Positions 1 through 64,000 of a stretch of 64,000 nucleotides of DNA are shown one piece after another. Within the stretch, counting starts at the first letter, position 1. Every line of letters begins with the position of its first letter. Where the stretch lies: positions 102,409-166,408 of IMG/VR virus record IMGVR_UViG_3300042924_004713. One strand, given 5' to 3'. Source of the DNA: a virus. A program made the position numbers and the translations under genes. Under the pieces are notes generated by a model. The model ran no database searches, was not told the origin of the DNA, and saw only the letters and a program-made list of their open reading frames with translations.

Positions 1-663
1 TGTTAGTTCGGGTGCACCTTCATCACGATAAACTTCAAACAGTGTTTTGCCAATCTGTGCCCAATGCATATATACCTCGCCTAGATGTCGATCATAACAA
101 TCTATGCTCCAGGGTCTACGATGCTGCTCTTGTAGTTGGTATCTTGGTGCGTTGAGCCAGGTATTGATCTGACTCAGGCGTACCCATTCAGGTGCTGTGC
201 GTTCTCTTAATTTGCTGAGCACAAGACTCTCAAGTTCATGGCACACTGTGTTCAGCTGACGTATAGCATACTTGGTTTCGTAGTCAGCACGCCTATAGTA
301 ATCACTGAGATGATTAACAGTGCCTTGTAAGATTTCAAAATGATTATGAACTTGATTTAGTATAGTTTTGTCAACTATAAGTTCTGAAGCACTCACACGA
401 TCACTGATATGATAGTCGAGGTCGCTGTGATTAATCGTGTCCACGGCTGAGTTGAGTTCATCGCACAGATAATCAAGACTACGAGCTCCGTTGGGGAAGC
501 CCATGAAACAAAAGTTTTTTTCAATTTTATTGTTTTTGAGCAAAATCTTGAGTGCATCAATCCAGTCACGTGCCAAGAGTGTGTCATGGACCCGGATGAT
601 CACTTCCACAGTGCTGCTCTTTTGCACTGGATTTCGTAAAATCATTTTAACTAGAGATGTCAT
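1..663 (-). CDS. Hypothetical protein, 3' end outside the window (MTSLVKMILRNP...); not in the ORF track
   Basis: I read the frame from ATG 663 (alternative ATG 645) to position 1 and found no stop. It overlaps the stop of the upstream radical SAM gene, like the rest of the operon. Confidence 0.8.
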   Translation of the reverse strand, partial: MTSLVKMILRNPVQKSSTVEVIIRVHDTLLARDWIDALKILLKNNKIEKNFCFMGFPNGARSLDYLCDELNSAVDTINHSDLDYHISDRVSASELIVDKTILNQVHNHFEILQGTVNHLSDYYRRADYETKYAIRQLNTVCHELESLVLSKLRERTAPEWVRLSQINTWLNAPRYQLQEQHRRPWSIDCYDRHLGEVYMHWAQIGKTLFEVYRDEGAPELT

Positions 664-1957
664 GCCACCATGCCTCTAACACTGGATTCTGTTTGACTAT
701 GTCTGCCATGATCAATTTATCTTTACGTATTTTCTCTAATTGTAACACAGTTTGCCGACCTTTTTGCACAGCATCTGGATAAACGTCGGGCCATGTTTCT
801 TCAAAAGTTGGACGTTCAAGAAGTTGTTGCAGCAAATCACGCATCACTGTGGTTTGACATTGAGCCAACAAAGGCCGTACTATTGCATCAAGCGCAGGCC
901 TAGGCAGAATCAAAGGACTCCAGATGTTATCTGGTGTAAAAGCAAACACGGTTTTGGCAAGCAAGCCACAGCCAAGTTCCTTGGCCAACTGTTCAATAGC
1001 CAAGACTTCAGTCAAGCCAGGTAGAGTAAGAGTGAAATCTATGCGCATCTGTCTGGCATGCTTTGCATAACTCATTCCTTCTTTGAAATTTTGTAGCCAT
1101 GTTTGATAATCAAGACCGTATCTAATATATTCTCCGACACTGCCGGTTCCGTCGAGGCTAGCGCAGATTTGCCAGTCTCTAACCTTCGCCAAAATGTCTT
1201 TGAAAAGACCAACGCCAAGATGATTAATCCTGCTAAGATTTGTATTATACCTTGCGTAAACACTGGGACCGTCTCCTAGTTCAATAATGCGCTGCATGTA
1301 CCGCCAGTGTTGCTCGTACATCAAGGGTTCGCCGCCTACCCAATAGACTTCTTCCACACGGTGTTGTTCTACTGCATCAGAGAATTCTTGTTCTATTACA
1401 CTGTCTTGAAATGCAGTGATTTGTTTTTTGATTTCTGGACGCATCCAGTGGTTACGGTTGTCAGTCCAGTCCACAAGATCATGCTGTTTGCGCTCACTTT
1501 CCCATGCACTGCTCAACATGTCTCCACACATACGGCATTTAAAATTGCATAGGTTGGTAAATCTATAGTCCCAACTAACTGGCTGCATGGTTGTGGCACC
1601 TGATTCGTCAGTGGAGCTCTGTACTTCAGGCCATTTGTGCGCAAACAAATGATTAAAATAGTCACGATAAACATCAGTGTTCAATAATTTGTTGTTGCAC
1701 ACTTCACATTCAGGCAGTGTTTCACCTGCTAACATGCGACGACGCACACTGCGCATGTGGTCTCCATTCCAGTGTTGTTCAAGCGTAATGGGTATGTAAC
1801 GACCGGTGCCTGCTGCTGTGTCAATATACTGTTGAAAATTCTGTGCAGGTTCACGACTGGCACAACACATTCTACGTTCGGTCTGCGGTGACAGATACGT
1901 GTGTGTCCAAGGTGCCATGCACAAAGTATCAGGCTTAGGAGTAGTCAACTGGGCCAT
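647..1957 (-). CDS. Radical SAM protein with N-terminal SPASM/twitch-like Cys domain
   Basis: CNFKCRMC (CxxxCxxC) and GGEP; N-terminal CMAPW...RMCC...CEVC. Confidence 0.9.
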   Translation of the reverse strand: MAQLTTPKPDTLCMAPWTHTYLSPQTERRMCCASREPAQNFQQYIDTAAGTGRYIPITLEQHWNGDHMRSVRRRMLAGETLPECEVCNNKLLNTDVYRDYFNHLFAHKWPEVQSSTDESGATTMQPVSWDYRFTNLCNFKCRMCGDMLSSAWESERKQHDLVDWTDNRNHWMRPEIKKQITAFQDSVIEQEFSDAVEQHRVEEVYWVGGEPLMYEQHWRYMQRIIELGDGPSVYARYNTNLSRINHLGVGLFKDILAKVRDWQICASLDGTGSVGEYIRYGLDYQTWLQNFKEGMSYAKHARQMRIDFTLTLPGLTEVLAIEQLAKELGCGLLAKTVFAFTPDNIWSPLILPRPALDAIVRPLLAQCQTTVMRDLLQQLLERPTFEETWPDVYPDAVQKGRQTVLQLEKIRKDKLIMADIVKQNPVLEAWWHDISS

Positions 1958-3170
1958 CGTAGTTTATGATATATGCTAGATCAGGACAAGCGTCTGCAAG
2001 ATTCTGTTGTCGTACAGTGTCTAATCTGCTGATCTCGTAGGTCAAGGTACCGCCTTTACCTACACCCATCCAACCTTCTTTGGCTCGCATAAACGCAATG
2101 ATGTTCTTACGATCTTCTGCATAGGGATGATCTATACGTTCTCTTAACAGTTGACTGATAATTCGTTCTTTGATGGCTTCCACAACATTTTGCACACACC
2201 ATACTGGTGAATCGTGTAGATAATTCCAATAAACAAAGTCCCAAGGAAAGGATGCTGCCCACTGAGCTATGGTATTAAAGTATAGAACGTTCCAAATGCT
2301 AATGGTACAGCAGAGTTGCAACTGAATATTAGAGCTGGCTTCTCTTAGTTGTCTAAACTTTTCTAGGTTGTTCATTACCTCTGGCCACTTGGCACCTGTG
2401 CGCTGATATTCAAATCGTTGACCTATGTCATCAATGCTGAGTGCAATTTCTACTAATTTAAAATGGGGCCAGAGTTCTACGCCTTGTTCTGGATAGTGTG
2501 TGCCATTGGTGTTGTAGTGTATTTCAATATTGTGTGCCAAACCACGATCTACAAGAGTCTGCAAAAAGTCAAAGTGTTCTTGAATCATAAATGGCTCACC
2601 GCCCGTGAATTCAAGATACCGTATCTGTTCAGCAAATTCATCTAACTGCTGCCAGAACACAGTGCTTTCTTTGGGCCATCGACCTTCTCTCAACATTTTG
2701 TACGCATAGGTTTGCTTACGGTCCAAGGTCATTATTTGACCAACCTCTTCACTGGCAAATGTACTACTACTCCATGGCCCACATATTCTACACTTGAGAT
2801 TACAGATGTTGCCTAGTTTAAGATCTAAAAAAATTAGATCATTGGCATCTTCTGTCCATGTCATGTCTGTGATTAAGTGTTTTAATCGCTCCAGTGTGTG
2901 TTGTCGTTTGGAGGTTCCTCCACTGGCTTCAACTGACCAACAACGCTCACACGTGGCCGGAAGTTCACCTGCAATGAATGCACGTCGGAGTTCGCGCATG
3001 TGACTGCTATCTCGTATTTGATCGAAGGTCGCAGAGGTAAGTTGGTATTTGTCATTGTGTTCATCTACTATTTCATCCTTGGCCAAACAACATGGGCGTA
3101 CAGTACCAATTGGGCTGGTTTCCAAACTTACCCATGGCAGTATACAAAAAGTTTTATTGGGCAGTGTCAT
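1935..3170 (-). CDS. Radical SAM protein with N-terminal SPASM/twitch-like domain
   Basis: CNLKCRIC, GGEP, YNTNG; N-terminal CILPW...RPCC...CERCW. Confidence 0.9.
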   Translation of the reverse strand: MTLPNKTFCILPWVSLETSPIGTVRPCCLAKDEIVDEHNDKYQLTSATFDQIRDSSHMRELRRAFIAGELPATCERCWSVEASGGTSKRQHTLERLKHLITDMTWTEDANDLIFLDLKLGNICNLKCRICGPWSSSTFASEEVGQIMTLDRKQTYAYKMLREGRWPKESTVFWQQLDEFAEQIRYLEFTGGEPFMIQEHFDFLQTLVDRGLAHNIEIHYNTNGTHYPEQGVELWPHFKLVEIALSIDDIGQRFEYQRTGAKWPEVMNNLEKFRQLREASSNIQLQLCCTISIWNVLYFNTIAQWAASFPWDFVYWNYLHDSPVWCVQNVVEAIKERIISQLLRERIDHPYAEDRKNIIAFMRAKEGWMGVGKGGTLTYEISRLDTVRQQNLADACPDLAYIINYDGPVDYS

Positions 3171-4450
3171 AGATCTTGCAGTTCGGGTAACACGGATAAC
3201 ATGCTCTCTCCACGAATCTCGTCTAGTTGTTGAGACTTAGCCCAAAACTCAGGCAATTTTTCGCTGTTGTCTCTACTGTCCATAAAAGTTATAGCACTTT
3301 CAAATCCTTGACTTGCACGTTTAAAGGGATCCAAAGGCTGTAACCATTCGATGTGTTCACGAAACTTGGCACGCAGCTGATCTTTATATCGCGCACTGGC
3401 CACATCTATTCTATAGTGCGGAGGATCTTGCAGAATGTTTACGTTTAGGTCTTGAGCTCTGATCAACCCTCGACTTACCCAATCACGGTGAAAGTCTGGC
3501 AGATGCCAGGCATTCATTAAACTTAGAGTAGGACTTATGTAAAAGTCAACATTGGGGCATATCTCTAGCATGCGTTCACGATTGCGTTCAACTGTGTCCC
3601 AGTCTGTGCCTTTGCGAATGTATTCTGCTCGTTCGCCCATGGCATCAAGGCTAGCACCCACACTCACTGAATCAAAACGTCGCCAATAGTCAAAAACTGA
3701 TCTTGATTTGAGTTTGGTCTGCGTAAAGTTAGTGTTGTAGATCAGTCTTACATCAAACCTACCTCTGCGCTCCAACTCTTCAAGAATGTTATAATGCTCC
3801 TCCATCATGAGTGGCTCACCGCCAGCAAAGTAAATTTGTTCTACATAGTCAAGATGCGGTAACAATTGTTCCCACATGTCGGTTTCAGTACGTCCCGCAT
3901 AGTTCATAGCTGGAAATAGTTTGCCCCACTCAGGTCCTGCTAGCTTGACTTGATCAGCATACCAACTACTGGAAAATATAAAACCGCAGCTACGACATCT
4001 TAAATTACAGAGATTACTAAAACGTATATCCCAGTATGTCATTTCAAATCTGTCAAGCCGGCCAGTTGAATCTGTTTCATCAACACGATTGATATGATGA
4101 CCATGATGCTTGTTGGCTGCTTGTCGTCCGCTCATGAAACCGGTTTTTTCCTGTTCATAGCATCTTACACACCCTGCGCTTTCACGTTCTTCTAACATGT
4201 TCTGGCGCAGATTGCGCATTGGAGCTTGATTCCAAATTTCTTTTAATGTGTTCTTTTTACAGTGTCCTACTGATTGCCACATGGTGCTGTGACAGCACGG
4301 ATGCGCTTCACCAGTTGGATAGGTATGCAAATGTATCCATGGATAGATACAAAAAGTTTTACTCTCGGTTAGCAGGAACTTTTGACGATCTGTTAGAGAA
4401 TCAAAATTTATCTTGACAGGGCGAGGATCGTTGTAGTCAGATTTGGTCAT
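3167..4450 (-). CDS. Radical SAM protein with N-terminal SPASM/twitch-like domain
   Basis: CNLRCRSC and GGEP; N-terminal CIYPW...HPCC...CVRCY. Confidence 0.9.
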   Translation of the reverse strand: MTKSDYNDPRPVKINFDSLTDRQKFLLTESKTFCIYPWIHLHTYPTGEAHPCCHSTMWQSVGHCKKNTLKEIWNQAPMRNLRQNMLEERESAGCVRCYEQEKTGFMSGRQAANKHHGHHINRVDETDSTGRLDRFEMTYWDIRFSNLCNLRCRSCGFIFSSSWYADQVKLAGPEWGKLFPAMNYAGRTETDMWEQLLPHLDYVEQIYFAGGEPLMMEEHYNILEELERRGRFDVRLIYNTNFTQTKLKSRSVFDYWRRFDSVSVGASLDAMGERAEYIRKGTDWDTVERNRERMLEICPNVDFYISPTLSLMNAWHLPDFHRDWVSRGLIRAQDLNVNILQDPPHYRIDVASARYKDQLRAKFREHIEWLQPLDPFKRASQGFESAITFMDSRDNSEKLPEFWAKSQQLDEIRGESMLSVLPELQDL

Positions 4451-5771
4451 ACCATTGTCCTATTTCTTTAAAAGTTTCTGCAAAGTTTTTTCCTCGTCTT
4501 GTATCATACTGTTGATAGAAACGTTTGAAATCTTGCCTTAATACAGGCAAATCAAAAGCTTCGCTGTGTGGAGTTTTAACTACGTCAAGGTAATCAATCA
4601 AACGTTGCACATGATTGCGTTCATGTGGCTGTAGGAAAACGTGACGATCAAATGTATTTAACCATGACTGCAACTGATCGCGGTACTTGGTGCGTAGATA
4701 ATCAGGTAGTACCAAGGGACTTTGAAAACTTGGAAAACGCAGTATGTTTAGTGTGAAATTAGGAAAGTCTGCGCCGTATTGACTTTTCCAAGTCAACATC
4801 AGTGTAAGGAACTCTGGCAAACTTTCTAAACACAATGCATTGACTGTACACATCATGTGCAGTCCACGTAGTTGATCATGATGATTTTGAATAATATGTT
4901 CTACTTTAGTAACCCAATCATTCCATTCAAGACCGTCACGAATGTATTCAGCGTGTGCGCCCATGCTTTCGTTACTGGTATAAAGATCTATAGGAGCATC
5001 AATACTAGCAAACAGCCTATCTATGTCAACCTGACTGCCTAGGTTGCTGTTGATTGCCAGTCTGGTCTTGCTCCGACCTTTATTGTGTTTGAACCAATCT
5101 AATAACTTCCAGGTATACCCAGACATCAAAGGCTCACCGCCGGTGATACGTAGTTCGTCAAGTGTTAGGTGTAGGTCAGATTCCCACCAGGAGAAAAAGG
5201 CGTCCACGTAAGGATTGCTTTCACCGAATCTATAAAGTTGAGCGCCAGCGTGATCATGAGTGAAATGATTGCGACCGTCGCTTGCCAGTCCCACATAGGG
5301 CCCATTTTGATGTATGTCGCGTACCCATGTGCTGCTAAAGGCGGGATTGCAATAACTACAAGCAAATTGACAAGTACGATCAAAACTAATCTCCAGAGTT
5401 CGGAGATTGATATCTTCCGTGATTGGTGCGTGCTGTGCATAGGTTATGTCCTCTATGGTGTAAATTTTGGACTTGTATACACGATCACTTACAGCATCGC
5501 GTCCCATGTCCTCTATTTTCCAACAATATTCGCATCCTGCTGGACGTTGGCCACGTTGCATCTTCTCGCGGTCTTGTTTTTTCTGTGGCGTATTGTGCAG
5601 TAACTTAGGGTTAGCACGGACATTATCAGTGTCCACTAAATGAGCAGGCGGGTGGTGACATGATGTGGTCATGCCTGAACCCAGCCAAATGGTTGCATTG
5701 TACCACTTTGCTGCACAAAAACTTTGAGAAATAGGATCAAGTATCCTATTCTTGAATTCTAAATCATTCAT
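4437..5771 (-). CDS. Radical SAM protein (CxAKW/SCxHPP subtype)
   Basis: CQFACSYC and TGGEP; N-terminal CAAKW...SCHHPP...CEYCW. Confidence 0.9.
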   Translation of the reverse strand: MNDLEFKNRILDPISQSFCAAKWYNATIWLGSGMTTSCHHPPAHLVDTDNVRANPKLLHNTPQKKQDREKMQRGQRPAGCEYCWKIEDMGRDAVSDRVYKSKIYTIEDITYAQHAPITEDINLRTLEISFDRTCQFACSYCNPAFSSTWVRDIHQNGPYVGLASDGRNHFTHDHAGAQLYRFGESNPYVDAFFSWWESDLHLTLDELRITGGEPLMSGYTWKLLDWFKHNKGRSKTRLAINSNLGSQVDIDRLFASIDAPIDLYTSNESMGAHAEYIRDGLEWNDWVTKVEHIIQNHHDQLRGLHMMCTVNALCLESLPEFLTLMLTWKSQYGADFPNFTLNILRFPSFQSPLVLPDYLRTKYRDQLQSWLNTFDRHVFLQPHERNHVQRLIDYLDVVKTPHSEAFDLPVLRQDFKRFYQQYDTRRGKNFAETFKEIGQWYDQI

Positions 5772-7001
5772 CTTGTCAGTTTGTTGTCTCTTATAAACTG
5801 TATAAATCTTTCAGGAAACTCTTGTCGAACTTTTTCTCGCATGTTCCATAGGTGTTTTTGATTATACTCGCAAACAGGTCTTGCTGCTGCTAAAAAGTCT
5901 TTGAGATTCGCTGTACTCTTGCAAAGATCTACAACAATATCTCTTATTCGTGTGATTCGATCCATGTCATTGTCAATAGTGTCAAATGTTTCATCAATGA
6001 TATGATCAAATGTGCGAAAACCCAAGCTACGCATATCTCTGTAATAACCAACATTGGCGACCGCTATCCATGGGTGCCCAATGGCAATTGGTTTCCAAAT
6101 TTTTTCAGTTCTAAAACTATATGGATAGCTAAACACAGTTTCAGTTACCAGACTAAAGTAAGTATCAATATAAGGCTTAGGCTCTATATAAATCTCGCCC
6201 CACTCTAATTTGTTGTTAAAATCAAAAAGTTGATCTTTTACAAAACCAGGTACTAGATCAGATTTTAAATTTTTACGATACCTGTCAACTTCATATTGCT
6301 CTGGTAGCAATTGAACTGGTATTGTTTCTGCTACTAAATCTACTCCATTATGAATAAGTTTAAGGTCTTGTGTTCTCCCTGCGAATGTATCCAAGTTAGT
6401 CCACAAGCTTTGATCCAACAGCCCGGATAATTTAAAACTTTGCAACAAATATTTTCTATGAGGTCTACTCCGTCCATTCAAAAACAAAAATTTATAAGGT
6501 TTGTCTGTTGTATTGTAAATGTCATCGGTGTACTCGTACACATTTTTATTTTTTGGCACGTCAAAAATTTGAGGCAAAAAACTTTCATATTGCAAATGAT
6601 TAAATTGCGATTCTATATCGCCGCCACCTATTAACAGCATCCGACCTTGAACATTGTATTCTTTCAGCCCCAACTCAGTGACTTGCCATTTAAGTGTATC
6701 TGCGCCTTCAGTGGGATTACTGACTATGATAAAGGACTTACCGCTTTCAATTGTTTCTCTAACTTTGTCAATGTTATGATTTGTCTGTGCTCGCCCAAGT
6801 ACATAGATCGCATTTTCAATCAGTGTCTCTTTGCCAAAATCCCAGAATGTTCCATCAGTATACTCTTTGATCAAATCTGTAATCTCTGAGTAAATATCAA
6901 CAAATAGTTTTTTTCTACCAATCATTTGGTGTGCCTTTTGTATTCCTGCCAGAACATCATCTCTGGATTCGTATTCACGGTTTGAATTCTAAATCATCCA
7001 T
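5752..7001. repeat. 20-bp direct repeat pair (19/20 identical) at 5752-5771 and 6982-7001
   Basis: ttgaattctaaatcattcat versus ttgaattctaaatcatccat, flanking gene 5768-6925. Confidence 0.85.
5768..6925 (-). CDS. Conserved phage hypothetical protein, paralog of 6989-8131; possibly glycosyltransferase-like
   Basis: Shares KPYKFLFLNGRxRPHRK, DTYFSxVTETV and FRTEKIWKPIAIGHPW with the adjacent gene. Confidence 0.75.
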   Translation of the reverse strand: MIGRKKLFVDIYSEITDLIKEYTDGTFWDFGKETLIENAIYVLGRAQTNHNIDKVRETIESGKSFIIVSNPTEGADTLKWQVTELGLKEYNVQGRMLLIGGGDIESQFNHLQYESFLPQIFDVPKNKNVYEYTDDIYNTTDKPYKFLFLNGRSRPHRKYLLQSFKLSGLLDQSLWTNLDTFAGRTQDLKLIHNGVDLVAETIPVQLLPEQYEVDRYRKNLKSDLVPGFVKDQLFDFNNKLEWGEIYIEPKPYIDTYFSLVTETVFSYPYSFRTEKIWKPIAIGHPWIAVANVGYYRDMRSLGFRTFDHIIDETFDTIDNDMDRITRIRDIVVDLCKSTANLKDFLAAARPVCEYNQKHLWNMREKVRQEFPERFIQFIRDNKLTR

Positions 7002-8131
7002 TGATTGTTGTTTAGTAATTTGAAAAACTTATCAGGAAAGTCTTTGTTGATCTGTTCCCTAAGGTGTATCATGTGATCTTGATTATATTTACAGATGTCT
7101 CTAGCAGCTTCGAGGAATTCACGCGGTGATTTACAGATATCTATTATAACATTGATCACTCCTCGAAGTCTTGCATGATTATCTTCAATGTTGTCAAAAC
7201 TTTCATCTATAATGCCATGAAAGGTTCTAAATCCCATGTTTCGAAGATCACGATTGAATCCGGCATTGGCTACACATACCCAAGGATGCCCAATGGCTAT
7301 TGGTTTCCAGATTTTTTCTGTTCTAAAACTAAAAGGCTTGTCGTGTACTGTTTCGGTTACAATGCTAAAATAGGTATCAACATAGGTATCCAGATTTAGG
7401 TAAATGGCTCCCCATTCTTCATTGAACAGAGTAGGCATAGCATACTTTTGATCACTAAACTGCATGTCAACTCTGTTTTGATAACGTTGCACTTCATACT
7501 TACTGGGTAATAGTTTGATAGACCTTGGCCTGTTCATCAAATCTATACCATGTTGTTCTAGACACAAAGATCCATCATCAATGAAATTTGGATCCAACCA
7601 AGTCCATAGTGCTTGATCAAGCAGTCCAAGATAGTCTAACTGTTCAACCATCCACTTGCGATGTGGCCTGGCCCTGCCGTTCAAAAACAAAAATTTATAT
7701 GGCTTATTGATTTTGGTATAGATCTGATCACTGTGTTGTATTACTTCTAAGTTTTCTGGAAAATGATGAACTTTGCTAATAAAATGATCATGTCTAAGAT
7801 AATCACAATCAACACGTATGTCACCACCGCTGATCAAAAGTATCTTCTTTGAAAGCAGTAGATCTTCAAAACGCAGTTTGCGTATGATGTAATGCAGAGT
7901 TTCACTGCCTTCAAACGGATTACTGTATACCACTCGAATGTTGGAATCAACCAACTGTCTGATCAATCTATTGTACTTGGCGAATTGTTTGCGGCCAAAC
8001 ACATATACCCGGTTGGGTGTTGGTAACACTGTGGCAAAGTCGTGAAATGTTTCTGTTGCCCAAGGACGTAGTAATTCTGTGGTCTCACAGCCTTCGTCAA
8101 GTGATAGATTGAGCGTTGGCATGTGATTCAC
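6989..8131 (-). CDS. Conserved phage hypothetical protein, paralog of 5768-6925; ends in TAG
   Basis: Same motif set as 5768-6925. Confidence 0.75.
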   Translation of the reverse strand: MNHMPTLNLSLDEGCETTELLRPWATETFHDFATVLPTPNRVYVFGRKQFAKYNRLIRQLVDSNIRVVYSNPFEGSETLHYIIRKLRFEDLLLSKKILLISGGDIRVDCDYLRHDHFISKVHHFPENLEVIQHSDQIYTKINKPYKFLFLNGRARPHRKWMVEQLDYLGLLDQALWTWLDPNFIDDGSLCLEQHGIDLMNRPRSIKLLPSKYEVQRYQNRVDMQFSDQKYAMPTLFNEEWGAIYLNLDTYVDTYFSIVTETVHDKPFSFRTEKIWKPIAIGHPWVCVANAGFNRDLRNMGFRTFHGIIDESFDNIEDNHARLRGVINVIIDICKSPREFLEAARDICKYNQDHMIHLREQINKDFPDKFFKLLNNNQWMI

Positions 8132-9482
8132 ACTCTAACCAAAAGCTGGTCATTTCAGGAAATACCTGTTGAAACGCATTTGAATCATTGAACATCCTTC
8201 TGCTGTACTCGCTGAAAAATCTGTAGAAGTCAGCTCTAGCCATGGTGATTTCATCTGTGTTTTGTGGCTCACTCATCCAGGCCAAGGCTCGCTCCATGCG
8301 CTGTACTTCATAGTCTTTGAATCCCACAAAACTGTTGTCTTCCATCATGTTATCACGCATAAAGTCAATGGCCTGACGCATTCTGCGTTGATAGGATTCA
8401 GGTAATATCTGTAAGCTCTGCCAACGAGGATTACGCAACACCGGAGTATCAAACCAAACTTTTTGATAGGTTTTTGAATATCTGGATCTGAGTTCCAAGA
8501 TATAATCTAGCAGTGCATCTATGCCTACTATACTCAAGTTGTTCAAGGTCACAATAAAAGTCAGGCTGTTTTTTTCTTGAACATTGTCAAGGTAACTGTT
8601 GACATTGGCCAAGAACTGAGTTGAATGCATGCCACGTCTGATGTATGCTGCCTGTGTCCAGTCTCCTGTGTCAATACTAACATACTGCATGAAGTGTTCA
8701 ATCTTGGTCGCACATAGCTTTTTTATATACTCTAGGTACCCTAGAAAAATCTCTGTTGGCACACTGAAATTACTAGTGACATCTATGTGCAATTCAGGAT
8801 GTGGCGATGCCAGTATGTAATCAAAAACCTTGTAGGTGTTTTTGTCTAGTATTGGCTCACCACCAGTCATACGGAAATGACGCAGACGTGGATAAAGTTG
8901 TGGCCACCACCGCCAAAACGCATCTAGATAAGGATTGTGTTCTCGCACAGGTATAGGTCTTTTGCGTCCTTTGAAGTGCGCAGGATCGTTGTGAGGTATT
9001 CGAGTAGGAAAGGCACCATGCCTCTGCGCATCTTCCATCCAGGTAGAACTAAACTGTGGACTGCAATAGCTACAGGCTAGATTACAAACATTGCTAAAAT
9101 TAACTTCAACGTAACTGGGTATTATATCTTCGTCGCCAGACAATGCGTCCAAATCAATCTCAGCCCAGGGTTCGCCAGATCGATAGTGACGATCACTAAG
9201 TTCGCCAAGATCCTCCATGTTCCAGCAGTACTGACATTCACTAGGTCGCTCATTACGCAGCATGATTTTGCGCTGTGTTTTTTTATAAGGCGTGTTGTGC
9301 AAGGCACTGGGATTGTCAGCCAAAAGCGATACATCTATTTCGTGCAATGGCGGATGGTAACAACTATTGGTCATGCCCGTGGTCAGGTGCAGACTTACCT
9401 GCTTCCATTTAGCGTAGCAACGTGCAGGACCTAGCTTGTCGCGCATCTCTTCTGCGTTGTTTAGAAAAACACTTTTAGACAT
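8097..9482 (-). CDS. Radical SAM protein (CxAKW/SCxHPP subtype)
   Basis: CNLACSYC and TGGEP; N-terminal CYAKW...SCYHPP...CQYCW. Confidence 0.9.
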   Translation of the reverse strand: MSKSVFLNNAEEMRDKLGPARCYAKWKQVSLHLTTGMTNSCYHPPLHEIDVSLLADNPSALHNTPYKKTQRKIMLRNERPSECQYCWNMEDLGELSDRHYRSGEPWAEIDLDALSGDEDIIPSYVEVNFSNVCNLACSYCSPQFSSTWMEDAQRHGAFPTRIPHNDPAHFKGRKRPIPVREHNPYLDAFWRWWPQLYPRLRHFRMTGGEPILDKNTYKVFDYILASPHPELHIDVTSNFSVPTEIFLGYLEYIKKLCATKIEHFMQYVSIDTGDWTQAAYIRRGMHSTQFLANVNSYLDNVQEKNSLTFIVTLNNLSIVGIDALLDYILELRSRYSKTYQKVWFDTPVLRNPRWQSLQILPESYQRRMRQAIDFMRDNMMEDNSFVGFKDYEVQRMERALAWMSEPQNTDEITMARADFYRFFSEYSRRMFNDSNAFQQVFPEMTSFWLECESHANAQSIT

Positions 9483-10041
9483 CTAGTTCCTGTTGTAAAA
9501 GATTGTACAAAACCGCAGTGCCTTGCGCAGATAGATGCCCATCAGGCAATCTATGATTGGGAGCAATAAAAGGCATCAATAACCGATGTTGAGTGTCACG
9601 GTTTTCCCACGTAAAGCCCACAGCAATTTTGTTTTGTAAAAAGCTCATTGTGGTGTCAATTAACATGTTGCTTAAATTATCACTGTAGGGAGGACCAAAC
9701 ACAGTGTAAAAGTATTTGTAAACTTCCTGGCTCGCCGTATCCAGCTGTTGATTGCTGATACCAAGCCCCTGACCGTGCCAACCAGCAAAAAAATCTATGT
9801 CATGATCTTGATACTTGATACCAAACCTTGATGAATACGTCCATCCTAGAACAAATACATCGTGACCACTGACATTTTGGTACACATCATAAGCAATGGC
9901 CATGTTACTTTTACCAGGACGGGATCCATCGGTGACTGTGTATCCCCCCTGACTAGCAAACATTGACCCTAGACTTTGCTCACGTGGCAATCCATGACCG
10001 TATGTAAGACTACATCCATCAATATACATACGTAGAGACAT
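9475..10041 (-). CDS. SGNH/GDSL hydrolase-like protein (start revised to ATG 10041)
   Basis: GCSLTYG (block I-like), G.SN, C-terminal DGHL; TAATG overlap with the upstream stop. Confidence 0.6.
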   Translation of the reverse strand: MSLRMYIDGCSLTYGHGLPREQSLGSMFASQGGYTVTDGSRPGKSNMAIAYDVYQNVSGHDVFVLGWTYSSRFGIKYQDHDIDFFAGWHGQGLGISNQQLDTASQEVYKYFYTVFGPPYSDNLSNMLIDTTMSFLQNKIAVGFTWENRDTQHRLLMPFIAPNHRLPDGHLSAQGTAVLYNLLQQELDV

Positions 10042-10937
10042 TACTCGCGTTCCATAATGCCTTTGTTGTTCCAGTTGGCACGATAATGATGTTTGAAAAA
10101 TGCACTGCCCTCGGCGGTTAGTGTGCATATTGGCAAAGACAACTGTGTGTGCAAATCATTACTCACACGACCAGAAACAATGTCTGGATGTGTATCCTTG
10201 ATAGTGTCCCAGAGTTTTACTAATTCATCAAAGTCTTGAACTTGTCTATAGTCCCAATTAGTCAGCATGGTCATGTAGGTGCCCATTCTAGAGCCTGCCA
10301 TGGCCCACAGCCCATTGTCAACGTCGGCGCCTACATTGTGCCAAATAGTAAGATTATCAAGATTACGCTGTGCCACTCTCTGTTGAAACTCACTTAGACT
10401 TGGTCTACGTCCGCGATCCAGGCACATCTTTACACCTTCGCGGAACCCAGCACGCCAGGCTTGAAAGTCTGTGGCATTGATATAGGTTGTTGAGTAACAG
10501 TCATGCATGGCCCAATATTGTGGATGGAAACAAAATTCTACAGTGGTTTCATCTGTGCCATCACTGGCTTCATGTGTACGCATGTTCATCACATACTCTT
10601 TGGTCCAGCAACTTATACCTCCGTTGCCATACATCAAGCCATTAACATTATTCCTAGCCCGCCAGCGAAATACACAATCAGAGTTAGTGCTATCCAATAC
10701 CAGCTGACTTGAAAAGAAGCTAATATCAGGGATATTATCGCCATCAAGTAACACAAAACGATCAGTGGTCGAAGCCATCGCTGCTGCCTTGTGGGCGGCG
10801 TCTGACCCTTTAATACCATCCACTCGTCTTGCCCAGGGTACCATGTTCCGAACACGTACCCAATTTTCCTCAGCATTTGGTTCATCATAGGTTAGAAATA
10901 TACAGTCTAAATCAGCAATATCAACTATCTCAGTCAT
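10041..10937 (-). CDS. Glycosyltransferase-like (GT-A) protein
   Basis: N-terminal IFLTYDEP, AHKAAA and LLDGDN (DxD) pattern. Confidence 0.55.
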   Translation of the reverse strand: MTEIVDIADLDCIFLTYDEPNAEENWVRVRNMVPWARRVDGIKGSDAAHKAAAMASTTDRFVLLDGDNIPDISFFSSQLVLDSTNSDCVFRWRARNNVNGLMYGNGGISCWTKEYVMNMRTHEASDGTDETTVEFCFHPQYWAMHDCYSTTYINATDFQAWRAGFREGVKMCLDRGRRPSLSEFQQRVAQRNLDNLTIWHNVGADVDNGLWAMAGSRMGTYMTMLTNWDYRQVQDFDELVKLWDTIKDTHPDIVSGRVSNDLHTQLSLPICTLTAEGSAFFKHHYRANWNNKGIMERE

Positions 10938-11265
10938 AGTATTTTAAATTCCATTTTTGATGCGGTTCAATGTCAGTGATCACAATCACGTTGTTAGCAT
11001 GGCATGCCTGTCCAGCTTCTGCTGGCGCTAGCTTAGAACTAACTGGTGTCTTAATTGGTACCAACTCGCTATTGACCACACGCACACGAGTATTAGAACG
11101 TTCGTAGGTCTCTCTGTCAATCTCTAAATAGTTACCAGGCCGATCCTCCATGCTATAAAATAGCACCTGCCCGTGATCGTCGTAGTACACTCGATAGGAA
11201 ATCTTAGAAACAACTTCCGGTTCAAGATGTTTTTCTACTTCACGCCAAAATTCTAATAGGTCCAT
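10930..11265 (-). CDS. Hypothetical protein
   Basis: 111-aa ORF overlapping both neighbours in the operon. Confidence 0.7.
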   Translation of the reverse strand: MDLLEFWREVEKHLEPEVVSKISYRVYYDDHGQVLFYSMEDRPGNYLEIDRETYERSNTRVRVVNSELVPIKTPVSSKLAPAEAGQACHANNVIVITDIEPHQKWNLKYYD

Positions 11266-11984
11266 GTTTTTTTATGATAGTGCACCGCACCCCATTGAGC
11301 CACAGTATTGATACGTAAGGGATCCGTTTCCCAAACTAGTTCTTTGGTCCAGTCTGGTGTGTGAGTGCCCAGGATGTGTTGCTTGAAATGCGAGATTTTG
11401 GGAAATGTGGACCAGGGCATTGTGACATTTTCTGGCCCAACGATTTGAGCTGCCATAGCATATACAAAATCAGTACTGGGCTCTGGATCTGCAAATGCTA
11501 CTAGTTTTTTGTACTCTTGCCACTGAGTAAAAATCCTGCGACACCAAGTGAAGAAATCATGTGCTAGTTGACTGGCTCTCCAATAGGTGATGGCATTGTA
11601 CACATCAGCAAGACGATTGTTGTCAAGAAACTTGCGATAATATCTTGAATTGGCGATGTTGCCATAGAAGTCTCGGCATCCTGTGGAAATACAAAGATCA
11701 CGATGTTGCATGATGTCAAACCAATGCATACATGGACCAGCCATTAACATATCAGCTTCTAGTTTAATGGTCTGGCGATAAGGACTTAGTTTGTAGGCAA
11801 AGTAGTCCAGTGCTTGTCCTTGTAGTTCAGTCTGAGGTAAATCCTGATTGGTTAAAACAGTGACTTCGGCCGAGGGATGATAATACAAAATGCTTTGAGC
11901 AAGCCTACGTGCGCAGGCTTCATAATCAACATCTTGAGTGTTAAATGCGGGAATAACAAATCCACGTTCAGATTTGATTGGCAA
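11253..11984 (-). CDS. Glycosyltransferase-like (GT8-like) protein
   Basis: GFVIPAFN..VDY...A..LAQSI, SPYRQTIKLEADML and C-terminal HYHKK. Confidence 0.55.
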   Translation of the reverse strand: MPIKSERGFVIPAFNTQDVDYEACARRLAQSILYYHPSAEVTVLTNQDLPQTELQGQALDYFAYKLSPYRQTIKLEADMLMAGPCMHWFDIMQHRDLCISTGCRDFYGNIANSRYYRKFLDNNRLADVYNAITYWRASQLAHDFFTWCRRIFTQWQEYKKLVAFADPEPSTDFVYAMAAQIVGPENVTMPWSTFPKISHFKQHILGTHTPDWTKELVWETDPLRINTVAQWGAVHYHKKTWTY

Positions 11985-12762
11985 TTATCTTCTCCAAATA
12001 ACTTTTTCCCATGGCGTGAAAATCTTGATTTTTGATTGTGATATATCGTTGGCGTTTTCCGTCTTGCCATTCTAACACAAACTTATCATGATCAAAGGTC
12101 AACTGATCTTCTGGTAACACACTCACAAGGTTCCAAGGTATATCAGTGGTTTGTAGTGTGTTGCCTGATTCCAATGTCAAAGCAATGCTCAAAGCATGAT
12201 CATTTCTAAACGCTGCTCGATTGATACCATAGAGATTTCTATAGTGTGACCAATGCTGCTGTACCATTTGCATGGTATTGAATATGACCTGGCTCTTGAG
12301 ACTAGCACGGTAACATATCACAGTGGCCCAATACATCGGCATATGATACTTGCCAAATGTGGTATTGAACTTATCACCTGTTCTGGCATTCACAGCATAT
12401 CTATGACACACAAAATCTTGATCTATAGCCAACAAATCACGCAGTTGATTGCTGTTGACTATGTAATCAACATCCAGCAGTAGTGTTTGATCAAACGGCG
12501 ACAACAGTGCAGAATGACTTCGATCATGATTGTGCCAATCAACCACTTGGTCTAGATCATGAAAGTATCTTGAACCCGACTGTGGCTTGCTGCGATGTAT
12601 TACCTGATCAAAACAGTGAATTTTGGGATGATCAACACAGTCTGTGACCACTGCCACAGGCAAGTCAAGATAGTGTTTTATACGTTGTGCGTTCCACGCA
12701 GCAATGTTTACATAGTCAACTTGCTGATTGTTGAACGCTACTAGAAGAACACCTTGTGTCAT
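11968..12762 (-). CDS. Glycosyltransferase-like (GT8-like) protein (start revised to ATG 12762)
   Basis: GVLLVAFN..VDY, SPFDQTLLLDVD (DxD), RND, FHAMGK; ATGA overlap with the upstream gene. Confidence 0.6.
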   Translation of the reverse strand: MTQGVLLVAFNNQQVDYVNIAAWNAQRIKHYLDLPVAVVTDCVDHPKIHCFDQVIHRSKPQSGSRYFHDLDQVVDWHNHDRSHSALLSPFDQTLLLDVDYIVNSNQLRDLLAIDQDFVCHRYAVNARTGDKFNTTFGKYHMPMYWATVICYRASLKSQVIFNTMQMVQQHWSHYRNLYGINRAAFRNDHALSIALTLESGNTLQTTDIPWNLVSVLPEDQLTFDHDKFVLEWQDGKRQRYITIKNQDFHAMGKSYLEKIIANQI

Positions 12763-13067
12763 CGTTTTTGACCAAGTTCCTGATGTTCCAACAACCACGC
12801 ATTCATGCACTCTTGCCAGCGTTGTGCTGCCATGTTCCAGAGTTCCTTGGTATTGATCTGTACCGGATTATGGTACAAGTCTAAAAGTACAACTGGCTTG
12901 TCCATTACGCAACAGTTCAAGGTGCTTAACAGTTCGGGTCCAGCACGCCACATACCGCCTGCATGAGCAAACAGCATCTTGGCTTCGTACTTTTCTCTCA
13001 ATAATTTTTTAGCCGATTCGTGATCAAATCTTGATCGAGCGTAGGCAACTAGGTCGTTAGAATCCAT
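12759..13067 (-). CDS. Hypothetical protein, first gene of the accessory operon (start revised to ATG 13067)
   Basis: 102 aa (MDSNDLVAY...); ATG coincides with the predicted transcription start. Confidence 0.7.
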   Translation of the reverse strand: MDSNDLVAYARSRFDHESAKKLLREKYEAKMLFAHAGGMWRAGPELLSTLNCCVMDKPVVLLDLYHNPVQINTKELWNMAAQRWQECMNAWLLEHQELGQKR

Positions 13068-13073
13068 GCTGAT

Positions 13074-13102
13074 AATATAACATAAAAATTGATAAAAGTA
13101 AA
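13074..13102 (-). promoter_or_regulatory. Sigma70-type promoter for the radical SAM/glycosyltransferase operon
   Basis: TTTACT-17 nt-TATATT with an extended -10 TG. Confidence 0.55.
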
Positions 13103-13121
13103 GGGCCAATTGGCCCTTTAC
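13091..13121 (-). terminator. Intrinsic terminator ending the tail-gene operon
   Basis: Perfect 24-nt palindrome gtaaagggccaattggccctttac (13098-13121) followed by TTTTAT on the minus strand. Confidence 0.7.
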
Positions 13122-13140
13122 CTGACTTATGTCAACAAAG

Positions 13141-14109
13141 TTAAGTGGTTGTTGCTGCCACAGTGGGTGTACCCCACGCGGCAGATGTTAGAAAAGTAGA
13201 ACTTGGTGGGAAGTATGTAACGATTGTGGCTGGGGCTGTGCCAAACGAAGCACCCGAAGGCGATGTGCCGCCACTGATAATATCACCTTCAGCATTGTAC
13301 CAAGTGGTAGTGAGGTCCAGCGTGGTGCCTGTGTTGCCAGTTTTGGCCTGTAGACGAATATAGTTGCCTGTATAAGGTGAAGTATCTGCTGCTTGTTCGT
13401 ACAAAGTTGTATTACTAGTTGTGAGCTGATACCAGCCTGTGGTAGTTGCCAAAGTAGTAGGAGTACCTGTGCCGCCTGTTTTGGTTGTGCCTGTGTAACT
13501 TGTACCTGCAATATTAGCTGTTTGACCGTTGACTCTGCCTGTGATTGATATTGTGCCGCTTAGTGTGCCGGCCAAGTCGTTCCATTCTGGATCACCATCA
13601 TTGCCAGTGGAGCTTTTACCCACTTGCCATCTTATGATGCCACCAGCATTGAAAAAATATCTAGCTGCATTAGCATTGGCAAAAGTAATTGTGTGAGTGA
13701 ACACAATGGTGGATCCAGCACCGCTGGTGTTGGTAGTTTTACCTGAAGTGCCGGTCCATCCAGTAAACTGTGATCCAGATGCCACTGCGTTTCCACGGTT
13801 AGTAGTAAGGTTGGTTAGATCAGTATTAACATTAGCCAAAACAGAAATTAGATCGCCTGAAGTTGGTGCTGATCTTGATGTTATAGTAGTGCCTGTGTGA
13901 CTACCTAGAGAACTCAAACGGTTTACCAAAGTGGCCCAGTTGGTAGCGGTCACAGTAGAAGCCACACTTACGTTGGCAACTGCTGATTCACCGTAACCTT
14001 TGTCACCTGATCCCACACTCCAGATGTCATTGATGTTAGCATTGGCAGTGCCAGATACAAAGCCATTATAGTCAGTGGCTTCAATTAAACTACCGCTAGA
14101 ATACGTCAT
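13141..14109 (-). CDS. Virion structural protein (tail fibre/collar-like)
   Basis: Very Thr/Gly/Ser-rich beta-type composition; sits in the tail operon. Confidence 0.6.
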   Translation of the reverse strand: MTYSSGSLIEATDYNGFVSGTANANINDIWSVGSGDKGYGESAVANVSVASTVTATNWATLVNRLSSLGSHTGTTITSRSAPTSGDLISVLANVNTDLTNLTTNRGNAVASGSQFTGWTGTSGKTTNTSGAGSTIVFTHTITFANANAARYFFNAGGIIRWQVGKSSTGNDGDPEWNDLAGTLSGTISITGRVNGQTANIAGTSYTGTTKTGGTGTPTTLATTTGWYQLTTSNTTLYEQAADTSPYTGNYIRLQAKTGNTGTTLDLTTTWYNAEGDIISGGTSPSGASFGTAPATIVTYFPPSSTFLTSAAWGTPTVAATTT

Positions 14110-14122
14110 TTGTTATTCCTTT

Positions 14123-15505
14123 TTACTTGATCATTACAATTGCTTCAACAATGCCTTCATCGGGGGATTTTTTGTCTGCAAGAGCGCGACCAATTGTGTT
14201 AAATGCTGTGGCTTCACCTGGAAGTGCAGCTCTAGCAAGTCCGCTGCCTGCTGAAACAAGGCGATCGCCTTTGTTGATAGTGCCAACGCAGCGTACTGGC
14301 ACACGACCTGTGACTGCCACTGGGGGGTGAGTGTCGTCATCGCCTGCGCCGCCGTTCATTAGGAAGGCTGCACGAGTACTTATGACTCCAAAAACATTTT
14401 CTGATAGCTCTAATTTAGCAATAGTGATTTCTTTGGTGCCACCTAGTTCTACAACTGTACCAGGTTCCAACACTTCATCAGCAGCAAAACGTTCTGCAAC
14501 GTCAGCATAAAGTGCTGTGGTAGCAGTTGCAAACACTCGGTTAAAATAGTTGCTGGCTGAGCCAATATTACCAACCGCGTTGGTTCCAGACTTTGTGATT
14601 GAAGACACTGAAAAGTTTGCAAACACAGCAGCAGCATTAGCACCATCAAGTGTAAGCACTGTGGTAGTCACACCACCATCATTTACTCTAAACACAATGT
14701 TACCATCTTGTGTTTGGTTGTCAACTTGTACAGTGGTGCCACTTACACTGACTCTGAAGTCGCTGTCGCTACCAACTGTGAATCCTGAATCAGTTAGAAC
14801 GCCCAAAGTGGTGCTCATGGTTTGACCTGTACCACTATTGCGTATAAATCCTGTGCTGGCCACACCATTCAGCAACACTGCGTTGGCAGCGGTGCCTTGG
14901 AACAGTGGAGTCTGACCGTTTACTGTACTGGCCAAATTTAAACCAGGTTTAATAGTAGCAAATCCAGGTACCCCAGCACCAGCAGGTGTAAATTCTGCGT
15001 CTGCGCTGATAATGCCAACCACAGCGTCAGAGATTGTGAGTTCAATCACAGTGTGAGTGATACCAGCAGGAGTGTCAGTGATAGTAGCAGGCACAGCGCC
15101 TGTTGTACCACCGCCGCCTGTGCTTTGAGGACCAACTAGAATAAAGGCCGAGCCGTTGTAGACTTTGAGCTGCTGATTGGTGATATCATACCAAAGGTCA
15201 CCAGTGACATTACTTGATGGCTGAGTGGTAGACGCTGTGGCTGCACTGATGGTTTTAAATGTGGTGCCGTTGTAGACTTTGAGCAAATTATTGGATTTGT
15301 CCCACCAAAGCTGACCAGTCAGCGGATTGCCAGGAGGACTGATAGCAGCCGAATTCTCCAGCAAGTGTACAAAGTTAGTGTCGAGGAATTCCCCGTAACC
15401 TGCATAGTTTTTACCAACCAAAACCATGCTGCTTGACGTGTTAATTGTACCATCTGCGATAGTTGCAAATGGAGTACCGTCGGTTAGATTAATCTGATAA
15501 GCCAT
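14123..15505 (-). CDS. Tail fibre protein with a C-terminal intramolecular chaperone-like (peptidase G2-type) domain
   Basis: Repeated G(Q/D)LW.D...LKVYNG motifs; C-terminal ADVAERF..GTVV..VFGVIST..GRVPV. Confidence 0.65.
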   Translation of the reverse strand: MAYQINLTDGTPFATIADGTINTSSSMVLVGKNYAGYGEFLDTNFVHLLENSAAISPPGNPLTGQLWWDKSNNLLKVYNGTTFKTISAATASTTQPSSNVTGDLWYDITNQQLKVYNGSAFILVGPQSTGGGGTTGAVPATITDTPAGITHTVIELTISDAVVGIISADAEFTPAGAGVPGFATIKPGLNLASTVNGQTPLFQGTAANAVLLNGVASTGFIRNSGTGQTMSTTLGVLTDSGFTVGSDSDFRVSVSGTTVQVDNQTQDGNIVFRVNDGGVTTTVLTLDGANAAAVFANFSVSSITKSGTNAVGNIGSASNYFNRVFATATTALYADVAERFAADEVLEPGTVVELGGTKEITIAKLELSENVFGVISTRAAFLMNGGAGDDDTHPPVAVTGRVPVRCVGTINKGDRLVSAGSGLARAALPGEATAFNTIGRALADKKSPDEGIVEAIVMIK

Positions 15506-15553
15506 GTTAGTCTACAGTCCTTTTAGTATTTAGCACCTTTAATCTGCTAATAT

Positions 15554-16159
15554 TTATGCGTTGCTGCTAAGGTTAGTTAGAGTTTGAATCCTTAGCGTGT
15601 AATCAATTTGTATCTGTCTGTTGAGACTCTTTTGTACCGGGTGGAAGATCACATGAGTAATCAAACGCAGATCTGTGGCACTGCCATTCCAGGTCTTGAG
15701 TCCAAGTTCGTCAAATACAAATTCTCCACTAAAGTTAGTGGAATTGTCAAAAGCCTGTTGTCCCGCGGGTTCACCGTAGTCAAGCAAACAGGTTACTAAA
15801 ATATCAGTGTAAAACTTACCCGGAGTATGAAGCACTGTCATGCGATTGTTCACAGGATCAGTGTTGTCTGCACTGGCATCATCCACAATTTTCTGGTAAG
15901 TTTGATTGTACAAGCTGGCGTTTTGGCCCACGGTGTTTGGAGGCAAATAGGTAATCACTCCAGTGGGATCCACTGAACTACCGCCGTTACCAAAAGCCAT
16001 TTGATAGATATATCCAGTGTTTCTATCAGCTAGTGTTTGCGCCATGCCTACTGAGATATTTTCGTAGTGAATAGCGTTGTGTTTGTCTACAAACACTTCT
16101 TGTGTTCTGGGGTCAAAAATCTTGAGAAACCCGTCAATTTTGAACTGTCCGTTGGTCAT
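15554..16159 (-). CDS. Baseplate/tail-associated structural protein
   Basis: MAFGNGG, FDELGL and THVIFHPVQKS; located in the tail operon. Confidence 0.6.
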   Translation of the reverse strand: MTNGQFKIDGFLKIFDPRTQEVFVDKHNAIHYENISVGMAQTLADRNTGYIYQMAFGNGGSSVDPTGVITYLPPNTVGQNASLYNQTYQKIVDDASADNTDPVNNRMTVLHTPGKFYTDILVTCLLDYGEPAGQQAFDNSTNFSGEFVFDELGLKTWNGSATDLRLITHVIFHPVQKSLNRQIQIDYTLRIQTLTNLSSNA

Positions 16160-16305
16160 GCTCTGCCCTCGTGATATACCTGCTTGGTGTTGGGATCATG
16201 AATTCTCACGAATTCGTCCACATGCACCTTGCCGCTGTCATTGGGACGTTTTTCAACCTCTTTGGGATCAGGCGCTGCGCCGGTATTGTTTGTCTGTGTT
16301 TCCAT
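16156..16305 (-). CDS. 49-aa small protein, not in the ORF track
   Basis: METQTNNTGAAPDPKEVEKRPNDSGKVHVDEFVRIHDPNTKQVYHEGRA; TAAATA motif 7 nt upstream; ATGA overlap with the next gene. Confidence 0.65.
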   Translation of the reverse strand: METQTNNTGAAPDPKEVEKRPNDSGKVHVDEFVRIHDPNTKQVYHEGRA

Positions 16306-16343
16306 GATCGTATATTTAGCTATGTTAAATCCAGTGGCTTTGC

Positions 16344-19300
16344 TTACTCGTCATTCCTTAAGAACTTAGCAGCTGACGTGTTTTGCAACTGCAAAGGCAC
16401 ACCGTCGCTTGGCTCAAATGCACCAGGCTGATACCAGCTTTGAGCACGCTTAACTGCTAGAGTCACCAAGCGTCCAGCAGCTGGTGCATCATAGAAGCGC
16501 ACTGTGGCTGGATTAGCATTTAGGAACTGATAAGCAGTTGGAGGCTGTATTATACCGCCCACACTCACAATCAAGGCCTCGAGCCATTCAGTGCTGTCTA
16601 TTCCAGTCAAGTTAATATTTGGTGCTGTGAACTGTACCTGAGATCCATTGGCTTTGACACTGGTTTGTACCACATAGTCTTGATAACCACCACCTGACAA
16701 TAGATTCTCTCTACCTATGTTGTACACCAAATCTCCTGCAAAATGATTGGCTATGGCAGTGCCAGCAGTACCTCGTAGCAGTCCGGATAGAGTGTTGTTT
16801 TCTAGATCGCGATATCTAAACGCAATACGCTCACCATTGATAGTTACCACACCAAGATAGTTTGCTGGTATATTTGGTTCACCGCAGGCCAATACATTTT
16901 CAACATAAATTATGTCATCGTCCACTGAAAGATCACTTAACAACCTTGTGGTAGTGTTATCAGTGATACGATATGTAAGCTGCACGCCGCGCATGTCTTG
17001 GAAAATACGGAAAGCCATGGCATTGGGAACTATTTGATTGGTATACAGCGTGGCCACAACAACATCAGTGACTGCAATAGGACCAGACAGCAGTTCTAGA
17101 TAAGTGGTTGGGTCGCCTGATTCAACGTCAGAAACCACTGTGTAATCAAGTCCCGGGAACAACAGTCGTCCATTCAGGCTTACTATCATTCTTTCAGATT
17201 CTTGCACTGGTCTACGTAGATCAAAGTCGTTTTCTTGAACAGTGATACCCTCGCTGAAGTCAAAACTTCCTGGTTCATTGTTCACTGACCCCGAGTCAAA
17301 TGGCAGAAAATCAAAACCTTCGCTGGCTATGGCTCCCTTGGTGATAGGTCCAACCCAGACAATCTGCACAATATTCTGTTGACTGGTATCGTTGTATGTT
17401 GTGACTGAAACCACATCTCCTGGGAACACACCAAACGATCCACTAGGTCTAAATGTGATTTGATTACCAGAAATAATGTAATCAGCGCGAGTGTTTACAC
17501 AAATCAGCACTCTATCACCGATGTTGGGCACATAGCTAAGAATAATTGATCGTCTGCTGAATCCATCCCATGGAACCACAGTGAAATCGCTGCCTAGTAC
17601 CTGCGGTACATCATTCACGTATACATTAACTTCATTATCAGCTACAAGACCCTGACTGTATCCACCACGCTCTGGAAACAAGAATTCTGCACTGCTACCA
17701 TCACCATACCATTCAATACCTTGGCTTGGTCTAGCTCTAAAACCATTTACTGTAACGTAAGCGTTGTTGGGGTTAGATCCCTGTAGGCTGTTGGTTAGTG
17801 TATAGGTCAGCTGTGCTGTGGAACTTGGTGATAGTTCTGCAATCGTAAAGGTCTGAACTGTGGGCAAACTCCAGGAATATTGTGGAGTCTGGAAGCCCAT
17901 TACAGTTAGATTAACAGCATCCAAGCTGGTTAATATCACGGAAAAATTGATTCGTGTTATAGTTGGAGCTATGGATTCAAAAGTGTAATCTGTGGTTGGT
18001 AGCAAACGTGTGCCGTTGACAAAGATTACCAGTTCATAAATGTCGCTGAACTTGACTGGAATCTCAAGCTGAGTACCGATGTCTGCTCCATTGTAGTTGG
18101 CTCGTAGCAGTTGATTACCGCCCCCAACTTCATAGATATTGATTACCAATAGATCATCATCATTGACTCCACTTAGAACTGTGATAGTTTGATTTACCCA
18201 ATCCACGGTGTATTGACTAGGTGCAAGATCACTAGACAACAGGCTACTGCCATTTGGTCCTGCATTGCTTACACGTATCGCGGCAGGATAAATTTCATGC
18301 GTTTGATACTGTGCAATCTGTGCCCAACTGATTGTAGAATCAGCACTGTTGTAAGTCGCACGCAGTGACAAGATATCAAAGCCGTGTCCTAGTCCATTCC
18401 AATCTGATCCTGGTCGGACATACACACGAAAGTCCATGGTATCAAATTCACTGCCAGGCACTAGCTCTTCTGGTGCATGACTTGAATAGGTATCAACAAA
18501 TGCACCACCATCAACCACAACATCATTCACACCAGTGCCAAGATATTGGTCTATGAATTCACTTTCATATACACTGTCAATCAGTGTTTCACTGTAGGTT
18601 GGGAGACCGCTGGCATCAAAGTCTAGATTATCCCATGGAGTCATGTCAAATGGCCCGCGGTCAAAGCCAGTGTCTTGATTGAAATTCAGACCTTTGACTT
18701 GTACACCTGGATAATCAGTACCAGTGATAAGCAGTGGAAGCTCACGTCCTGGTTGATCTGCCAATGCCACATAGTAACCCATGGTACGATCAACACCACT
18801 AAGCTCGCCAACCGGCACTAAAATCCAGTCCTCAGGAATGAATTCTGCTGTGTTGACGCCGGTGCTATCAGGACTGTCAGCTTCCCAGATGCGTCCTCCA
18901 AAGCGTACCAATTGACCATTGTCAAATGTTATGTTTGGTTGCCATTCTTCAATATTGCTTTCGTACTGGTATCTGTCATATTTCAATGTGGTCTTAATAC
19001 TACGCACTAGACCATTGTTTAATATAGCAATGGCCTTGGCACCAGTACCGTTACCGCCGGTTATAGTCACACTTGGAGTGGTCAAGTATCCCTCACCAGG
19101 ATCTGTTACCACTAGGCTATTCACCTGTCCAGCACTGTTGATAACTGCAATGGCTGTGGCATTGCGTACAGCCACGCCAGATATGGTCACTGTGGGTGCA
19201 GTGGTGTAACCTGTGCCACCAGTAACTAGAATCAACTCCTGCAGTTCTAATTTGTAGTTGTCAAACCACTGGTCATAGGGCTGTGTTTGCCATATGATAT

Positions 19301-22300
19301 TGTTGCTGGCAGCATCACTGGGCGAATTTTCAACATCTGTAAGTATTGGACTGATGTATTCTTGCAAACTTGCATTGTAGTAAGCAGGGATATCAAAGTC
19401 GGCTATATCACCATTGAACAGATCTTGTCCAGCATACTTTAGGTTAAATTCTCTAATCTGTACATGATAAGGCTTGACCTCAGACAGGTAGTCTAGCACA
19501 AAGTCTTGGTTATCTCGTCTGTAGGTTTGATATGGCAACAGTTCACGAATGTTGTGTTGCACATCAATCAGACTGGTTTTCATCAACCAGTCCGGTGTTA
19601 ACTGCTCGGTCAAGATGTAGTTAAACATTAGAATCAGCAGATTGTTTCTTTCAATCAACAATTCATCAATGAAAAGTTCTTGATTGATACCTTGAATAAT
19701 TTTGCGTGTTTCGGCTTGAGGTGCTTGATCAAAGTATTGAGCATCAAACACTTCACCGTCAAAGCCTAATCTACCCAATTGATAATCATAGATGGCAGGT
19801 GATATTTTGATAGTACCATCCTGCAGACCCACACGATTCCATCCTGAATCCAACAGCTGATATACTTCAAACTTGCCCTGGCTATTAGCAGTGACCAATG
19901 CCACTGTGCCCACTGCTACCTGTTGTGCTATCAATGCAGCATATGATGGGACTTCAATTGCAGGAGTTGTGTCTGGATTGAACCCAGGCGCATACCAGTT
20001 GATATAATCCCAGTATTCATTGGTACGATAATTTTGTACTCTGATCAGTCGCAGACTGTAGATGTTGTTTTCAAATATGGTTTCATAGATGGTCCATCTA
20101 CCATTGTTGTTGCTGTCGCTGAGCACAAGATACCTGTAGCCCACTGGTACAATAAGAATATTTTGCCAGCTGAGTTCTTCAAGGTTAGCAACTTCTTGAT
20201 TCCAATTCGTAACTAGAATATTGCCCACTGTGGTCTGTTGCAATGGCACAGGCTCTTCGCTGTTGAGCAAGGTCAAGTTACGACTTTCTGCAATAGGATA
20301 CAGTGCCAACACACTATTGGTTCTGTCAATGTAGTTTTGCAGCGCACGGAATCTATCCACGAACATGCTTTGGCGTGGACGGAATTGAACACCATATTTC
20401 TCTGCCACGGTCAAACTAGGATCTGGCACGGAGAGACCACTTTGATCTTCACCAGCAAAGCTATCCTGTAGTTTGCGATACAGCGGTGGAGTTAAGAACG
20501 CATCTGCTTTGCCCTGGGCCAGCAGCTGGAACTCAGTGTGGATATTATCAGTATTGGGAGTTTGATCAAATTCAATATGAATGATAGTGTCAAACGCCTT
20601 GATATAACTGCTACAGTTGTACAAGGCCACAGTGCTAGAGTTCAGTGGTGCCATGAATGGAATACCACTGGCAATTGGATTGGCCAAATATTGCGCGATT
20701 GCCACTGTGCTTAGAGTTTTATTACCTGTGGTTGGTAATGTGTCTATGCCTCTGACCCAGAAATAATAATTTGACACAAACACATTGTTTTGTGTTAGTG
20801 CGGTTGTTACTGTGTAGTCAATAAAGTTCAAGGGCGTACCAGGACCAGTGTAGTTGGCTGGTGGTACTGTGCTTTCTACCCACTGATAGATATCAACACG
20901 ACTGCCAGGAAATATCTGTCCCCACTTACGACTTGCATACGCAAGCTCATCTTGAGTGACGTCAAGATATCTGACACTGCTGGTATCCCACCAGATTTGC
21001 CCCACATGATTTTTGCCCCAACTATTGCCCTGCACACTGGTAAGTCCAGTGTTGTAGAAAGCCGGATCGTTTGTTGAAACATAATCAATATTTTGTCTTG
21101 CGGCGCCTAGGACTTTGCCCTGTTGCGGATTGAAGAAGTCAAGAAACTGTGTTCTAGGACTTTGTAATCTATCATACAGCAGTGCATTGTTGATACTATA
21201 GATATCAACAGCAGGCACTTGTTCACGTTTGGCTACCCAGCTAGGAGTTCGATCAGCATTGATAAATGCTGACATCGCACCATTGTTTGTAGTGGTACTT
21301 ACTGTGGCGTTTGGTGATCCTACTAGAGTATATGCCCAGGCCTGACTCACGCTTTCTCCAAATCGTTCAGCTGTGGTACTTTCAGGCGAATACAGTTGTT
21401 GGCCAAAGTTAAACAGTCCTGGATTCAACGAAGAAGGATTTACTGATGGCAAGTAGTCAAATTCATACACCACACCAGATTGATGTAGATCAGTATAAAA
21501 AGTGGTGCTTCCCGAATCAAAGAAAGTGGTGCCATTGTCAAAAGTAACGTTCAAATGCGCTGTACCACCAGGAGCACCTATTATCACGTCTTCTTGTGCT
21601 GATGTTAGTGACCATCCAAAGTTAGCACCATCGGTGGGATAAGGACTGCTTAAAGTTTGACTAAACTCAAAGCTGTTGAATCCTAGGTCACCATATGCTG
21701 TGCCAATGGCACCTGGTAACACAGACAATCTGTTGTAAGGTGTTGTAGCAGCCTCGTTAATTACGTCAATCACCAACAGACCACTAGATGTTACTGCCGC
21801 AGTTACATTGGGTATACCACTGTTGACAATAGCATTGGCTAGTCCTGCAACTGTGTTGTTTGGTGCCGCAGGTACAGCGATTTCTTGATAGTTTATCTGT
21901 AGAGTATGGCCAGCAGTCAACACAGGGTTTGCCACGGTGCTGGTTATTGTGCCATAGGTTAAAGGTTGATTCACAAACATCTTTACCGAACCAGCCTGTG
22001 GTACTTGGCTTGCTTGGCTATCATAAGGACTGCCAACTGCTAGTTGACTATCACTCAACACAAACTGCACACTATGACCAAATTCTGCACGTTCTTGTGG
22101 AATGTCGCTTTCAAGTTTGTGTACAGGTCTAAAGAAGTTTGCTTCAATTTCAACAACATCACCAATATTCAACGGTTGATTAACGGTCACACTAATTGGA
22201 GCTTCAGGACTCACTGAATAGTTCACGGTATAGGTATTGTTTCTTAGTGTGCCATACTGTGCAGTGTTATTAAGGAATTCACCGTTGACCTTAACCGACA

Positions 22301-25300
22301 CCGGCAGAGTCAATGGAGCTGCTGTGGTAAAGGTTGTAGGTGCTGTGGTAGCTGTGGTAATAATACGACTTTCTACATCTCGGTTAAAGTAATATACAGA
22401 ACCAGCTCTAAACGTCCCGTTGATATTTTCGTTAGGACATCCAATGGCCAGTTGTCTGCCATCATGACTTGTCGCAACTGAAGCACCAAATTTAGCGTCT
22501 GATGCCAGCCCTGGTCTAGTTAGAACTTGGCATAGTTGATAGTATGTTGGAGCATACGCCATTATGGTAGCACCAATAGCAGGTGAGTTTACAAATACCA
22601 AATCATAATCATTTAGTGTGCTGTCAGGCAATGAGCTATCGCTCTTAAGCCATTCGTAATCAATCTTAGGACGTTGAACAGTGCCATTGACTTCTACTCG
22701 TACTGAATTGATATTTGTGGCAGTAAACAATGATTCTCTAACTGCAAATCGATCAGTGACTGACAGGCGTCCTCCTGACACTGTGTAGTCTAAAATAGCA
22801 CCAGCAAAGCTAACATCAGTTACAGTGATAACACAGTCTTCAGCAGGACTTGAGCCACCAATTTGAGTGCCTTTAATGGTCAACACTTCACCAATACTGT
22901 AGTTTGTGCCAGCGTTTAATAGATCAACAGAATAAAGACCACGCACAACTTCAACGTCCCACAAAGCACTAGTGCCAAGACCAGTTGTGGTGCTGGCAGT
23001 GATATTATAATATTCCTGGAAATCCAACTGCACTGACTGACGTCTTGATATTACCACAGTTTGATTTTTACTTGGTGCTGTAAAGAACTCAATAAAACTA
23101 CCAGTAGCAGAATAATCAATATTCAGTCTTTGAGGTAATCCAGATACCACCACTTCAAGTTGTTGTACATTATCATACTGTATGGTAACAGTAGAGAATC
23201 TACGTGTGGTACCAGTGGTAGGATATGATATAGACTGCGTGGGCACTGGCACTTGACCATATGCATACACTCGGTTCAACTCAGGTGCGCCAACATACAA
23301 CCAACGTTCATCGCCACTCATGGCCAGACTGCTACCAAATTTTGCAGGACCAGGCTGATCTAGTCCCAATAACAATTGGCTTACAGTGAAAGCCTCAAAG
23401 TCGCCGTTGTAATTAATGATTGCGGTATAACCAACGTCTGACAGACTATTAGGAGCACCCACTGCACCCCAAAGATTGTTGCCCACAGTCATTGTTGCAC
23501 CAAAATTACTGACTTGGGCTGCATTCAGGCTGATTGAACCACCATCTTGTAATGTGCCGGCAGGATTTACTCCATATTGGAACACAATGCCAGTGCTGGC
23601 TCCGGGAGCTGATGCCAACATCAGTGTGTTGTTTTCGGTCTGTGCCACAGCACTAGCCCAATAACTGTTCACTGACCGCAAAGGCTCAAGACGTTGATTG
23701 TAAACAAACGGTTCAGTTCTTTCTAATACTTGCCATCTATCAAAACCATTGTTGTCAACCCAAACTAGGCTCTTAGCTGTGACATTGTTGATATATGGTA
23801 AATTGGCAATATCGCTGGGCTGGTCTACTCTAATAGTTTCTAAAACTAGACATACACCTTGTCCTAATAATTCAATCTGATCGTTTGGAATCGCGAACTC
23901 AATCACAATTGATGTCAATGAAGGTACTTCAAGCACACGATAAGCACCGTTGACGTCGGTTGAGAAAGATTTAATTACTATAATGTCATTTACAGACAAG
24001 TTGTGTTGCTGACTGAATCCGGCTAAAGATGTGCCATTGAAATTGTCTGTGATACTTTGAATGTTACCTGGAACTGCTGAACATCTGTAAACATTCCAAT
24101 CATGACTGTTGACCTTGGCAATCCACACTGTGGTACCTACTCCAACACTGTCTATGTTAGCATTGATATTTGTAGGATCAATGATTTCAAATTCTGTGAT
24201 ATCAACATCATCAAGATTTACATAACCAGCAGTAGGTAGATCCAAATCTCGCCTTGGTGTCACTGCCACAGGCAATATTTCTGGGGAAGTAACGTTCCAA
24301 CTGCTGCGCCATAGATCACCAATCTGCACAGTTTGATCTGCAAAAGACTGTTCAAAAGGCACTATCACCTGTACCGTGCTTGGATTTGAAGTTAGCAGTG
24401 CTTGATTTATTCTTATGTCAAAGAATCTACGATTAGCCTGCGCTCCATAGATTCCTTTGAGAACTGCCCAGTTTTCAAATATACTGTAGTCAGCAACTTC
24501 TTTGTCAAAACTTGCAGTGCCAAACAAGTCCACACTGAACTTTGTACCTTTGGTACTCAAGAACTGTTTGTACACGTTCACTTGACTTACATCATCAAGA
24601 TTTAGATTGGCCATGTACTCTCTGGGTCTAAAACCAATCAGACCGTAGGCCAATAGATCCTGATCACGTTCAAGGTTGGCTCCCACCGTGTTATAGGTCT
24701 GCTGAATCAAATCTGCTTTGTTGGCAAGATTAGGCAATAGACCTTTTTTGATTTGATTATAATCGCTTAGGGTCCAGTCAACATAGTCAAATTCTTGTTT
24801 GGGCTGTACAATAGTCAGCGCACTGTAGTACTGATTCTTAAACTTTACAATTTGACCCTTGGTATAGGTTACGTTTGGTTGCCAATCAACAATGTTGTCT
24901 TGATTTAGAATGAAACCACGTGCATCCAACTGACCATTCCAGTCAGTGCTGGTGCCTGCTATTAGTTGCATGCGTCCCTGACGTGCAGCAGTGATTGGGT
25001 CATATATCAAGTCACCAAACACGCTGGCATTTTTAAACACCATGATATGTTCATATGCAGTGAATCTTAGATCAGCATAGTTGATGGTTTGCTCTGTTAA
25101 TGATGTGATCTTGAAATCGTTATCAATACGTTCAACAATTAGATCGTTGATAAGAATCTTGCGTTTGTTTTGATCTTGTATGCTGGTTGTAGTATCTCGT
25201 TCTATGATACTGTCAACAATTGCCCCGGGCCTACTGACCATGAGCGAAGTGCTAGCAGGATTTAAGTTGATAACACTACCTGGTCCCCAGCCTTGTCCAC

Positions 25301-28300
25301 TCCAATACAGAAATTCCTGCGCCATCTGACGCCAGTTCAAGGTCAAACCATTTTCCACACTGTCAAAGATCATGCCTTGAGATTCTAACAGTGCACCGTA
25401 GCTGAACAAGAAGTCACATACAGCATTGTCATTGCTAAAGGTATAGCCATAAGGAATCTGTGTTACGATGTCACTGTAGGTAGTGGGTACTGCAACGGTT
25501 TTTCCGCCTGCTGACAGAGTAATTTTTGGTCCAGCTACCTTGCTTACTAGAATCTCAAAGTAGGGATTCACAACATCGTAACCAAAAACTTGATATCCAT
25601 CCTCAACTCTTTGAATCATTACACTGCTGTAATTCACAGCGGCAAATGGTACATTTTTGTACAAGAACAGTTCGTAACTTTCATCAGGCAGTAGCAAACT
25701 GGTGTTTAGACTGTTAGGACTGGGCTTTTCAAGAAACACCTTGATGTAGGCTTTGTCACTGAATGATGCCATGCGATATGCTAATTGTACATCAATGTTG
25801 TCAAGGTTAGCTGCCAAGGCAGTGGCTGTGTTGCTGTTACCTAGATGTGTGTTGTAATCCACAATCCAGTTGATGTAACTGGCCTTGCTGATGCCATCGC
25901 CATATATTTCAAGATTGCTAGGACTTAATCTGCTACGGTCTTGATATAGGTATTGTCCAAGATCAAGATTGAACTTGTATAGATCTCTATCAACAAACAA
26001 AGAGAAAAATTCAGCAGGACGAGTTAGCGCCAGCAAACGCATGATAGCAAAAGGATAGCTGCTGCTGGTACGCCATACGTATTCAACTGGTCCAACGTCG
26101 CCCATGCGCCAACTGCGTTGGAAAGTCTGTTTATCATACAAGCCAACCACAGAATCTAGTGGTGGTAACAGATTACCCTGTGCATCAACTGGAAGAACAT
26201 CTAACAGTCCTGGGCGCACATATTTGGGTATCACATAGAAACCATTTGGATCAGCAACCAGACCCTGCGACAGATCTTCCCATAACACCAAGTTTTCACT
26301 GGTGTAAGGAGCTGCACCATATCTGCTTTCCCACCAACTAGGTTGTTCGCTGAATCCCAACATCTCCCATGGGGCTTGATGTGGCCTGATTGTATCATAA
26401 AAATATAGGTACAATCCGCGCCATGCACCAACAGGTAGGGCTTGATTGTTTAATCTGTTTTGGCTGCGACTGTAGTTGTAACTAAAATCGTTGTTGACAT
26501 CATAGGCCTGAATAGTATAATCAATCTTGTTGGTGCCTACCCATGTCAAAAAGTCTACACTAAGGATGTCATTTACTTCGGTTAATGACCAATCTGTGGT
26601 TCTAAATTGACCTGGTACTATGTCATTTTCACGAATAGGAATCGCCGAGCGAATTTTTAAATTGTTGTAGATTCGTGTTTCAAAATCCAATAAAACTTGG
26701 TCGCGAATGTCGTCAAAGGCCACAGTGATACTGCCATCATGCCCAACAATCACAGGTGTAGGTTGTGAATAGGTTGTATCAACAAAGATTCTAGGTTGGT
26801 ATGCAGGATACAGTCCCATTTTAGTTGGGGTGTTGGGCACAAAGTTACCTACTGTGCTAGCATATTCTTGAATTTCAATGGTATCGCCTACCTGTAGAGG
26901 GTAGGTAATTGTGACCTGAGGTGTGTCCGCGCTAACTGTGTAATCTTTGTTAATGGTCAATAGATGTCCATTAACGTATACTAACAGAGCCAGATAGTTG
27001 CTCTGCGTGAAGTCATACACTCTCAAGGTGTTAAAAGTGGTTTGACTGATTGGTGTAAAGGTATAGGTGTTAGAGTCATATACCGAACGCGATGGCAGCA
27101 TATCGCTCCAGTAAAACGGATTTTGCTGTGTGCGTCCAAGATTGATATCGTTAACTGCGGCCACCAAGATTTCTGGAGCAGTGGCGTCGCCCCAATCTCG
27201 TGATGCAACTATGTCTAATAGTTGAGTTTTAAACTTGATGTATTCTGCGCTGTTCCATTGTAGTGCTCTAAAGAAATCATAGTTTGGATCTCGCATGAAG
27301 TAACCAGCCATGGTCAATGGCGCACTTTGCTGCAAGATATTCAAACCATAACGAGCAATGTAACCAAGATCGCGACTGTTGTTTGAGCCGTTGATACTGC
27401 CCTGTAGGTCAATTAGATTTTCGCAGATACTTTCATAGTGACTGCGCATGGTACCAAGAGTTACTTGGCTGACTTCTGCATTGTTAGCGTTGTTCTGTAA
27501 ATTGATTGGTACTTGGAAAAACGCATTGTTACTGATCTGATCACTCAATACCAACACAATGATTTTTTCACCCACAGGGATGTTGTCATTAAGATTGATT
27601 GTGGTTGTGTTGCTGGTAGTGGTGTACGAATAAGTTCCTGGATCCTGGAACTGTGAACCAATATAGATCTTGATCACAGGATAAGGATTAGGCAATGCAG
27701 AATTAAGTACTACCTCATTGACTTTGACATCAAGTAATAATGGTTGTGACTGATATGTGAATTCAAACTGTTGATATGTTTCACTTGGATAAGGTGCAGT
27801 GGCCCAACCAATTTGATCAGTAAAATCGGTGCGAGAGGTGTAACGACGTGCAAAACCAATGCCCACAGACTCGGTGATACTTTGACGGTCTCTTACATAA
27901 GAAAATGTATCAGTGTAATAGTTATTGATGAAAACAATATCACCAACGTTGTTAATGGTCACATACTGCACAGGAAAGCCCAGCACTGAATCATTAGCAC
28001 CGCTGCCAATTCCATAGGAGAAAAGCTTGGTTCCGTTAAACGTGCTACTTCCATAACGTTCTAGATTGCCAATACTTACATCGTCAACAAAAATATCAAA
28101 CTGTGGTGGATTGTTTACGCTGACTTTTTGTTGGCTTAGAATCCATTGTGCACCATCAAAGGTAAAACTTTGGCCTTTTCTTCCAACCCCGTTTAAACAT
28201 ACCACAACATCGTTGGGTAAAATAGCGCCATCTGAATCAGGAACCAGATTAATAATAGGCTGCTTGATCACAGGTGCCACTGTGTCTGGCGTAATTAATT

Positions 28301-30593
28301 CAACCTTGTAAATTTTATTTCTTACGTTTAGATCAGTATCAGCAGCAAAGATAATTCTACTGCCGTTGACCAAATTATATCCATCAACAATAAAGCCCAC
28401 AGGCGTGCCATTTACATCACTGAATGCGTCGCGAGTGGTAAAGTCAATTACGTCAATGGCTTTTTTGCCAAACGTACCAAAGTTGTACAACTTGAGTCCG
28501 GACTTGAACTCAATGATGGGTCTACGAGCTCTGGTCTGCAGATCTAGCAAAGCCGAGTTGTTGTTGAATTCAGCAGAAGTTTCTAACACCTGTCTATGGA
28601 ACCAACGATTACTTCTACTCCATGCATTTCTGTCTGGACTTGCACGATTGATAGTGATGTAGTCCGGAGTCAACGGCTGATTATTACTAACGTCATAGTT
28701 GCCAATATCATATGGTGTGCTGTCAAACGACACACTCACACTTTCTGTGTAAGGTTCAGGCGTGACCATGTCTACCACTGGAACCAATACAATGCTTTCT
28801 CCAACACCTTCTACATAATAAGTGTTATCGCGATACTCAACAGGAGTTACATCTCCTCGGAAAGTCACAGCAAGTCCGTTGCTAAAAGTCACGCCATTGG
28901 GACTGGTATACTGTTTTGCACCAATGATATTGTTGACATTCAATACACTGGCATCTTCAACATCAATCAAACGTATTTCGCCAACCAATTGTGGATCCAC
29001 ACTGTCTTGATAGTAAAGAGTATCCAGCACTGCTGTGAGCAAAGGAATCTGTTCAAAATAGCCATCGTCGCTGCGATACCATTGAGTGCTGCTGTATTGA
29101 CTGCCTTCAAGAATTCTAAATTTCTGTAATTCAGCCACGGCTCGAGCCGACGTCACATTAAGATATTGACGTCCAGTTTGATCAGTTATGTATTGAATCT
29201 GCCAAATACTGTAGCGTTCATCAAAGTCAATGATTTCTTCAACTTCGCTGAAAGGACGTTCATTGTAACCTGGCTGCTCGTCATCCTCAGGTGTGGGACT
29301 ATAAAAACTAGCTCTTAGCCAGCCGCCGGCGATAGAATCATTGATAAAAGGAAACTGCTCTTGAATACTAGGAATGTTGAATATGATAAATTTGCCATCA
29401 AGATCAGTGATGCCATCAATACCATCAGGATATCTTGCAAAGAAATCATCAACATAAGCGTGATTGATATCACGATAAGGAATATCACTGACCAAGTTGA
29501 CTGGATCAAGTTCGGTCAACGTATAATAAAAATTCTGTGCGCTCTTAAGTGGCACATTGAAAGTCACTGTGCCTAGGTCTTCACCATTGTTGATTACGCC
29601 CAAAACATCACGGCTACTGATGTTGGGTGTGGTAGGCATTTTGCCGTCAATACCAGGTTGTGCTTGAATATAAAACTGAGGACCAGTGCCAGGCACACCA
29701 TCAATGATTTTGAATTTGCCAGCCATCTGAGAGCTGTTTTCAGCATTGTAGTATAGTGTGTCAGGCGCACTTTGAGGCACTGTGAACACAATAGTACCTT
29801 CACTGGCGCCGTTGTTGGTAATACCTTGACTATAGATATTCACCAAGCCTGTGCTAGGCAAGGTTTTAATCCAAAATGGAAAACTGCCTTCAATACTCAA
29901 TGTGAAGATGTAGGTGTTGCCTCTGATCAAGGTCAGCTCAGGATTGATAACATAGTCAATCACATAGGCTCGGTTACCTTGATTGGTCACACGTAGATTT
30001 ACAGTGCTGGTTTGATTCTGCGCAACTTGAAACTGATAGCTACCGCCTCTGATCAAAGTTAGAGTTGGGTTTTGTCCTAGCTGTCCGCTGAAACTATAGA
30101 AATTATTGTTACGAGAAACTTCAACTGTGTTTGTGATAGCTGCGTTACCACCGGTGACATCTACCTCTAGTGGACCAGTTGGTAACCAGTAATATTCACT
30201 GTAGTTGACCAGCTTGTCATAGTCAACCAGGGGATCAAATGCATAGTACTGACTTTTGTACAGTCGGTCACTGCGATCAGTACTAGCACCTGCAAGGTCC
30301 AGCGCATCTTGAATACCTGGGTAGGTAATTGCGTCTATAACTGTGTCAGTGTCGGGAACCTTGATAGTGATAGCTGGTTCAAGTTGATAGTTAACACGGT
30401 CCTTGGTAGGTTCAACCACATACCTAGCAGCAGTTGGATTGATGCCTGGTCCAATTTTTCTACCAATAAAACCCTGTGTTTTTTTCAGTGCAGGTTCCTG
30501 AATCAGCTGATCCAGTGTTGCTCCAAGAAACTGTCTATTGGTCTTGGTCTGAAAAATTTCCGGTAAAAAGTCAACCGAACGAACTTGAGCCAT
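16344..30593 (-). CDS. Giant (4749-aa) baseplate wedge/tail-associated structural protein
   Basis: Uninterrupted 14.25-kb ORF after the gp6-like gene; FG-GAP-like repeats (FGSSLAMSGDERWLYVGAP) and two WQPNxT(Y/F)..GQ.V modules. Confidence 0.8.
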   Translation of the reverse strand: MAQVRSVDFLPEIFQTKTNRQFLGATLDQLIQEPALKKTQGFIGRKIGPGINPTAARYVVEPTKDRVNYQLEPAITIKVPDTDTVIDAITYPGIQDALDLAGASTDRSDRLYKSQYYAFDPLVDYDKLVNYSEYYWLPTGPLEVDVTGGNAAITNTVEVSRNNNFYSFSGQLGQNPTLTLIRGGSYQFQVAQNQTSTVNLRVTNQGNRAYVIDYVINPELTLIRGNTYIFTLSIEGSFPFWIKTLPSTGLVNIYSQGITNNGASEGTIVFTVPQSAPDTLYYNAENSSQMAGKFKIIDGVPGTGPQFYIQAQPGIDGKMPTTPNISSRDVLGVINNGEDLGTVTFNVPLKSAQNFYYTLTELDPVNLVSDIPYRDINHAYVDDFFARYPDGIDGITDLDGKFIIFNIPSIQEQFPFINDSIAGGWLRASFYSPTPEDDEQPGYNERPFSEVEEIIDFDERYSIWQIQYITDQTGRQYLNVTSARAVAELQKFRILEGSQYSSTQWYRSDDGYFEQIPLLTAVLDTLYYQDSVDPQLVGEIRLIDVEDASVLNVNNIIGAKQYTSPNGVTFSNGLAVTFRGDVTPVEYRDNTYYVEGVGESIVLVPVVDMVTPEPYTESVSVSFDSTPYDIGNYDVSNNQPLTPDYITINRASPDRNAWSRSNRWFHRQVLETSAEFNNNSALLDLQTRARRPIIEFKSGLKLYNFGTFGKKAIDVIDFTTRDAFSDVNGTPVGFIVDGYNLVNGSRIIFAADTDLNVRNKIYKVELITPDTVAPVIKQPIINLVPDSDGAILPNDVVVCLNGVGRKGQSFTFDGAQWILSQQKVSVNNPPQFDIFVDDVSIGNLERYGSSTFNGTKLFSYGIGSGANDSVLGFPVQYVTINNVGDIVFINNYYTDTFSYVRDRQSITESVGIGFARRYTSRTDFTDQIGWATAPYPSETYQQFEFTYQSQPLLLDVKVNEVVLNSALPNPYPVIKIYIGSQFQDPGTYSYTTTSNTTTINLNDNIPVGEKIIVLVLSDQISNNAFFQVPINLQNNANNAEVSQVTLGTMRSHYESICENLIDLQGSINGSNNSRDLGYIARYGLNILQQSAPLTMAGYFMRDPNYDFFRALQWNSAEYIKFKTQLLDIVASRDWGDATAPEILVAAVNDINLGRTQQNPFYWSDMLPSRSVYDSNTYTFTPISQTTFNTLRVYDFTQSNYLALLVYVNGHLLTINKDYTVSADTPQVTITYPLQVGDTIEIQEYASTVGNFVPNTPTKMGLYPAYQPRIFVDTTYSQPTPVIVGHDGSITVAFDDIRDQVLLDFETRIYNNLKIRSAIPIRENDIVPGQFRTTDWSLTEVNDILSVDFLTWVGTNKIDYTIQAYDVNNDFSYNYSRSQNRLNNQALPVGAWRGLYLYFYDTIRPHQAPWEMLGFSEQPSWWESRYGAAPYTSENLVLWEDLSQGLVADPNGFYVIPKYVRPGLLDVLPVDAQGNLLPPLDSVVGLYDKQTFQRSWRMGDVGPVEYVWRTSSSYPFAIMRLLALTRPAEFFSLFVDRDLYKFNLDLGQYLYQDRSRLSPSNLEIYGDGISKASYINWIVDYNTHLGNSNTATALAANLDNIDVQLAYRMASFSDKAYIKVFLEKPSPNSLNTSLLLPDESYELFLYKNVPFAAVNYSSVMIQRVEDGYQVFGYDVVNPYFEILVSKVAGPKITLSAGGKTVAVPTTYSDIVTQIPYGYTFSNDNAVCDFLFSYGALLESQGMIFDSVENGLTLNWRQMAQEFLYWSGQGWGPGSVINLNPASTSLMVSRPGAIVDSIIERDTTTSIQDQNKRKILINDLIVERIDNDFKITSLTEQTINYADLRFTAYEHIMVFKNASVFGDLIYDPITAARQGRMQLIAGTSTDWNGQLDARGFILNQDNIVDWQPNVTYTKGQIVKFKNQYYSALTIVQPKQEFDYVDWTLSDYNQIKKGLLPNLANKADLIQQTYNTVGANLERDQDLLAYGLIGFRPREYMANLNLDDVSQVNVYKQFLSTKGTKFSVDLFGTASFDKEVADYSIFENWAVLKGIYGAQANRRFFDIRINQALLTSNPSTVQVIVPFEQSFADQTVQIGDLWRSSWNVTSPEILPVAVTPRRDLDLPTAGYVNLDDVDITEFEIIDPTNINANIDSVGVGTTVWIAKVNSHDWNVYRCSAVPGNIQSITDNFNGTSLAGFSQQHNLSVNDIIVIKSFSTDVNGAYRVLEVPSLTSIVIEFAIPNDQIELLGQGVCLVLETIRVDQPSDIANLPYINNVTAKSLVWVDNNGFDRWQVLERTEPFVYNQRLEPLRSVNSYWASAVAQTENNTLMLASAPGASTGIVFQYGVNPAGTLQDGGSISLNAAQVSNFGATMTVGNNLWGAVGAPNSLSDVGYTAIINYNGDFEAFTVSQLLLGLDQPGPAKFGSSLAMSGDERWLYVGAPELNRVYAYGQVPVPTQSISYPTTGTTRRFSTVTIQYDNVQQLEVVVSGLPQRLNIDYSATGSFIEFFTAPSKNQTVVISRRQSVQLDFQEYYNITASTTTGLGTSALWDVEVVRGLYSVDLLNAGTNYSIGEVLTIKGTQIGGSSPAEDCVITVTDVSFAGAILDYTVSGGRLSVTDRFAVRESLFTATNINSVRVEVNGTVQRPKIDYEWLKSDSSLPDSTLNDYDLVFVNSPAIGATIMAYAPTYYQLCQVLTRPGLASDAKFGASVATSHDGRQLAIGCPNENINGTFRAGSVYYFNRDVESRIITTATTAPTTFTTAAPLTLPVSVKVNGEFLNNTAQYGTLRNNTYTVNYSVSPEAPISVTVNQPLNIGDVVEIEANFFRPVHKLESDIPQERAEFGHSVQFVLSDSQLAVGSPYDSQASQVPQAGSVKMFVNQPLTYGTITSTVANPVLTAGHTLQINYQEIAVPAAPNNTVAGLANAIVNSGIPNVTAAVTSSGLLVIDVINEAATTPYNRLSVLPGAIGTAYGDLGFNSFEFSQTLSSPYPTDGANFGWSLTSAQEDVIIGAPGGTAHLNVTFDNGTTFFDSGSTTFYTDLHQSGVVYEFDYLPSVNPSSLNPGLFNFGQQLYSPESTTAERFGESVSQAWAYTLVGSPNATVSTTTNNGAMSAFINADRTPSWVAKREQVPAVDIYSINNALLYDRLQSPRTQFLDFFNPQQGKVLGAARQNIDYVSTNDPAFYNTGLTSVQGNSWGKNHVGQIWWDTSSVRYLDVTQDELAYASRKWGQIFPGSRVDIYQWVESTVPPANYTGPGTPLNFIDYTVTTALTQNNVFVSNYYFWVRGIDTLPTTGNKTLSTVAIAQYLANPIASGIPFMAPLNSSTVALYNCSSYIKAFDTIIHIEFDQTPNTDNIHTEFQLLAQGKADAFLTPPLYRKLQDSFAGEDQSGLSVPDPSLTVAEKYGVQFRPRQSMFVDRFRALQNYIDRTNSVLALYPIAESRNLTLLNSEEPVPLQQTTVGNILVTNWNQEVANLEELSWQNILIVPVGYRYLVLSDSNNNGRWTIYETIFENNIYSLRLIRVQNYRTNEYWDYINWYAPGFNPDTTPAIEVPSYAALIAQQVAVGTVALVTANSQGKFEVYQLLDSGWNRVGLQDGTIKISPAIYDYQLGRLGFDGEVFDAQYFDQAPQAETRKIIQGINQELFIDELLIERNNLLILMFNYILTEQLTPDWLMKTSLIDVQHNIRELLPYQTYRRDNQDFVLDYLSEVKPYHVQIREFNLKYAGQDLFNGDIADFDIPAYYNASLQEYISPILTDVENSPSDAASNNIIWQTQPYDQWFDNYKLELQELILVTGGTGYTTAPTVTISGVAVRNATAIAVINSAGQVNSLVVTDPGEGYLTTPSVTITGGNGTGAKAIAILNNGLVRSIKTTLKYDRYQYESNIEEWQPNITFDNGQLVRFGGRIWEADSPDSTGVNTAEFIPEDWILVPVGELSGVDRTMGYYVALADQPGRELPLLITGTDYPGVQVKGLNFNQDTGFDRGPFDMTPWDNLDFDASGLPTYSETLIDSVYESEFIDQYLGTGVNDVVVDGGAFVDTYSSHAPEELVPGSEFDTMDFRVYVRPGSDWNGLGHGFDILSLRATYNSADSTISWAQIAQYQTHEIYPAAIRVSNAGPNGSSLLSSDLAPSQYTVDWVNQTITVLSGVNDDDLLVINIYEVGGGNQLLRANYNGADIGTQLEIPVKFSDIYELVIFVNGTRLLPTTDYTFESIAPTITRINFSVILTSLDAVNLTVMGFQTPQYSWSLPTVQTFTIAELSPSSTAQLTYTLTNSLQGSNPNNAYVTVNGFRARPSQGIEWYGDGSSAEFLFPERGGYSQGLVADNEVNVYVNDVPQVLGSDFTVVPWDGFSRRSIILSYVPNIGDRVLICVNTRADYIISGNQITFRPSGSFGVFPGDVVSVTTYNDTSQQNIVQIVWVGPITKGAIASEGFDFLPFDSGSVNNEPGSFDFSEGITVQENDFDLRRPVQESERMIVSLNGRLLFPGLDYTVVSDVESGDPTTYLELLSGPIAVTDVVVATLYTNQIVPNAMAFRIFQDMRGVQLTYRITDNTTTRLLSDLSVDDDIIYVENVLACGEPNIPANYLGVVTINGERIAFRYRDLENNTLSGLLRGTAGTAIANHFAGDLVYNIGRENLLSGGGYQDYVVQTSVKANGSQVQFTAPNINLTGIDSTEWLEALIVSVGGIIQPPTAYQFLNANPATVRFYDAPAAGRLVTLAVKRAQSWYQPGAFEPSDGVPLQLQNTSAAKFLRNDE

Positions 30594-33500
30594 TAAATTA
30601 CTCCACTACCAGGCGCTGTACGAAGATTCGTACTGGTCAACGCATCGATTACCTCGACGTCTGCTACAGTAGCAGCGTTGACAAAGATTTCGTTTGGTGC
30701 TGAACGTATTTCGTATAGGTCACCAAAGGCTTTTTGTGGGTTCACAGGAACCAGCACCACTGAACTTACCAAGGTGCCAATTTCTTTGTGAATGTAAGCT
30801 GACAATTCAGAAAAGTAAAAGGTGTCGCCAAAGTTCCATTTGTCAATTGTAAAATAATCATTTAGACTTTGTACCACTGCATTTTTGATCTCACTCACAC
30901 TGGCAGTGGAGTTAGCGGCCTTGATCACTTTTATGGTTGCTCTTAGGTCAGTTGTGGCCTTGTTACCAAACAATGGCTTGAATGTCACACTGTTCAAGAT
31001 AACATTGTCGCTCAACATCTTGTAGTCTTGCAGTCGCTGAAACTGAGTGGTCAATTCATTGATTGTGGGCTGAGCAGGTTCGGGCACAGTACCAGTACTG
31101 TCCTTGATATAATTCTGATATGCAATGTAATAGTCCTGAGTCACAACATACACATCAATGATGTTGGTTATAGAAGGATCAATTCTATTGCTCAGCAGAC
31201 TGTTATGACGATACTGATAGTAAAGATTCTGTCGGCCAATTCGTGCCAAGAATTCATTGCTCTGCACCAAGGTGCGAGTGCCAGTTACGTCAATGACCAG
31301 TCTCCAAAATTCTTTTTCTAGATAAGTGTAAAACACTTGCCCGTCAAGATACTGTGACTTGTAGGTTTCTACTTCAGCGTAGGTGCCATACTGATAGTTC
31401 ACTCTGCCTTCTTCTACCAGCAGGTATCGTTGTAGATCGTTAAAGTCCACTGTGGCTTCTAAAAACACAAGATTGCCTGCTTGAGTTGGTGCAGGATCAG
31501 GTCCTACAATCTCTTCAAAGAAATCAGGATTGTCGGCAGATCCATCTTGATCGCTGTCAGTAAAACTAACTATCACTTGGAAATCATTAACAAAGCCATC
31601 ACTTTCTTCTGGCTGTCCAATAATCTGCATTTCAACATCAGACGGCAGTGGAGAGTTACTGTCAGGCAAACTGTTAGATTTCAAGACCTTGATAAAATCT
31701 TTGATCACTGTACCAAGTCTGCTGTCGTAGATTGCTGATCCAGATTCAAAAAAGAATCTTGTTTGCAACACCGACGCAAAAAAGTATGATAATTCGCGAG
31801 TACTTACATTGTACTGTGTGCCATCTGTGGTAAATCTTACCAGCCAACTTGAGTCAAGATTAGCGCCTGATGTATTTTGTTGATTAACCAAACTAAATGC
31901 ACTGTCTGCATCAAGATTGCTTTGCCCGATCAAATACCATTCGCCTGTAAGGTTGTTGAAACCAAGACCAAAGTTGCGATAAAGTCGAATCTGTTCAATT
32001 ACATTCACAACCAGCGCAGTGGGCAGATCAGTGATGAAAATCGGAATCACTTGTGTGGCCACTGCACCAGTTGGTACAAATGTGTTAAAGGCCACAGGGC
32101 CAGTGCCATCGTCAAGATTTCCTCGCCCTTGGTTGGTACCATCAAGTACCACCGCAGTCACAGTGGTCCAGATCACAGTTTTGTCTGTGTCAACTGTAGG
32201 CAGACCAGATATAAGTCTGTTGTATTGATTGAAATAAAATCCATCTGGGGCTTCAAATTTTACCAACGAAGCAGGCACAATGTATTTGGCGTTGCTGCTG
32301 CTGAATGAGCCAATTGACACAGGGTCATTGTTGTTGTCAACAAAAAAACCTGTACACTGGTTAGTCAACGCAGTGCTTTGATTCCAAGACAATGACAGTG
32401 CAGACAGCGACGGTCTAATAAAGTTTGCATAGTAAAACTGTAAAACTCCAGGCGTTTTAAGTCCTGGTTGTACTTTGTTTGTGATAGCGTCCGCAATGTC
32501 GTTGACTGTGAACCAAGAAAACTGGAATGTAGGCAAGGTGTTTTCTTTGTAAAGACCACCGTCACTGCCAAACACATTAGTACTAGCATACTTGTTGGTG
32601 TTGTCTACTAGTTCTAGGTATCGTGAAGTACCAATTGCACTACGATTTACAGCCTTGCTCTTGATAATGCTATTGTACAAGGTAAACGGAAACAGGTTGT
32701 AGTCTTCCCCGTTGACCATGCGGTTTTGAGTGTAGTATCTAGCAGGAGCTCGTTGTTTGATTTCGTCCAGTAGTTCGCGGCTTTGAGAATTACTCACAGG
32801 CGCAGTAAGGCCCACTGTGAAAGTGATTGTTTCAATGCGTCCAGTGCGACTCACGTAGTTAATAGGCAATGCAATCGTGGCCATTTCACTGGGATTGATC
32901 ACATATTCAAGTCCGTTGGATGAACGTACATAGGCTCTGAATGTACCAACTGGTATGGCTGAAAACACACCATCACCAAAGGTCAATGAAATCTGATCGT
33001 TGACTCTGCTGACTGTGGAATAGATCTTGCGTAGTGTGCCTACATCTTGTTCGGCAGCAGCGGTGTAAACTGATTCTACATACTGCCACTCTTCAGACAC
33101 GCTGCCAATATCATCAAGTTGATACAGCCAACGATCTTCGTTATTGATACCTTCGATGTTGACATTGACCACACGATTGGTCACACGCTCTGGCAAGTTG
33201 AAATCAGCTGATAATAGATTTCCTTGCTTGAAGTAAAAGAAAAATCCTGAATTTTGTGAACCAAATCCCAATTGATCATTACGGTACAGCATGTTAAATG
33301 CACCGTTGGGGCGTGGGCTAGGTTCGTATAGATATTCACGTCCTGCGCTGGTCACACTCACTGCTTCAAATGGCATGTTGATGCCATCAACAGTGGCAGT
33401 GAAAGGAATCACTGGCAGATAACCTGGGGTGATGTTTAGTGTGTATTCTTGAGTGTCAATGCCTAGCAGATTTTGATCAGCACCAGGACGACCAAAACGC

Positions 33501-34003
33501 TGTGTGTCAACCAAGGCAGAATTCACAATGGTGATAAACTGCTCAAACCAATCACCATTGGTAGGATCATTCCAGTTCACAGTGATGTTGCTGAGATTCA
33601 CACCGTTGTAATCCAGCACATTTTCAGTGGTAGTCACTGAAGTGACTTTGAGCAGACCCTCAGCAGGCGAGTTGCGCTTGGCGGTGTAGCTAACCAAGTT
33701 GGCCAGTCGCACCACACTGTCTCTACGTTCAGCAGTGTCAATGTAGTTTTCGCGAGCGTTTAGATCAGCACGGAACGCCAGACTCTGGCCCATGAATGCC
33801 ATGACGTCCAAGAGCGCAATGAACTCTGAACTTTCAATGTAATCGTTGAATGTCTCTGGATAGTAGAGCCTTAGATAATCAACAAAGCTCTTGCGCAGAG
33901 TCTCAAAGTCATAACTTTGAAAGTCGGCCTCGCGATAGGTCTGGTAAAGTTGCTTCCAGTCTTCTACGCCAAAAATAGCAGTTTGTCTAGTGGTTATAGC
34001 CAT
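30593..34003 (-). CDS. gp6: Baseplate wedge subunit, T4 gp6-like
   Basis: DFETLRKSFVDYLR..F.DY..SS...LLDVMA; ITFGDG-like motif; IKQRAP..YYTQNRMVNGEDY. Confidence 0.8.
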   Translation of the reverse strand: MAITTRQTAIFGVEDWKQLYQTYREADFQSYDFETLRKSFVDYLRLYYPETFNDYIESSEFIALLDVMAFMGQSLAFRADLNARENYIDTAERRDSVVRLANLVSYTAKRNSPAEGLLKVTSVTTTENVLDYNGVNLSNITVNWNDPTNGDWFEQFITIVNSALVDTQRFGRPGADQNLLGIDTQEYTLNITPGYLPVIPFTATVDGINMPFEAVSVTSAGREYLYEPSPRPNGAFNMLYRNDQLGFGSQNSGFFFYFKQGNLLSADFNLPERVTNRVVNVNIEGINNEDRWLYQLDDIGSVSEEWQYVESVYTAAAEQDVGTLRKIYSTVSRVNDQISLTFGDGVFSAIPVGTFRAYVRSSNGLEYVINPSEMATIALPINYVSRTGRIETITFTVGLTAPVSNSQSRELLDEIKQRAPARYYTQNRMVNGEDYNLFPFTLYNSIIKSKAVNRSAIGTSRYLELVDNTNKYASTNVFGSDGGLYKENTLPTFQFSWFTVNDIADAITNKVQPGLKTPGVLQFYYANFIRPSLSALSLSWNQSTALTNQCTGFFVDNNNDPVSIGSFSSSNAKYIVPASLVKFEAPDGFYFNQYNRLISGLPTVDTDKTVIWTTVTAVVLDGTNQGRGNLDDGTGPVAFNTFVPTGAVATQVIPIFITDLPTALVVNVIEQIRLYRNFGLGFNNLTGEWYLIGQSNLDADSAFSLVNQQNTSGANLDSSWLVRFTTDGTQYNVSTRELSYFFASVLQTRFFFESGSAIYDSRLGTVIKDFIKVLKSNSLPDSNSPLPSDVEMQIIGQPEESDGFVNDFQVIVSFTDSDQDGSADNPDFFEEIVGPDPAPTQAGNLVFLEATVDFNDLQRYLLVEEGRVNYQYGTYAEVETYKSQYLDGQVFYTYLEKEFWRLVIDVTGTRTLVQSNEFLARIGRQNLYYQYRHNSLLSNRIDPSITNIIDVYVVTQDYYIAYQNYIKDSTGTVPEPAQPTINELTTQFQRLQDYKMLSDNVILNSVTFKPLFGNKATTDLRATIKVIKAANSTASVSEIKNAVVQSLNDYFTIDKWNFGDTFYFSELSAYIHKEIGTLVSSVVLVPVNPQKAFGDLYEIRSAPNEIFVNAATVADVEVIDALTSTNLRTAPGSGVI

Positions 34004-34045
34004 AATTTTTCAATTTTGGTATTTATTGGCGTATAAACCACGCGG

Positions 34046-34420
34046 TTAAATGAAGCTGGCTCTTCGGGTTTCTTGGTCAAAAAACAAGGATAAACGTTCT
34101 ACTGTGGTACTGGGCACAAACTGTATTTGAACCTGTACAAGGATGCCATTGAGCTGAGGGAAAATTTCCACAGCAGATATTTTGAGTCTTGGATCTCCGC
34201 CTGCTACTCGCTGTATTTCTTGAACAATAGCATTTTCAGTTTCAATGCTCTGCGATTCAAATAGAAAGTCCCATACAGCAGTGCCCACATCAGGACGCCC
34301 AACTAATTCGCCTTGACGAATGTTAAACGCATTGATAAGATCTTGCTTGATGAGTTCTTCATCAACCAAAGTGAATTTTTTGCGCTGTCCTTGAGTGCTG
34401 AATCCAATAAATGTAGCCAT
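34046..34420 (-). CDS. gp25: Baseplate wedge subunit, gp25-like
   Basis: LIKQDLINAFNIRQGE..GRPDVGT..WDFLFE...DPR. Confidence 0.85.
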   Translation of the reverse strand: MATFIGFSTQGQRKKFTLVDEELIKQDLINAFNIRQGELVGRPDVGTAVWDFLFESQSIETENAIVQEIQRVAGGDPRLKISAVEIFPQLNGILVQVQIQFVPSTTVERLSLFFDQETRRASFI

Positions 34421-34430
34421 GGTCTAGTAT

Positions 34431-35732
34431 TTACCCTAGGCGAGCCAGCTGAGCTCGCAACTGTGCGATTTCCCTGTCAGCTTCTGCAATTTTTTGTTGC
34501 CAGTAGGCAATGGCACTGGCGTCGCCTTGTGCTTCGGCTCTGGCCAACTGCTCTCGTCGAGATCGCTGTCCATTTTCTTTGCCTTCAATTTGACCTTCTA
34601 AGATAGCTGCTTCTGGTGATCTAGGTCTAGGCGCAGGAGTAGCAGCAGCACTTGGAGCCCGGCTTTGTGTGGCTGACTCGGGCTGATCTTGTCCATACTC
34701 TACCACAGGAACTTTTTCATTGCCAATAAACTGTGTGAAAGCCTGATTAAGCACCTGTCTATTCACTGTGTTAGTGGCCTTGGGAGCTGATCTTTCACCG
34801 GCTAAATTATTAGGCACCTTGAGATCAGTAAAATTCACAGCCAATTGACCTGACTTGGCCAAGTTGCTGATATTTTGTGTGAGTCCAGCTGGCGACCCAC
34901 CCTTGGCCCAGACAGCAGTGAGTGCAGCGCCGGCTTTGCCTGCGGCTTGTATCAACGCACCTGCTTCTGCCACAGGAAGATCAACAGGCAGGGCTCCAGA
35001 CTTAGTCAAGGCCGAAAATTGATTGTTCATGATGTCAGTCTGAGCTGCAAGCTGTTTTGCAGGATCAGCCAACATGGTGTTTAGATTGGTCACTCCACCT
35101 TTGCCTGTCCACACTGTGGGCGATGCCAATGCTTGTTGCAGTGCTCGACTTTGAGCCACTTGTTCAGGTGTAATACTGCCGCCCTGACTGTTTATTCTAG
35201 TGGCTTCGGCGATGTCTGCTTGCGACACAGTGTTGGCTCTGCCATACTGTGAAATAGTACCTGGTTTCAAAAATCCTGAACTTTCTAACAACGCAGGATT
35301 GATTCCAAATTTTCCTATGCCTTTGTCTACTGAAAAAGCACCTGCGGCCTGTGATACTGATGCTGCTGACTGTGCCAGTAGGCCTTGCACTTGTTTTCCG
35401 TTCAAGGGCCCAATGCTGCCCACTTGTCCACCAACATTAACAAAGTCAGCCACATTCATGGTCTTGGGAACCTGTCCTCCAACCAGTTGCGACACAACTT
35501 TTTGTGCTCCGCCCACAACCGATGACACTGCACCTTTTAGTTGACTAGCAGCAGACACTAGGCCTTGTTGCAGTTGATTGAGCGCATTAACAGATTGACC
35601 TGGTGCTAGGTTGGTCAAGGCTCCGGTCTTGGCCTGCTGTTCAAACACAGCTCTAGCCGCTGCTTCAGTGGTTCCAGGAGGCGCAATAACCTCAAATATT
35701 TCACCGGCTCTTGTGAAAGTAAACTTACTCAT
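34431..35732 (-). CDS. Baseplate-region protein of unknown function
   Basis: Ala/Gln-rich protein between the gp5-like and gp25-like genes; C-terminal coiled coil. Confidence 0.6.
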   Translation of the reverse strand: MSKFTFTRAGEIFEVIAPPGTTEAAARAVFEQQAKTGALTNLAPGQSVNALNQLQQGLVSAASQLKGAVSSVVGGAQKVVSQLVGGQVPKTMNVADFVNVGGQVGSIGPLNGKQVQGLLAQSAASVSQAAGAFSVDKGIGKFGINPALLESSGFLKPGTISQYGRANTVSQADIAEATRINSQGGSITPEQVAQSRALQQALASPTVWTGKGGVTNLNTMLADPAKQLAAQTDIMNNQFSALTKSGALPVDLPVAEAGALIQAAGKAGAALTAVWAKGGSPAGLTQNISNLAKSGQLAVNFTDLKVPNNLAGERSAPKATNTVNRQVLNQAFTQFIGNEKVPVVEYGQDQPESATQSRAPSAAATPAPRPRSPEAAILEGQIEGKENGQRSRREQLARAEAQGDASAIAYWQQKIAEADREIAQLRAQLARLG

Positions 35733-37237
35733 TTTTTCCTAGTTATGTTAAAACCCTGTGGCACTGGCTGCGCAGTGGGAGTAGGTACACCACCTTGTCC
35801 AAGTGTTACACTGACATTCACACCCTGGTTGTGATATGGCCAAGGCTCGTGTGTTGGTGCTCGAGTCACTATGCTGTCTAGTTTTCCTGACTCAACTTGC
35901 CAGCCCTTGCTGGCATCAAACTTGGTGTCATCTAACTTGTATTTCACAATCTGTTTGGTAGCACTTACACTTTCAGCGCCACCGCCATTGAGATCAATGC
36001 GTCCTGCTTTGAACTTGAGAGCGCCGCCACCATCCCAGCTACCGTTGGCACTTTTCAAGGCCAAATTGCCATCTGCTAGCACACCAATAGTGGCTTTGCT
36101 ATACATATTGGTGTTGCCAGCACTGTAGGTGGTGATAGTGGCTTCGCTTTCCAGTGCTAGATTTTTCTTGGCCTTTAGCTGTAGATTGCGTCCAGCAAAT
36201 ATGTTTACATCTTGATCAGCGTGTAGATTGATATCACCGTTGGTACGCACATTCACAGAGTTGGTACTGAAAACATCCACTGTGCCTTCAACTCCTAGTT
36301 CAATCCAGGTCTGGCCATTGGCATGAATAATGTAGAAGAAATTACCATCATCACTCATGGTTATTTGATGACCTTTGCTGGTTCGCAATCTAATGTGTGA
36401 ATTAGAATTTTCTAGATCACCATCGTCCATGACAAATGTATGACCGCCTTGACGTGCAATCACAGCCACATCCAAAGGTGACAGCTTGCCTTCTAGTAAT
36501 TCACGACGTATTTGATTTGGTTGCGCTCCGCTTTGGTACACTGGTCTACCTGGAGTGCTGATTCCATAAACATAGCTGGGACTTTCTCGTTGTGAGCTAG
36601 AAGTAATAGGTCCACGTTCAAGATCATTGCTTAGTCCCTGTTGAAACATAGTGGCCGCTACCACCGAATGCACGGGCTTGGGTGAGTTGAAAAATTGTGG
36701 GTTTTTTAATACTTCATTGTCTTTGGCATTAATTTCTGTAACAGGCTGCGCAGGCGAATCTGACAAATAGGTCGCCTGTGTTTGATTTCCAGGTACATAT
36801 TCACCTTTGGGCGAGCTGCCAATGGCTGGGATCATGTGATTCACACCAGCATCAGGCACGCAGCCCACATAGTATCCTTGCAACGGATCGCCTTCAACAA
36901 AAAAACATAGAACCTTGACTCCGATGTCAGGCGGTGTAAACCACATACCATAGCTGTGAGGATTTCCTGTGTAAGAACCAACACCTGCTACTCCGCCGGG
37001 CGGCTTTTGTGTGGTTCCATAAAAAGGCGGTAGGTATTTCACTGTGCGCCATAGTTTTGTGTTGTATTTGTCACCGCCACCAAAGGCTTCAATGTATACC
37101 TGCAAGCGACCTGATCTTATGGTGTCAACATTGTTCATTACTTCACCAATGAACGGTCCGCTTTCCGCAGGTACACCTCCACGATCTAGTTTGTAGCCTT
37201 TGGGACGACCTGTGCTGGAAAATACATTATCTGCCAT
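35729..37237 (-). CDS. Baseplate central spike, gp5/VgrG-like
   Basis: N-terminal OB-fold pattern (GEVMNNVD..RSGRLQVYI; PPDIGVKVLCFF); beta-helix-like repeats; PTHEPW. Confidence 0.75.
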   Translation of the reverse strand: MADNVFSSTGRPKGYKLDRGGVPAESGPFIGEVMNNVDTIRSGRLQVYIEAFGGGDKYNTKLWRTVKYLPPFYGTTQKPPGGVAGVGSYTGNPHSYGMWFTPPDIGVKVLCFFVEGDPLQGYYVGCVPDAGVNHMIPAIGSSPKGEYVPGNQTQATYLSDSPAQPVTEINAKDNEVLKNPQFFNSPKPVHSVVAATMFQQGLSNDLERGPITSSSQRESPSYVYGISTPGRPVYQSGAQPNQIRRELLEGKLSPLDVAVIARQGGHTFVMDDGDLENSNSHIRLRTSKGHQITMSDDGNFFYIIHANGQTWIELGVEGTVDVFSTNSVNVRTNGDINLHADQDVNIFAGRNLQLKAKKNLALESEATITTYSAGNTNMYSKATIGVLADGNLALKSANGSWDGGGALKFKAGRIDLNGGGAESVSATKQIVKYKLDDTKFDASKGWQVESGKLDSIVTRAPTHEPWPYHNQGVNVSVTLGQGGVPTPTAQPVPQGFNITRKK

Positions 37238-37246
37238 TTTTTACCT

Positions 37247-40200
37247 TTAAAACTCTCTACCACCGCGTATGGGTGGTGTGGTTGTTTGTACCTTGGGTGG
37301 ACCGCCTGGCCTATTGCGTAGTGCATAGGCAGTGGCAAAGTCCGTGCCTGTATTCACTGGCTTGGCTGGCAGAGTAACTCTTGAATCCTGCACTGGAAAC
37401 CCTGAAGCCCCTGTGCCGGTTTTCACTTGTTGTTTTACTCTACCAACACGCTTGCCTTGCTGTGAAGTGCTGCTCTGCCCAACTGATATCGGAAACCCAG
37501 ATGCACCTGTTCCACTGGCACCCGATCCTGAAGAGTTAGGATTGCTTGCCAAAGGAAATCCGGATGCTCCTGTGCCAGTGTTGGCTGCTCCTGCATTAAT
37601 CTGTGTTTGTTTGCTGCGTGGGAAAATATAAAGTCCACCATCCAAGGTTTGTTCAAATCTTCCTTGCCTAAATTCGTGTTGACACTTGGTAGCATAAAAA
37701 ACATAGCTTTGCACACCAGTCAAACTGCGTGGATTGGCACCAGTGCTGTTGATTGGTGCATATCTGTTGGGATCTTGCAGTCCGTCACCGTTGATGTCGT
37801 AGTCAACTGGCCTTTGCCACACGATTTCAAACAAAACTTCCTGACTGTCAAAATTTATGCCGCCGTCGGCGTTGAAGGGAGAAAAGCTGAATGTACGTGG
37901 GTCACTGCCTTGATAAATTTCGCCTTGTTGAATCCACGCAGGATCTCCAAGAATTTTTACCTTAACTGTGCCAAGATCAGTGGGGCTATACAGATAATCA
38001 GCTGCATTGGCCGCTGGTTCATTGGTGGCTTGATCGGCGCCTTGACTGCTCTGACCACTGCGTGGTTGATAAACAAATCTTGGAATATCAGTCAAGGCAC
38101 TGGTATAGTCGCCTTGTATAGTATCGCCTGCGCCGCTGATCACAGTGACATAGAGATTGTCAAAGGACTGTTGATAATCCAAAATTGAAGTGTTTTTGCC
38201 TGTGAACCAGTATGGATAACTCTTGTGGACTCCTCGGAATCTAGTTCTAGGAAACCATACACTGTTGGAACTTTTAACTTCATAGATGCTGATTACAAAA
38301 TAAAATTTATATGCATAGTCGTTGCGCTTGCGATCATATCCCTTGGGTTCGGCTTTGAGATTGACCTTGAACCAAGCAAAAGTTTCAATAGGAGTGCCAT
38401 TGGGCTTTTCCTCTTGTGTTTCTTCGTCAATGATCTTGAGCTGTTGATCAACAATATAACTGCTGTTTCTTATCACCATTTCTATGGCCTGTATCACGCT
38501 CTGTCCTGCTGTGATACCAAAGTTTCTGTACATGTTGAATACTTTGCCGGTGTCAGGTAAAAGATTTCTTGGTGCATTGTCTCCCATGGGAGTTTTATCT
38601 ATGGCTAGATCTCCTGGTTTTTTCACCACAGCATTGGCGATACTGGGATTGGCAAATTCTATATAAAACTCATCTGCTATCTCATATATTTGATCTTTTA
38701 CCAACTGTTGATTGTACTCATTCATGGCATTCATTAGACCACGATTGGCATTTCCTGACCCTGCAGGAGAAGTATTAACGGATGTTGGTGCGCCTATGCC
38801 TGTGGTAGGAGAAGCCGAGACTGTGCCTGCGGCATCAATAGCTGTTCTTAATGACGCTGCATTTGTAGCCACTGTTCTACCAGCTGTTGGGGATGAGGTA
38901 TTGGCTCTACCTTCGGTGTCTGCTACACCTTGAGACACGGATCCGCCTAGTATCTCTTGCACAGTTTTGCCAGTTATTTCTGTGTTGTAGGGCACTGTTT
39001 GGCGTAGCCTAAAGTTATACATCACAGGCACACCTGAAATTTCATAAGTGGTCAATCTGTTGGCCACTGAAAACTTTATATCTTTTATAGCAAAAGGAAC
39101 GTATTTGATAGCAATCGCATATGGATCAGTTTGTGCTCCACCACTGTTGGTGTTACCAGCATATACAATATTTCCATTTTCATCATAGCCAATCCAGCGA
39201 ATAACCAAGCAGTAGATAGCACTTTGAAATGCCTGTATACCACAGTATTCAGTCACGGCCAACTTGAGTCTATCAATAAGACTAATGCCTTGAGGTTCAA
39301 CCACTGTCATTTTTAGATCTGTATAGGCATGCGCTGATCCAGTGGCGTGACCTGGAAAAAGATTGGACATGGTTAGGCTGTCAATGTAGTAATCAAGAGT
39401 AAAATAAGGATTACGGCTAGGTTGAAATTCGCTTGTACCTTGGCTGATTACTTCGCCACCGCGTTGATTTTCTCCACCACTTTGCATCAACAGTTGACCA
39501 CCACGTATGCCTGTGTCCTCTGCGTTGGTTCTGCCTCTTGTGATCACGTTGCGATAATCTGCTTCATTTAGCAGATACCAAGATATCTGATAGGTGTAGG
39601 TCGCATACTTGTCAAGAATATTTGGCTGTGGCCTAATGTCTTCATTAAAGTTTAATTCAATGTCTTGACGAGTTAGATTTTTTGTAGGAGTGGCATCATC
39701 TCCAGCAGATCCTACACCTGAGCCGTATGCTCCAGGAGGTGGTGTTAATGGATCAGGGGGCGGTTCGTCAACCAGTCGTTTAACTTCGCCTTGATTAGGG
39801 GCTTTTATTGGCAATTGAGTTTCACTGATCTTGCGATCCTGTGACTCAGACACCGTGGCTCCTTGTTCTGTGGTATTGGTCACCGGAGCATCTGCATTGG
39901 TACCTGCTGGATTTGGGTTAGCAATGCGACCTTCAGGTGTGATTCTTTCTGCTTTTTTAGCTGGATTGACTACTCCTGCATCATCGCCAGCAGCTACCAC
40001 AGCGCCAGAGGATGTGGCATTGTTTTTTATGGTTTGATTCTGCTGCTCTCGTCGCAGCGACTCGTTGGCTATGGCTAGATTTTGTCTAGCTCGAGCCAAA
40101 CTATTGCCTAGACCCTGAGCCTGTCTTGAAAGTTGGGACGATTGTTGCGCTAGCTGTTGGTAGTTTTCATCTGTGGCAGGATCAATACCCGAAGCTAATA

Positions 40201-40333
40201 GATTGGCTCGAGCTCTTTCAGCTGCATCACTAGCTGCTTTCTGTTGACTTTCAATAGCATCATACTGTGATCGAATATTGGCTAGTTCTTGTTCGGCTGC
40301 TGATACCTTGGCTTGCTGCTCTTGAAGAGACAT
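37247..40333 (-). CDS. Baseplate hub-like protein
   Basis: NILDKYATYTY and ILGDP.W motifs, HEFRQGRFEQTL; lies between the gp53-like and gp5-like genes. Confidence 0.55.
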   Translation of the reverse strand: MSLQEQQAKVSAAEQELANIRSQYDAIESQQKAASDAAERARANLLASGIDPATDENYQQLAQQSSQLSRQAQGLGNSLARARQNLAIANESLRREQQNQTIKNNATSSGAVVAAGDDAGVVNPAKKAERITPEGRIANPNPAGTNADAPVTNTTEQGATVSESQDRKISETQLPIKAPNQGEVKRLVDEPPPDPLTPPPGAYGSGVGSAGDDATPTKNLTRQDIELNFNEDIRPQPNILDKYATYTYQISWYLLNEADYRNVITRGRTNAEDTGIRGGQLLMQSGGENQRGGEVISQGTSEFQPSRNPYFTLDYYIDSLTMSNLFPGHATGSAHAYTDLKMTVVEPQGISLIDRLKLAVTEYCGIQAFQSAIYCLVIRWIGYDENGNIVYAGNTNSGGAQTDPYAIAIKYVPFAIKDIKFSVANRLTTYEISGVPVMYNFRLRQTVPYNTEITGKTVQEILGGSVSQGVADTEGRANTSSPTAGRTVATNAASLRTAIDAAGTVSASPTTGIGAPTSVNTSPAGSGNANRGLMNAMNEYNQQLVKDQIYEIADEFYIEFANPSIANAVVKKPGDLAIDKTPMGDNAPRNLLPDTGKVFNMYRNFGITAGQSVIQAIEMVIRNSSYIVDQQLKIIDEETQEEKPNGTPIETFAWFKVNLKAEPKGYDRKRNDYAYKFYFVISIYEVKSSNSVWFPRTRFRGVHKSYPYWFTGKNTSILDYQQSFDNLYVTVISGAGDTIQGDYTSALTDIPRFVYQPRSGQSSQGADQATNEPAANAADYLYSPTDLGTVKVKILGDPAWIQQGEIYQGSDPRTFSFSPFNADGGINFDSQEVLFEIVWQRPVDYDINGDGLQDPNRYAPINSTGANPRSLTGVQSYVFYATKCQHEFRQGRFEQTLDGGLYIFPRSKQTQINAGAANTGTGASGFPLASNPNSSGSGASGTGASGFPISVGQSSTSQQGKRVGRVKQQVKTGTGASGFPVQDSRVTLPAKPVNTGTDFATAYALRNRPGGPPKVQTTTPPIRGGREF

Positions 40334-40336
40334 ATT

Positions 40337-40636
40337 TTAGAATCCCAGCGCAGTGCGCAGTGTAGAAATTTTTGGTACGTAGATATTCACTCCAGCCTTG
40401 AAGTCCAACGGAGGAGCTGTTAGAGTGTTAGGATTGCGTTGATAAAAAACCCACCAAAGACTTGGAGTGTCATAAAGATCATATGACAGCAGATCCGGTC
40501 TGTATTCATACACAGTGTTGATTGTCATCACAAGATCGTCACCTTCCTTGGGTATAGGACGATCACGCATGACGTCAAGATAAAACTGTGTGTATCCGGT
40601 GTTGTAGTATGGACTGGTAGCTGAATAAGTTGCCAT
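40337..40636 (-). CDS. Baseplate wedge protein, gp53/LysM-like
   Basis: RPDLLSYDLYDTPSLWWVF..RN...D...G..IYVP. Confidence 0.75.
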   Translation of the reverse strand: MATYSATSPYYNTGYTQFYLDVMRDRPIPKEGDDLVMTINTVYEYRPDLLSYDLYDTPSLWWVFYQRNPNTLTAPPLDFKAGVNIYVPKISTLRTALGF

Positions 40637-42360
40637 TACCAGAAGCCTCCTCTTAATAATGATCCTTGAGCAAACTGTGTAAGACTAAACTGTTGGCTCA
40701 TCTGGCTGCGGCTCTGTAAAGGCAGCAATGTCAATTGTATTTCCATTTGTGTAGGAACATAGGTTGGTGTTTCTCCGCCTAGTTCAAGACTCTCACCAGA
40801 GGTATTGAATGGCTGTGCTGCTTTTTGTTTAGGCTCGGCACCCTTGGGCAAGAATATTGTTTTCAATCTTGATATAGCAGAAAATATAGGACTGGTATTG
40901 GGTGGGCTTGGTACTCTAGGTCTACGCACCACAAGGTCAGTGCCATTGATATTTTCTGAACGTGCTCTAATATAGTCTACATCATTTGGTAAACTGTAGT
41001 TAAAAGAACTCAACAGCACAGGGTGTTCGTTGAAACCATATACACCATATCCACTGAGATACAGCGGCGGGGGCGGAGCACCTACTTGTGCGTCCTGTCC
41101 ATAAAACATCTTAGTAGCAGATTTTAAAAAGTGAATCACTCCTAATAGGTAGTTGGCCTCATTGGTATCTTGCGCTGTGAACGTGCCTGTAAGCTGTATT
41201 TCTTGCGGACTACTGTTTTGATAAAAGTAACCACGAATATTGCTGTGTGTTAGATCATACGTATTGTAGTTCGCACGATATGCTGTACTGATCGTGGGTG
41301 TGTAAGGGAAAATCACACCTTTGCCTACCAAAGGATACAGTAGGTCTCCCGGTGCTGCCACGTTGTAAAGATATTGAGCCTGTGGTGCCAAGGCCAAACG
41401 CACACGCCAATCCTTTTCATTGAACGCGGATCTCTGCGAACGTATGGCGTTCTGTTGCTTGAGTTGTGTGACCTTGGCAGCTATGTCATCAACATATCTA
41501 GGATTAGCAAACGGATTGCCTTGTTGTCCTTGACCAGTGGGATAATAATCACTTGCATTGGTTGCTGTTGGAGATGTATTCTGCACAGCAAAAGGATTAC
41601 CAGTCTGTCCACGCACCGGATAGTAACTGCTGCTGCCAAGGTCAGTGTCCTCAGGAGCAGTTTGCGTCGCAAAAGGATTACCAGTCTGTCCACGCACCGG
41701 ATAGTAACTACTGCTACCTTGATCGTCTATGGTTGGTTGTGTTATTGCAAAAGGATTACCAGTTTGTCCTTGCACAGGATAGTAACTACTACCGCCTGTG
41801 GGTTCTGTGATTCTTGGTCCGGCCAGGGCCGCAGCAGCAGATCCTCCATAGGGAAACTGTTCAACGGTTTCAGCTCGATAGGGCACAAAACCCTGTTGTC
41901 TATTGGCATCAGAATCAAGCAGATTGATTTCTCTAACCTGTAGTTCAAAATCCTGCGCTTGTTGATTAACCAAGGGCTGCGGGGGGTAGGGGAACTGTCC
42001 GGGTTGCTGTCCCACTGCCACTCGGCCAATGAAGTCATCTTCGGGAATATATCCCAACCCGTTGGCGTTGGTGGCCTGTCTTTGCACATCTGTGACGGGC
42101 ACTGCTGTGCTTGGTGGTACACCGTATCCCAGTTCTTGTGAGGCCAACTGTTGGTTGCGATTCATGATTTCTTCTCGCAGACTCAGATTTTGACCAGGGA
42201 TTGGGTTAGCAGTGTTGGGTTCTAGAATGGCTTGATTTCTGTCAAGCTGTAGGGTGCTGCCGCCAGCAGGAGCTTCAAGTCCTTGACCTGGGCGTGTGAA
42301 GGCATCGTACTCTGCTTGTGTTAGTTCTACCAACTGGCCATTTATAAGAATCTTGGGCAT
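40636..42360 (-). CDS. Tail tube initiator/baseplate protein with a low-complexity, repeat-containing N-terminal half
   Basis: C-terminal GVIFPYTPTI..., FTAQ, PPP.L.LSGYG, SFNYSLPNDVDY, P....I.LTL.P. Confidence 0.55.
   Translation of the reverse strand: MPKILINGQLVELTQAEYDAFTRPGQGLEAPAGGSTLQLDRNQAILEPNTANPIPGQNLSLREEIMNRNQQLASQELGYGVPPSTAVPVTDVQRQATNANGLGYIPEDDFIGRVAVGQQPGQFPYPPQPLVNQQAQDFELQVREINLLDSDANRQQGFVPYRAETVEQFPYGGSAAAALAGPRITEPTGGSSYYPVQGQTGNPFAITQPTIDDQGSSSYYPVRGQTGNPFATQTAPEDTDLGSSSYYPVRGQTGNPFAVQNTSPTATNASDYYPTGQGQQGNPFANPRYVDDIAAKVTQLKQQNAIRSQRSAFNEKDWRVRLALAPQAQYLYNVAAPGDLLYPLVGKGVIFPYTPTISTAYRANYNTYDLTHSNIRGYFYQNSSPQEIQLTGTFTAQDTNEANYLLGVIHFLKSATKMFYGQDAQVGAPPPPLYLSGYGVYGFNEHPVLLSSFNYSLPNDVDYIRARSENINGTDLVVRRPRVPSPPNTSPIFSAISRLKTIFLPKGAEPKQKAAQPFNTSGESLELGGETPTYVPTQMEIQLTLLPLQSRSQMSQQFSLTQFAQGSLLRGGFW
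41507..41787 (-). repeat. Four in-frame coding repeats (S/D)YYPxxG(Q)xxGNPFA
   Basis: ~41-bp units starting at 41507, 41588, 41669 and 41747 (period 81/81/78); the two central copies are identical. Confidence 0.9.
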
Positions 42361-42419
42361 TTTATGGTTCCTGTTGATTATTTACCGTGTTTTTTAACGG
42401 CTATGATAAAGGAAAAAGG

Positions 42420-42452
42420 TTGACAAACAGGCAAAAACTGTTACAATAAATA
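42420..42452 (+). promoter_or_regulatory. Sigma70 promoter overlapping a late-type TAAATA motif, upstream of the sigma factor gene
   Basis: TTGACA (42420-25), 16 nt, TACAAT (42442-47) with an extended TG; TAAATA at 42447-52; RBS AAGGAG before the TTG start. Confidence 0.75.
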
Positions 42453-42471
42453 CATTTCAAGGAGAAACACA

Positions 42472-43362
42472 TTGTCGTCAACACCTCCCCGAGTCAACTA
42501 TCTCAACAATCGAGACATACTAAAAGAAATACATCTAAGCAAAAACACCTACTGTGCATTCAGTGATCCTGCCGCAGATCATCAATACGACATCATTCTT
42601 GCATCTGTGAGCAAAATCAATCAACGCACCATTGCGGAAGCTCGACGCAATCGCGCTGATCGTATCAAACGCGAAACTGGTGAGATCATTGACCCTAAAA
42701 AGATTGCAAACACTGATTTGGTGTTTAGAATCATGACCTGGGAACACATACCCATGGCTCCAAAAAAGCCGCCCAAGGCCGCTGCCAAGCGGCGCAGAGT
42801 AGAGGATATTCTGGGCATGGAGGAAATCCCGAACGAGGAACTAGAAGATCTGGTAGAAGAGCCTGCAGGCGACCCCACGCATGTTAGAGTCAACTTTCCT
42901 CCGTTTTTCCACTACAGAATCAATGAACACAAAGTGCCCTATATCGTGGGCAAAAGTCACTGGCAGGGCGCTCTAGACACAGGCCATTACAGTCGTGATC
43001 ATGGCAACATGACACGCAAACTAGCACAGATGTTTATGAAACTGTGCGAACGCTATGCCACACGCAGCAACTGGCGTGGCTACACCTATAACGAGGAAAT
43101 GCGTGGACAGGCACTGCTACAACTCAGTCAAATTGGCCTACAGTTTGATGAAAGCAAGAGTCAAAATCCCTTTGCCTACTACACTGCGGCCATTACCAAT
43201 TCGTTCACACGTATTCTCAACATTGAAAAGAAAATGCAAAACATACGTGACGACATTTTGGAAATGAACGGACTCAATCCTTCGTGGACACGTCAGAACT
43301 CCGGACGTGACCCAGGTGTTGTTTCTACCATTACGGTTGCAGAAAATCAAGAAGACCACTAA
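42472..43362 (+). CDS. gp55: Late-transcription sigma factor, gp55-like
   Basis: YLNNRDIL; NWRGYTYNEEM...FDESKSQNPFAYYT...F.RI..EKK; adjacent to gp47/gp46. Confidence 0.8.
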   Translation: MSSTPPRVNYLNNRDILKEIHLSKNTYCAFSDPAADHQYDIILASVSKINQRTIAEARRNRADRIKRETGEIIDPKKIANTDLVFRIMTWEHIPMAPKKPPKAAAKRRRVEDILGMEEIPNEELEDLVEEPAGDPTHVRVNFPPFFHYRINEHKVPYIVGKSHWQGALDTGHYSRDHGNMTRKLAQMFMKLCERYATRSNWRGYTYNEEMRGQALLQLSQIGLQFDESKSQNPFAYYTAAITNSFTRILNIEKKMQNIRDDILEMNGLNPSWTRQNSGRDPGVVSTITVAENQEDH

Positions 43363-43373
43363 ACTGTGTGACT

Positions 43374-44390
43374 ATGAGTAATCTTTTTAAACGTGCGGCG
43401 ATATTCACCGACATACATTTTGGTTTGAAAAGCAACAGTCAACTACACAATGATGACTGTTTGAACTTTGTGAAATGGGCCACTGCCAAGGCTCAGGAGG
43501 AGGGATGTGAAACGGCGTTTTTTCTTGGTGACTGGCACAATCATAGGGCTAGCATTAACATTGTCACTCTTAACTATAGTCTCCAGGCCCTGGAACACCT
43601 CTCCGCAAACTTTTCTACTGTATACTTTATTCCCGGCAACCATGATTTATATTATCGGGACAAACGTGATGTACAAAGTGTGGAGTGGGCAAAGCATCTT
43701 CCTAATTTGGTTATCTGTAATGACTGGCTACACTCTAACGATGTTGTTGTGGCTCCATGGTTGGTAGGAGATGACCACAAACGCCTGGCCAAGATGTCAG
43801 GCCGGTATTTGTTTGGACATTTTGAACTGCCTGGCTATCTAATGAACGCCATGGTTGAAATGCCTGATCATGGATCTGTGCGTAGAGAAGACCTGTCAGG
43901 GTTTGAACATGTGTACACCGGGCATTTTCACAAACGACAGACCAAAAACAATGTCACATACATTGGTAACTGTTTCCCACACAACTTTGCAGACGCAGGA
44001 GATGACGAACGCGGTGTGATGATCTTGGAATGGGGCAAAGAGCCAGAGTTTCATGCTTGGCCGGATCAACCCACCTATCGTGTGCTGAGTCTTGCACACC
44101 TAATTGATCATGCTGCTAGTATTCTGCGACCCAAGATGCATGTGAGAGTGGAATTGGACATTGACATCAGCTATGAAGAGGCCAACTTTATCAAAGAAAC
44201 ATTCATACGCGATTATCAACTGCGTGAAATGGCCTTGATACCCAATAAAAATTCTGCTTACACTCAAGATCTTGCTCCTGGAGAAATAAGATTTGAAAGT
44301 GTGGATCAAATCATCACTGATCAAATCTTGAACATACAATCTGATGTATATGACAGCAAACTATTGTTGCACATCTATAATACTCTATGA
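43374..44390 (+). CDS. gp47: Recombination endonuclease subunit (Mre11/SbcD-like)
   Basis: Metallophosphoesterase motifs DIHFG, GDW, GNHD, GHF and GHFH. Confidence 0.9.
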   Translation: MSNLFKRAAIFTDIHFGLKSNSQLHNDDCLNFVKWATAKAQEEGCETAFFLGDWHNHRASINIVTLNYSLQALEHLSANFSTVYFIPGNHDLYYRDKRDVQSVEWAKHLPNLVICNDWLHSNDVVVAPWLVGDDHKRLAKMSGRYLFGHFELPGYLMNAMVEMPDHGSVRREDLSGFEHVYTGHFHKRQTKNNVTYIGNCFPHNFADAGDDERGVMILEWGKEPEFHAWPDQPTYRVLSLAHLIDHAASILRPKMHVRVELDIDISYEEANFIKETFIRDYQLREMALIPNKNSAYTQDLAPGEIRFESVDQIITDQILNIQSDVYDSKLLLHIYNTL

Positions 44391-45202
44391 ACACAGTGAT
44401 CCTGGGTCTGCCAGGCATGTATCAAAACTGGCTGAGTGCTGCTCTTGATCCTGAATCTAGATTTGAACAGCAAGGTGCTAACTTTCTAACTCATCACAGT
44501 AGAGTTCCTTGGCTAGCCAAGATTGAAACTCAAACTCCACCACCTGCAGACTGTGTGATCAATATGTGTGTAGGGTATCACAATCTTGTGTGGTACCTAC
44601 ACAATTATCTAGAAAAAACCGATGCCATTGGAATTAGAGCCAACTACCTAGTGGAAGATCTACAGGCTCTTGGTGCGGACACCAAGGCCTTTGGACAAAT
44701 GTTTGTTCATTGGTACCAAAGTTATAATATCAAAGATAATCTAGATCACCAGCAGCATGCAAACAGCCTAATTGAATACTTTTATTACTGGCTGGTGCAA
44801 ACGCATGATTGGCAACGCATGCTGTGTTCACGTATTTCAAACGCTATCAATCTTGAGTACATGGCTTTTAACAGCCTGGATAGACTGCATCAGGTCCTGG
44901 ACCCTGTGATACCAGATTCAGCATGGTTTGATCATATGTATATGTTGCTTCAATCTGGCAATAGTCAATATCTTGACCAAAGTGGGAAATTTCATACCAA
45001 ACTTGGGTTGATTAAAAATCTTGGCAATCTTACCATACTAGAACAAAGTTACCTAGGTAGTCTGCTGCATAGCTGCATGGACATGGGAGACACGGTGCTT
45101 GACTGGTATAATCCTGAAGTACGAAACCGATTATGGCAGAGGTATCGTACCGACTTAGTTGATCTTCACCGGCTATACATGCTACAATCGCAATACCTAT
45201 GA
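44387..45202 (+). CDS. Hypothetical protein inserted between gp47 and gp46
   Basis: 271-aa ORF with ATGA overlaps at both ends. Confidence 0.7.
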   Translation: MNTVILGLPGMYQNWLSAALDPESRFEQQGANFLTHHSRVPWLAKIETQTPPPADCVINMCVGYHNLVWYLHNYLEKTDAIGIRANYLVEDLQALGADTKAFGQMFVHWYQSYNIKDNLDHQQHANSLIEYFYYWLVQTHDWQRMLCSRISNAINLEYMAFNSLDRLHQVLDPVIPDSAWFDHMYMLLQSGNSQYLDQSGKFHTKLGLIKNLGNLTILEQSYLGSLLHSCMDMGDTVLDWYNPEVRNRLWQRYRTDLVDLHRLYMLQSQYL

Positions 45203-46950
45203 TAACAATCAATAAACTCACTGTGCGCAACTTCATGAGTGTGGGCAATGCCACACAGGCACTGGACTTTGATCGTCGCGATCTTACTCTAGTGCTGGGA
45301 GAGAATCTAGATCTTGGTGGTGACGGATCGCGAAATGGCACAGGCAAGACCACGATTATAAATGCTCTAAGCTTTGCACTGTTTGGTCAAGCTCTTACCA
45401 ACATCAAAAAAGACAACCTAATCAACAAGACCAACGGCAAACAAATGGTTGTTAGCCTGGACTTTGTAGTAGACGGACAAGGCTATAGAATTGAGCGTGG
45501 GCGTCGTCCCAATGTATTGAAATTCTTTGTGAACAACGAAGAAAAGATTGCCACTGATGATGCACAGGGTGACTCTCGTGAAACCCAAGAAGCCATAGAA
45601 CGTTTGCTGGGCATGAGTCACAACATGTTTCGTCACATCGTGGCCTTGAATACCTATACAGAACCTTTTTTGAATCTGCGTGCCAACGACCAGCGCGAGA
45701 TCATTGAACAACTGCTGGGTATTACTCAGCTCAGTGAGCGTGCTGATCGTATACGCGAACTCAATCGTGCGACCAAAGAAGAAATCAGTCAAGAAGAAAT
45801 GCGCATTCGCGCGGTTCAAGAAGCCAACAAGCGCATTGAAGAACAGATCACAAGCTTGGAAAAACGTCGCGATCTGTGGACCAAGAAACAACAGGAAGAC
45901 TGTGACAAACTACAGGAAGCCATTGCTGCACTCGAACACATAGACATTGAAACAGAAATACAATCTCATCGTGATCTTGAATCCTATCATTCCAAGAAAA
46001 AACAAATTGATGAGCACAATCGTTGGATACGATCAATTGATCAAGACAATGTCAAAATCAACAAACAAAAAAGTCAGTTGCAAAAGGATCTGGATGCCAT
46101 GCAGGCACATCGTTGTTTTGCCTGCGGTACTGAGATACACGACAACAGTCTTGACAGTGTAAAAGACAAAAAACAAAAAGAACTACAGGAACTGGCACTG
46201 CAACTGCTGACCAATGACACACAAAAAAGCGAACATCAAAACGAACTTGATGATCTTGGTGAACTTGGTGTAGCACCCACGGTGTTCTATGATAACCTAG
46301 AACAAGCATTGAACCATCGCAACAGCCTTGAAACACTGCAAACCAATCTGCAAAATCGCAGCAGTGAAACTGATCCTTATACTGAACAGATACAGGACAT
46401 GCGTGGTCAAGCTCTACAAGACGTGTCATATGATCATCTCAATGAACTGACCAAACTGCAGGATCATCAGGACTTCTTGCTCAAGCTGCTCACAAACAAA
46501 GATTCTTTCATACGTAAAAAGATCATAGATCAAAATCTCAGCTATCTTAACAGCAGACTTGTACACTATCTTGATCGCATTGGATTACCACATCAGGTGA
46601 TGTTCCAAAACGATCTTTCCGTGGAAATCACAGAACTGGGTAGAGATTTGGACTTTGATAATCTAAGCCGTGGTGAGCGCAATCGATTGATACTCAGCAT
46701 GAGCTGGGCCTTCCGTGATGTCTGGGAAAGTCTGTATCGTCCTGTGAATCTATTGTTTGTGGATGAAATGATTGATTCGGGTCTTGACACACAGGGCGTT
46801 GAAAACGCTCTAGCTATTCTAAAGAAAATGGGACGAGAACGTCACAAGAGCATATGGCTTGTGAGCCATCGTGATGAACTAGCAGGGCGTGTGGAAAATA
46901 TCATGAAAGTGGTCAAAGAAAATGGATTCACATCTTATGCCATTGACTAA
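45199..46950 (+). CDS. gp46: Recombination ATPase subunit (Rad50/SbcC-like)
   Basis: Walker A NGTGKTT, CFAC zinc hook, LSRGE signature, LFVDE Walker B, SHR. Confidence 0.92.
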   Translation: MITINKLTVRNFMSVGNATQALDFDRRDLTLVLGENLDLGGDGSRNGTGKTTIINALSFALFGQALTNIKKDNLINKTNGKQMVVSLDFVVDGQGYRIERGRRPNVLKFFVNNEEKIATDDAQGDSRETQEAIERLLGMSHNMFRHIVALNTYTEPFLNLRANDQREIIEQLLGITQLSERADRIRELNRATKEEISQEEMRIRAVQEANKRIEEQITSLEKRRDLWTKKQQEDCDKLQEAIAALEHIDIETEIQSHRDLESYHSKKKQIDEHNRWIRSIDQDNVKINKQKSQLQKDLDAMQAHRCFACGTEIHDNSLDSVKDKKQKELQELALQLLTNDTQKSEHQNELDDLGELGVAPTVFYDNLEQALNHRNSLETLQTNLQNRSSETDPYTEQIQDMRGQALQDVSYDHLNELTKLQDHQDFLLKLLTNKDSFIRKKIIDQNLSYLNSRLVHYLDRIGLPHQVMFQNDLSVEITELGRDLDFDNLSRGERNRLILSMSWAFRDVWESLYRPVNLLFVDEMIDSGLDTQGVENALAILKKMGRERHKSIWLVSHRDELAGRVENIMKVVKENGFTSYAID

Positions 46951-47959
46951 TAGCCTAGCCACGTGGCACTGGCACATAGAAATTTCCAGCAAGTGTACGC
47001 TGCGCTGTCCAAGATGCGCACGACAGGAGGTTCCTAACGGACTTGTAAACACTGAACTAGATTTTGATTTCTTTCAACGCAATTTCCCACCTGACTTTAT
47101 AAAACAACATGTACGCAAGATAACTTTTTGTGGTGACGACGGTGATCCAATCTATGCTCATGATCTTATTCCAGTGATTGCCTATTTCAAAAGCATCAAG
47201 TCTGACATAGAGATAGTGATTGTGACCAACGGCAGCTATAAGTCAGAGTCTTGGTGGCAAAGTCTTGCCATACAGCTTGGTCCCAACGACAGTGTGCATT
47301 TTAGTATAGACGGTTGGGACAACGCCAGCAACAATCAATATCGTGTGAACAGCGACTGGAACAGTATCATTGAAGGTGTTAAGACTCTGCGTGCTCATAG
47401 TCGTTGTCAAATAATCTGGGCTGCTATTGCGTTTAAATTCAATCAAAAGTATATACAGCGCATGAAAGCTCAGGCATTTGATCTGGGCTTTGATAGATTT
47501 CAACTTACCAAGAGCACCAAGTTTGGCAGTGTGTATCCTCACTATGGCGACAAAGACATACTAGAGCCCATACCGGATCTTGTAAGCCAAACACACAGAT
47601 TTGAACGTGAAGTCTATGACTTCACTGATCGCAAACCCCAATCATGGCCTATTAATCTAGAGAGATATCAACAAAGTCTAGAAATCAATGGCGTGAAACC
47701 CTTGTGCTCGATAGGCAACAAAGGCCTATACATTAGTGCGCAGGGGCAACTGTTTCCTTGCTGTTGGGTGGCCAATCGTTATGCACACAATCAAGAATGG
47801 CAGGAACTAGGCAAACAGTTTGATCTCAAGCAACGCAGTCTTGAATCTGTACTACAGGATGCTTTTTGGCAATCGGAGTTCCAAAGCTATCGTTGGAACG
47901 AATGTCAAACCAAATGTGTTGCTGGCCGCGTGACACAAGAATACGCTACTGAATGGTAG
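46937..47959 (+). CDS. Radical SAM protein with a C-terminal SPASM/twitch-like domain
   Basis: CTLRCPRC, CGDDGDP, TNG, FSIDG; C-terminal C...YISAQGQLFPCCW...CQTKC. Confidence 0.85.
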   Translation: MPLTNSLATWHWHIEISSKCTLRCPRCARQEVPNGLVNTELDFDFFQRNFPPDFIKQHVRKITFCGDDGDPIYAHDLIPVIAYFKSIKSDIEIVIVTNGSYKSESWWQSLAIQLGPNDSVHFSIDGWDNASNNQYRVNSDWNSIIEGVKTLRAHSRCQIIWAAIAFKFNQKYIQRMKAQAFDLGFDRFQLTKSTKFGSVYPHYGDKDILEPIPDLVSQTHRFEREVYDFTDRKPQSWPINLERYQQSLEINGVKPLCSIGNKGLYISAQGQLFPCCWVANRYAHNQEWQELGKQFDLKQRSLESVLQDAFWQSEFQSYRWNECQTKCVAGRVTQEYATEW

Positions 47960-47976
47960 CCTGATAACTATCGCAC

Positions 47977-48492
47977 ATGACCAGTCCACAAAAAGTCAAG
48001 GGCAACGCCTGGGAAAACACAGTTGCAAAGCATCTTACACAGATCTATGGAGAAACCTTTATACGTGTGCCTCATTCTGGTGCCTACATAGGTGGTGCTA
48101 ATCAGCATCGCAAACAGGTGTTACACGAAGGGCAGATACGCAGCTTCAAAGGCGACATCATACCTGGTGAAAGTTTTCCTAGATTTAACTGCGAATGCAA
48201 AAGCTACAAAGACTTTCCGTTTCATCAGTTGTTTCAAGGCGCTTGCAAAACTCTAGACACCTGGATACAACAGTGCATGGACGTGGCCGACGATGGTGAC
48301 TTTAATATACTTTGCATGAAGTTCAATCGCAAAGGAACTTTTGTGGCAGTACAAGCACAGCCCAATACCTCACAACTGATATTCACAAGAAATTTCAATT
48401 ACACCAGTGGATTAAACGGTCATTGGATGATCATGGACTATGATCTCTTCTGGGAGATCAATGCAGACAGTGTGAAAGAACTCTGCGCATGA
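47977..48492 (+). CDS. Holliday junction resolvase-like PD-(D/E)xK nuclease
   Basis: KGNAWE...GDI...ECKSYK. Confidence 0.75.
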   Translation: MTSPQKVKGNAWENTVAKHLTQIYGETFIRVPHSGAYIGGANQHRKQVLHEGQIRSFKGDIIPGESFPRFNCECKSYKDFPFHQLFQGACKTLDTWIQQCMDVADDGDFNILCMKFNRKGTFVAVQAQPNTSQLIFTRNFNYTSGLNGHWMIMDYDLFWEINADSVKELCA

Positions 48493-49523
48493 TCAAAGGA
48501 CGCTTAACCACTTATGTAGGAGATGTCAATGCTTATCTAAGAGCAGCAGCACGTCAAACTCATCCTCTGGCTTTTTTGGTCAGCAATGCCAATTGGCAGC
48601 AGTTTATAGACAGTGACCATGATGATGTTGCTGTTTATACATCGCTAGGAGACCTAGCTGTGGATAATTTTTGTGCTCTGTTGGATCTGTCAGATGTGAT
48701 TGAATATTGTCCGCCACCAAATCATCAGTGGAGCGATCGCAAAATTATCAATGAACTAGATCCCTTTGACAGTATTCGTGGGCTTACTGAATATCTTGTA
48801 CAGAGACACATTGATCGCAAACAACTTGGAAACCTAGAAAGTGTCAACCAACCACAAGAACTGTTGCCCTTGGTTGACACTCGCAAGACTTCTGGACCTC
48901 AACTGTGGACCGCAGGGTGCAGCATCACTGCTGGCATTGGTGTTGATTCTACTCAAACCTGGAGTCATCATCTATCTAGTCTGCTGAACATACCATGCTC
49001 AACGCTGGCCGAACTTGGCGCCAGCAACACATGGCAAGCTGATCAAATACTTAGATCGGACATACGCTGGCGCGACACAGTGGTCTGGGGTATTACCGGC
49101 CTGTATAGGCAATGGATAATCCAAAATGGTGAGATGCGACACCTTAACATGCATAGTCATGTTGAGGATCCCAATCTAGAAATCAACTGGCCACTGCGTG
49201 CTTTGGCCAGCGACACCACACTGTACGCATCAATGCACTGTATGAAAGCAGTAGCCAATTTTTGTGACAAAATTGGTGCTAGATTAGTGATTTTCAACGC
49301 AAACTTCTCAGACGCATATATAACAACACTCAGGCAAATACCACATTTCTACTACTATCAACATCCAATTCGTATAGGCAAAGACAGGCAAATACGTCAA
49401 CACTGGCTTGATTTAGGCACAGACGACTCGCATCCAGGCCCACTACAGCATCAAGCATTCGCAAATTTTTGTTACTCAATTTTAAAACCACAAACAGACT
49501 CTGTGCTAAGTGTTGTGACTTAG
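48489..49523 (+). CDS. Protein with a C-terminal SGNH hydrolase-like domain
   Basis: GCSITAGIG, GASN and DDSHPGP. Confidence 0.6.
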   Translation: MIKGRLTTYVGDVNAYLRAAARQTHPLAFLVSNANWQQFIDSDHDDVAVYTSLGDLAVDNFCALLDLSDVIEYCPPPNHQWSDRKIINELDPFDSIRGLTEYLVQRHIDRKQLGNLESVNQPQELLPLVDTRKTSGPQLWTAGCSITAGIGVDSTQTWSHHLSSLLNIPCSTLAELGASNTWQADQILRSDIRWRDTVVWGITGLYRQWIIQNGEMRHLNMHSHVEDPNLEINWPLRALASDTTLYASMHCMKAVANFCDKIGARLVIFNANFSDAYITTLRQIPHFYYYQHPIRIGKDRQIRQHWLDLGTDDSHPGPLQHQAFANFCYSILKPQTDSVLSVVT

Positions 49524-49886
49524 CCCCATTGAGCTAGCCGAGGTAAGGCTCGTTGCCAGCAGATCTTGGGTGTCAAAGAATAGGCTAACTTAGGCTAAAT
49601 GATCGCGGCTATGTGAACAAGATACAACCGCGGCGCAAGGGACTTTGCTTGTATGGGGTCGCCTGCGTTCCGTTGCGAGTCAAGGCTAGAGTAGGAGGTA
49701 CAGCGCAACCGCCTCCGTGTGGAAACACAATCTCTTTATACAAGTGATCGTTCGAACTCAGATGATGACAACTTGCCCGGTAAACGGGCAAGTATGACCA
49801 AAAAATCTAGATGATAACTTGATTCTCGCTCTGCTCGAACACATTGATGAGCGCAAGCGAATCAATAGATCTACGCAGTAGATCTT
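49505..49886 (+). ncRNA. Candidate large structured non-coding RNA or DNA element (strand uncertain)
   Basis: ~350-nt ORF-free gap in a dense genome, with at least six stems, a GGAA tetraloop and a long-range pairing. Confidence 0.55.
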
Positions 49887-50911
49887 CCAAGTACATGATG
49901 ATTGGGCTCAAGTAACTGATGTAGTTTTTGTGTGTTATCTGGAAAATGTTCAAGTTGCCAGTTCTTGACGTTGAGTTGATGTTTGTGCATCAATTGATGT
50001 AGAATAATCACTTCCTGAGTAAAGCTAAGGTCTCGCAGTGGATAGTACCAGTTATTGACCACAGCATCAACAATGTGATCAAGTTCGTATTGAAACTTCA
50101 AGAGTTGGTAGTTGATCTGCTGCCATTTTTGATACACCTGCTGCCATGATTCCCACCGTGATGAATCTGTTGTGATATCAAGATCTTTGCACAGACGTGA
50201 GAGCACCTGTTGTCCGTGATACCAAAATTCCTGACAGTTGATCCAATGATGTGGGAGTGTGAAGTCCAGGTGTTCGTGTCCTAGTCTTGATGCTGTCCAC
50301 TGTAGATTCAGTGCCAGTAGTTCTCTACGATCCCAAACAGTTGTGGCCGAACTCAAGGTGCTGTTGAAAAACACTTCATTCATGTGTAAAAAGGTATTGG
50401 CCACTGGTGTTTCTTCAAACATCACTGCGTGCTGCGCACGATCTAGAGTGCCAGCGTGATACACTTGATTGTGATGATCTGTGGCCACAAACACACAGTC
50501 ACAGCCCATGTAATCACACCAGCGCCAGACCTGAGCATATTCTTGGTCGCAAAGATCAATCAGACGAGTCCATTCTTGATTGTCATGCAATACTGAACTA
50601 GTGTGACCAAGTTCCTGTGCCATGGTGTCCACAGCAGGTCCCACAGGATAGATCACATGAAAGTCTGCGGGCACATTGATTAGTTTGTCCAACACATGTC
50701 GTGTGTTGTGTATGCCAGACACATGATTGCGTGTGTGTCCATGCGCATTTAGTCTAGTTAATGGATTTACAGTGATTGGTTGCCAGCCCTGTTGCCAATG
50801 ATACACTTGATCATGGCCAGCTAGCCAGTGTATGCTCCAATCCATGAAACTGATGCCAATGTTGTGTGTGCCAGTGAGGCAAACAATGCGTGTCATAGTT
50901 GATCTGGCCAA
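49871..50911 (-). CDS. Hypothetical protein (start may be ATG 50896)
   Basis: 346-aa ORF, last gene of the minus-strand operon; ends in TAG. Confidence 0.7.
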   Translation of the reverse strand: MARSTMTRIVCLTGTHNIGISFMDWSIHWLAGHDQVYHWQQGWQPITVNPLTRLNAHGHTRNHVSGIHNTRHVLDKLINVPADFHVIYPVGPAVDTMAQELGHTSSVLHDNQEWTRLIDLCDQEYAQVWRWCDYMGCDCVFVATDHHNQVYHAGTLDRAQHAVMFEETPVANTFLHMNEVFFNSTLSSATTVWDRRELLALNLQWTASRLGHEHLDFTLPHHWINCQEFWYHGQQVLSRLCKDLDITTDSSRWESWQQVYQKWQQINYQLLKFQYELDHIVDAVVNNWYYPLRDLSFTQEVIILHQLMHKHQLNVKNWQLEHFPDNTQKLHQLLEPNHHVLGRSTA

Positions 50912-51228
50912 TCGCGAAACAACGCATGTTGTATGTTGCCCGCTACAAATTGATTGAAACTACGGTGTTTGTCTTCTAGTTCGCCCTGTAGTGGTGCCAC
51001 ACGACGAAAAGCCTCGTCCATCTGCGCCATGTCACGAAATTCCATGATTATCATCCATTCTGGCATGTCTGCAATGCTGCGGAATCCCATCTTGCAGCGT
51101 GTGATACGATAGGTCAACATTTTGCCTTCACTGACCAAATGATCAAAAAAGCCTCGCATGTTGTTGACCCATTCAAGATCAGAAATGTCACCTTGTTTGT
51201 CTGCCCAGATTGTGTATAAGTCGCTCAT
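50893..51228 (-). CDS. Small protein resembling the DUF6614 family
   Basis: Y.IW.D...DLEW...HL..EGK...YRITR.K.G...I.MEF...Q.D.AF...ALFRDWPD. Confidence 0.55.
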   Translation of the reverse strand: MSDLYTIWADKQGDISDLEWVNNMRGFFDHLVSEGKMLTYRITRCKMGFRSIADMPEWMIIMEFRDMAQMDEAFRRVAPLQGELEDKHRSFNQFVAGNIQHALFRDWPDQL

Positions 51229-51665
51229 TCAATTGGTCCTAGTATTTCAAATCCGTCTAGCTGTTTTTTATAAAGATGTGCTTGTTCAAGATAAAGATAA
51301 TCAAAGCCACGTTGTTTGTACACAGCACATTCGGTCTTGAGTGTTTCTATGCCAAGGCGAAGTTCTGGATCGTGATAGGTCCAAGCAAACTGGTCACACA
51401 AGGCATTTTTGTCGTCAAATCTGCGTATGAGGCTAAAGGCCACCAAATGAGTTTGATCCCAGTATCCTATGATGTCGGCCATGGGATCTTGAAATCTACT
51501 GTTAAACATAGGCATCACAGATGAAAACTTTTTGTATCTACAGTAGCTTTTGTAGATTTCCTGACAGGCTGCGATGTTGTAGTCAGTTTTGTCAAGGTAT
51601 GCCCAAAACACAGTGGGTTTGTAGTCTGTGGCGTCAAGCCTAATGCGTGCAAATTGATAGTTCAT
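51225..51665 (-). CDS. GNAT-fold protein resembling the C-terminal domain of aminoacyl-tRNA-protein transferases (ATE1/Bpt)
   Basis: LVAFS...F.W.Y.DP.L.LG..TL..E...K..G.DYLYL...YK...GFE. Confidence 0.55.
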   Translation of the reverse strand: MNYQFARIRLDATDYKPTVFWAYLDKTDYNIAACQEIYKSYCRYKKFSSVMPMFNSRFQDPMADIIGYWDQTHLVAFSLIRRFDDKNALCDQFAWTYHDPELRLGIETLKTECAVYKQRGFDYLYLEQAHLYKKQLDGFEILGPIE

Positions 51666-52159
51666 ATGCGAGGATCAACACGATGTTGAAACAGTCCTTG
51701 TAGATAGTCTTCAGGCCAGTTCTTGTAATAACCTTGGCCAGCAAGTAGTTTTGCAAATTCATTGAGCTTGGCAAGTGGCTGCACAAACACAATAGCCCAG
51801 GTACCCTGATTAAACTTTACACCATTAACAACTTCTTCACTGAGAGGATGATCTGCCAAGGCCAATAGGTCTCTGGCTACTAAAAAGTCAGTGTTGACTT
51901 GATCCACAAGATTATTGAACACAGCTGGTTCAAAGTGTCGCGGATCATACACATAGGCCACCACGGTTTTTTCTTCCATGTCAATGGCCTGTAGGTCAAC
52001 ATAGGGATCTATCTTACCTTTACGTATTTCAAATTCTCCGTTGAGTCGAGCTCTACGTGCGTATGGGCAGGGAGGCCATCCATTGAGCTGTGGATTAGAC
52101 TTTTCCACGAAACCCGTGATCCAAAGCAAGATGTCAATTTGTGCTTGATTAAAATCCAT
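51662..52159 (-). CDS. DUF1415-like hypothetical protein
   Basis: WI..FVE......CPYAR..., DHP and GYY..W. Confidence 0.45.
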   Translation of the reverse strand: MDFNQAQIDILLWITGFVEKSNPQLNGWPPCPYARRARLNGEFEIRKGKIDPYVDLQAIDMEEKTVVAYVYDPRHFEPAVFNNLVDQVNTDFLVARDLLALADHPLSEEVVNGVKFNQGTWAIVFVQPLAKLNEFAKLLAGQGYYKNWPEDYLQGLFQHRVDPRI

Positions 52160-52347
52160 TAGAAGAAAGGTAATCCAGATTTTTTGGTTGTTTCAAGATT
52201 TTCTTTGACAATGTCATTTATGGCCATGCGTTCTTCGTAGCTGAGTTGCAGTGCTTGTTCGTAAGTGATACCACCACGCATGTACCAACTTAGTTTGAGA
52301 GCTTCGTGGCGGATAGCTGATGCTTCTTTGCCCATGGTAGCGACCAT
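52159..52347 (-). CDS. Tail assembly chaperone C-terminal part (gp51/gpT-like); probably reached by a -1 frameshift
   Basis: LSWYMRGGITYEQAL.LSYEER motif; the frame stays open upstream to the slippery site at 52389-52398. Confidence 0.65.
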   Translation of the reverse strand: MVATMGKEASAIRHEALKLSWYMRGGITYEQALQLSYEERMAINDIVKENLETTKKSGLPFF

Positions 52348-52373
52348 TGCCTCAATTTCATCTGGGCTAGATG

Positions 52374-53228
52374 TTAAGAGGCTGGCGCGAAAAAATTTGC
52401 TTGATCAAGTGTAAATGGTTGTGTGTACTGATTTTCACAATTGTTGCATTTAACCTGTAGTGGTTTAAGTTCGCTGTCCATTCGCAGCGTAACCACGTGA
52501 TCACGAATGCGGTTAAACAACTTACGATCGCAGTTTTTCAAAAAATCAGCAATGTGTTCGTGCTCTGTGACCATGGCATTTGATGTTTTAATCAAGCTGA
52601 TAGTTGCTGTTAGTGTGGCCACAGTCATTTCAGTGACCTTGCGCAGAGCATCAGCTAACATTTTGATTTTTTCTTCTTCTGGAAGTTCTGCATTTGGCAA
52701 CATCTGTAGCAGTCTTTGGTCATTAAACTGCATGGTATTGTTTTCGTGCATCTGCTGATAGTTCAAAGGCACAAAGTGTATTTCCAGATCACCATTGGAA
52801 ATACAACTATCATAGTCTGGCATTTTGAAACCGTCAAGCACTTGGCGTAGATCCAGTGCATACGTATGGCTTTCTTCACACTTGGGACAGCGGCTCTCTA
52901 TTTCTAGTTCATGTCCGTAGCTGGCAATGCGTATAGCTGTGAGTATGGCATCTATATCTACGGCCGGAGTGCCCCAGGCATTTCGTATGTTTGGCACACA
53001 GCTTTGAATCACACTCACAACTGCCTGTCCGTTAAACAGTGCATCAGGTGTGCGGTAGGTTATTTCATCAATCGCGGTCATAGGCAACACTGGCAACTCA
53101 CCGTTTTCAGTCATGGTTAAGGTGCCTGGCGGCCAGAATTTACCTTGGCTAGGTAAACGCAGGTAGATGGCTGGCTGGCGGAAAAACTGCCGTAAAGGAT
53201 TAGCGGTTGGGGTCATTTTTACATCCAT
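52374..53228 (-). CDS. Baseplate hub/tail assembly chaperone, gp26-like
   Basis: LPSQG, PMTAIDEI, D.DAIL.AIR.ASYG, two CxxC motifs, terminal NFF. Confidence 0.75.
   Translation of the reverse strand: MDVKMTPTANPLRQFFRQPAIYLRLPSQGKFWPPGTLTMTENGELPVLPMTAIDEITYRTPDALFNGQAVVSVIQSCVPNIRNAWGTPAVDIDAILTAIRIASYGHELEIESRCPKCEESHTYALDLRQVLDGFKMPDYDSCISNGDLEIHFVPLNYQQMHENNTMQFNDQRLLQMLPNAELPEEEKIKMLADALRKVTEMTVATLTATISLIKTSNAMVTEHEHIADFLKNCDRKLFNRIRDHVVTLRMDSELKPLQVKCNNCENQYTQPFTLDQANFFAPAS
52389..52398 (-). promoter_or_regulatory. Putative -1 ribosomal frameshift site A AAT TTT TTC
   Basis: Two overlapping in-frame X XXY YYZ heptamers; the -1 frame is open into 52159-52347. Confidence 0.65.
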
Positions 53229-53263
53229 AAATATAGATAAAGTACTTATAACCCAAGAAAACC

Positions 53264-55777
53264 ATGGCAGATTTTACCGAACAAGAACGGGCTGAGCTAC
53301 AACGTCAAGTAATGGAAGAGATGCGTGCCTATGGCCAGCTGCATGCCAGCACCGCTGATTCTGTACGTGATGCACAAGTAGGGGTCAAGGGATTTTCCAA
53401 GCAGGTTCGTACCAGCGCAGTTGACGTCACCAAAGCTTATTCTGATTTAACCAAGCAGATTTACAGCGGTGCTCAGGGCATGTCAGTGTTCAACAATGCT
53501 GTGGAAACCACCGCTACAGCAGTAGCAGCGTTTGGTTTGCTCATGGGCGGCCCAATTGTTAAAGCAGTGAGTGTGGCTCTAATTGGTTTGGCCAAGGCCA
53601 TTGGTCTAGCAGCTGAGTCCAGCGATAGAATTTACAACGCCTATTCAAGACTAGCTGAAGTTGGCGGCACTGCCAGTGATCAACTTTCAGGGCTTCGTGA
53701 CGAATCTGCCCGGCTTGGCTATGTCATAGCAGACAACACTGAAGGTCTAAACGCATTCACAAACTTGATCACTGAAAATGCTGATACCATGGCTTTGTTT
53801 AAAGGCACAGTATTTGAAGGTAGACAAGCCCTAGCGAATGTAAGCACTCAATTTGATGACTATCGCATGGGTCTAAGACGCATGGGTCTAACTATTGATC
53901 AGCAAAACAAAGGCATGGTCAGTTATATAAGACTTCAAACTACCCTGGGTCAAGCACAAAACAAAACATTTGCTGAACTTGCTTCAGGCGCAAACAAATA
54001 CCTACAAGAAACACAGGCACTGGCAGCAATCACGGGTCAGCAGCGCAAAGAAGTCGAAGAAGAAATGAAACGTGCATTGACAGAACAAAAGTTCCGTGCC
54101 AAGATTGACGAACTCTATGCCAACGGACAGTCAAATCTTGCTGAAGAATATCAAGCTATCAATGTAATGCTGGCCAAGCAAAGTCCAGAAGCTGCTGCGG
54201 GATTCCGAGCCATGATAGGTGGATCACTAGAAGCAGCAGAAAGTCAAAAACTAGTACGCAGTTCTACAGGACAAGTTATCAGTTCTTTGGATGCATTGAA
54301 CAAAGGTCAGATCAACGGTGCTCAGTTCGTTACAGAGTTAGGTAGATCAATAGGCAACACCAACAGAACATTTAACAAGACAGCACAACTGACCAGTGCT
54401 TTTGGTGAAACTTTTATAGATTATGCTCAAGGCCAAAATCTTTCCATGATGGCCAATAGGGATCTAAACAAAGAATACCAAAAAGCACTCAAGCAACAAA
54501 AAGAACAAAGAGAAAACACTGAAAAGGAACTAGAGGATCAAGTGCAGACCAGACAGAATCAGCTGGATGCTGCACTGAGCATGCAAGAGCTTATTCGCAA
54601 GTTTGTGAGTATAGCGGGCACTATAACCACTGGATTAAGTGATCTGTACAAGTCAATATCCAGTTTTACTCTGCGCCTAACCAATACCATTGGTGAGGTA
54701 ATTGACTTCATCAAATACGATATTCTAAAAATGGCTCGTCCTGCAGAAGCTGCTGCTGCACGAGCTGCCGCGGGCCCAGGTCCCAGCATGAGTCGTGAAA
54801 TAAACGAACAACAGTACAAGTATTGGAAGGACATCTCAAAATACAATCCCAATGCTGTACCTGAGTGGGCTAAAAAGCTAATTGAACAGGAACAGCAGAC
54901 AGGACGGAACCCTTATGCTAACTTGCCTGCAGCAGGAGCAGCGGGTGGCGCAGCAACCACTGGCGATCTTGACAAGTCGCGTATGCAGAACTATCTCAAG
55001 AGTGTAGCTCTAGTTGAAAGCAGTGGTAAACGTACAGCAGGAGCAGGCACATCATCAGCCAAGGGCTTGTTTCAATTCACTGAAGACACTTGGAAAGGTG
55101 TCACTAAGCAAATGGGCAAAAACTGGAGCCTAGACGACAGGTTTGACCCACAAAAAAGTGCTGAGGCTGCTGCGTTTTTTACACGAGGCAATGCTGGACG
55201 TTTTGAGCAGGTATTTGGAAGAACACCAACCAACGAAGAACTCTATATGATGCACTTCCTTGGTGCCGAAGGTGCAATTGGTTTCTTTAATGCCATGAAC
55301 AATCGGCCCAACGCCAAGATTAGCGAGGTGGTTGGTCTAAAACAATACTCAGCAAACCGATCAATCTTTGAAGACAAAACAGGTAGAACTCGTACAGTGG
55401 CTGAAGTGTACAGTCTAATGTCCAATAAGTTGGGACAAGGCATGATTGGTGCTACAACTGGTCTGTATCAGCAGACACCAGTATCTCAAGATGTAGCCAA
55501 CATTCCGCAATTAGCTCGAGGAGGTGTGGTGTCTGGTCCAGACACTGGTTATTTGGCTAACTTACACGGAAGAGAAGCTGTGGTACCACTGCCCGACGGC
55601 AGCAGCATTCCTGTAGCGTTCAATCCTCAAGAATTCATGAGAAGTATCAGTGATGCTGCACGTAGTTCGTCTAGCTCAGGTACAGGTGATCTGATCAGTA
55701 GCATACAAGACATGGTGCGTTTACAGCGTGATCAAAACGATCTGCTGACTCGAATGTTACAACACCAGCGGGCCTAA
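53264..55777 (+). CDS. Tape measure protein with a C-terminal lytic transglycosylase domain
   Basis: Long Ala/Gln-rich helical region; VESSG...SAKGLFQF...W; ARGGVV.GP..G...LHG.EAVVPL. Confidence 0.75.
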   Translation: MADFTEQERAELQRQVMEEMRAYGQLHASTADSVRDAQVGVKGFSKQVRTSAVDVTKAYSDLTKQIYSGAQGMSVFNNAVETTATAVAAFGLLMGGPIVKAVSVALIGLAKAIGLAAESSDRIYNAYSRLAEVGGTASDQLSGLRDESARLGYVIADNTEGLNAFTNLITENADTMALFKGTVFEGRQALANVSTQFDDYRMGLRRMGLTIDQQNKGMVSYIRLQTTLGQAQNKTFAELASGANKYLQETQALAAITGQQRKEVEEEMKRALTEQKFRAKIDELYANGQSNLAEEYQAINVMLAKQSPEAAAGFRAMIGGSLEAAESQKLVRSSTGQVISSLDALNKGQINGAQFVTELGRSIGNTNRTFNKTAQLTSAFGETFIDYAQGQNLSMMANRDLNKEYQKALKQQKEQRENTEKELEDQVQTRQNQLDAALSMQELIRKFVSIAGTITTGLSDLYKSISSFTLRLTNTIGEVIDFIKYDILKMARPAEAAAARAAAGPGPSMSREINEQQYKYWKDISKYNPNAVPEWAKKLIEQEQQTGRNPYANLPAAGAAGGAATTGDLDKSRMQNYLKSVALVESSGKRTAGAGTSSAKGLFQFTEDTWKGVTKQMGKNWSLDDRFDPQKSAEAAAFFTRGNAGRFEQVFGRTPTNEELYMMHFLGAEGAIGFFNAMNNRPNAKISEVVGLKQYSANRSIFEDKTGRTRTVAEVYSLMSNKLGQGMIGATTGLYQQTPVSQDVANIPQLARGGVVSGPDTGYLANLHGREAVVPLPDGSSIPVAFNPQEFMRSISDAARSSSSSGTGDLISSIQDMVRLQRDQNDLLTRMLQHQRA

Positions 55778-55791
55778 CGGTAAATATATCT

Positions 55792-57531
55792 ATGACATGG
55801 CGCAAGTATTTTAAAGTAGCTGACACCACAGGTACAATGAGTCCTATTAGTGGTAGGAATCAAGGGTATTCAAGTTACTCAGCACAAACAGACTTTGCAT
55901 TTAGAAACTATGCAAGTCGACTTCCTGAGGTTTATACCGGGCATCCAAATCGTATTGAACGCTACAATCAATACGAAATGATGGACAGCGATTCGGAAAT
56001 CAATGCTTGCTTAGACATTATCGCTGAATTTTCCACACAGATCAACGAACAAAACGAAACACCTTTTGAAATCAAGTTTAGAGATCAGCCCACTGATCAT
56101 GAAATTGACATCATCAAAAAACAGTTACAACAGTGGGTCAAACTCAATCAATTAGATCAAAGAATTTTCAAACTGTTCCGCAACACCATCAAGTACGGAG
56201 ATCAGGTGTTTGTGCGTGATCCAGAAACATTTGAAATGTACTGGGTTGACATGACCAAGGTCAGTCGCATCATTGTGAATGAAAGCGAAGGCAAGCGTCC
56301 AGAACAGTACATCATACGGGATATCAACCCCAACTTTGAAAGCCTGAGCATAGCTCAAAAAACATCACAAGACTACATGGTAAACCCACCCACCGGTGGC
56401 AACATGACCAACCTAAGCTACACCATGCCCAACACACAGACCAACACTGGTCGTTTCAGCAGGGCCATGAACGAAAGCTGTATTGATGCCAAGCACGTGG
56501 TTCATCTTAGTCTCAATGAAGGACTAGATCCTTTTTGGCCGTTTGGACAAAGTATTCTTGAAAACATTTTCAAGGTGTTCAAACAAAAAGAACTGCTGGA
56601 AGATGCTATCTTGATTTACCGTGTACAACGTGCACCAGAGCGGCGTATTTTCAAGATTGACGTGGGCAACATGCCCAGCCACATGGCCATGGCCTTTGTG
56701 GAGAGGGTGAAAAATGAAATGCATCAACGCCGTATTCCCACAGTGGGCGGCGGTGGGCAAAACATCATGGATTCAGCTTACAATCCCTTGAGCATTGGCG
56801 AAGATTACTTTTTTCCACAGACAGCAGATGGTCGAGGTAGCACAGTTGATACTCTGCCTGGCGGTCAAAACCTTGGCGAAATTGACGATCTAAAGTATTT
56901 TAACAACAAAATGGCACGTGGTCTACGTGTGCCCAGCAGCTATCTGCCCACTGGCCCAGACGACAGTGATCGTGCATTGAACGACGGCAAAGTAGGCACA
57001 GCCTTGATTCAAGAATACAGATTCAATCAATATTGTGAACGTTTGCAGCAGAGTATTGTGCAAAAACTAGACGACGAATTCAAAATGTTCTTGGCCTGGC
57101 GCGGTTTTAACATTGACTCTGGATTATTTGATCTTAAGTTTAATCCCCCGCAGAACTTTGCTAGCTATCGTCAAAGCGAACTAGATGCCAGTCGTATTGC
57201 CAGTTTTACATCACTTGAGCCGTTGCCATACATGAGCAAGCGTTTTATGCTGCAACGTTTCCTAGGGCTAACCGAAGACGAAATCGCAGAAAACGAAAAA
57301 CTCTGGAAAGAAGAACGTGATGAACCTGATCTTGAAACCACCCAAGGTCAGGATCTACGTAGTATAGGTGTGACACCAGGCGGACTACAAACAGACCTTG
57401 AAACCGGGCAAGAACTGGCCAATATTGGCGAACCTGGTGCTGGTGAAATACCTGGTGCTGGTGGAGTACCTCCGACTGCCGGAAACGCAGCTGGCCCAAC
57501 AGCAGCTCCCGCAGCGCCACCTTCGGTATAA
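55792..57531 (+). CDS. gp20: Portal protein
   Basis: LLEDAILIYRVQRAPERRIFKIDVGNMP; EDYFFP; TLPGGQNLGEIDDLKYF. Confidence 0.95.
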   Translation: MTWRKYFKVADTTGTMSPISGRNQGYSSYSAQTDFAFRNYASRLPEVYTGHPNRIERYNQYEMMDSDSEINACLDIIAEFSTQINEQNETPFEIKFRDQPTDHEIDIIKKQLQQWVKLNQLDQRIFKLFRNTIKYGDQVFVRDPETFEMYWVDMTKVSRIIVNESEGKRPEQYIIRDINPNFESLSIAQKTSQDYMVNPPTGGNMTNLSYTMPNTQTNTGRFSRAMNESCIDAKHVVHLSLNEGLDPFWPFGQSILENIFKVFKQKELLEDAILIYRVQRAPERRIFKIDVGNMPSHMAMAFVERVKNEMHQRRIPTVGGGGQNIMDSAYNPLSIGEDYFFPQTADGRGSTVDTLPGGQNLGEIDDLKYFNNKMARGLRVPSSYLPTGPDDSDRALNDGKVGTALIQEYRFNQYCERLQQSIVQKLDDEFKMFLAWRGFNIDSGLFDLKFNPPQNFASYRQSELDASRIASFTSLEPLPYMSKRFMLQRFLGLTEDEIAENEKLWKEERDEPDLETTQGQDLRSIGVTPGGLQTDLETGQELANIGEPGAGEIPGAGGVPPTAGNAAGPTAAPAAPPSV

Positions 57532-57534
57532 ATA
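57527..57534 (+). promoter_or_regulatory. T4-type late promoter TATAAATA
   Basis: Exact T4 late consensus, 5 nt before ATG 57540; the TAAATA core recurs upstream of many structural genes. Confidence 0.7.
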
Positions 57535-57539
57535 TTAAC

Positions 57540-57758
57540 ATGGTCCTTACTGAATTATATCAACGTAGTCCGACTGCTTATCAAGATCCTGCACAGGATA
57601 ATAGCCGTCCTCAGATACAAAATCTCCGTAAAACCAGACTTACTCTCAAGCAGCTAAACAAGCTGCGACAAATGAATGATTTGAGAAAATACGAATACAA
57701 AGAAAAACTCAAAGACATAAAAAATCAATATTCACCGCCTCCACAGCCTACGATTTAA
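57540..57758 (+). CDS. Small head-module protein
   Basis: 72 aa with RKTRLTLKQLNKLR; lies between the portal and prohead core genes. Confidence 0.7.
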   Translation: MVLTELYQRSPTAYQDPAQDNSRPQIQNLRKTRLTLKQLNKLRQMNDLRKYEYKEKLKDIKNQYSPPPQPTI

Positions 57759-57884
57759 TTTTTTTGTAATTTTATTGCAAAAAACAGCCGATCTAGAGCA
57801 CTCTTTACATCAATCCGTTAAATATAGTAATACATTTGCCCTTCTTGGGGACAAATGAAATTTCTACCCATGAGGAGCTTACAC

Positions 57885-58757
57885 ATGAACAAAAAGTTCG
57901 AACAGTTAATTGAATACGTGATCAACGATGAAGAGGACAAGGCCCGTGCCCTGTTTCACGATATCGTAGTTGAAAAAAGCCGTCAGATCTATGAAGAAAT
58001 GATGGACGCTGAAGAAGAAATTGATGAAGCCAAACACGACGACGATGACGAGGAAAAAGTCGAAGAAGCCATGGACGATGACGATGAAAAAGTCGACGAA
58101 GCCATGCACGACGATGAAGAAAAAGTCGAAGAAATGATGGGCGGAGACTCCGCTGATGACTTGATTGACGACGTTAGTGTTGAAGAAGAAGGCATCTCTA
58201 TGGAAGCCGATGAAGAAGGCGACGATGACATGGGCGCTGACGAAGCCGGCGGTGATGATATCGAAGGCAAGCTCATGAACATTGAAGACAAGCTTGATGA
58301 GCTTATGGCCGAATTTGAAGCTCTAATGGGCGACGAAGACATGGGCGATGACATGGGCGGCGAAGAAGAGCTGGACATTGACATCGGCGACGACGGCGCA
58401 GACATGGATATGGATATGGACATGGACGCAGACATAGGTGACGAAGAGCCAATGCCAATGGGCGAGGCTGTTAACCTAAAAGCTGCACCAAAGCCAACCA
58501 CTTCTGAAGAAGGCGGTATCAACAAAAAAAGCGTGGTAGCTGCTAACAGCGGCGCACGTGGTATGGAAGGCAAGCCTGTTCACACTGGCACAAGCATGGG
58601 TGGCAAGCATGACGCAGCAGGTGCTTACAGCAACAATGTAAAAGACCTAATCAGCGATGTGCAAAATTCACCTGCCAAGGCCAAGGTAACACAAAAGCCT
58701 GCTCCTAAGCCACACCTAGCACAGGCCACTGGTGTAAACACCAAGAGCCCACTGTAA
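57885..58757 (+). CDS. Acidic prohead core/scaffold-like protein (start revised to ATG 57885)
   Basis: RBS GAGGAG; extremely D/E-rich with DD(D/E)EKV(E/D)E(A/M)M repeats; precedes the prohead protease. Confidence 0.7.
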   Translation: MNKKFEQLIEYVINDEEDKARALFHDIVVEKSRQIYEEMMDAEEEIDEAKHDDDDEEKVEEAMDDDDEKVDEAMHDDEEKVEEMMGGDSADDLIDDVSVEEEGISMEADEEGDDDMGADEAGGDDIEGKLMNIEDKLDELMAEFEALMGDEDMGDDMGGEEELDIDIGDDGADMDMDMDMDADIGDEEPMPMGEAVNLKAAPKPTTSEEGGINKKSVVAANSGARGMEGKPVHTGTSMGGKHDAAGAYSNNVKDLISDVQNSPAKAKVTQKPAPKPHLAQATGVNTKSPL

Positions 58758-58766
58758 GGATTTGCT

Positions 58767-59405
58767 GTGAATCGCTGTTTACGTGAAACCCTGACGTTTA
58801 GCCAAGCCCGTGTGGAGCTCTTGCAAGAAGAAGCTCCTGACGGGAGTGGTAAAAAACTCTACATGCAAGGTATTTGTATTCAGGGTGACAAGCGCAATGC
58901 CAATGAGCGTGTGTATCCCACTCGCGAAATTAATCGTGCTGTTGGCACTATTAATGAACAAATCAACAGTGGTATGAGTGTGCTTGGCGAAGTTGATCAT
59001 CCAGACGATCTCAAAATCAATCTAGATCGGGTTAGCCACATGATTGAAAAAATGTGGATGGATGGCAGCGATGGCTACGGCAAACTAAGAATTTTACCAA
59101 CTCCTATGGGACAACTGGTCAAGACCATGTTGGATTCTGGAGTGAAACTAGGCGTTAGCAGCCGCGGCAGCGGTAATGTTGACGATAGAACCGGACATGT
59201 CAGTGACTTTGAAATAGTTACTGTTGATGTGGTTGCCCAACCCAGCGCACCCAATGCTTATCCCACAGCAGTTTATGAGGGCTTGATGAACATGAAATAT
59301 GGTCATCGTGCTCTTGAGATAGCTAAAGAAGTTGGTACGGACAACAAAGTACAGAGATACCTGAAAGAGGAAGTAAAACGCCTTATCAAGGATCTCAAGA
59401 TCTAA
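58767..59405 (+). CDS. gp21: Prohead protease
   Basis: NANERVYP, GEVDHP, VSH, TPMG, GVSSRGSG and D.VAQPSAPNA. Confidence 0.93.
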   Translation: MNRCLRETLTFSQARVELLQEEAPDGSGKKLYMQGICIQGDKRNANERVYPTREINRAVGTINEQINSGMSVLGEVDHPDDLKINLDRVSHMIEKMWMDGSDGYGKLRILPTPMGQLVKTMLDSGVKLGVSSRGSGNVDDRTGHVSDFEIVTVDVVAQPSAPNAYPTAVYEGLMNMKYGHRALEIAKEVGTDNKVQRYLKEEVKRLIKDLKI

Positions 59406-59418
59406 GGAGAATCTAATA

Positions 59419-60507
59419 ATGTTAGATGCCATCAAACCATTACTAGATAGCGGCCTGATTAACGAAGACGTTAGTCGCGAGATCAATGAAGCCTGGGAAA
59501 CCAAGCTAAATGAAGCTCGTGAACAGGTACGTGCAGAACTTCGCGAGGAGTTTGCACAACGCTATGAGCACGACAAGAGCGTGATGGTTGAAGCCCTAGA
59601 TCGCATGGTAACCGAAGGTCTAAACGCAGAGATCGAAGGCGTTGCTGCTGAAAAGCGTCAACTTGCTGAAGATCGCGTGAAGTTCCAAGCCAAGATGAAA
59701 GAAAGTGCCACTAAGTTCAACGACTTCATGGTAAAGAAATTGGCTGAAGAAATCGCAGAAGTGCGTAGAGATCGCAAGGCTCACAACCAAGGACTAGAAA
59801 AATTAGAAACCTTTGTGGTGCGAGCACTTGCAGAAGAAATCATGGAATTCGCTCAGGACAAACAAAAGGTTGTAGAAACCCAAGTGCGTCTGGTGCGCGA
59901 TGCCCGTGTAAAACTTGAGTCATTGAAATCACGCTTTGTTAAAGAAAGTGCGCAGAAGATGAGTCAAGCGGTATCCAAGCATCTCAAGGCTGAACTCAAC
60001 CAGCTACGTGAAGACATCCAAGTTGCACGAGAAAACAATTTTGGCCGTCGCATCTTTGAAGCCTATGCAGCTGAATTTGGTGCTACACATCTCAATGAAA
60101 ATGCAGAAGTGCGCAAGCTCAATGCGGTGATTGCTGAGAAAAATGCCAAGTTGTCCAAGGCCGTACAAGTGGCCGAACAAGCTCGTGTGGTTGTGGAAAG
60201 TAAAGAACGAGAAATTCGTATGATTCGTGAAAACAACGAACGTGCCAATATTATGGCCGACCTGTTGGCTCCTCTTAACAAAGAGAAGCAGGACATCATG
60301 CGCAATCTTCTTGAAAGCGTACAGACTGCTCGTCTGAAAAACGCTTTTGAAAAATATCTACCAGCGGTGCTCGAGAACCGATCTGTGAAAGCCCAGAAAG
60401 TGATTACAGAATCGATTAGCGAAGTGACTGGGGATAAAACTACCTCGCCTCAGCAAGATGAAGATCGCAGCAATGTGATTGACATCAAGAGATTGGCAGG
60501 ATTATAA
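59419..60507 (+). CDS. gp22: Prohead scaffold protein
   Basis: Coiled-coil protein between the protease and capsid genes; GRRIFEA motif. Confidence 0.75.
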   Translation: MLDAIKPLLDSGLINEDVSREINEAWETKLNEAREQVRAELREEFAQRYEHDKSVMVEALDRMVTEGLNAEIEGVAAEKRQLAEDRVKFQAKMKESATKFNDFMVKKLAEEIAEVRRDRKAHNQGLEKLETFVVRALAEEIMEFAQDKQKVVETQVRLVRDARVKLESLKSRFVKESAQKMSQAVSKHLKAELNQLREDIQVARENNFGRRIFEAYAAEFGATHLNENAEVRKLNAVIAEKNAKLSKAVQVAEQARVVVESKEREIRMIRENNERANIMADLLAPLNKEKQDIMRNLLESVQTARLKNAFEKYLPAVLENRSVKAQKVITESISEVTGDKTTSPQQDEDRSNVIDIKRLAGL

Positions 60508-60523
60508 GCAAAAGGAGACTATA

Positions 60524-61735
60524 ATGTCAGAGCAATTACTCGAAAGCCGCTGGGACGAAACCAAAGAAGCCCTTATGGAAGGCCTTAAAGGTTCACGTCG
60601 CAGCACCATGGGTGTTATTCTTGAAAACACTCGCAAGTATCTGAAAGAGAATGCAACTGCTGGCAGCACCGCTGCTGGTAACGTGGCAACTCTAAACCGT
60701 GTCATTCTGCCAGTGATTCGTCGTGTGATGCCAACTGTGATCGCTAACGAACTGGTAGGTGTTCAGCCAATGACCGGCCCTGTGGGTCAAATCCACACTC
60801 TGCGTGTTCGCTATGCAAGCACCATGAACGATACTTCAGCTGCTGCAACTTCAACCATCGCTGGTGAAGAAGCACTGAGCCCGTTCAAGATTGCAACAGC
60901 TTACTCTTCAGCAAGCACTGTGACTGCTGGCGTTCCTGGCGCAAGTCAGACTCGCTACACTGGTGCTGACACTTCGGTTCTTGAAGGTTCTGGTGGTCGT
61001 AACATCAGCGTTCAGATCCTGAAGCAGGCTGTTGAAGCAAAAACACGTAAGCTGCAAGCTCGTTGGACCTTTGAAGCAGCACAAGATGCACAAGCAATGC
61101 ACGGTATTGACGTTGAAGCAGAAATCATGGCCGCACTGGCTCAAGAGATCACTGCTGAAATTGATCAAGAGATCCTGCTGAGCCTGCGTACTCTGGCAGC
61201 TACAGAGTTCACATACAACCAGGCAACTGTATCTGGTACTGCTACATTCGTTGGTGACGAACATGCTGCACTGGCAGTTCTGATCAACCGTGTTGCTAAC
61301 CTGATTGCTCAGCGTACACGTCGTGGCGCTGGTAACTGGGCAGTTGTGTCACCTGCATCGCTGACTGTGCTGCAAAGCGCAACCACTTCAGCATTTGCAC
61401 GTACAACTGAAGGCACATTTGAAGCACCTACCAACACCAAGTTTGTTGGTACATTGAACGGCGCAATGCGTGTGTTCGTTGACAGCTATGCTAGCGATAG
61501 CCAAGCTGTTCTAGTTGGTTACAAGGGTTCGAGCGAAGCTGATGCAGCCGCGTTCTATTGCCCTTATATTCCGCTGATGAGCTCTGGCGTTGTTCTTGAT
61601 CCTACCACTTTTGAACCAGTGGTAAGCTTCATGACTCGTTATGGTTACATCGAACTTACCAACACAGCCAGCAGCTTCGGTAACGCAGCTGACTATCTGG
61701 GTGAGATCGCTGTATCGAACCTGTCGTTCAGCTAA
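60524..61735 (+). CDS. gp23: Major capsid protein (start revised to ATG 60524)
   Basis: RRVMP..IA..LVGVQPMTGP; A.TRKLQARWT.E.AQD; FYCPYIPL; TRYG; RBS AAGGAG. Confidence 0.96.
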   Translation: MSEQLLESRWDETKEALMEGLKGSRRSTMGVILENTRKYLKENATAGSTAAGNVATLNRVILPVIRRVMPTVIANELVGVQPMTGPVGQIHTLRVRYASTMNDTSAAATSTIAGEEALSPFKIATAYSSASTVTAGVPGASQTRYTGADTSVLEGSGGRNISVQILKQAVEAKTRKLQARWTFEAAQDAQAMHGIDVEAEIMAALAQEITAEIDQEILLSLRTLAATEFTYNQATVSGTATFVGDEHAALAVLINRVANLIAQRTRRGAGNWAVVSPASLTVLQSATTSAFARTTEGTFEAPTNTKFVGTLNGAMRVFVDSYASDSQAVLVGYKGSSEADAAAFYCPYIPLMSSGVVLDPTTFEPVVSFMTRYGYIELTNTASSFGNAADYLGEIAVSNLSFS

Positions 61736-61759
61736 TCAAAACTCTCAGGGATGGGAATC

Positions 61760-61785
61760 AACCCCGCTTCGGCGGGGTTTTTCTT
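61760..61785 (+). terminator. Intrinsic terminator after the capsid gene
   Basis: aaccccgc-ttcg-gcggggtt followed by a T run. Confidence 0.9.
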
Positions 61786-61792
61786 GGACAGA

Positions 61793-62359
61793 TTATTCTT
61801 CGTCATCGTCTTGATAATCGTCTTCGTCTATCCATTTTTGACTTGGATCATCGTAGGCCTGATAGTAACGTTCATTGGCCTGCATGATTCTAAATCCATC
61901 TTTATATTTCAGCGCAGCAAAGGTTGCTTCTTCCTTTTTTAACAAATCGCAAACCACAAAGCTAGTGCCACAACCACCGCTGATGTTTTTGAATGGCGAG
62001 TGTTTGTATTCATTATGCTGTAATGCTTTGTGAAATGCTCCACCGTATGTAAAAATTATTCTTGTGATACCAAGCTTTTGATTTCGCAATCTAATTTTGT
62101 CAATCAAGGTCAAGACTGAGATTTCAGCTTCGTTGGCATCGTTGATGGCCAACAAACACTCTTTGAATTTGATACTGCCCTTGGTATGGTAATTGTCCGG
62201 AGTCTCTTTGGTACTCCATGGGATGGAAGCAGTGACGTGGTCTACGTAAAAAGTTTCACCGTGTGTTTTTACGACCCACATGGGGATGGTACTATCTTCT
62301 AGATGTTTCTTGTTGAAGTGAAACACTAGATCCTTGCATGCGTATTCAATCTATGACAT
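61793..62359 (-). CDS. Hypothetical protein; probable true start ATG 62359, with an in-frame TAG at codon 3 (ORF track start is GTG 62326)
   Basis: AAAGGAAAATAAA-ATG TCA TAG ATT GAA TAC GCA TGC AAG GAT CTA GTG TTT CAC, continuous with the 177-aa ORF. Confidence 0.65.
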
Positions 62360-62360
62360 T

Positions 62361-62546
62361 TTATTTTCCTTTTGTTTTAAATTTACTGCACATTAGTTCA
62401 AAATCATGTTGCCTGCTTTGAACTTGTCCGTAACTTGCTTTAGGATTACGTTCTCTATACTCTGCTTTTTGTTGTTCTATGCACTCATCGTACTTGTTAG
62501 AACAACCTGCTGCTATCAAAGCAAAAACCATTAAAATGTAGCGCAT
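62361..62546 (-). CDS. Small lipoprotein
   Basis: MRY plus hydrophobic stretch plus lipobox-like AAG-C; RBS AGGA. Confidence 0.7.
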   Translation of the reverse strand: MRYILMVFALIAAGCSNKYDECIEQQKAEYRERNPKASYGQVQSRQHDFELMCSKFKTKGK

Positions 62547-62561
62547 AACAGTTTCCTAATG

Positions 62562-62665
62562 GGTAGTTATTTTTGTGTCAGGAAACTACCAAACCCCGTG
62601 AGCGCAGCCCATCCCGTTTTCGCGTCAGCGGAGGCGGAATATGGTTACGGGTCCGCCGATGATTC
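62562..62665 (-). ncRNA. Candidate structured RNA immediately 3' of the tRNA
   Basis: GC-rich non-coding segment with GGCGGA/TCCGCC, CCCGT/ACGGG and GGTAGTT/AACTACC pairings. Confidence 0.45.
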
Positions 62666-62739
62666 TGGTGCGCCGTATGGGAATCGAACCCATTCATTGG
62701 AGGTTTAGAATCTCCTTGCCGTCCACCGGCTCACAGCGC
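62666..62739 (-). tRNA. tRNA with CUA anticodon (amber suppressor-type), CCA encoded
   Basis: GCGCTGT GA GCCG GTGGA CGGC AA GGAGA TT-CTA-AA CCTCC AATGA ATGGG TTCGATT CCCAT ACGGCGC A CCA; full cloverleaf. Confidence 0.8.
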
Positions 62740-62747
62740 ATAACGTA

Positions 62748-62776
62748 ATTATGCCAAAATTAAACTAGTAGGTCAA
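62748..62776 (-). promoter_or_regulatory. Sigma70 promoter of the tRNA cassette
   Basis: TTGACC-17 nt-CATAAT with an extended TG; predicted +1 within a couple of nucleotides of the tRNA 5' end. Confidence 0.7.
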
Positions 62777-62793
62777 TTAATTTGGTAAACCAC

Positions 62794-62881
62794 TAAATAC
62801 TATTAACGCACTCTGCGTTTTATGCGGCAACCACCGCGTAGTGGCTAGAACCCACATCGGACTTCTTTAAGGAGAAAACAA
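62794..62881 (+). promoter_or_regulatory. Late promoter (TAAATA) followed by a three-hairpin 5' leader and a strong RBS
   Basis: Hairpins at 62805-19, 62821-40 and 62841-55; AAGGAG before ATG 62882. Confidence 0.55.
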
Positions 62882-63628
62882 ATGGGGCGTCCTCTCAAAA
62901 TACAAAAATATTCTACTAATTCTGGTATTGGTGCACCTGGTGCAGCAGTAGGCATTGATGTTGGTTTTCCAAACTTTGGCTCACTGACAGATCCAGAGTA
63001 TAATGTCAACCCAACAACTCTAAGTGCAAACGATTATCTTGGCGTGGTTGGCGGACTTCGTACCACTGCCACATCAGCTACTAATCCTGTGGTCAAGTGT
63101 ATTGTAAACATCGCCAACAGCTACACAGGTGTAGATGATGGTGTTATCCTGCGTCAAAAAGGTGCTCACAAATTTCTAGTGGCCACGAACACAGCTATTG
63201 ACCCTGCCAACGCAGTGGTGGGTGTCAGTGTGCGCATTGCTAGCCTTGGGGACACCAATTGGGTAGCTATGGGTGCACCAGTGGGTGCCGCAGTAGGCAC
63301 TATTTTCTTAGTTACAGCAGCCGCAGGCGCTGGTACCACAGGCACCTGTCAAGAAGTCGGTGTGTGCGTTTTAGACAATGATGCAACTCCTCCTGGCGGC
63401 AGCATGGCCATTGGCTTCTCAGTAGGAGATTCAACAATTACCTACATCAGCAAGCTAACCAACAAGTGGCTGTTGGATTGGACTGGAGGTAACGACTACG
63501 GTTACTCCAGCGTGGTAAATGATGTGCGTTATGTATCAAACTTCTTCACTGACGAAGGCACTGTGATCAAGAGTGGTACTGCAAATACCACAGTGATACC
63601 AGGGCAAGTTGAGAAGTGGACTAGCTAA
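62882..63628 (+). CDS. Probable virion structural protein
   Basis: Late promoter motif, strong RBS, Gly/Ala/Thr/Val-rich composition. Confidence 0.6.
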   Translation: MGRPLKIQKYSTNSGIGAPGAAVGIDVGFPNFGSLTDPEYNVNPTTLSANDYLGVVGGLRTTATSATNPVVKCIVNIANSYTGVDDGVILRQKGAHKFLVATNTAIDPANAVVGVSVRIASLGDTNWVAMGAPVGAAVGTIFLVTAAAGAGTTGTCQEVGVCVLDNDATPPGGSMAIGFSVGDSTITYISKLTNKWLLDWTGGNDYGYSSVVNDVRYVSNFFTDEGTVIKSGTANTTVIPGQVEKWTS

Positions 63629-63647
63629 CACTTTTAATACTGTTAGG

Positions 63648-63682
63648 ATCCTCCCAGAACTACATACTGGGAGGATTTTTTT
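63648..63682 (+). terminator. Terminator-like hairpin that also contains the RBS of the next gene
   Basis: atcctcccag-aactacata-ctgggaggat followed by a T run. Confidence 0.7.
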
Positions 63683-64000
63683 ATGACTATAGCTTTTGCA
63701 CTGGCAAATGGTGTTAGTAGACAAGGACTTGATCTTGCCTGGTTACACCACTACGGCTCAATTTATGGCTGCAATGCACTCTACAAAGATTACGAACCAG
63801 ACGTGCTGGTGGCCACTGACGCTCCGATCAGTGGACGAATTCAAGATTCTGGCTACAGTCAGCGTAAAACATTCTACACTCGTAGATGCTATCCAAATTC
63901 TGGAGCAAGGCAGATCCCCAAAAAATACTACGGAAACAGCTCAGGACCAGTGGCCGCTGCACTAGCAGCTATTGACGGACACACGCAGATCTATTTGCTG
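63683..64000 (+). CDS. Hypothetical protein (MptE/DUF115-like N-terminus), truncated by the window end; not in the ORF track
   Basis: MTIAFALANGVSRQGLDL...IYGCNALY...PDVLVATD...SSGPVA; open to 64000. Confidence 0.7.
   Translation, partial: MTIAFALANGVSRQGLDLAWLHHYGSIYGCNALYKDYEPDVLVATDAPISGRIQDSGYSQRKTFYTRRCYPNSGARQIPKKYYGNSSGPVAAALAAIDGHTQIYLL

Follow-up and report, generated by a model that had tools for sequence, protein, structure and literature searches.

A structured RNA gene of ~390 nt was identified on the + strand of the viral sequence analysed here, a stretch of 64,000 nt from IMG/VR record IMGVR_UViG_3300042924_004713 (positions 102,409 to 166,408; hereafter the window). It spans positions 49496-49886, as judged from the extent of conservation against the homologues L001 and L004 and 40 other distinct homologues. 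Comparison of the homologous sequences demonstrated purifying selection on the RNA at the RNA level and on the + strand, and supported a predicted compact fold that comprises about twelve helices, hairpins with GNRA caps and two pseudoknots. We regard it as an evenly balanced proposition that this RNA belongs to a family not described before, whose members are large (~390-500 nt), structured non-coding RNAs of T4-like jumbo phages and act in trans via twin elements. The family ranges over uncultured aquatic phages and, more distantly, cultured Rak2-like phages. Its function is unknown; we would guess that the RNA is abundant, acts in trans and offers a pair of identical recognition elements to some lineage-specific partner.

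Homologues, covariation and strand

With a single 21-base pattern, 59 viral contigs carrying 42 distinct sequences were retrieved, nearly all of which were confirmed by nhmmer. The element is specific to viruses: among 185,579 prokaryote genomes only one of 55 pattern matches was true, on a 3.3-kb contig, and the other 54 were chance matches. The window scored 152.3 bits (E=6.5e-29) with covariance model R1, the top score jointly with L004; it is itself one of the sequences used to build that model. The model names R1 and R2 are distinct from the 7-mer elements R1 and R2 described below. When homologues were compared, the flanking coding sequence was found to diverge faster than the intergenic element. 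BLASTN against isolated phages gave no match for the window region or for two aquatic homologues, and the link to isolates was obtained only via covariance models.

A small protein-coding gene was excluded, as no reading frame was conserved among 28 homologues (the longest stop-free stretch was 38-95 codons, in differing frames and on differing strands) and as indels of 1-2 nt occur within conserved parts of the RNA.

In the core alignment (A4), 84.4% of positions in the fold were paired compared to 70.5% after shuffling and 39-53% in slid controls, and covariation was 0.399 compared to 0.179, a value reached by 0 of 500 shuffles. The full-length alignment (A6) was 75.2% paired (63.2% shuffled) with a covariation of 0.325 (0.152 shuffled) and changes on both sides of a pair in 380 cells compared to 164. 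Covariation thus amounted to about twice the shuffled value. The + strand was fixed by invariant or dominant G-U pairs (columns 352-364 are UG in 28/28 sequences and columns 349-367 GU in 20), since the complementary strand would have A-C mismatches in their place. Folding of the single sequence was only mildly better than that of shuffles (z -2.25 on the + strand, -2.61 on the - strand) and did not separate the strands; the real support for an RNA is comparative.

The region had been taken in the preliminary description for a large phage non-coding RNA, to be given up if no covarying homologues existed and convergent terminators alone explained the stems. Instead, covarying homologues were found in >40 distinct viral contigs, together with a multi-pseudoknotted fold, G-U pairs that fix the + strand and no conserved frame, and the stems are not explained by terminators. 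That there is no element at all, and that the stems arose by chance or as terminators of two convergent operons, can practically be dismissed: it draws on the position between convergent genes and on a single-sequence z of only about -2.3, similar on both strands, and is already refuted by the covariation and by the absence of any terminator-like site (GC-rich hairpin plus U-run) on either strand between 49200 and 50100. Chance stems and convergent terminators were ruled out by the lack of such sites as well as by the many covarying homologues in other genomic contexts.

Architecture of the RNA

The probable 5' end of the RNA, which is unmapped, is the leader AGACUCUGU (49496-49504), conserved as (A/G)AC(N)CUGU among the aquatic sequences and as AA(C/U)UCUG in Rak2-like phages, where it lies ~10-45 nt after TGnTATAAT promoters. 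It is followed by hairpin H1 (49505-49524; gcuaagu/acuuagc), which is fully compensated in relatives (gcugagu/acucagc, accac/guggu, gguagga/uccuacc). Helix P2 (CCCA 49525-28 with UGGG 49567-70, together 49525-49570) was 80.6% paired with all four pairs changed on both sides (CGCA/UGCG, ACCA/UGGU, GUCC/GGAC), and the region that it encloses includes hairpin P3 (49537-56) and a 36-nt block invariant in closer relatives. The next segment (49583-49603) holds hairpin P4, ~80% paired and with the conserved loop AACUUA, which is followed by UAAAUGAU, invariant in 28/28 sequences. Stem P5 (49604-49632; 90-92% paired, three of five pairs changing on both sides) surrounds the nearly invariant interior GGCUCUGUGAAAAAGAUACAACC. 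All nine pairs of the variable hairpin P6 (49634-49667) change on both sides; it was 57-77% paired, and the MAFFT alignment is poor there.

Pseudoknot PK-A, the pairing that had been proposed from the single sequence, joins the loop of P6 (49647-56), as its 5' strand, to 49736-45. It was supported by the alignments: PK-A was 73-85% paired and eight of its ten pairs change on both sides, for example GUAUGGGG/CUUUAUAC in the window and UAUGGUUG/CAACCAUA in homologue L003. The second pseudoknot is of the H type (49672-49716) and is formed by S1 (49672-77/49704-09, 99.3% paired) and S2 (49694-99/49711-16, 99.4% paired), both with compensatory changes; its motif is recognisable in the Rak2-like copies. 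A stem cgcaa/ttgcg had been listed earlier, and of this the ttgcg strand (49673-77) was retained. Its partner, to which it is 99% paired as part of the H-type pseudoknot, is the CGCAA in the loop of ggagg/cctcc (49704-08) and not the one at 49634-38. Junction helix J (49688-91/49732-35) was 89-94% paired with the variants AGAG/CUCU, GGGA/UCUC, AAGG/CCUU and GAGG/CCUC. The segment 49718-49745 contains hairpin Hn with a GNRA loop (49718-29), followed by the 3' strands of J and then of PK-A.

Further downstream lie R1 (49757-49769, CUC-AGAUGAU-GAC, 7-nt core 49760-66), the GC-rich 9-bp hairpin Hu followed by UAUGAC (49771-49798) and R2 (49806-49818, UCU-AGAUGAU-AAC, core 49809-15). Hu is present in every homologue, Rak2-like copies included, and five of its nine pairs change on both sides. 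The hairpin at 49844-49865 (UUGAU-GA-GC-GCAA-GC-GA-AUCAA) combines tandem G-A/A-G pairs with a loop of GNRA type; its stem covaries, and its GA...GA core is kept in both the aquatic and the Rak2-like group. The terminal hairpin (49867-49885), with a C-GNA-G loop and without a U-tract, was 95.5% paired, and six of its eight pairs change on both sides.

The element is present where it had been placed, and most of the stems listed then are real and conserved. Covariation was found for gctaagt/acttagc (49505-24), cgcgg/ccgcg (49604-08/49628-32), ggagg/cctcc (49694-99/49711-16), the GNRA-capped hairpin at 49718-29, the 9-bp hairpin at 49771-93 and agatctac/gtagatct (49867-85). The long stem ttgatt..cgct/agcg.aatcaa is not conserved; its conserved form is the short hairpin with tandem G-A pairs at 49844-65. 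Two long-range helices, LR1 (49530-33/49757-60) and LR2 (49561-66/49803-08), remain unproven, with 63.9% paired compared to 61.3% after shuffling.

The family is defined by an order of motifs: a 5' CUCUG leader with H1; UAAAUGAU with the P5 interior GGCUCUGUGAAAAAGAUACAACC; the P6 loop pseudoknot; the H-type pseudoknot CCGUUG...GGUAC...CAACCGCCUCC; R1, hairpin and R2; the GA hairpin; and the C-GNA-G terminal hairpin. The window contains all of these and meets the definition.

Twin 7-mers on either side of a conserved hairpin

The cores of R1 and R2 (AGAUGAU in the window) are identical, lie on either side of the GC-rich hairpin and are 48-61 nt apart. They change together across lineages, with 9 variants and 6 mismatches in 168 positions compared to a shuffle mean of 51. 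Being identical and yet variable between lineages, the twin 7-mers form an unusual signature that points to a specific, unidentified partner. An internal pairing partner for R1/R2 was not detected, only 6-9-bp matches at chance level and in inconsistent positions. Their complement was not enriched in the window (ATCATCT nine times, 11.2 expected) or in the genome of the Rak2-like phage CBB (ACTGACGA four times on the forward strand, six for the control).

According to our preferred reading, the RNA would act in trans and would be abundant and stable, which is inferred without expression data for any member. Through the twin elements the RNA may bind a lineage-specific partner, as two copies or as a dimer; no such partner has been identified, and candidates would include a protein encoded by phage or host and a nucleic acid of complementary sequence. 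Such binding would, by inference, make the RNA a ribonucleoprotein scaffold or a decoy.

It is unlikely that R1 and R2 are instead cutting sites, at which a ribozyme or endoribonuclease substrate would release a ~50-nt hairpin small RNA, possibly circularised. The identical sequences do border a conserved hairpin segment, the compact, pseudoknot-rich fold with GNRA loops is typical of ribozymes, and in this explanation the ends must arise by processing because the 3' end lacks a U-tract terminator. No known self-cleaving ribozyme model in Rfam matched, however, the distance between R1 and R2 varies, and seven co-varying bases are not needed for cleavage unless they are read by pairing, for which there is no partner within the RNA.

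Several other ideas were rejected. Translational bypass of the gene-60 type does not fit, given that no ORF runs into R1 and that each site has stop codons after it; a CsrA sponge does not fit, as GGA is missing from most 7-mer variants; and a template for rolling-circle reverse transcription was discarded on the variable R1-R2 period (48-61 nt). A C/D-box RNA, a T-box and a mimic of type I-E CRISPR repeats were dropped on sequence grounds.

Copies in cultured Rak2-like jumbo phages

Distant relatives were found in the Rak2-like jumbo phages CBB, GAP32, 121Q and PBECO4, with 3-5 unannotated copies per genome, and in 62 records of cultured jumbo phages overall, the E. coli phages 121Q and PBECO4 among them. 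A TGnTATAAT extended -10 box lies upstream of each of the eight copies read. The covariance models of the aquatic group matched Rak2-like copies (model R1, E=0.0015; model R2, E=1.7e-4 to 0.03 for six of nine copies), the best whole-genome covariance-model matches were the copies defined by BLAST, and the order of motifs, read by eye, is identical in both groups. With the aquatic profile, nhmmer found nothing significant on the Rak2-like copies. The link is limited by modest E-values, a rough calibration of the models and the reading of the motif order by eye.

CBB carries five copies, all on one strand and each behind a strong promoter, separated by gaps of 52, 62, 78, 80 and 84 kb around a unique genome of 355.9 kb (PMC5259590). 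For five random points, a smallest gap of >=52 kb has p ~0.005, in a post-hoc calculation on one genome lineage. All five copies have the same R1/R2 sequence, CGUCAG, whatever their neighbours.

This arrangement keeps alive the idea of an origin or primer RNA, which has been neither shown nor excluded and to which we give a slim chance. Each copy would be a replication origin of a new type: a structured transcript driven by a promoter would serve as primer in a persistent RNA-DNA hybrid, as with ColE1 RNA II and T4 oriF/oriG, and R1/R2 would act at the DNA level as iteron-like sites for a phage initiator. If true, this would explain the shared CBB 7-mer, the spacing on one strand at near-regular intervals of 52-84 kb and the ancestral copy in a recombination/replication module. 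The syntenic copy adjoins gp46/47 and endonuclease VII genes; 7-mers that are common to all copies in a genome and differ between lineages also behave like iterons. Against it, what is clearly selected is pairing of the RNA, with G-U pairs and motifs of tertiary type among the features kept, no GC-skew turn was seen at 49.5 kb within the window, no AT-rich unwinding element was identified, and the argument from spacing is post hoc and rests on a single genome lineage. Origin transcripts of the T4 type need no elaborate structure and are unstructured, unlike the new RNA. With ColE1 RNA II and T4 oriF/oriG the RNA shares promoters of its own, possible priming, proximity to recombination/replication genes and copies dispersed round a large genome; it differs in that neither an RNase H site nor an unwinding element nor a skew signal was identified, and there is no sequence relationship.

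Genomic setting

In the window both ORFs that flank the RNA are complete and they are convergent; the RNA overlaps the upstream one (344 aa) by its final 28 nt and, antisense, the downstream one (346 aa) by its final 16 nt. The gap between them (347 nt, 49524-49870), described initially as the largest free of ORFs, is real and not strictly the largest, since 62327-62881 is longer, although it holds a tRNA and an Rfam motif. A conserved junction holds the RNA, with a small nuclease gene upstream and a convergent gp26-like baseplate hub gene downstream. The nuclease belongs to one of two unrelated families, PDDEXK_15 or SegE-like GIY-YIG, one of which is directly upstream in nearly all aquatic loci; in the lineage of the window the 344-aa ORF is inserted between nuclease gene and RNA. 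A search of viral contigs with this upstream (left-hand) 344-aa protein as probe gave no locus.

Since neighbouring genes on both sides differ widely between loci and between copies, and since Rak2-like phages carry several copies in unannotated gaps, with a promoter upstream of each of the eight read, we favour a separately transcribed, trans-acting RNA. The RNA of the window could be a mere mRNA 3' end, as no sigma-70-like promoter was found upstream of it and the upstream stop codon lies inside H1.

A cis-regulatory element appears rather improbable. In aquatic phages it would be a long structured 3' UTR by which the upstream operon is stabilised or terminated, and in Rak2-like phages a leader that controls downstream read-through. 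The upstream stop codon abuts or overlaps the RNA 5' end in most aquatic loci, and in CBB a terminator-like hairpin with a U-run lies between the 7-mer R1 and the conserved hairpin in three of five copies and a same-strand gene comes next in four of five. However, in the window and in most aquatic loci there is nothing downstream to control because the gene that follows is convergent, an RNA of ~390 nt that includes two pseudoknots far exceeds what stabilisation needs, and neither the variable flanking genes nor R1/R2 sequences that are the same in all copies of a genome regardless of neighbours fit such a role. The CBB terminator-like hairpins with their same-strand downstream genes would suit a cis-acting leader and speak against action in trans.

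The adjacent nucleases are probably not functional partners of the RNA. It is highly unlikely that the RNA binds the PDDEXK_15 or SegE-like GIY-YIG protein encoded upstream and serves it as cofactor or guide, with R1/R2 setting target specificity, even though a small nuclease is so regularly its neighbour and R1/R2 vary like guide segments. Rak2-like copies are not adjacent to nucleases (four of five CBB copies have no nuclease neighbour); the exception is the syntenic copy, close to an endonuclease VII gene that lies on the opposite strand. One R1/R2 sequence serves all five CBB copies, the 344-aa ORF intervenes in the window lineage, and neither the window nor CBB is enriched in the R1/R2 complement. 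Homing endonucleases often settle next to conserved genes, and the aquatic neighbours would most simply be free-standing homing endonucleases settled by a highly conserved target, which explains the adjacency more simply. Like HEARO/omega-RNA (IscB, TnpB), the RNA is large, structured and directly beside a small nuclease gene in most aquatic loci; in contrast, its neighbour is GIY-YIG or PD-(D/E)xK and not RuvC-type, the Rfam HEARO model did not match, transposon ends are lacking and it also occurs away from nucleases.

Comparison with known RNAs

In Rfam 15 no match at gathering score or E<=10 was obtained for the window region, 16 other divergent aquatic loci or two CBB loci, and this included the covariance models of GOLLD, ROOL, ARRPOF, OLE and raiA. 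The initial impression that the element resembled neither tRNA nor tmRNA and had no RNase P or group I intron core was upheld. ARAGORN found no tRNA or tmRNA in the region and no standard or permuted tmRNA in the window, Rfam gave no tmRNA match at E<=10, and bacterial and archaeal RNase P did not match. Intron_gpI did not match either, the flanking ORFs are convergent and complete, and the helix order differs from that of a group I intron, as the pseudoknot strand of this RNA sits in a hairpin loop. The sole match of RNase P type, to RNase MRP on the minus strand (7.9 bits, E=7.3), is noise. The RNA is not described in the literature searched; the catalogue of ~10,000 unnamed candidates in PMC10690425 may nevertheless include it.

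Like GOLLD and ROOL, the RNA is large, intricate and pseudoknotted, of unknown function, often phage-borne and found only by comparative analysis. It differs from them in length (390-500 nt compared to ~580-800 nt), in the lack of an Rfam match at E<=10, in not being tRNA-associated here, in its twin co-varying 7-mers and in its multiple copies in Rak2-like genomes. The phi29 pRNA, a product of an early promoter, is likewise a phage-specific structured RNA with short recognition sequences that co-vary between related phages, but its loops are complementary and pair between molecules, whereas R1 and R2 are identical and not complementary; size, fold and phage group also differ.

The jumbo phage PA5oct, whose major capsid protein is ~67% identical to that of the window, likewise has unannotated intergenic transcripts, the lncRNAs ncRNA001-004 of 236-619 nt, defined by RNA-seq, two of which each make up 1-5% of phage reads (PMC7318152). 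These were not detected by either covariance model and showed no convincing motif order by eye; homology is not shown. Covariance model R1 did match PA5oct at 201887-202028, but this falsely positive match is part of a gene for a tail protein.

Large bacterial and phage RNAs with complex folds are, to our knowledge, rare, and each class so far has been biochemically unusual (RNase P, tmRNA, group I/II introns, OLE, GOLLD, ROOL). The present class has at least 42 distinct aquatic representatives besides its distant relatives in cultured jumbo phages, and its presence in the E. coli phages 121Q and PBECO4 makes it directly testable at the bench. In Rak2-like annotations, the seemingly empty gaps of 650-790 nt are RNA genes; in some of these records, spurious small ORFs have been annotated across them.

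Homologues of the intergenic RNA

The gap at window positions 49496-49886 (+), between convergent ORFs, had been read in the preliminary description as a large structured non-coding element that resembles neither tRNA nor tmRNA. This reading was borne out by homologues, by covariation and by the lack of an Rfam, tRNA or terminator explanation. Rfam 15 gave no match in the gap at gathering score and noise only at E≤10, ARAGORN found neither tRNA nor tmRNA there, and the possibility that the stems are merely convergent terminators was addressed by a pattern scan, which returned no terminator-like site in the gap on either strand. Single-sequence folding of the gap (z ~ -2.3 on +, ~ -2.6 on -) is weak evidence for the element.

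With the neighbouring 346-aa protein as probe, one related contig (L001) was retrieved, in which the flanking genes share ~69-70% protein identity with those of the window while the intergenic element shows much stronger conservation, with compensatory substitutions. An exact 27-mer of the invariant block gave 9 loci and the degenerate pattern TAAATGATNNNGGCTNTGTGA 59, nearly all of which were confirmed by nhmmer (42 distinct sequences). The homologue loci matched no Rfam family, and no reading frame is conserved across them. In 185,579 prokaryote genomes TAAATGATNNNGGCTNTGTGA had 55 matches, about the chance expectation, and the only true one came from a 3.3-kb contig assigned to a Fischerella MAG; the RNA family is therefore viral.

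Fold, covariation and strand

In a core alignment of 24 sequences, standard pairs filled 84.4% of cells, compared with 70.5% after shuffling and 39-53% with partners slid, and the covariation score was 0.399 versus 0.179, with 0 of 500 shuffles reaching 0.399. The full-length alignment of 28 sequences gave 75.2% paired cells (63.2% shuffled), a score of 0.325 versus 0.152, and 380 cells changed on both sides (164 shuffled), a count that takes in three wrongly bracketed helices. Well supported on the + strand are helices H1 (49505-24), P2 (49525-28 with 49567-70), P4 (49583-96), P5 (49604-32) and P6 (49634-67), the junction helix J (49688-91 with 49732-35), S2 (49694-99 with 49711-16), hairpin Hu (49771-93), a GA hairpin (49844-65) and a terminal hairpin (49867-85); hairpin Hn usually carries a GNRA loop. 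The pseudoknot proposed earlier, between the P6 loop (49647-56) and 49736-45, is supported. A second, H-type pseudoknot pairs 49672-77 with 49704-09 inside the S2 loop; its helix is 99% paired and both sides change in four of six pairs. Two proposed long-range helices lacked convincing support. Almost every sequence has G-U at several of the pairs, and this identifies the + strand as that of the RNA. The element is a structured RNA, conserved and virus-specific, that has two pseudoknots and carries a pair of co-varying 7-mers.

One subgroup of the aquatic loci (L038, L024 and L019) carries, immediately 5' of H1, the sequence UUAGGCUAAACUUAGGCUA, a repeat of that RNA's own P4 region (AGGCUAACUUUAGGCUA). 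The duplication within the RNA is unexplained and may be connected with the CAUUUAGGC motif upstream of several members.

Twin 7-mers flanking hairpin Hu

Hu is flanked by the R1 site (49757-69, +; CUC-AGAUGAU-GAC) and the R2 site (49806-18, +; UCU-AGAUGAU-AAC). Nine variants of the 7-mer occur among 24 distinct aquatic sequences (AGAUGAU, GGAUGAU, GGAUGAA, AGAUGAA, GGAUAAU, GUCGGAA, A/UAAUCAA, UGAUCGA/G and AAAUGAA), and only 6 of 168 positions distinguish the two sites (mean 51 and minimum 29 in 10,000 shuffles, which take no account of relatedness). The concerted changes arose repeatedly, in separate branches. No segment complementary to the 7-mer was found inside the RNA, and neither the window nor one complete related genome is enriched for the 7-mer's complement. 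Since the sites change in concert without an internal or enriched complement, we infer that one external partner, or a pair of copies of it, seems to recognise both.

Probable distant relatives in Rak2-like phages

Covariance model R1, built on the core and sharing only its name with the R1 site, matched an unannotated 674-bp gap of Pectobacterium phage CBB (E=0.0015). The H-type pseudoknot motif recurs in this gap, together with a GC-rich hairpin that has CGUCAGU on either flank, the GA hairpin and a terminal hairpin of the C-GNA-G type. BLASTN with the gap matched 62 Rak2-like phage records at 3-5 places each, most of them unannotated (GAP32, 121Q, PBECO4 and Yersinia, Erwinia, Serratia, Salmonella, Klebsiella and Xanthomonas phages). 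Short 'hypothetical protein' ORFs, probably spurious, are annotated across the RNA in several related records.

CBB (NC_041878.1) has five copies, at ~32.4, 94.3, 174.5, 258.2 and 336.3 kb, all on the + strand in unannotated gaps of 661-786 bp (32301-32989, 94229-94889, 174345-175130, 258047-258784 and 336275-336948). One R1/R2 core is common to all five, and CGUCAA is found in other Rak2-like phages. Synteny with the window holds for the 174-kb copy, where the order is gp46-like gene, endonuclease VII, RNA, structural genes; in Erwinia phage Hallingskeid a copy has endonuclease VII on one side and the baseplate hub on the other. The RNA is multi-copy in these phages, and a promoter-like TGnTATAAT box lies ahead of all eight copies read (five from CBB and one each from 121Q, Munch and Hallingskeid). 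Three CBB copies and the Hallingskeid copy have, between R1 and Hu, a hairpin with a U-run that resembles a terminator. In CBB copies 1 and 2 and in Salmonella phage Munch, a strong hairpin with a U-run, annotated as a terminator in Munch, stands between the box and the conserved 5' leader, an order that differs from 121Q; it may serve to stabilise the 5' end or to terminate the upstream gene.

Covariance model R2, built from aquatic sequences only (3' core, R1, Hu and R2), detected six of nine Rak2-like copies (E 1.7e-4 to 0.03; 40 kb, filters off), and its best whole-genome matches in five isolates are these RNA loci. nhmmer alone gave no link between the two groups. A distant relationship between the aquatic and Rak2-like RNAs is probable, not proven. 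Neither model detected the lncRNAs of phage PA5oct, which were defined by RNA-seq (PMC7318152). The literature searched contains no description of the RNA, which is unmentioned in the CBB genome paper and in a jumbo-phage comparative survey; a virus-wide catalogue of 2023 with many unnamed candidates may include it (PMC10690425, unchecked).

The CBB copies lie at nearly regular intervals (52-84 kb), and with a smallest gap of 52 kb on a 355.9-kb circle (post-hoc p ~0.005) this spacing would suit an origin or primer RNA; however, selection is clearly at the RNA level and GC skew is flat at the window locus. Our inference is instead a stable RNA that would act in trans, whose R1 and R2 sites would bind a lineage-specific partner, so that it could serve as a ribonucleoprotein scaffold or decoy. 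Other conceivable readings are a self-processing precursor and a cis-acting leader or 3' UTR.

Gene neighbourhood and adjacent nucleases

The source record (166 kb, estimated completeness 48%) carries T4-type genes in the window, namely a gp55-like late sigma factor, gp47/gp46 (SbcCD-like), portal gp20, prohead protease, major capsid gp23 and a gp26-like baseplate hub; the capsid protein is nearest to those of jumbo phages of the PA5oct and Rak2-like groups (~67% identity). The RNA lies at the junction of two convergent gene strings. On the left (+) are gp47, gp46, a radical-SAM protein, a PDDEXK_15 nuclease (47977-48492) and a 344-aa ORF (48489-49523); on the right (-) are a 346-aa ORF (49871-50911), DUF6614, two small ORFs and the baseplate hub (52374-53228). 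The 344-aa and 346-aa ORFs had no Pfam or PHROG match and are found in only part of the RNA family, with the 346-aa homologue on the opposite side of the RNA in the aquatic locus L052. Both have the appearance of insertions, specific to particular lineages, among the nuclease gene, the RNA and the DUF6614 gene.

In the aquatic relatives a convergent gp26-like hub gene lies to the right, adjoining or beyond a few inserted genes, and the left-hand position is occupied by a nuclease gene, of the PDDEXK_15 family or of a SegE-like GIY-YIG type. The GIY-YIG proteins have 142-163 aa (E from 1e-32 to 2e-39), except for two longer ones with NUMOD3 motifs. The nuclease stop codon typically abuts the RNA 5' end, an arrangement under which the RNA might be a cofactor of the adjacent nuclease. 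Because the same slot is taken by two unrelated nuclease families, an extra ORF is inserted between nuclease gene and RNA in the window lineage, and the Rak2-like copies are without such neighbours, free-standing homing endonucleases settled by a conserved target would be a better fit than a functional pair. The seg and mob genes of T4 are the established case behind this inference.

Elsewhere in the window, a tRNA with a CUA anticodon (62666-62739, -; labelled tRNA-Pyl by ARAGORN), which would decode the amber stop codon, is separated by 65 nt from a freshwater-2 RNA motif; there is no evident TAG recoding across the genome, since long ORFs stay intact under code 11. The freshwater-2 motif (RF02980; 62804-62884, +; 77.8 bits) ends at the start of ORF 62882-63628 and is also present in the related locus L055. 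The structural region at 16344-30593 (-) contains a single ORF of 4749 aa, followed by ORFs of 1136 and 1028 aa.

What the first reader, a model, noticed from the sequence alone, without database searches (positions are those of the whole stretch)
61793..62776. Amber-gated gene co-transcribed with its own CUA suppressor tRNA in a non-recoded phage
Seen in sequence: a self-contained minus-strand cassette between late structural genes. Order: sigma70 promoter (TTGACC-17-CATAAT), tRNA with CUA anticodon (62739-62666), structured RNA, lipoprotein gene, then a gene whose natural start context (RBS AAAGGA, ATG 62359, 1 nt after the upstream TAA) reads ATG TCA TAG ATT GAA TAC GCA TGC AAG GAT CTA GTG, in frame with the 177-aa ORF. 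I saw no other gene in the window needing an internal TAG; the 14-kb ORF is open in code 11, and TAG ends only five accessory genes. Established: phage suppressor tRNAs are best known from genome-wide TAG-recoded phages. Inference: here the tRNA acts as a gene-specific translational switch, so the 188-aa protein is made only when the tRNA is intact and charged. That could be a sensor of host tRNA attack, charging or RF1 level, or an early stage of recoding.
Basis: partly seen in the sequence, partly recalled or inferred. Interest (0 to 1): 0.9.

Follow-up and report, generated by a model that had tools for sequence, protein, structure and literature searches.

The report
Phage gene gated by own amber-suppressor tRNA
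A large freshwater phage that otherwise uses the normal genetic code keeps a UAG stop as the third codon of one conserved gene, downstream of its own UAG-reading tRNA; over 100 diverged relatives and one cultured Rhizobium phage keep the same pairing, so the protein is very probably made only when that tRNA overrides the stop.

Summary
Only the "structured RNA" is not supported (fold z = -0.71, no Rfam family).

Across 117 distinct homologous loci:
- 110 have ATG, then 0-13 further codons (mostly 1-3), then TAG directly before the conserved domain. TAA or TGA never takes that place.
- The nine codons after TAG keep their amino acids while varying synonymously.
- 40 of the 110 have no ATG/GTG/TTG between TAG and the conserved FHFNK motif.
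- 103 of 110 have A after TAG.
- 90 of 110 have a covarying CUA tRNA on the same strand within about 3 kb, often 17-30 nt upstream.

The window's genome fragment (166 kb), a complete 364-kb relative and cultured Rhizobium phage RHph_I1_18 all use TAG as an ordinary terminator. Each has only this one convincing amber-led gene. In three TAG-less homologs (L110, L201, L221) the start ATG sits at or within two codons of the TAG position.

Best reading: a gene-specific amber gate read by a dedicated phage tRNA. Protein function and the purpose of the gate remain unknown, and nothing here is experimental. I found no published description. This scan had already noted the same family on other genomes.

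The parts
62748..62776 (-). sigma70-type promoter-like site, TTGACC-17-CATAAT with TG extension. Its -10 box ends 8 nt before the tRNA 5' end.
   Evidence: Consensus scan, 10 of 12 matches. In most related loci a promoter scoring 9-12 of 12 has its -10 box ending about 7-11 nt before the tRNA.
62666..62739 (-). tRNA with anticodon CUA (amber suppressor). G1-C72, C2-G71, A73, encoded CCA, 5-nt D-loop, A31-C39 mismatch.
   Evidence: ARAGORN. Rfam RF00005 35.2 bits. In a 50-sequence family alignment 15 of 18 stem pairs show compensatory changes and TCTAA is invariant.
62547..62665 (-). Untranslated spacer between the tRNA and the lipoprotein ORF. Not a demonstrable RNA element.
   Evidence: Fold z = -0.71 against shuffles. 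No Rfam match. No terminator-like site on this strand between the tRNA and the gene.
62361..62546 (-). 61-aa ORF with signal peptide and lipobox-like LIAAGC (probable small lipoprotein). Present only in the closest relatives.
   Evidence: ORF list. No Pfam or PHROG match. The closest relatives have a tRNA-to-gene spacing of about 294-307 nt, as expected if this ORF is present, and the 3' end of the same ORF is visible in their upstream sequences.
62367..62372 (-). Ribosome-binding site AAAGGA, 7 nt before the leader ATG
   Evidence: Read from the sequence. An equivalent AAAGGA/AAGGAG precedes the leader ATG in relatives.
62351..62359 (-). Leader ATG-TCA-TAG. The amber codon is at 62351-62353.
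   Evidence: TAG is present in 110 of 117 unique homologous loci, always TAG, while the leader codons vary.
61793..62350 (-). Body of the gated gene: 185 codons plus TAA. All-beta N-domain (residues 1-80, with a WW-like motif), ferredoxin/ACT-like C-domain (about 90-170), acidic tail.
   Evidence: Alignment A3. AlphaFold2 models, pLDDT 84.8 for the whole protein and 93.2 for the N-domain. Fold searches. hhalign against WW repeats.
61760..61779 (.). GC-rich hairpin between the convergent capsid gene (+) and the gated gene (-). Likely a bidirectional terminator.
   Evidence: Terminator-like site called on the + strand. Read on the minus strand.

Best explanation
This is a two-part translational lock. 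One part is a dedicated phage tRNA with anticodon CUA, driven by its own sigma70-type promoter. The other is a downstream gene whose reading frame opens with RBS, ATG, one codon, then UAG. Ribosomes start at the ATG. Without the tRNA, RF1 ends translation after a dipeptide. When the tRNA is made, processed and charged by a host synthetase, UAG is read as an amino acid and the 188-aa protein is made. The amber codon sits at what is effectively the N-terminus, so the identity of the inserted residue probably does not matter and the codon acts as a gate, not as part of the protein's code.

My preferred logic is inferred, not shown. It is a coherent feed-forward AND gate: one promoter supplies both the key and the locked message. 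This would give tight off-state control and a delayed, steeper onset. It would also make output depend on tRNA integrity, charging and competition with RF1.

Shown here by comparative evidence: the TAG lies inside translated, selected sequence; it is always TAG; and it is physically linked to a selected CUA tRNA. Inferred: read-through actually occurs, its efficiency, the residue inserted, and the purpose. The protein's function is unknown.
For: 1. TAG conservation. TAG is present in 110 of 117 unique homologous loci, and TAA or TGA never takes that place, while the leader codons before it vary freely.
2. Selection on the extension. The nine codons after TAG keep I-E-Y-A-C-K-D-V/L-V while their third positions vary (TAT/TAC, GCT/GCA/GCG, TGT/TGC, AAG/AAA, GAT/GAC).
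3. No alternative start. 40 of 110 loci have no ATG/GTG/TTG between TAG and FHFNK. Their next canonical start lies inside the invariant PMW motif.
4. tRNA linkage. A CUA tRNA lies on the same strand in 90 of 110 loci and on the opposite strand in one. It is often 17-30 nt upstream of the ATG or about 45 nt after the stop. In two loci that seemed to lack it, it lies 4.7-5 kb upstream.
5. The tRNA is under selection. 15 of 18 stem pairs show compensatory changes. TCTAA, G1-C72 and C2-G71 are invariant. A73 is present in 49 of 50 sequences, and CCA is encoded.
6. Distant confirmation. In the distant cultured phage RHph_I1_18 an unannotated homolog reads M-S-E-F-M-TAG-N-E-S-C-R-E-V-I-F-H-F-N-K, with tRNA(CUA) starting 12 nt after its stop.
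7. Gene-specific. Code 11 covers 94% of the 166-kb fragment and TAG ends 29 of 196 ORFs. In a complete 364-kb relative the figures are 95.6% and 38 of 450. In RHph_I1_18 TAG ends 27 of 249. In each genome this is the only convincing RBS-ATG-x-TAG-long-ORF case. TAG-joined same-frame ORF pairs are not enriched in the two freshwater genomes, where this was checked.
8. Placement. The CUA tRNA lies far from the main tRNA array and next to its target gene.
9. Context. The base after TAG is A in 103 of 110 loci. From memory, Bossi (1983) reported this context as favouring amber suppression.
10. TAG marks the start. In three TAG-less homologs the start ATG sits at or within two codons of the TAG position (L110; L201 and L221).
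11. Synthetic parallel. A co-expressed suppressor tRNA with an amber-bearing gene gives a low-leak feed-forward loop (PMC7969014, abstract seen).
Against: - Nothing is experimental. Expression, processing and charging of the tRNA, and read-through itself, are all unproven.
- The window's tRNA is atypical (35 bits, small D-loop, A31-C39 mismatch). ARAGORN missed three relatives' tRNAs.
- TAG still ends 8-15% of the phages' own ORFs, so an efficient suppressor should extend those proteins.
- G002, a 93%-complete relative, keeps the TAG but none of its 33 tRNA matches that ARAGORN could read has anticodon CUA.
- L196 and L221 have normal starts yet still have a CUA tRNA nearby, so the tRNA may also serve another purpose.
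- L109 and L182 have an ATG right after the TAG, which would bypass the gate.
- No known function or fold explains why this protein would need such a gate.
Confidence: 0.75

Rival explanations
1. Read-through occurs as above, but the gene exists for the tRNA and not the reverse. The early UAG would then be a sensor, and the protein would feed back on suppressor activity (transcription, charging or availability of the tRNA, or RF1 competition). This would keep read-through in a tolerable range, as the in-frame UGA in prfB does for RF2.
For: The phages still end 8-15% of their ORFs in TAG, so suppression needs limiting. Two TAG-less homologs keep a nearby CUA tRNA, so the tRNA may have a role beyond this gene. 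The sensor codon lies at the very start, where it reports decoding without wasting synthesis. The N-domain has many invariant His, Lys, Thr and Asn residues, as expected of a ligand- or nucleic-acid-binding surface. In Phosso the homolog sits in a block with two tRNA-synthetase-like genes and a PTH2 peptidyl-tRNA hydrolase.
Against: There is no evidence that the protein binds tRNA, RF1 or DNA. No other selected target of the tRNA was found in 166-kb, 364-kb and 171-kb genomes. Fold matches are generic: Z 5.3 to ACT domains for the C-domain and Z 3.7 or lower for the N-domain.
Confidence: 0.25
2. The ATG-x-TAG is a minimal upstream ORF. Ribosomes terminate at UAG and restart at the adjacent AUU/AUC or a nearby GTG (termination-reinitiation coupling), and the neighbouring tRNA is unrelated.
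For: The codon after TAG is ATT or ATC in most loci, and these are weak start codons. 70 of 110 loci do have a GTG/TTG/ATG before FHFNK. L109 has ATG directly after TAG. TAG-less L110 uses ATGA overlap coupling to an upstream ORF.
Against: This does not explain why the stop is always TAG (110 to 0), nor the same-strand CUA tRNA in 90 of 110 loci. In RHph_I1_18 and other loci the next codon is AAC, AAA, ACT, AAT, GTT or CAA, none of which is a start, and there is no canonical start before the conserved core. Residues encoded before the GTG are conserved as protein.
Confidence: 0.07
3. This is a transitional state of genome-wide TAG reassignment, either its first step or its last remnant, and not a dedicated switch.
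For: Phage CUA tRNAs are best known from TAG-recoded phages (10.1101/2021.08.26.457843). Phosso carries two other CUA tRNAs.
Against: The one-gene state is stable across relatives down to about 50-60% protein identity, and across both short and long gene forms. The TAG is always at the same N-terminal position. TAG is not depleted as a terminator. GC content is 41-47%, not low. Described recoded clades have 26-71% of genes recoded.
Confidence: 0.05
4. The gene simply starts at GTG 62326, the upstream TAG is incidental or the gene is decaying, and the tRNA has another use.
For: AAGGA lies 4 nt before the GTG in the window. Automatic callers annotate it that way (the Atlas record starts there).
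Against: That codon is GTG in only 33 of 55 distinct sequences. The upstream nine codons are under protein-level selection. TAG is invariant. The protein is under strong purifying selection, with 26 invariant columns across 60 sequences.
Confidence: 0.02

Closest known systems
Stop-codon-recoded phages with phage-encoded suppressor tRNAs (TAG read as Gln, 'code 15': crAss-like, Lak and others; 10.1101/2021.08.26.457843, PMC9523058)
   Same: A phage-encoded tRNA(CUA) lets in-frame UAG be translated in a standard-code host, so expression of the UAG-bearing genes depends on that tRNA.
   Different: In those phages 26-71% of genes carry scattered in-frame stops, and in their close standard-code relatives TAG is depleted as a terminator. 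Here exactly one gene carries one UAG, always at its N-terminus and physically linked to the tRNA, and TAG remains a normal terminator for 8-15% of ORFs.
prfB (RF2) autoregulation through an early in-frame UGA
   Same: An early in-frame stop codon makes synthesis of one protein depend on how that stop is decoded.
   Different: prfB is passed by a +1 frameshift, not by a suppressor tRNA, and its product is the factor that reads the stop. Here no link between the protein and UAG decoding is shown.
Synthetic suppressor-tRNA feed-forward 'leak dampener' (PMC7969014) and sup-tRNA genetic circuits (PMC13276491)
   Same: A co-expressed amber suppressor tRNA plus an amber codon in the target gene forms an AND gate with low leak. 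I take this to be how the natural cassette works.
   Different: Those are engineered in E. coli. This one is natural, conserved in over 100 phage lineages, and its output protein has no known function.
Programmed stop-codon read-through in viruses (Q-beta A1, retroviral gag-pol)
   Same: A fraction of ribosomes read a stop codon as sense to make a longer protein.
   Different: Those cases use host near-cognate tRNAs, and both the short and long products are functional. Here the virus brings a cognate tRNA and the unsuppressed product is only a 2-4-residue peptide.
Amber-gated PTH2-like genes beside CUA tRNAs noted earlier in this scan (e1-933198, e1-5351193, e1-5618230)
   Same: The design is the same: tRNA(CUA) plus an ATG-NNN-TAG gene start. 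The Phosso and Atu_ph07 homologs of the present domain lie one gene away from a PTH2 gene in Phosso, and from its syntenic counterpart (annotated only as hypothetical) in Atu_ph07.
   Different: The gated protein is a different family. No PTH2 match was found in the window's fragment or in complete G001, and the matches in RHph_I1_18 and G002 lie far from the cassette.

Membership tests
tRNA (Rfam RF00005) acting as an amber suppressor | Cloverleaf that scores above the family threshold | tested here: met
   35.2 bits against a gathering score of 29. ARAGORN also calls it.
tRNA (Rfam RF00005) acting as an amber suppressor | Anticodon CUA in a 7-nt loop with U33 and a purine at position 37 | tested here: met
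   The loop is TTCTAAA. TCTAA is invariant in 50 family members.
tRNA (Rfam RF00005) acting as an amber suppressor | Stems maintained by selection (covariation) | tested here: met
   15 of 18 pairs show double compensatory changes.
tRNA (Rfam RF00005) acting as an amber suppressor | Transcribed, processed, aminoacylated and active at UAG | not testable with these tools
Amino-acid identity is unresolved, and no close sense-tRNA relative was found among the phage's 28 tRNAs.
Genome-wide TAG-recoded ('code 15') phage | A large share of genes carry in-frame TAG, so code 11 fragments the genes | tested here: not met
   Code 11 ORFs cover 94% and 95.6% of the two freshwater genomes. There is one amber-led gene per genome.
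Genome-wide TAG-recoded ('code 15') phage | TAG avoided as a terminator | tested here: not met
   TAG ends 29 of 196, 38 of 450 and 27 of 249 ORFs.
Genome-wide TAG-recoded ('code 15') phage | Phage-encoded codon-specific release factor (RF2) to back up the code change | tested here: not met
   The PF00472 search finds only a small GGQ-only protein: a 136-aa open frame (about 125 aa from its ATG) in G000, and a 189-aa open frame in G001 (sequence not read). It finds none in G002 or RHph_I1_18.
WW domain (PF00397) | Pfam model match above threshold | tested here: not met
   No Pfam family at E up to 1.
WW domain (PF00397) | WW core motif: G-x-x-Y-Y-x-N-H, then about six residues, then W | tested here: inconclusive
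   hhalign of A5 against WW repeats gives probability 90% and E 1.5e-6, but over only 17 columns. The profile search hits WW-repeat proteins at E 8e-8 to 9e-6, summed over 6-7 repeats.
ACT / ferredoxin-like regulatory domain (C-terminal half) | beta-alpha-beta-beta-alpha-beta fold match standing clearly above background | tested here: inconclusive
   Best hit Z 5.3, rmsd 3.2 A, 75 residues aligned (AHAS small subunit), tied with RRM and other ferredoxin-like folds. Foldseek finds nothing at E below 0.04.
Autoregulatory recoding sensor (prfB type) | The product controls decoding of its own in-frame stop | not testable with these tools
   Protein function is unknown.

The most novel reading that the evidence does not exclude
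The cassette is a self-contained natural circuit that measures UAG read-through, that is, suppressor tRNA against RF1. Its WW-like/ACT-like protein then acts back on translation or on the tRNA. This would be a phage-borne counterpart of prfB autoregulation, using a private tRNA, that lets a standard-code phage run a controlled low level of stop-codon suppression during infection.
Probability: 0.2. Interest if true: 0.9.

Novelty: new variant of a known kind. Interest (0 to 1): 0.78.

Why it matters
- **A different use of a suppressor tRNA.** Phage suppressor tRNAs have been explained as tools for whole-genome code switching. Here a dedicated tRNA is kept for a single codon in a single gene. 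The pairing holds across hundreds of large phages that use the standard code (396 IMG/VR contigs encode a relative), which points to a natural one-codon translational lock.
- **Annotation errors.** Gene callers mis-annotate the gene everywhere. They truncate it, read it in code 15, or miss it altogether, as in GenBank MN988519.
- **A testable system.** RHph_I1_18 and its host Rhizobium phaseoli are a cultured pair carrying the same device, so the idea can be tested directly.
- **Wider interest.** The cassette is also a ready-made natural counterpart of the suppressor-tRNA gates built in synthetic biology.

Tried and rejected
- **Protein function.**
  - Pfam and PHROGs give no hit.
  - A PDB sequence-profile search gives nothing below E 0.35.
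  - Foldseek against the PDB gives no match for the whole protein or the N-domain.
  - The wide structural search gives only generic ACT/RRM-like matches for the C-domain (Z 5.3 or lower) and Z 3.7 or lower for the N-domain. The N-domain list includes OB-like folds and fragments of ADP-ribosyltransferases, all too weak to use.
  - The ESM Atlas gives nothing usable by shape or by features.
  - Pfam scans of unusual architectures from the profile search look like gene-calling artefacts.
- **tRNA identity.** Comparison with the phage's 28 other tRNAs shows no close relative. The inserted amino acid is left open.
- **'Structured RNA' after the tRNA.** Not more stable than shuffles and no Rfam family, including HDV-like ribozymes.
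- **Other amber-gated genes.** Scans of G000, complete G001 and RHph_I1_18 found none. The few extra pattern hits resemble the TAA/TGA control hits and read like off-frame sequence. One TAG-joined same-frame pair in the window (5768-6925 and 6989-8131, minus strand) has its own RBS and ATG and fits chance, given 10 TAA-joined pairs.
- **Co-variation of stop codon and anticodon.** No family member with TGA or TAA in the leader and a matching tRNA was seen in 117 loci.
- **PTH2 linkage.** No match in the window's fragment or in G001. The matches in RHph_I1_18 and G002 lie far from the cassette.
- **Helical partner module of Phosso and L110.** No homolog in G000 or G001. RHph_I1_18 gives only a weak hit, E 0.06.
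- **Literature.** Four searches and two papers read found no description of a single-gene amber gate in a standard-code phage.
Full report
**What is there**

The minus strand between the capsid gene and the next late gene carries these features in order:
- A sigma70-type site, TTGACC-17-CATAAT with a TG extension, at 62776-62748.
- A tRNA with anticodon CUA at 62739-62666. It is ARAGORN's only call in the window, scores 35.2 bits in Rfam, has an A discriminator and encodes its CCA.
- A 119-nt spacer.
- A 61-aa lipoprotein-like ORF at 62546-62361.
- One base after that ORF's TAA: ATG (62359) TCA TAG (62353-62351) ATT GAA TAC GCA TGC AAG GAT CTA GTG. This runs in frame with the ORF that ends at 61793.
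- An AAAGGA box 7 nt before the ATG.
- A GC-rich hairpin at 61760-61779.

No terminator-like site separates the tRNA from the gene. The one part of the description that does not hold is the 'structured RNA'. The spacer folds no better than shuffled sequence (z = -0.71) and matches no Rfam family.

**The TAG is a selected feature, not an accident**

A tblastn search of cultured phages found the N-terminal domain in only three phages (four records). One is Rhizobium phage RHph_I1_18. Its homolog is unannotated and reads M-S-E-F-M-TAG-N-E-S-C-R-E-V-I-F-H-F-N-K. There is no ATG, GTG or TTG before the conserved core, and an annotated tRNA(CUA) starts 12 nt after the gene's stop.

Scans of IMG/VR and of genome contigs then gave hundreds of relatives: 373 and 396 confirmed stretches, of which 80 were kept each time, plus 6 MAG contigs. 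After removing duplicates there are 117 distinct loci:
- 110 have ATG, then 0-13 further codons (mostly 1-3), then TAG directly before the conserved domain. TAA or TGA never occupies that place.
- The base after TAG is A in 103 of 110.
- 40 of 110 have no canonical start codon between TAG and FHFNK. Their next one is the ATG inside the invariant PMW motif.

In the 55 distinct segments from the first set of loci that have TAG exactly nine codons before FHFNK, TAG is invariant and the leader codons vary. Codons +1 to +9 keep I-E-Y-A-C-K-D-V/L-V while their third positions change synonymously. The 'GTG start' is GTG in only 33 of these; in the rest it is GTC, GTT, GTA or TTA. So the stretch after the TAG is translated, and translation must come through the TAG.

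In three TAG-less homologs (L110, L201, L221) the initiator ATG sits at or within two codons of the TAG position. The amber codon therefore marks the functional N-terminus, and the identity of the inserted residue is unlikely to matter.

**The tRNA travels with the gene**

A CUA tRNA lies on the same strand within the fetched locus in 90 of 110 TAG loci, and on the opposite strand in one. Distances run from 17-30 nt upstream of the ATG to about 3 kb. In a few loci, as in RHph_I1_18, it lies just after the stop.
- Five loci are truncated upstream.
- Fourteen show no tRNA within 3 kb. For two of these it lies 4.7-5 kb upstream.
- ARAGORN missed three such tRNAs that Rfam and a pattern search recovered.

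Fifty distinct tRNAs align as a cloverleaf in which 15 of 18 pairs have compensatory double changes. TCTAA, G1-C72 and C2-G71 are invariant. A73 is present in 49 of 50, and CCA is always encoded. Most have a promoter scoring 9-12 of 12 whose -10 box ends about 7-11 nt before the tRNA 5' end.

The amino acid it carries cannot be told from sequence. None of the phage's 28 other tRNAs is close to it.

**The genome is not recoded**

| Genome | Size and status | Code-11 ORF coverage | ORFs ending in TAG |
|---|---|---|---|
| G000 (holds the window) | 166,408 bp, about 48% complete | 94% | 29 of 196 |
| G001 (relative) | 363,943 bp, complete | 95.6% | 38 of 450 |
| RHph_I1_18 (cultured) | 170,978 bp, complete | 91.7% | 27 of 249 |

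In G000, same-frame ORF pairs joined by TAG number 1, against 10 joined by TAA. The only RBS-ATG-(1-4 codons)-TAG-long-ORF case is this gene. G001 and RHph_I1_18 likewise each have one convincing amber-led gene.

In G000 and G001 the CUA tRNA sits tens of kilobases away from a 28-tRNA array and next to its target gene instead. No codon-specific release factor is encoded, only a small GGQ-only RF-1-domain protein.

**What the protein is**

No Pfam or PHROG family matches. AlphaFold2 models are confident: pLDDT 84.8 for the whole protein and 93.2 for the N-domain. They show an all-beta N-domain of about 80 residues, a beta-alpha-beta-beta-alpha-beta C-domain and an acidic tail.
- The C-domain matches ACT/RRM-type folds only generically (best Z 5.3, rmsd 3.2 A, 75 residues).
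- The N-domain has no match above Z 3.7.
- A profile search over 1.8 billion representatives finds a compact family of 148 clusters, with three architectures: a long form, a short form with the N-domain only, and a form with a helical extension of about 100 aa in front.
- The family profile also touches WW-repeat proteins. hhalign gives 90% probability over 17 columns (G-E-T-F-Y-V-D-H-V...W against the WW core G-x-x-Y-Y-x-N-H...W). This is a lead, not a classification.
- In Phosso and Atu_ph07 the domain is fused behind the helical module and has no TAG. In L110 the helical module is a separate ORF coupled by an ATGA overlap.
- In Phosso the gene lies in a block with two tRNA-synthetase-like genes, a CUA tRNA of another type and a PTH2 peptidyl-tRNA hydrolase.

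**How it most likely works**

Ribosomes load at the strong RBS and ATG and meet UAG at codon 3. RF1 releases a dipeptide unless the phage tRNA, charged by a host enzyme, inserts a residue. Only then is the 188-aa protein made.

The tRNA is promoter-proximal on the same strand, so both parts probably come from one promoter. That would make a coherent feed-forward AND gate like the synthetic 'leak dampener' (PMC7969014, seen). The expected behaviour is a tight off state, a delay, a steeper response, and dependence on tRNA integrity, charging and RF1. The comparative facts are shown here. Read-through itself, its level, the residue inserted and the purpose are inferred.

The main rival on purpose is a feedback sensor of suppressor activity, as in prfB. 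I give it about 0.25. It is favoured by the phages' continued use of TAG as a terminator and by two TAG-less homologs that keep a nearby CUA tRNA. Termination-reinitiation, a recoding relic, and an incidental TAG are each contradicted by the exclusive use of TAG, the tRNA linkage and the codon data.

**Caveats**

- There is no experimental evidence of any kind.
- G002 (93% complete) keeps the TAG, but none of its 33 tRNA matches that ARAGORN could read has anticodon CUA.
- L109 and L182 have an ATG right after the TAG.
- The window's tRNA is atypical and scores low.
- An efficient suppressor would extend the phage's own TAG-terminated proteins.

**Novelty**

Published recoded phages have 26-71% of genes with in-frame stops, and suppressor tRNAs in them are read as tools of code switching. 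Four literature searches found no description of a one-gene, tRNA-linked amber gate in standard-code phages.

Earlier notes of this scan describe the same family on other genomes, and a parallel design with PTH2-like genes. A later check of one of those PTH2-cassette notes priced what was seen at 85/100 and its bold reading at 20/100.

New in this report:
- The cultured RHph_I1_18 case.
- Whole-genome checks in two complete genomes.
- The finding that TAG-less homologs start at or next to the TAG position.
- The helical partner module.
- The WW-like motif.

Noticed in passing
window 62804-62884 (+): A freshwater-2 RNA motif (Rfam RF02980, 77.8 bits, E 1.6e-11) forms the 5' leader of the + strand gene 62882-63628, back to back with the tRNA promoter. 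The same motif sits beside the cassette in L022 and L114.
   Followed up: partly
L001 1462-1710 (GenBank MN988519, record 11001-11249, minus strand): Cultured Rhizobium phage RHph_I1_18 has an unannotated amber-led short-form homolog directly upstream of its annotated tRNA-Pyl(cta). The record shows no CDS there.
   Followed up: yes
G000 C1 70009-70383 (outside the window) and G001 231273-231590: A small GGQ-only RF-1-domain protein (ArfB/YaeJ-like; about 125 aa in G000, a 189-aa open frame in G001) is encoded inside or beside the 28-tRNA array. Each phage also carries a tmRNA gene elsewhere (G000 76184-76612; G001 298488-298862). Together these look like a ribosome-rescue toolkit.
   Followed up: partly
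window 5768-6925 and 6989-8131 (-): Two ORFs of about 380 aa lie in the same frame, separated by TAG plus 21 sense codons. The second has its own AAAGG RBS and ATG, and neither has a Pfam hit. With a suppressor tRNA present, a read-through fusion is possible but consistent with chance.
   Followed up: partly
window 16344-30593 (-): A single 4,750-aa ORF, open in code 11 and ending in TAA.
   Followed up: no
L107 1484-1559 and L108 1232-1307 (Sinorhizobium phage Phosso): Phosso has two CUA tRNAs of a different type (G73, GCGGTTT acceptor stem). One lies among cysteinyl- and seryl-tRNA-synthetase-like genes, 5 kb upstream of the TAG-less homolog. The other is followed by a 1.3-kb unannotated gap with no clear ORF even when TAG is read as sense.
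   Followed up: partly
L053, L056, L058, L096, L113: about 20-50 nt upstream of their CUA tRNAs: The -35 box of the tRNA promoter is embedded in a perfect hairpin (AAAGGGCC-TTGACG-GGCCCTTT), so one element could serve as both terminator and promoter.
   Followed up: no
L120 629-702 (G002) and MN988519 15286-15359: ARAGORN reports tRNAs with an 8-nt anticodon loop ('tatg') in two unrelated phages that carry the cassette. Their meaning is unknown.
   Followed up: no
L041, L032, L092, L094: 0.5-1.5 kb downstream of the gated gene: In several relatives a betaproteobacterial-type (permuted) tmRNA gene lies just downstream of the amber-gated gene.
   Followed up: no
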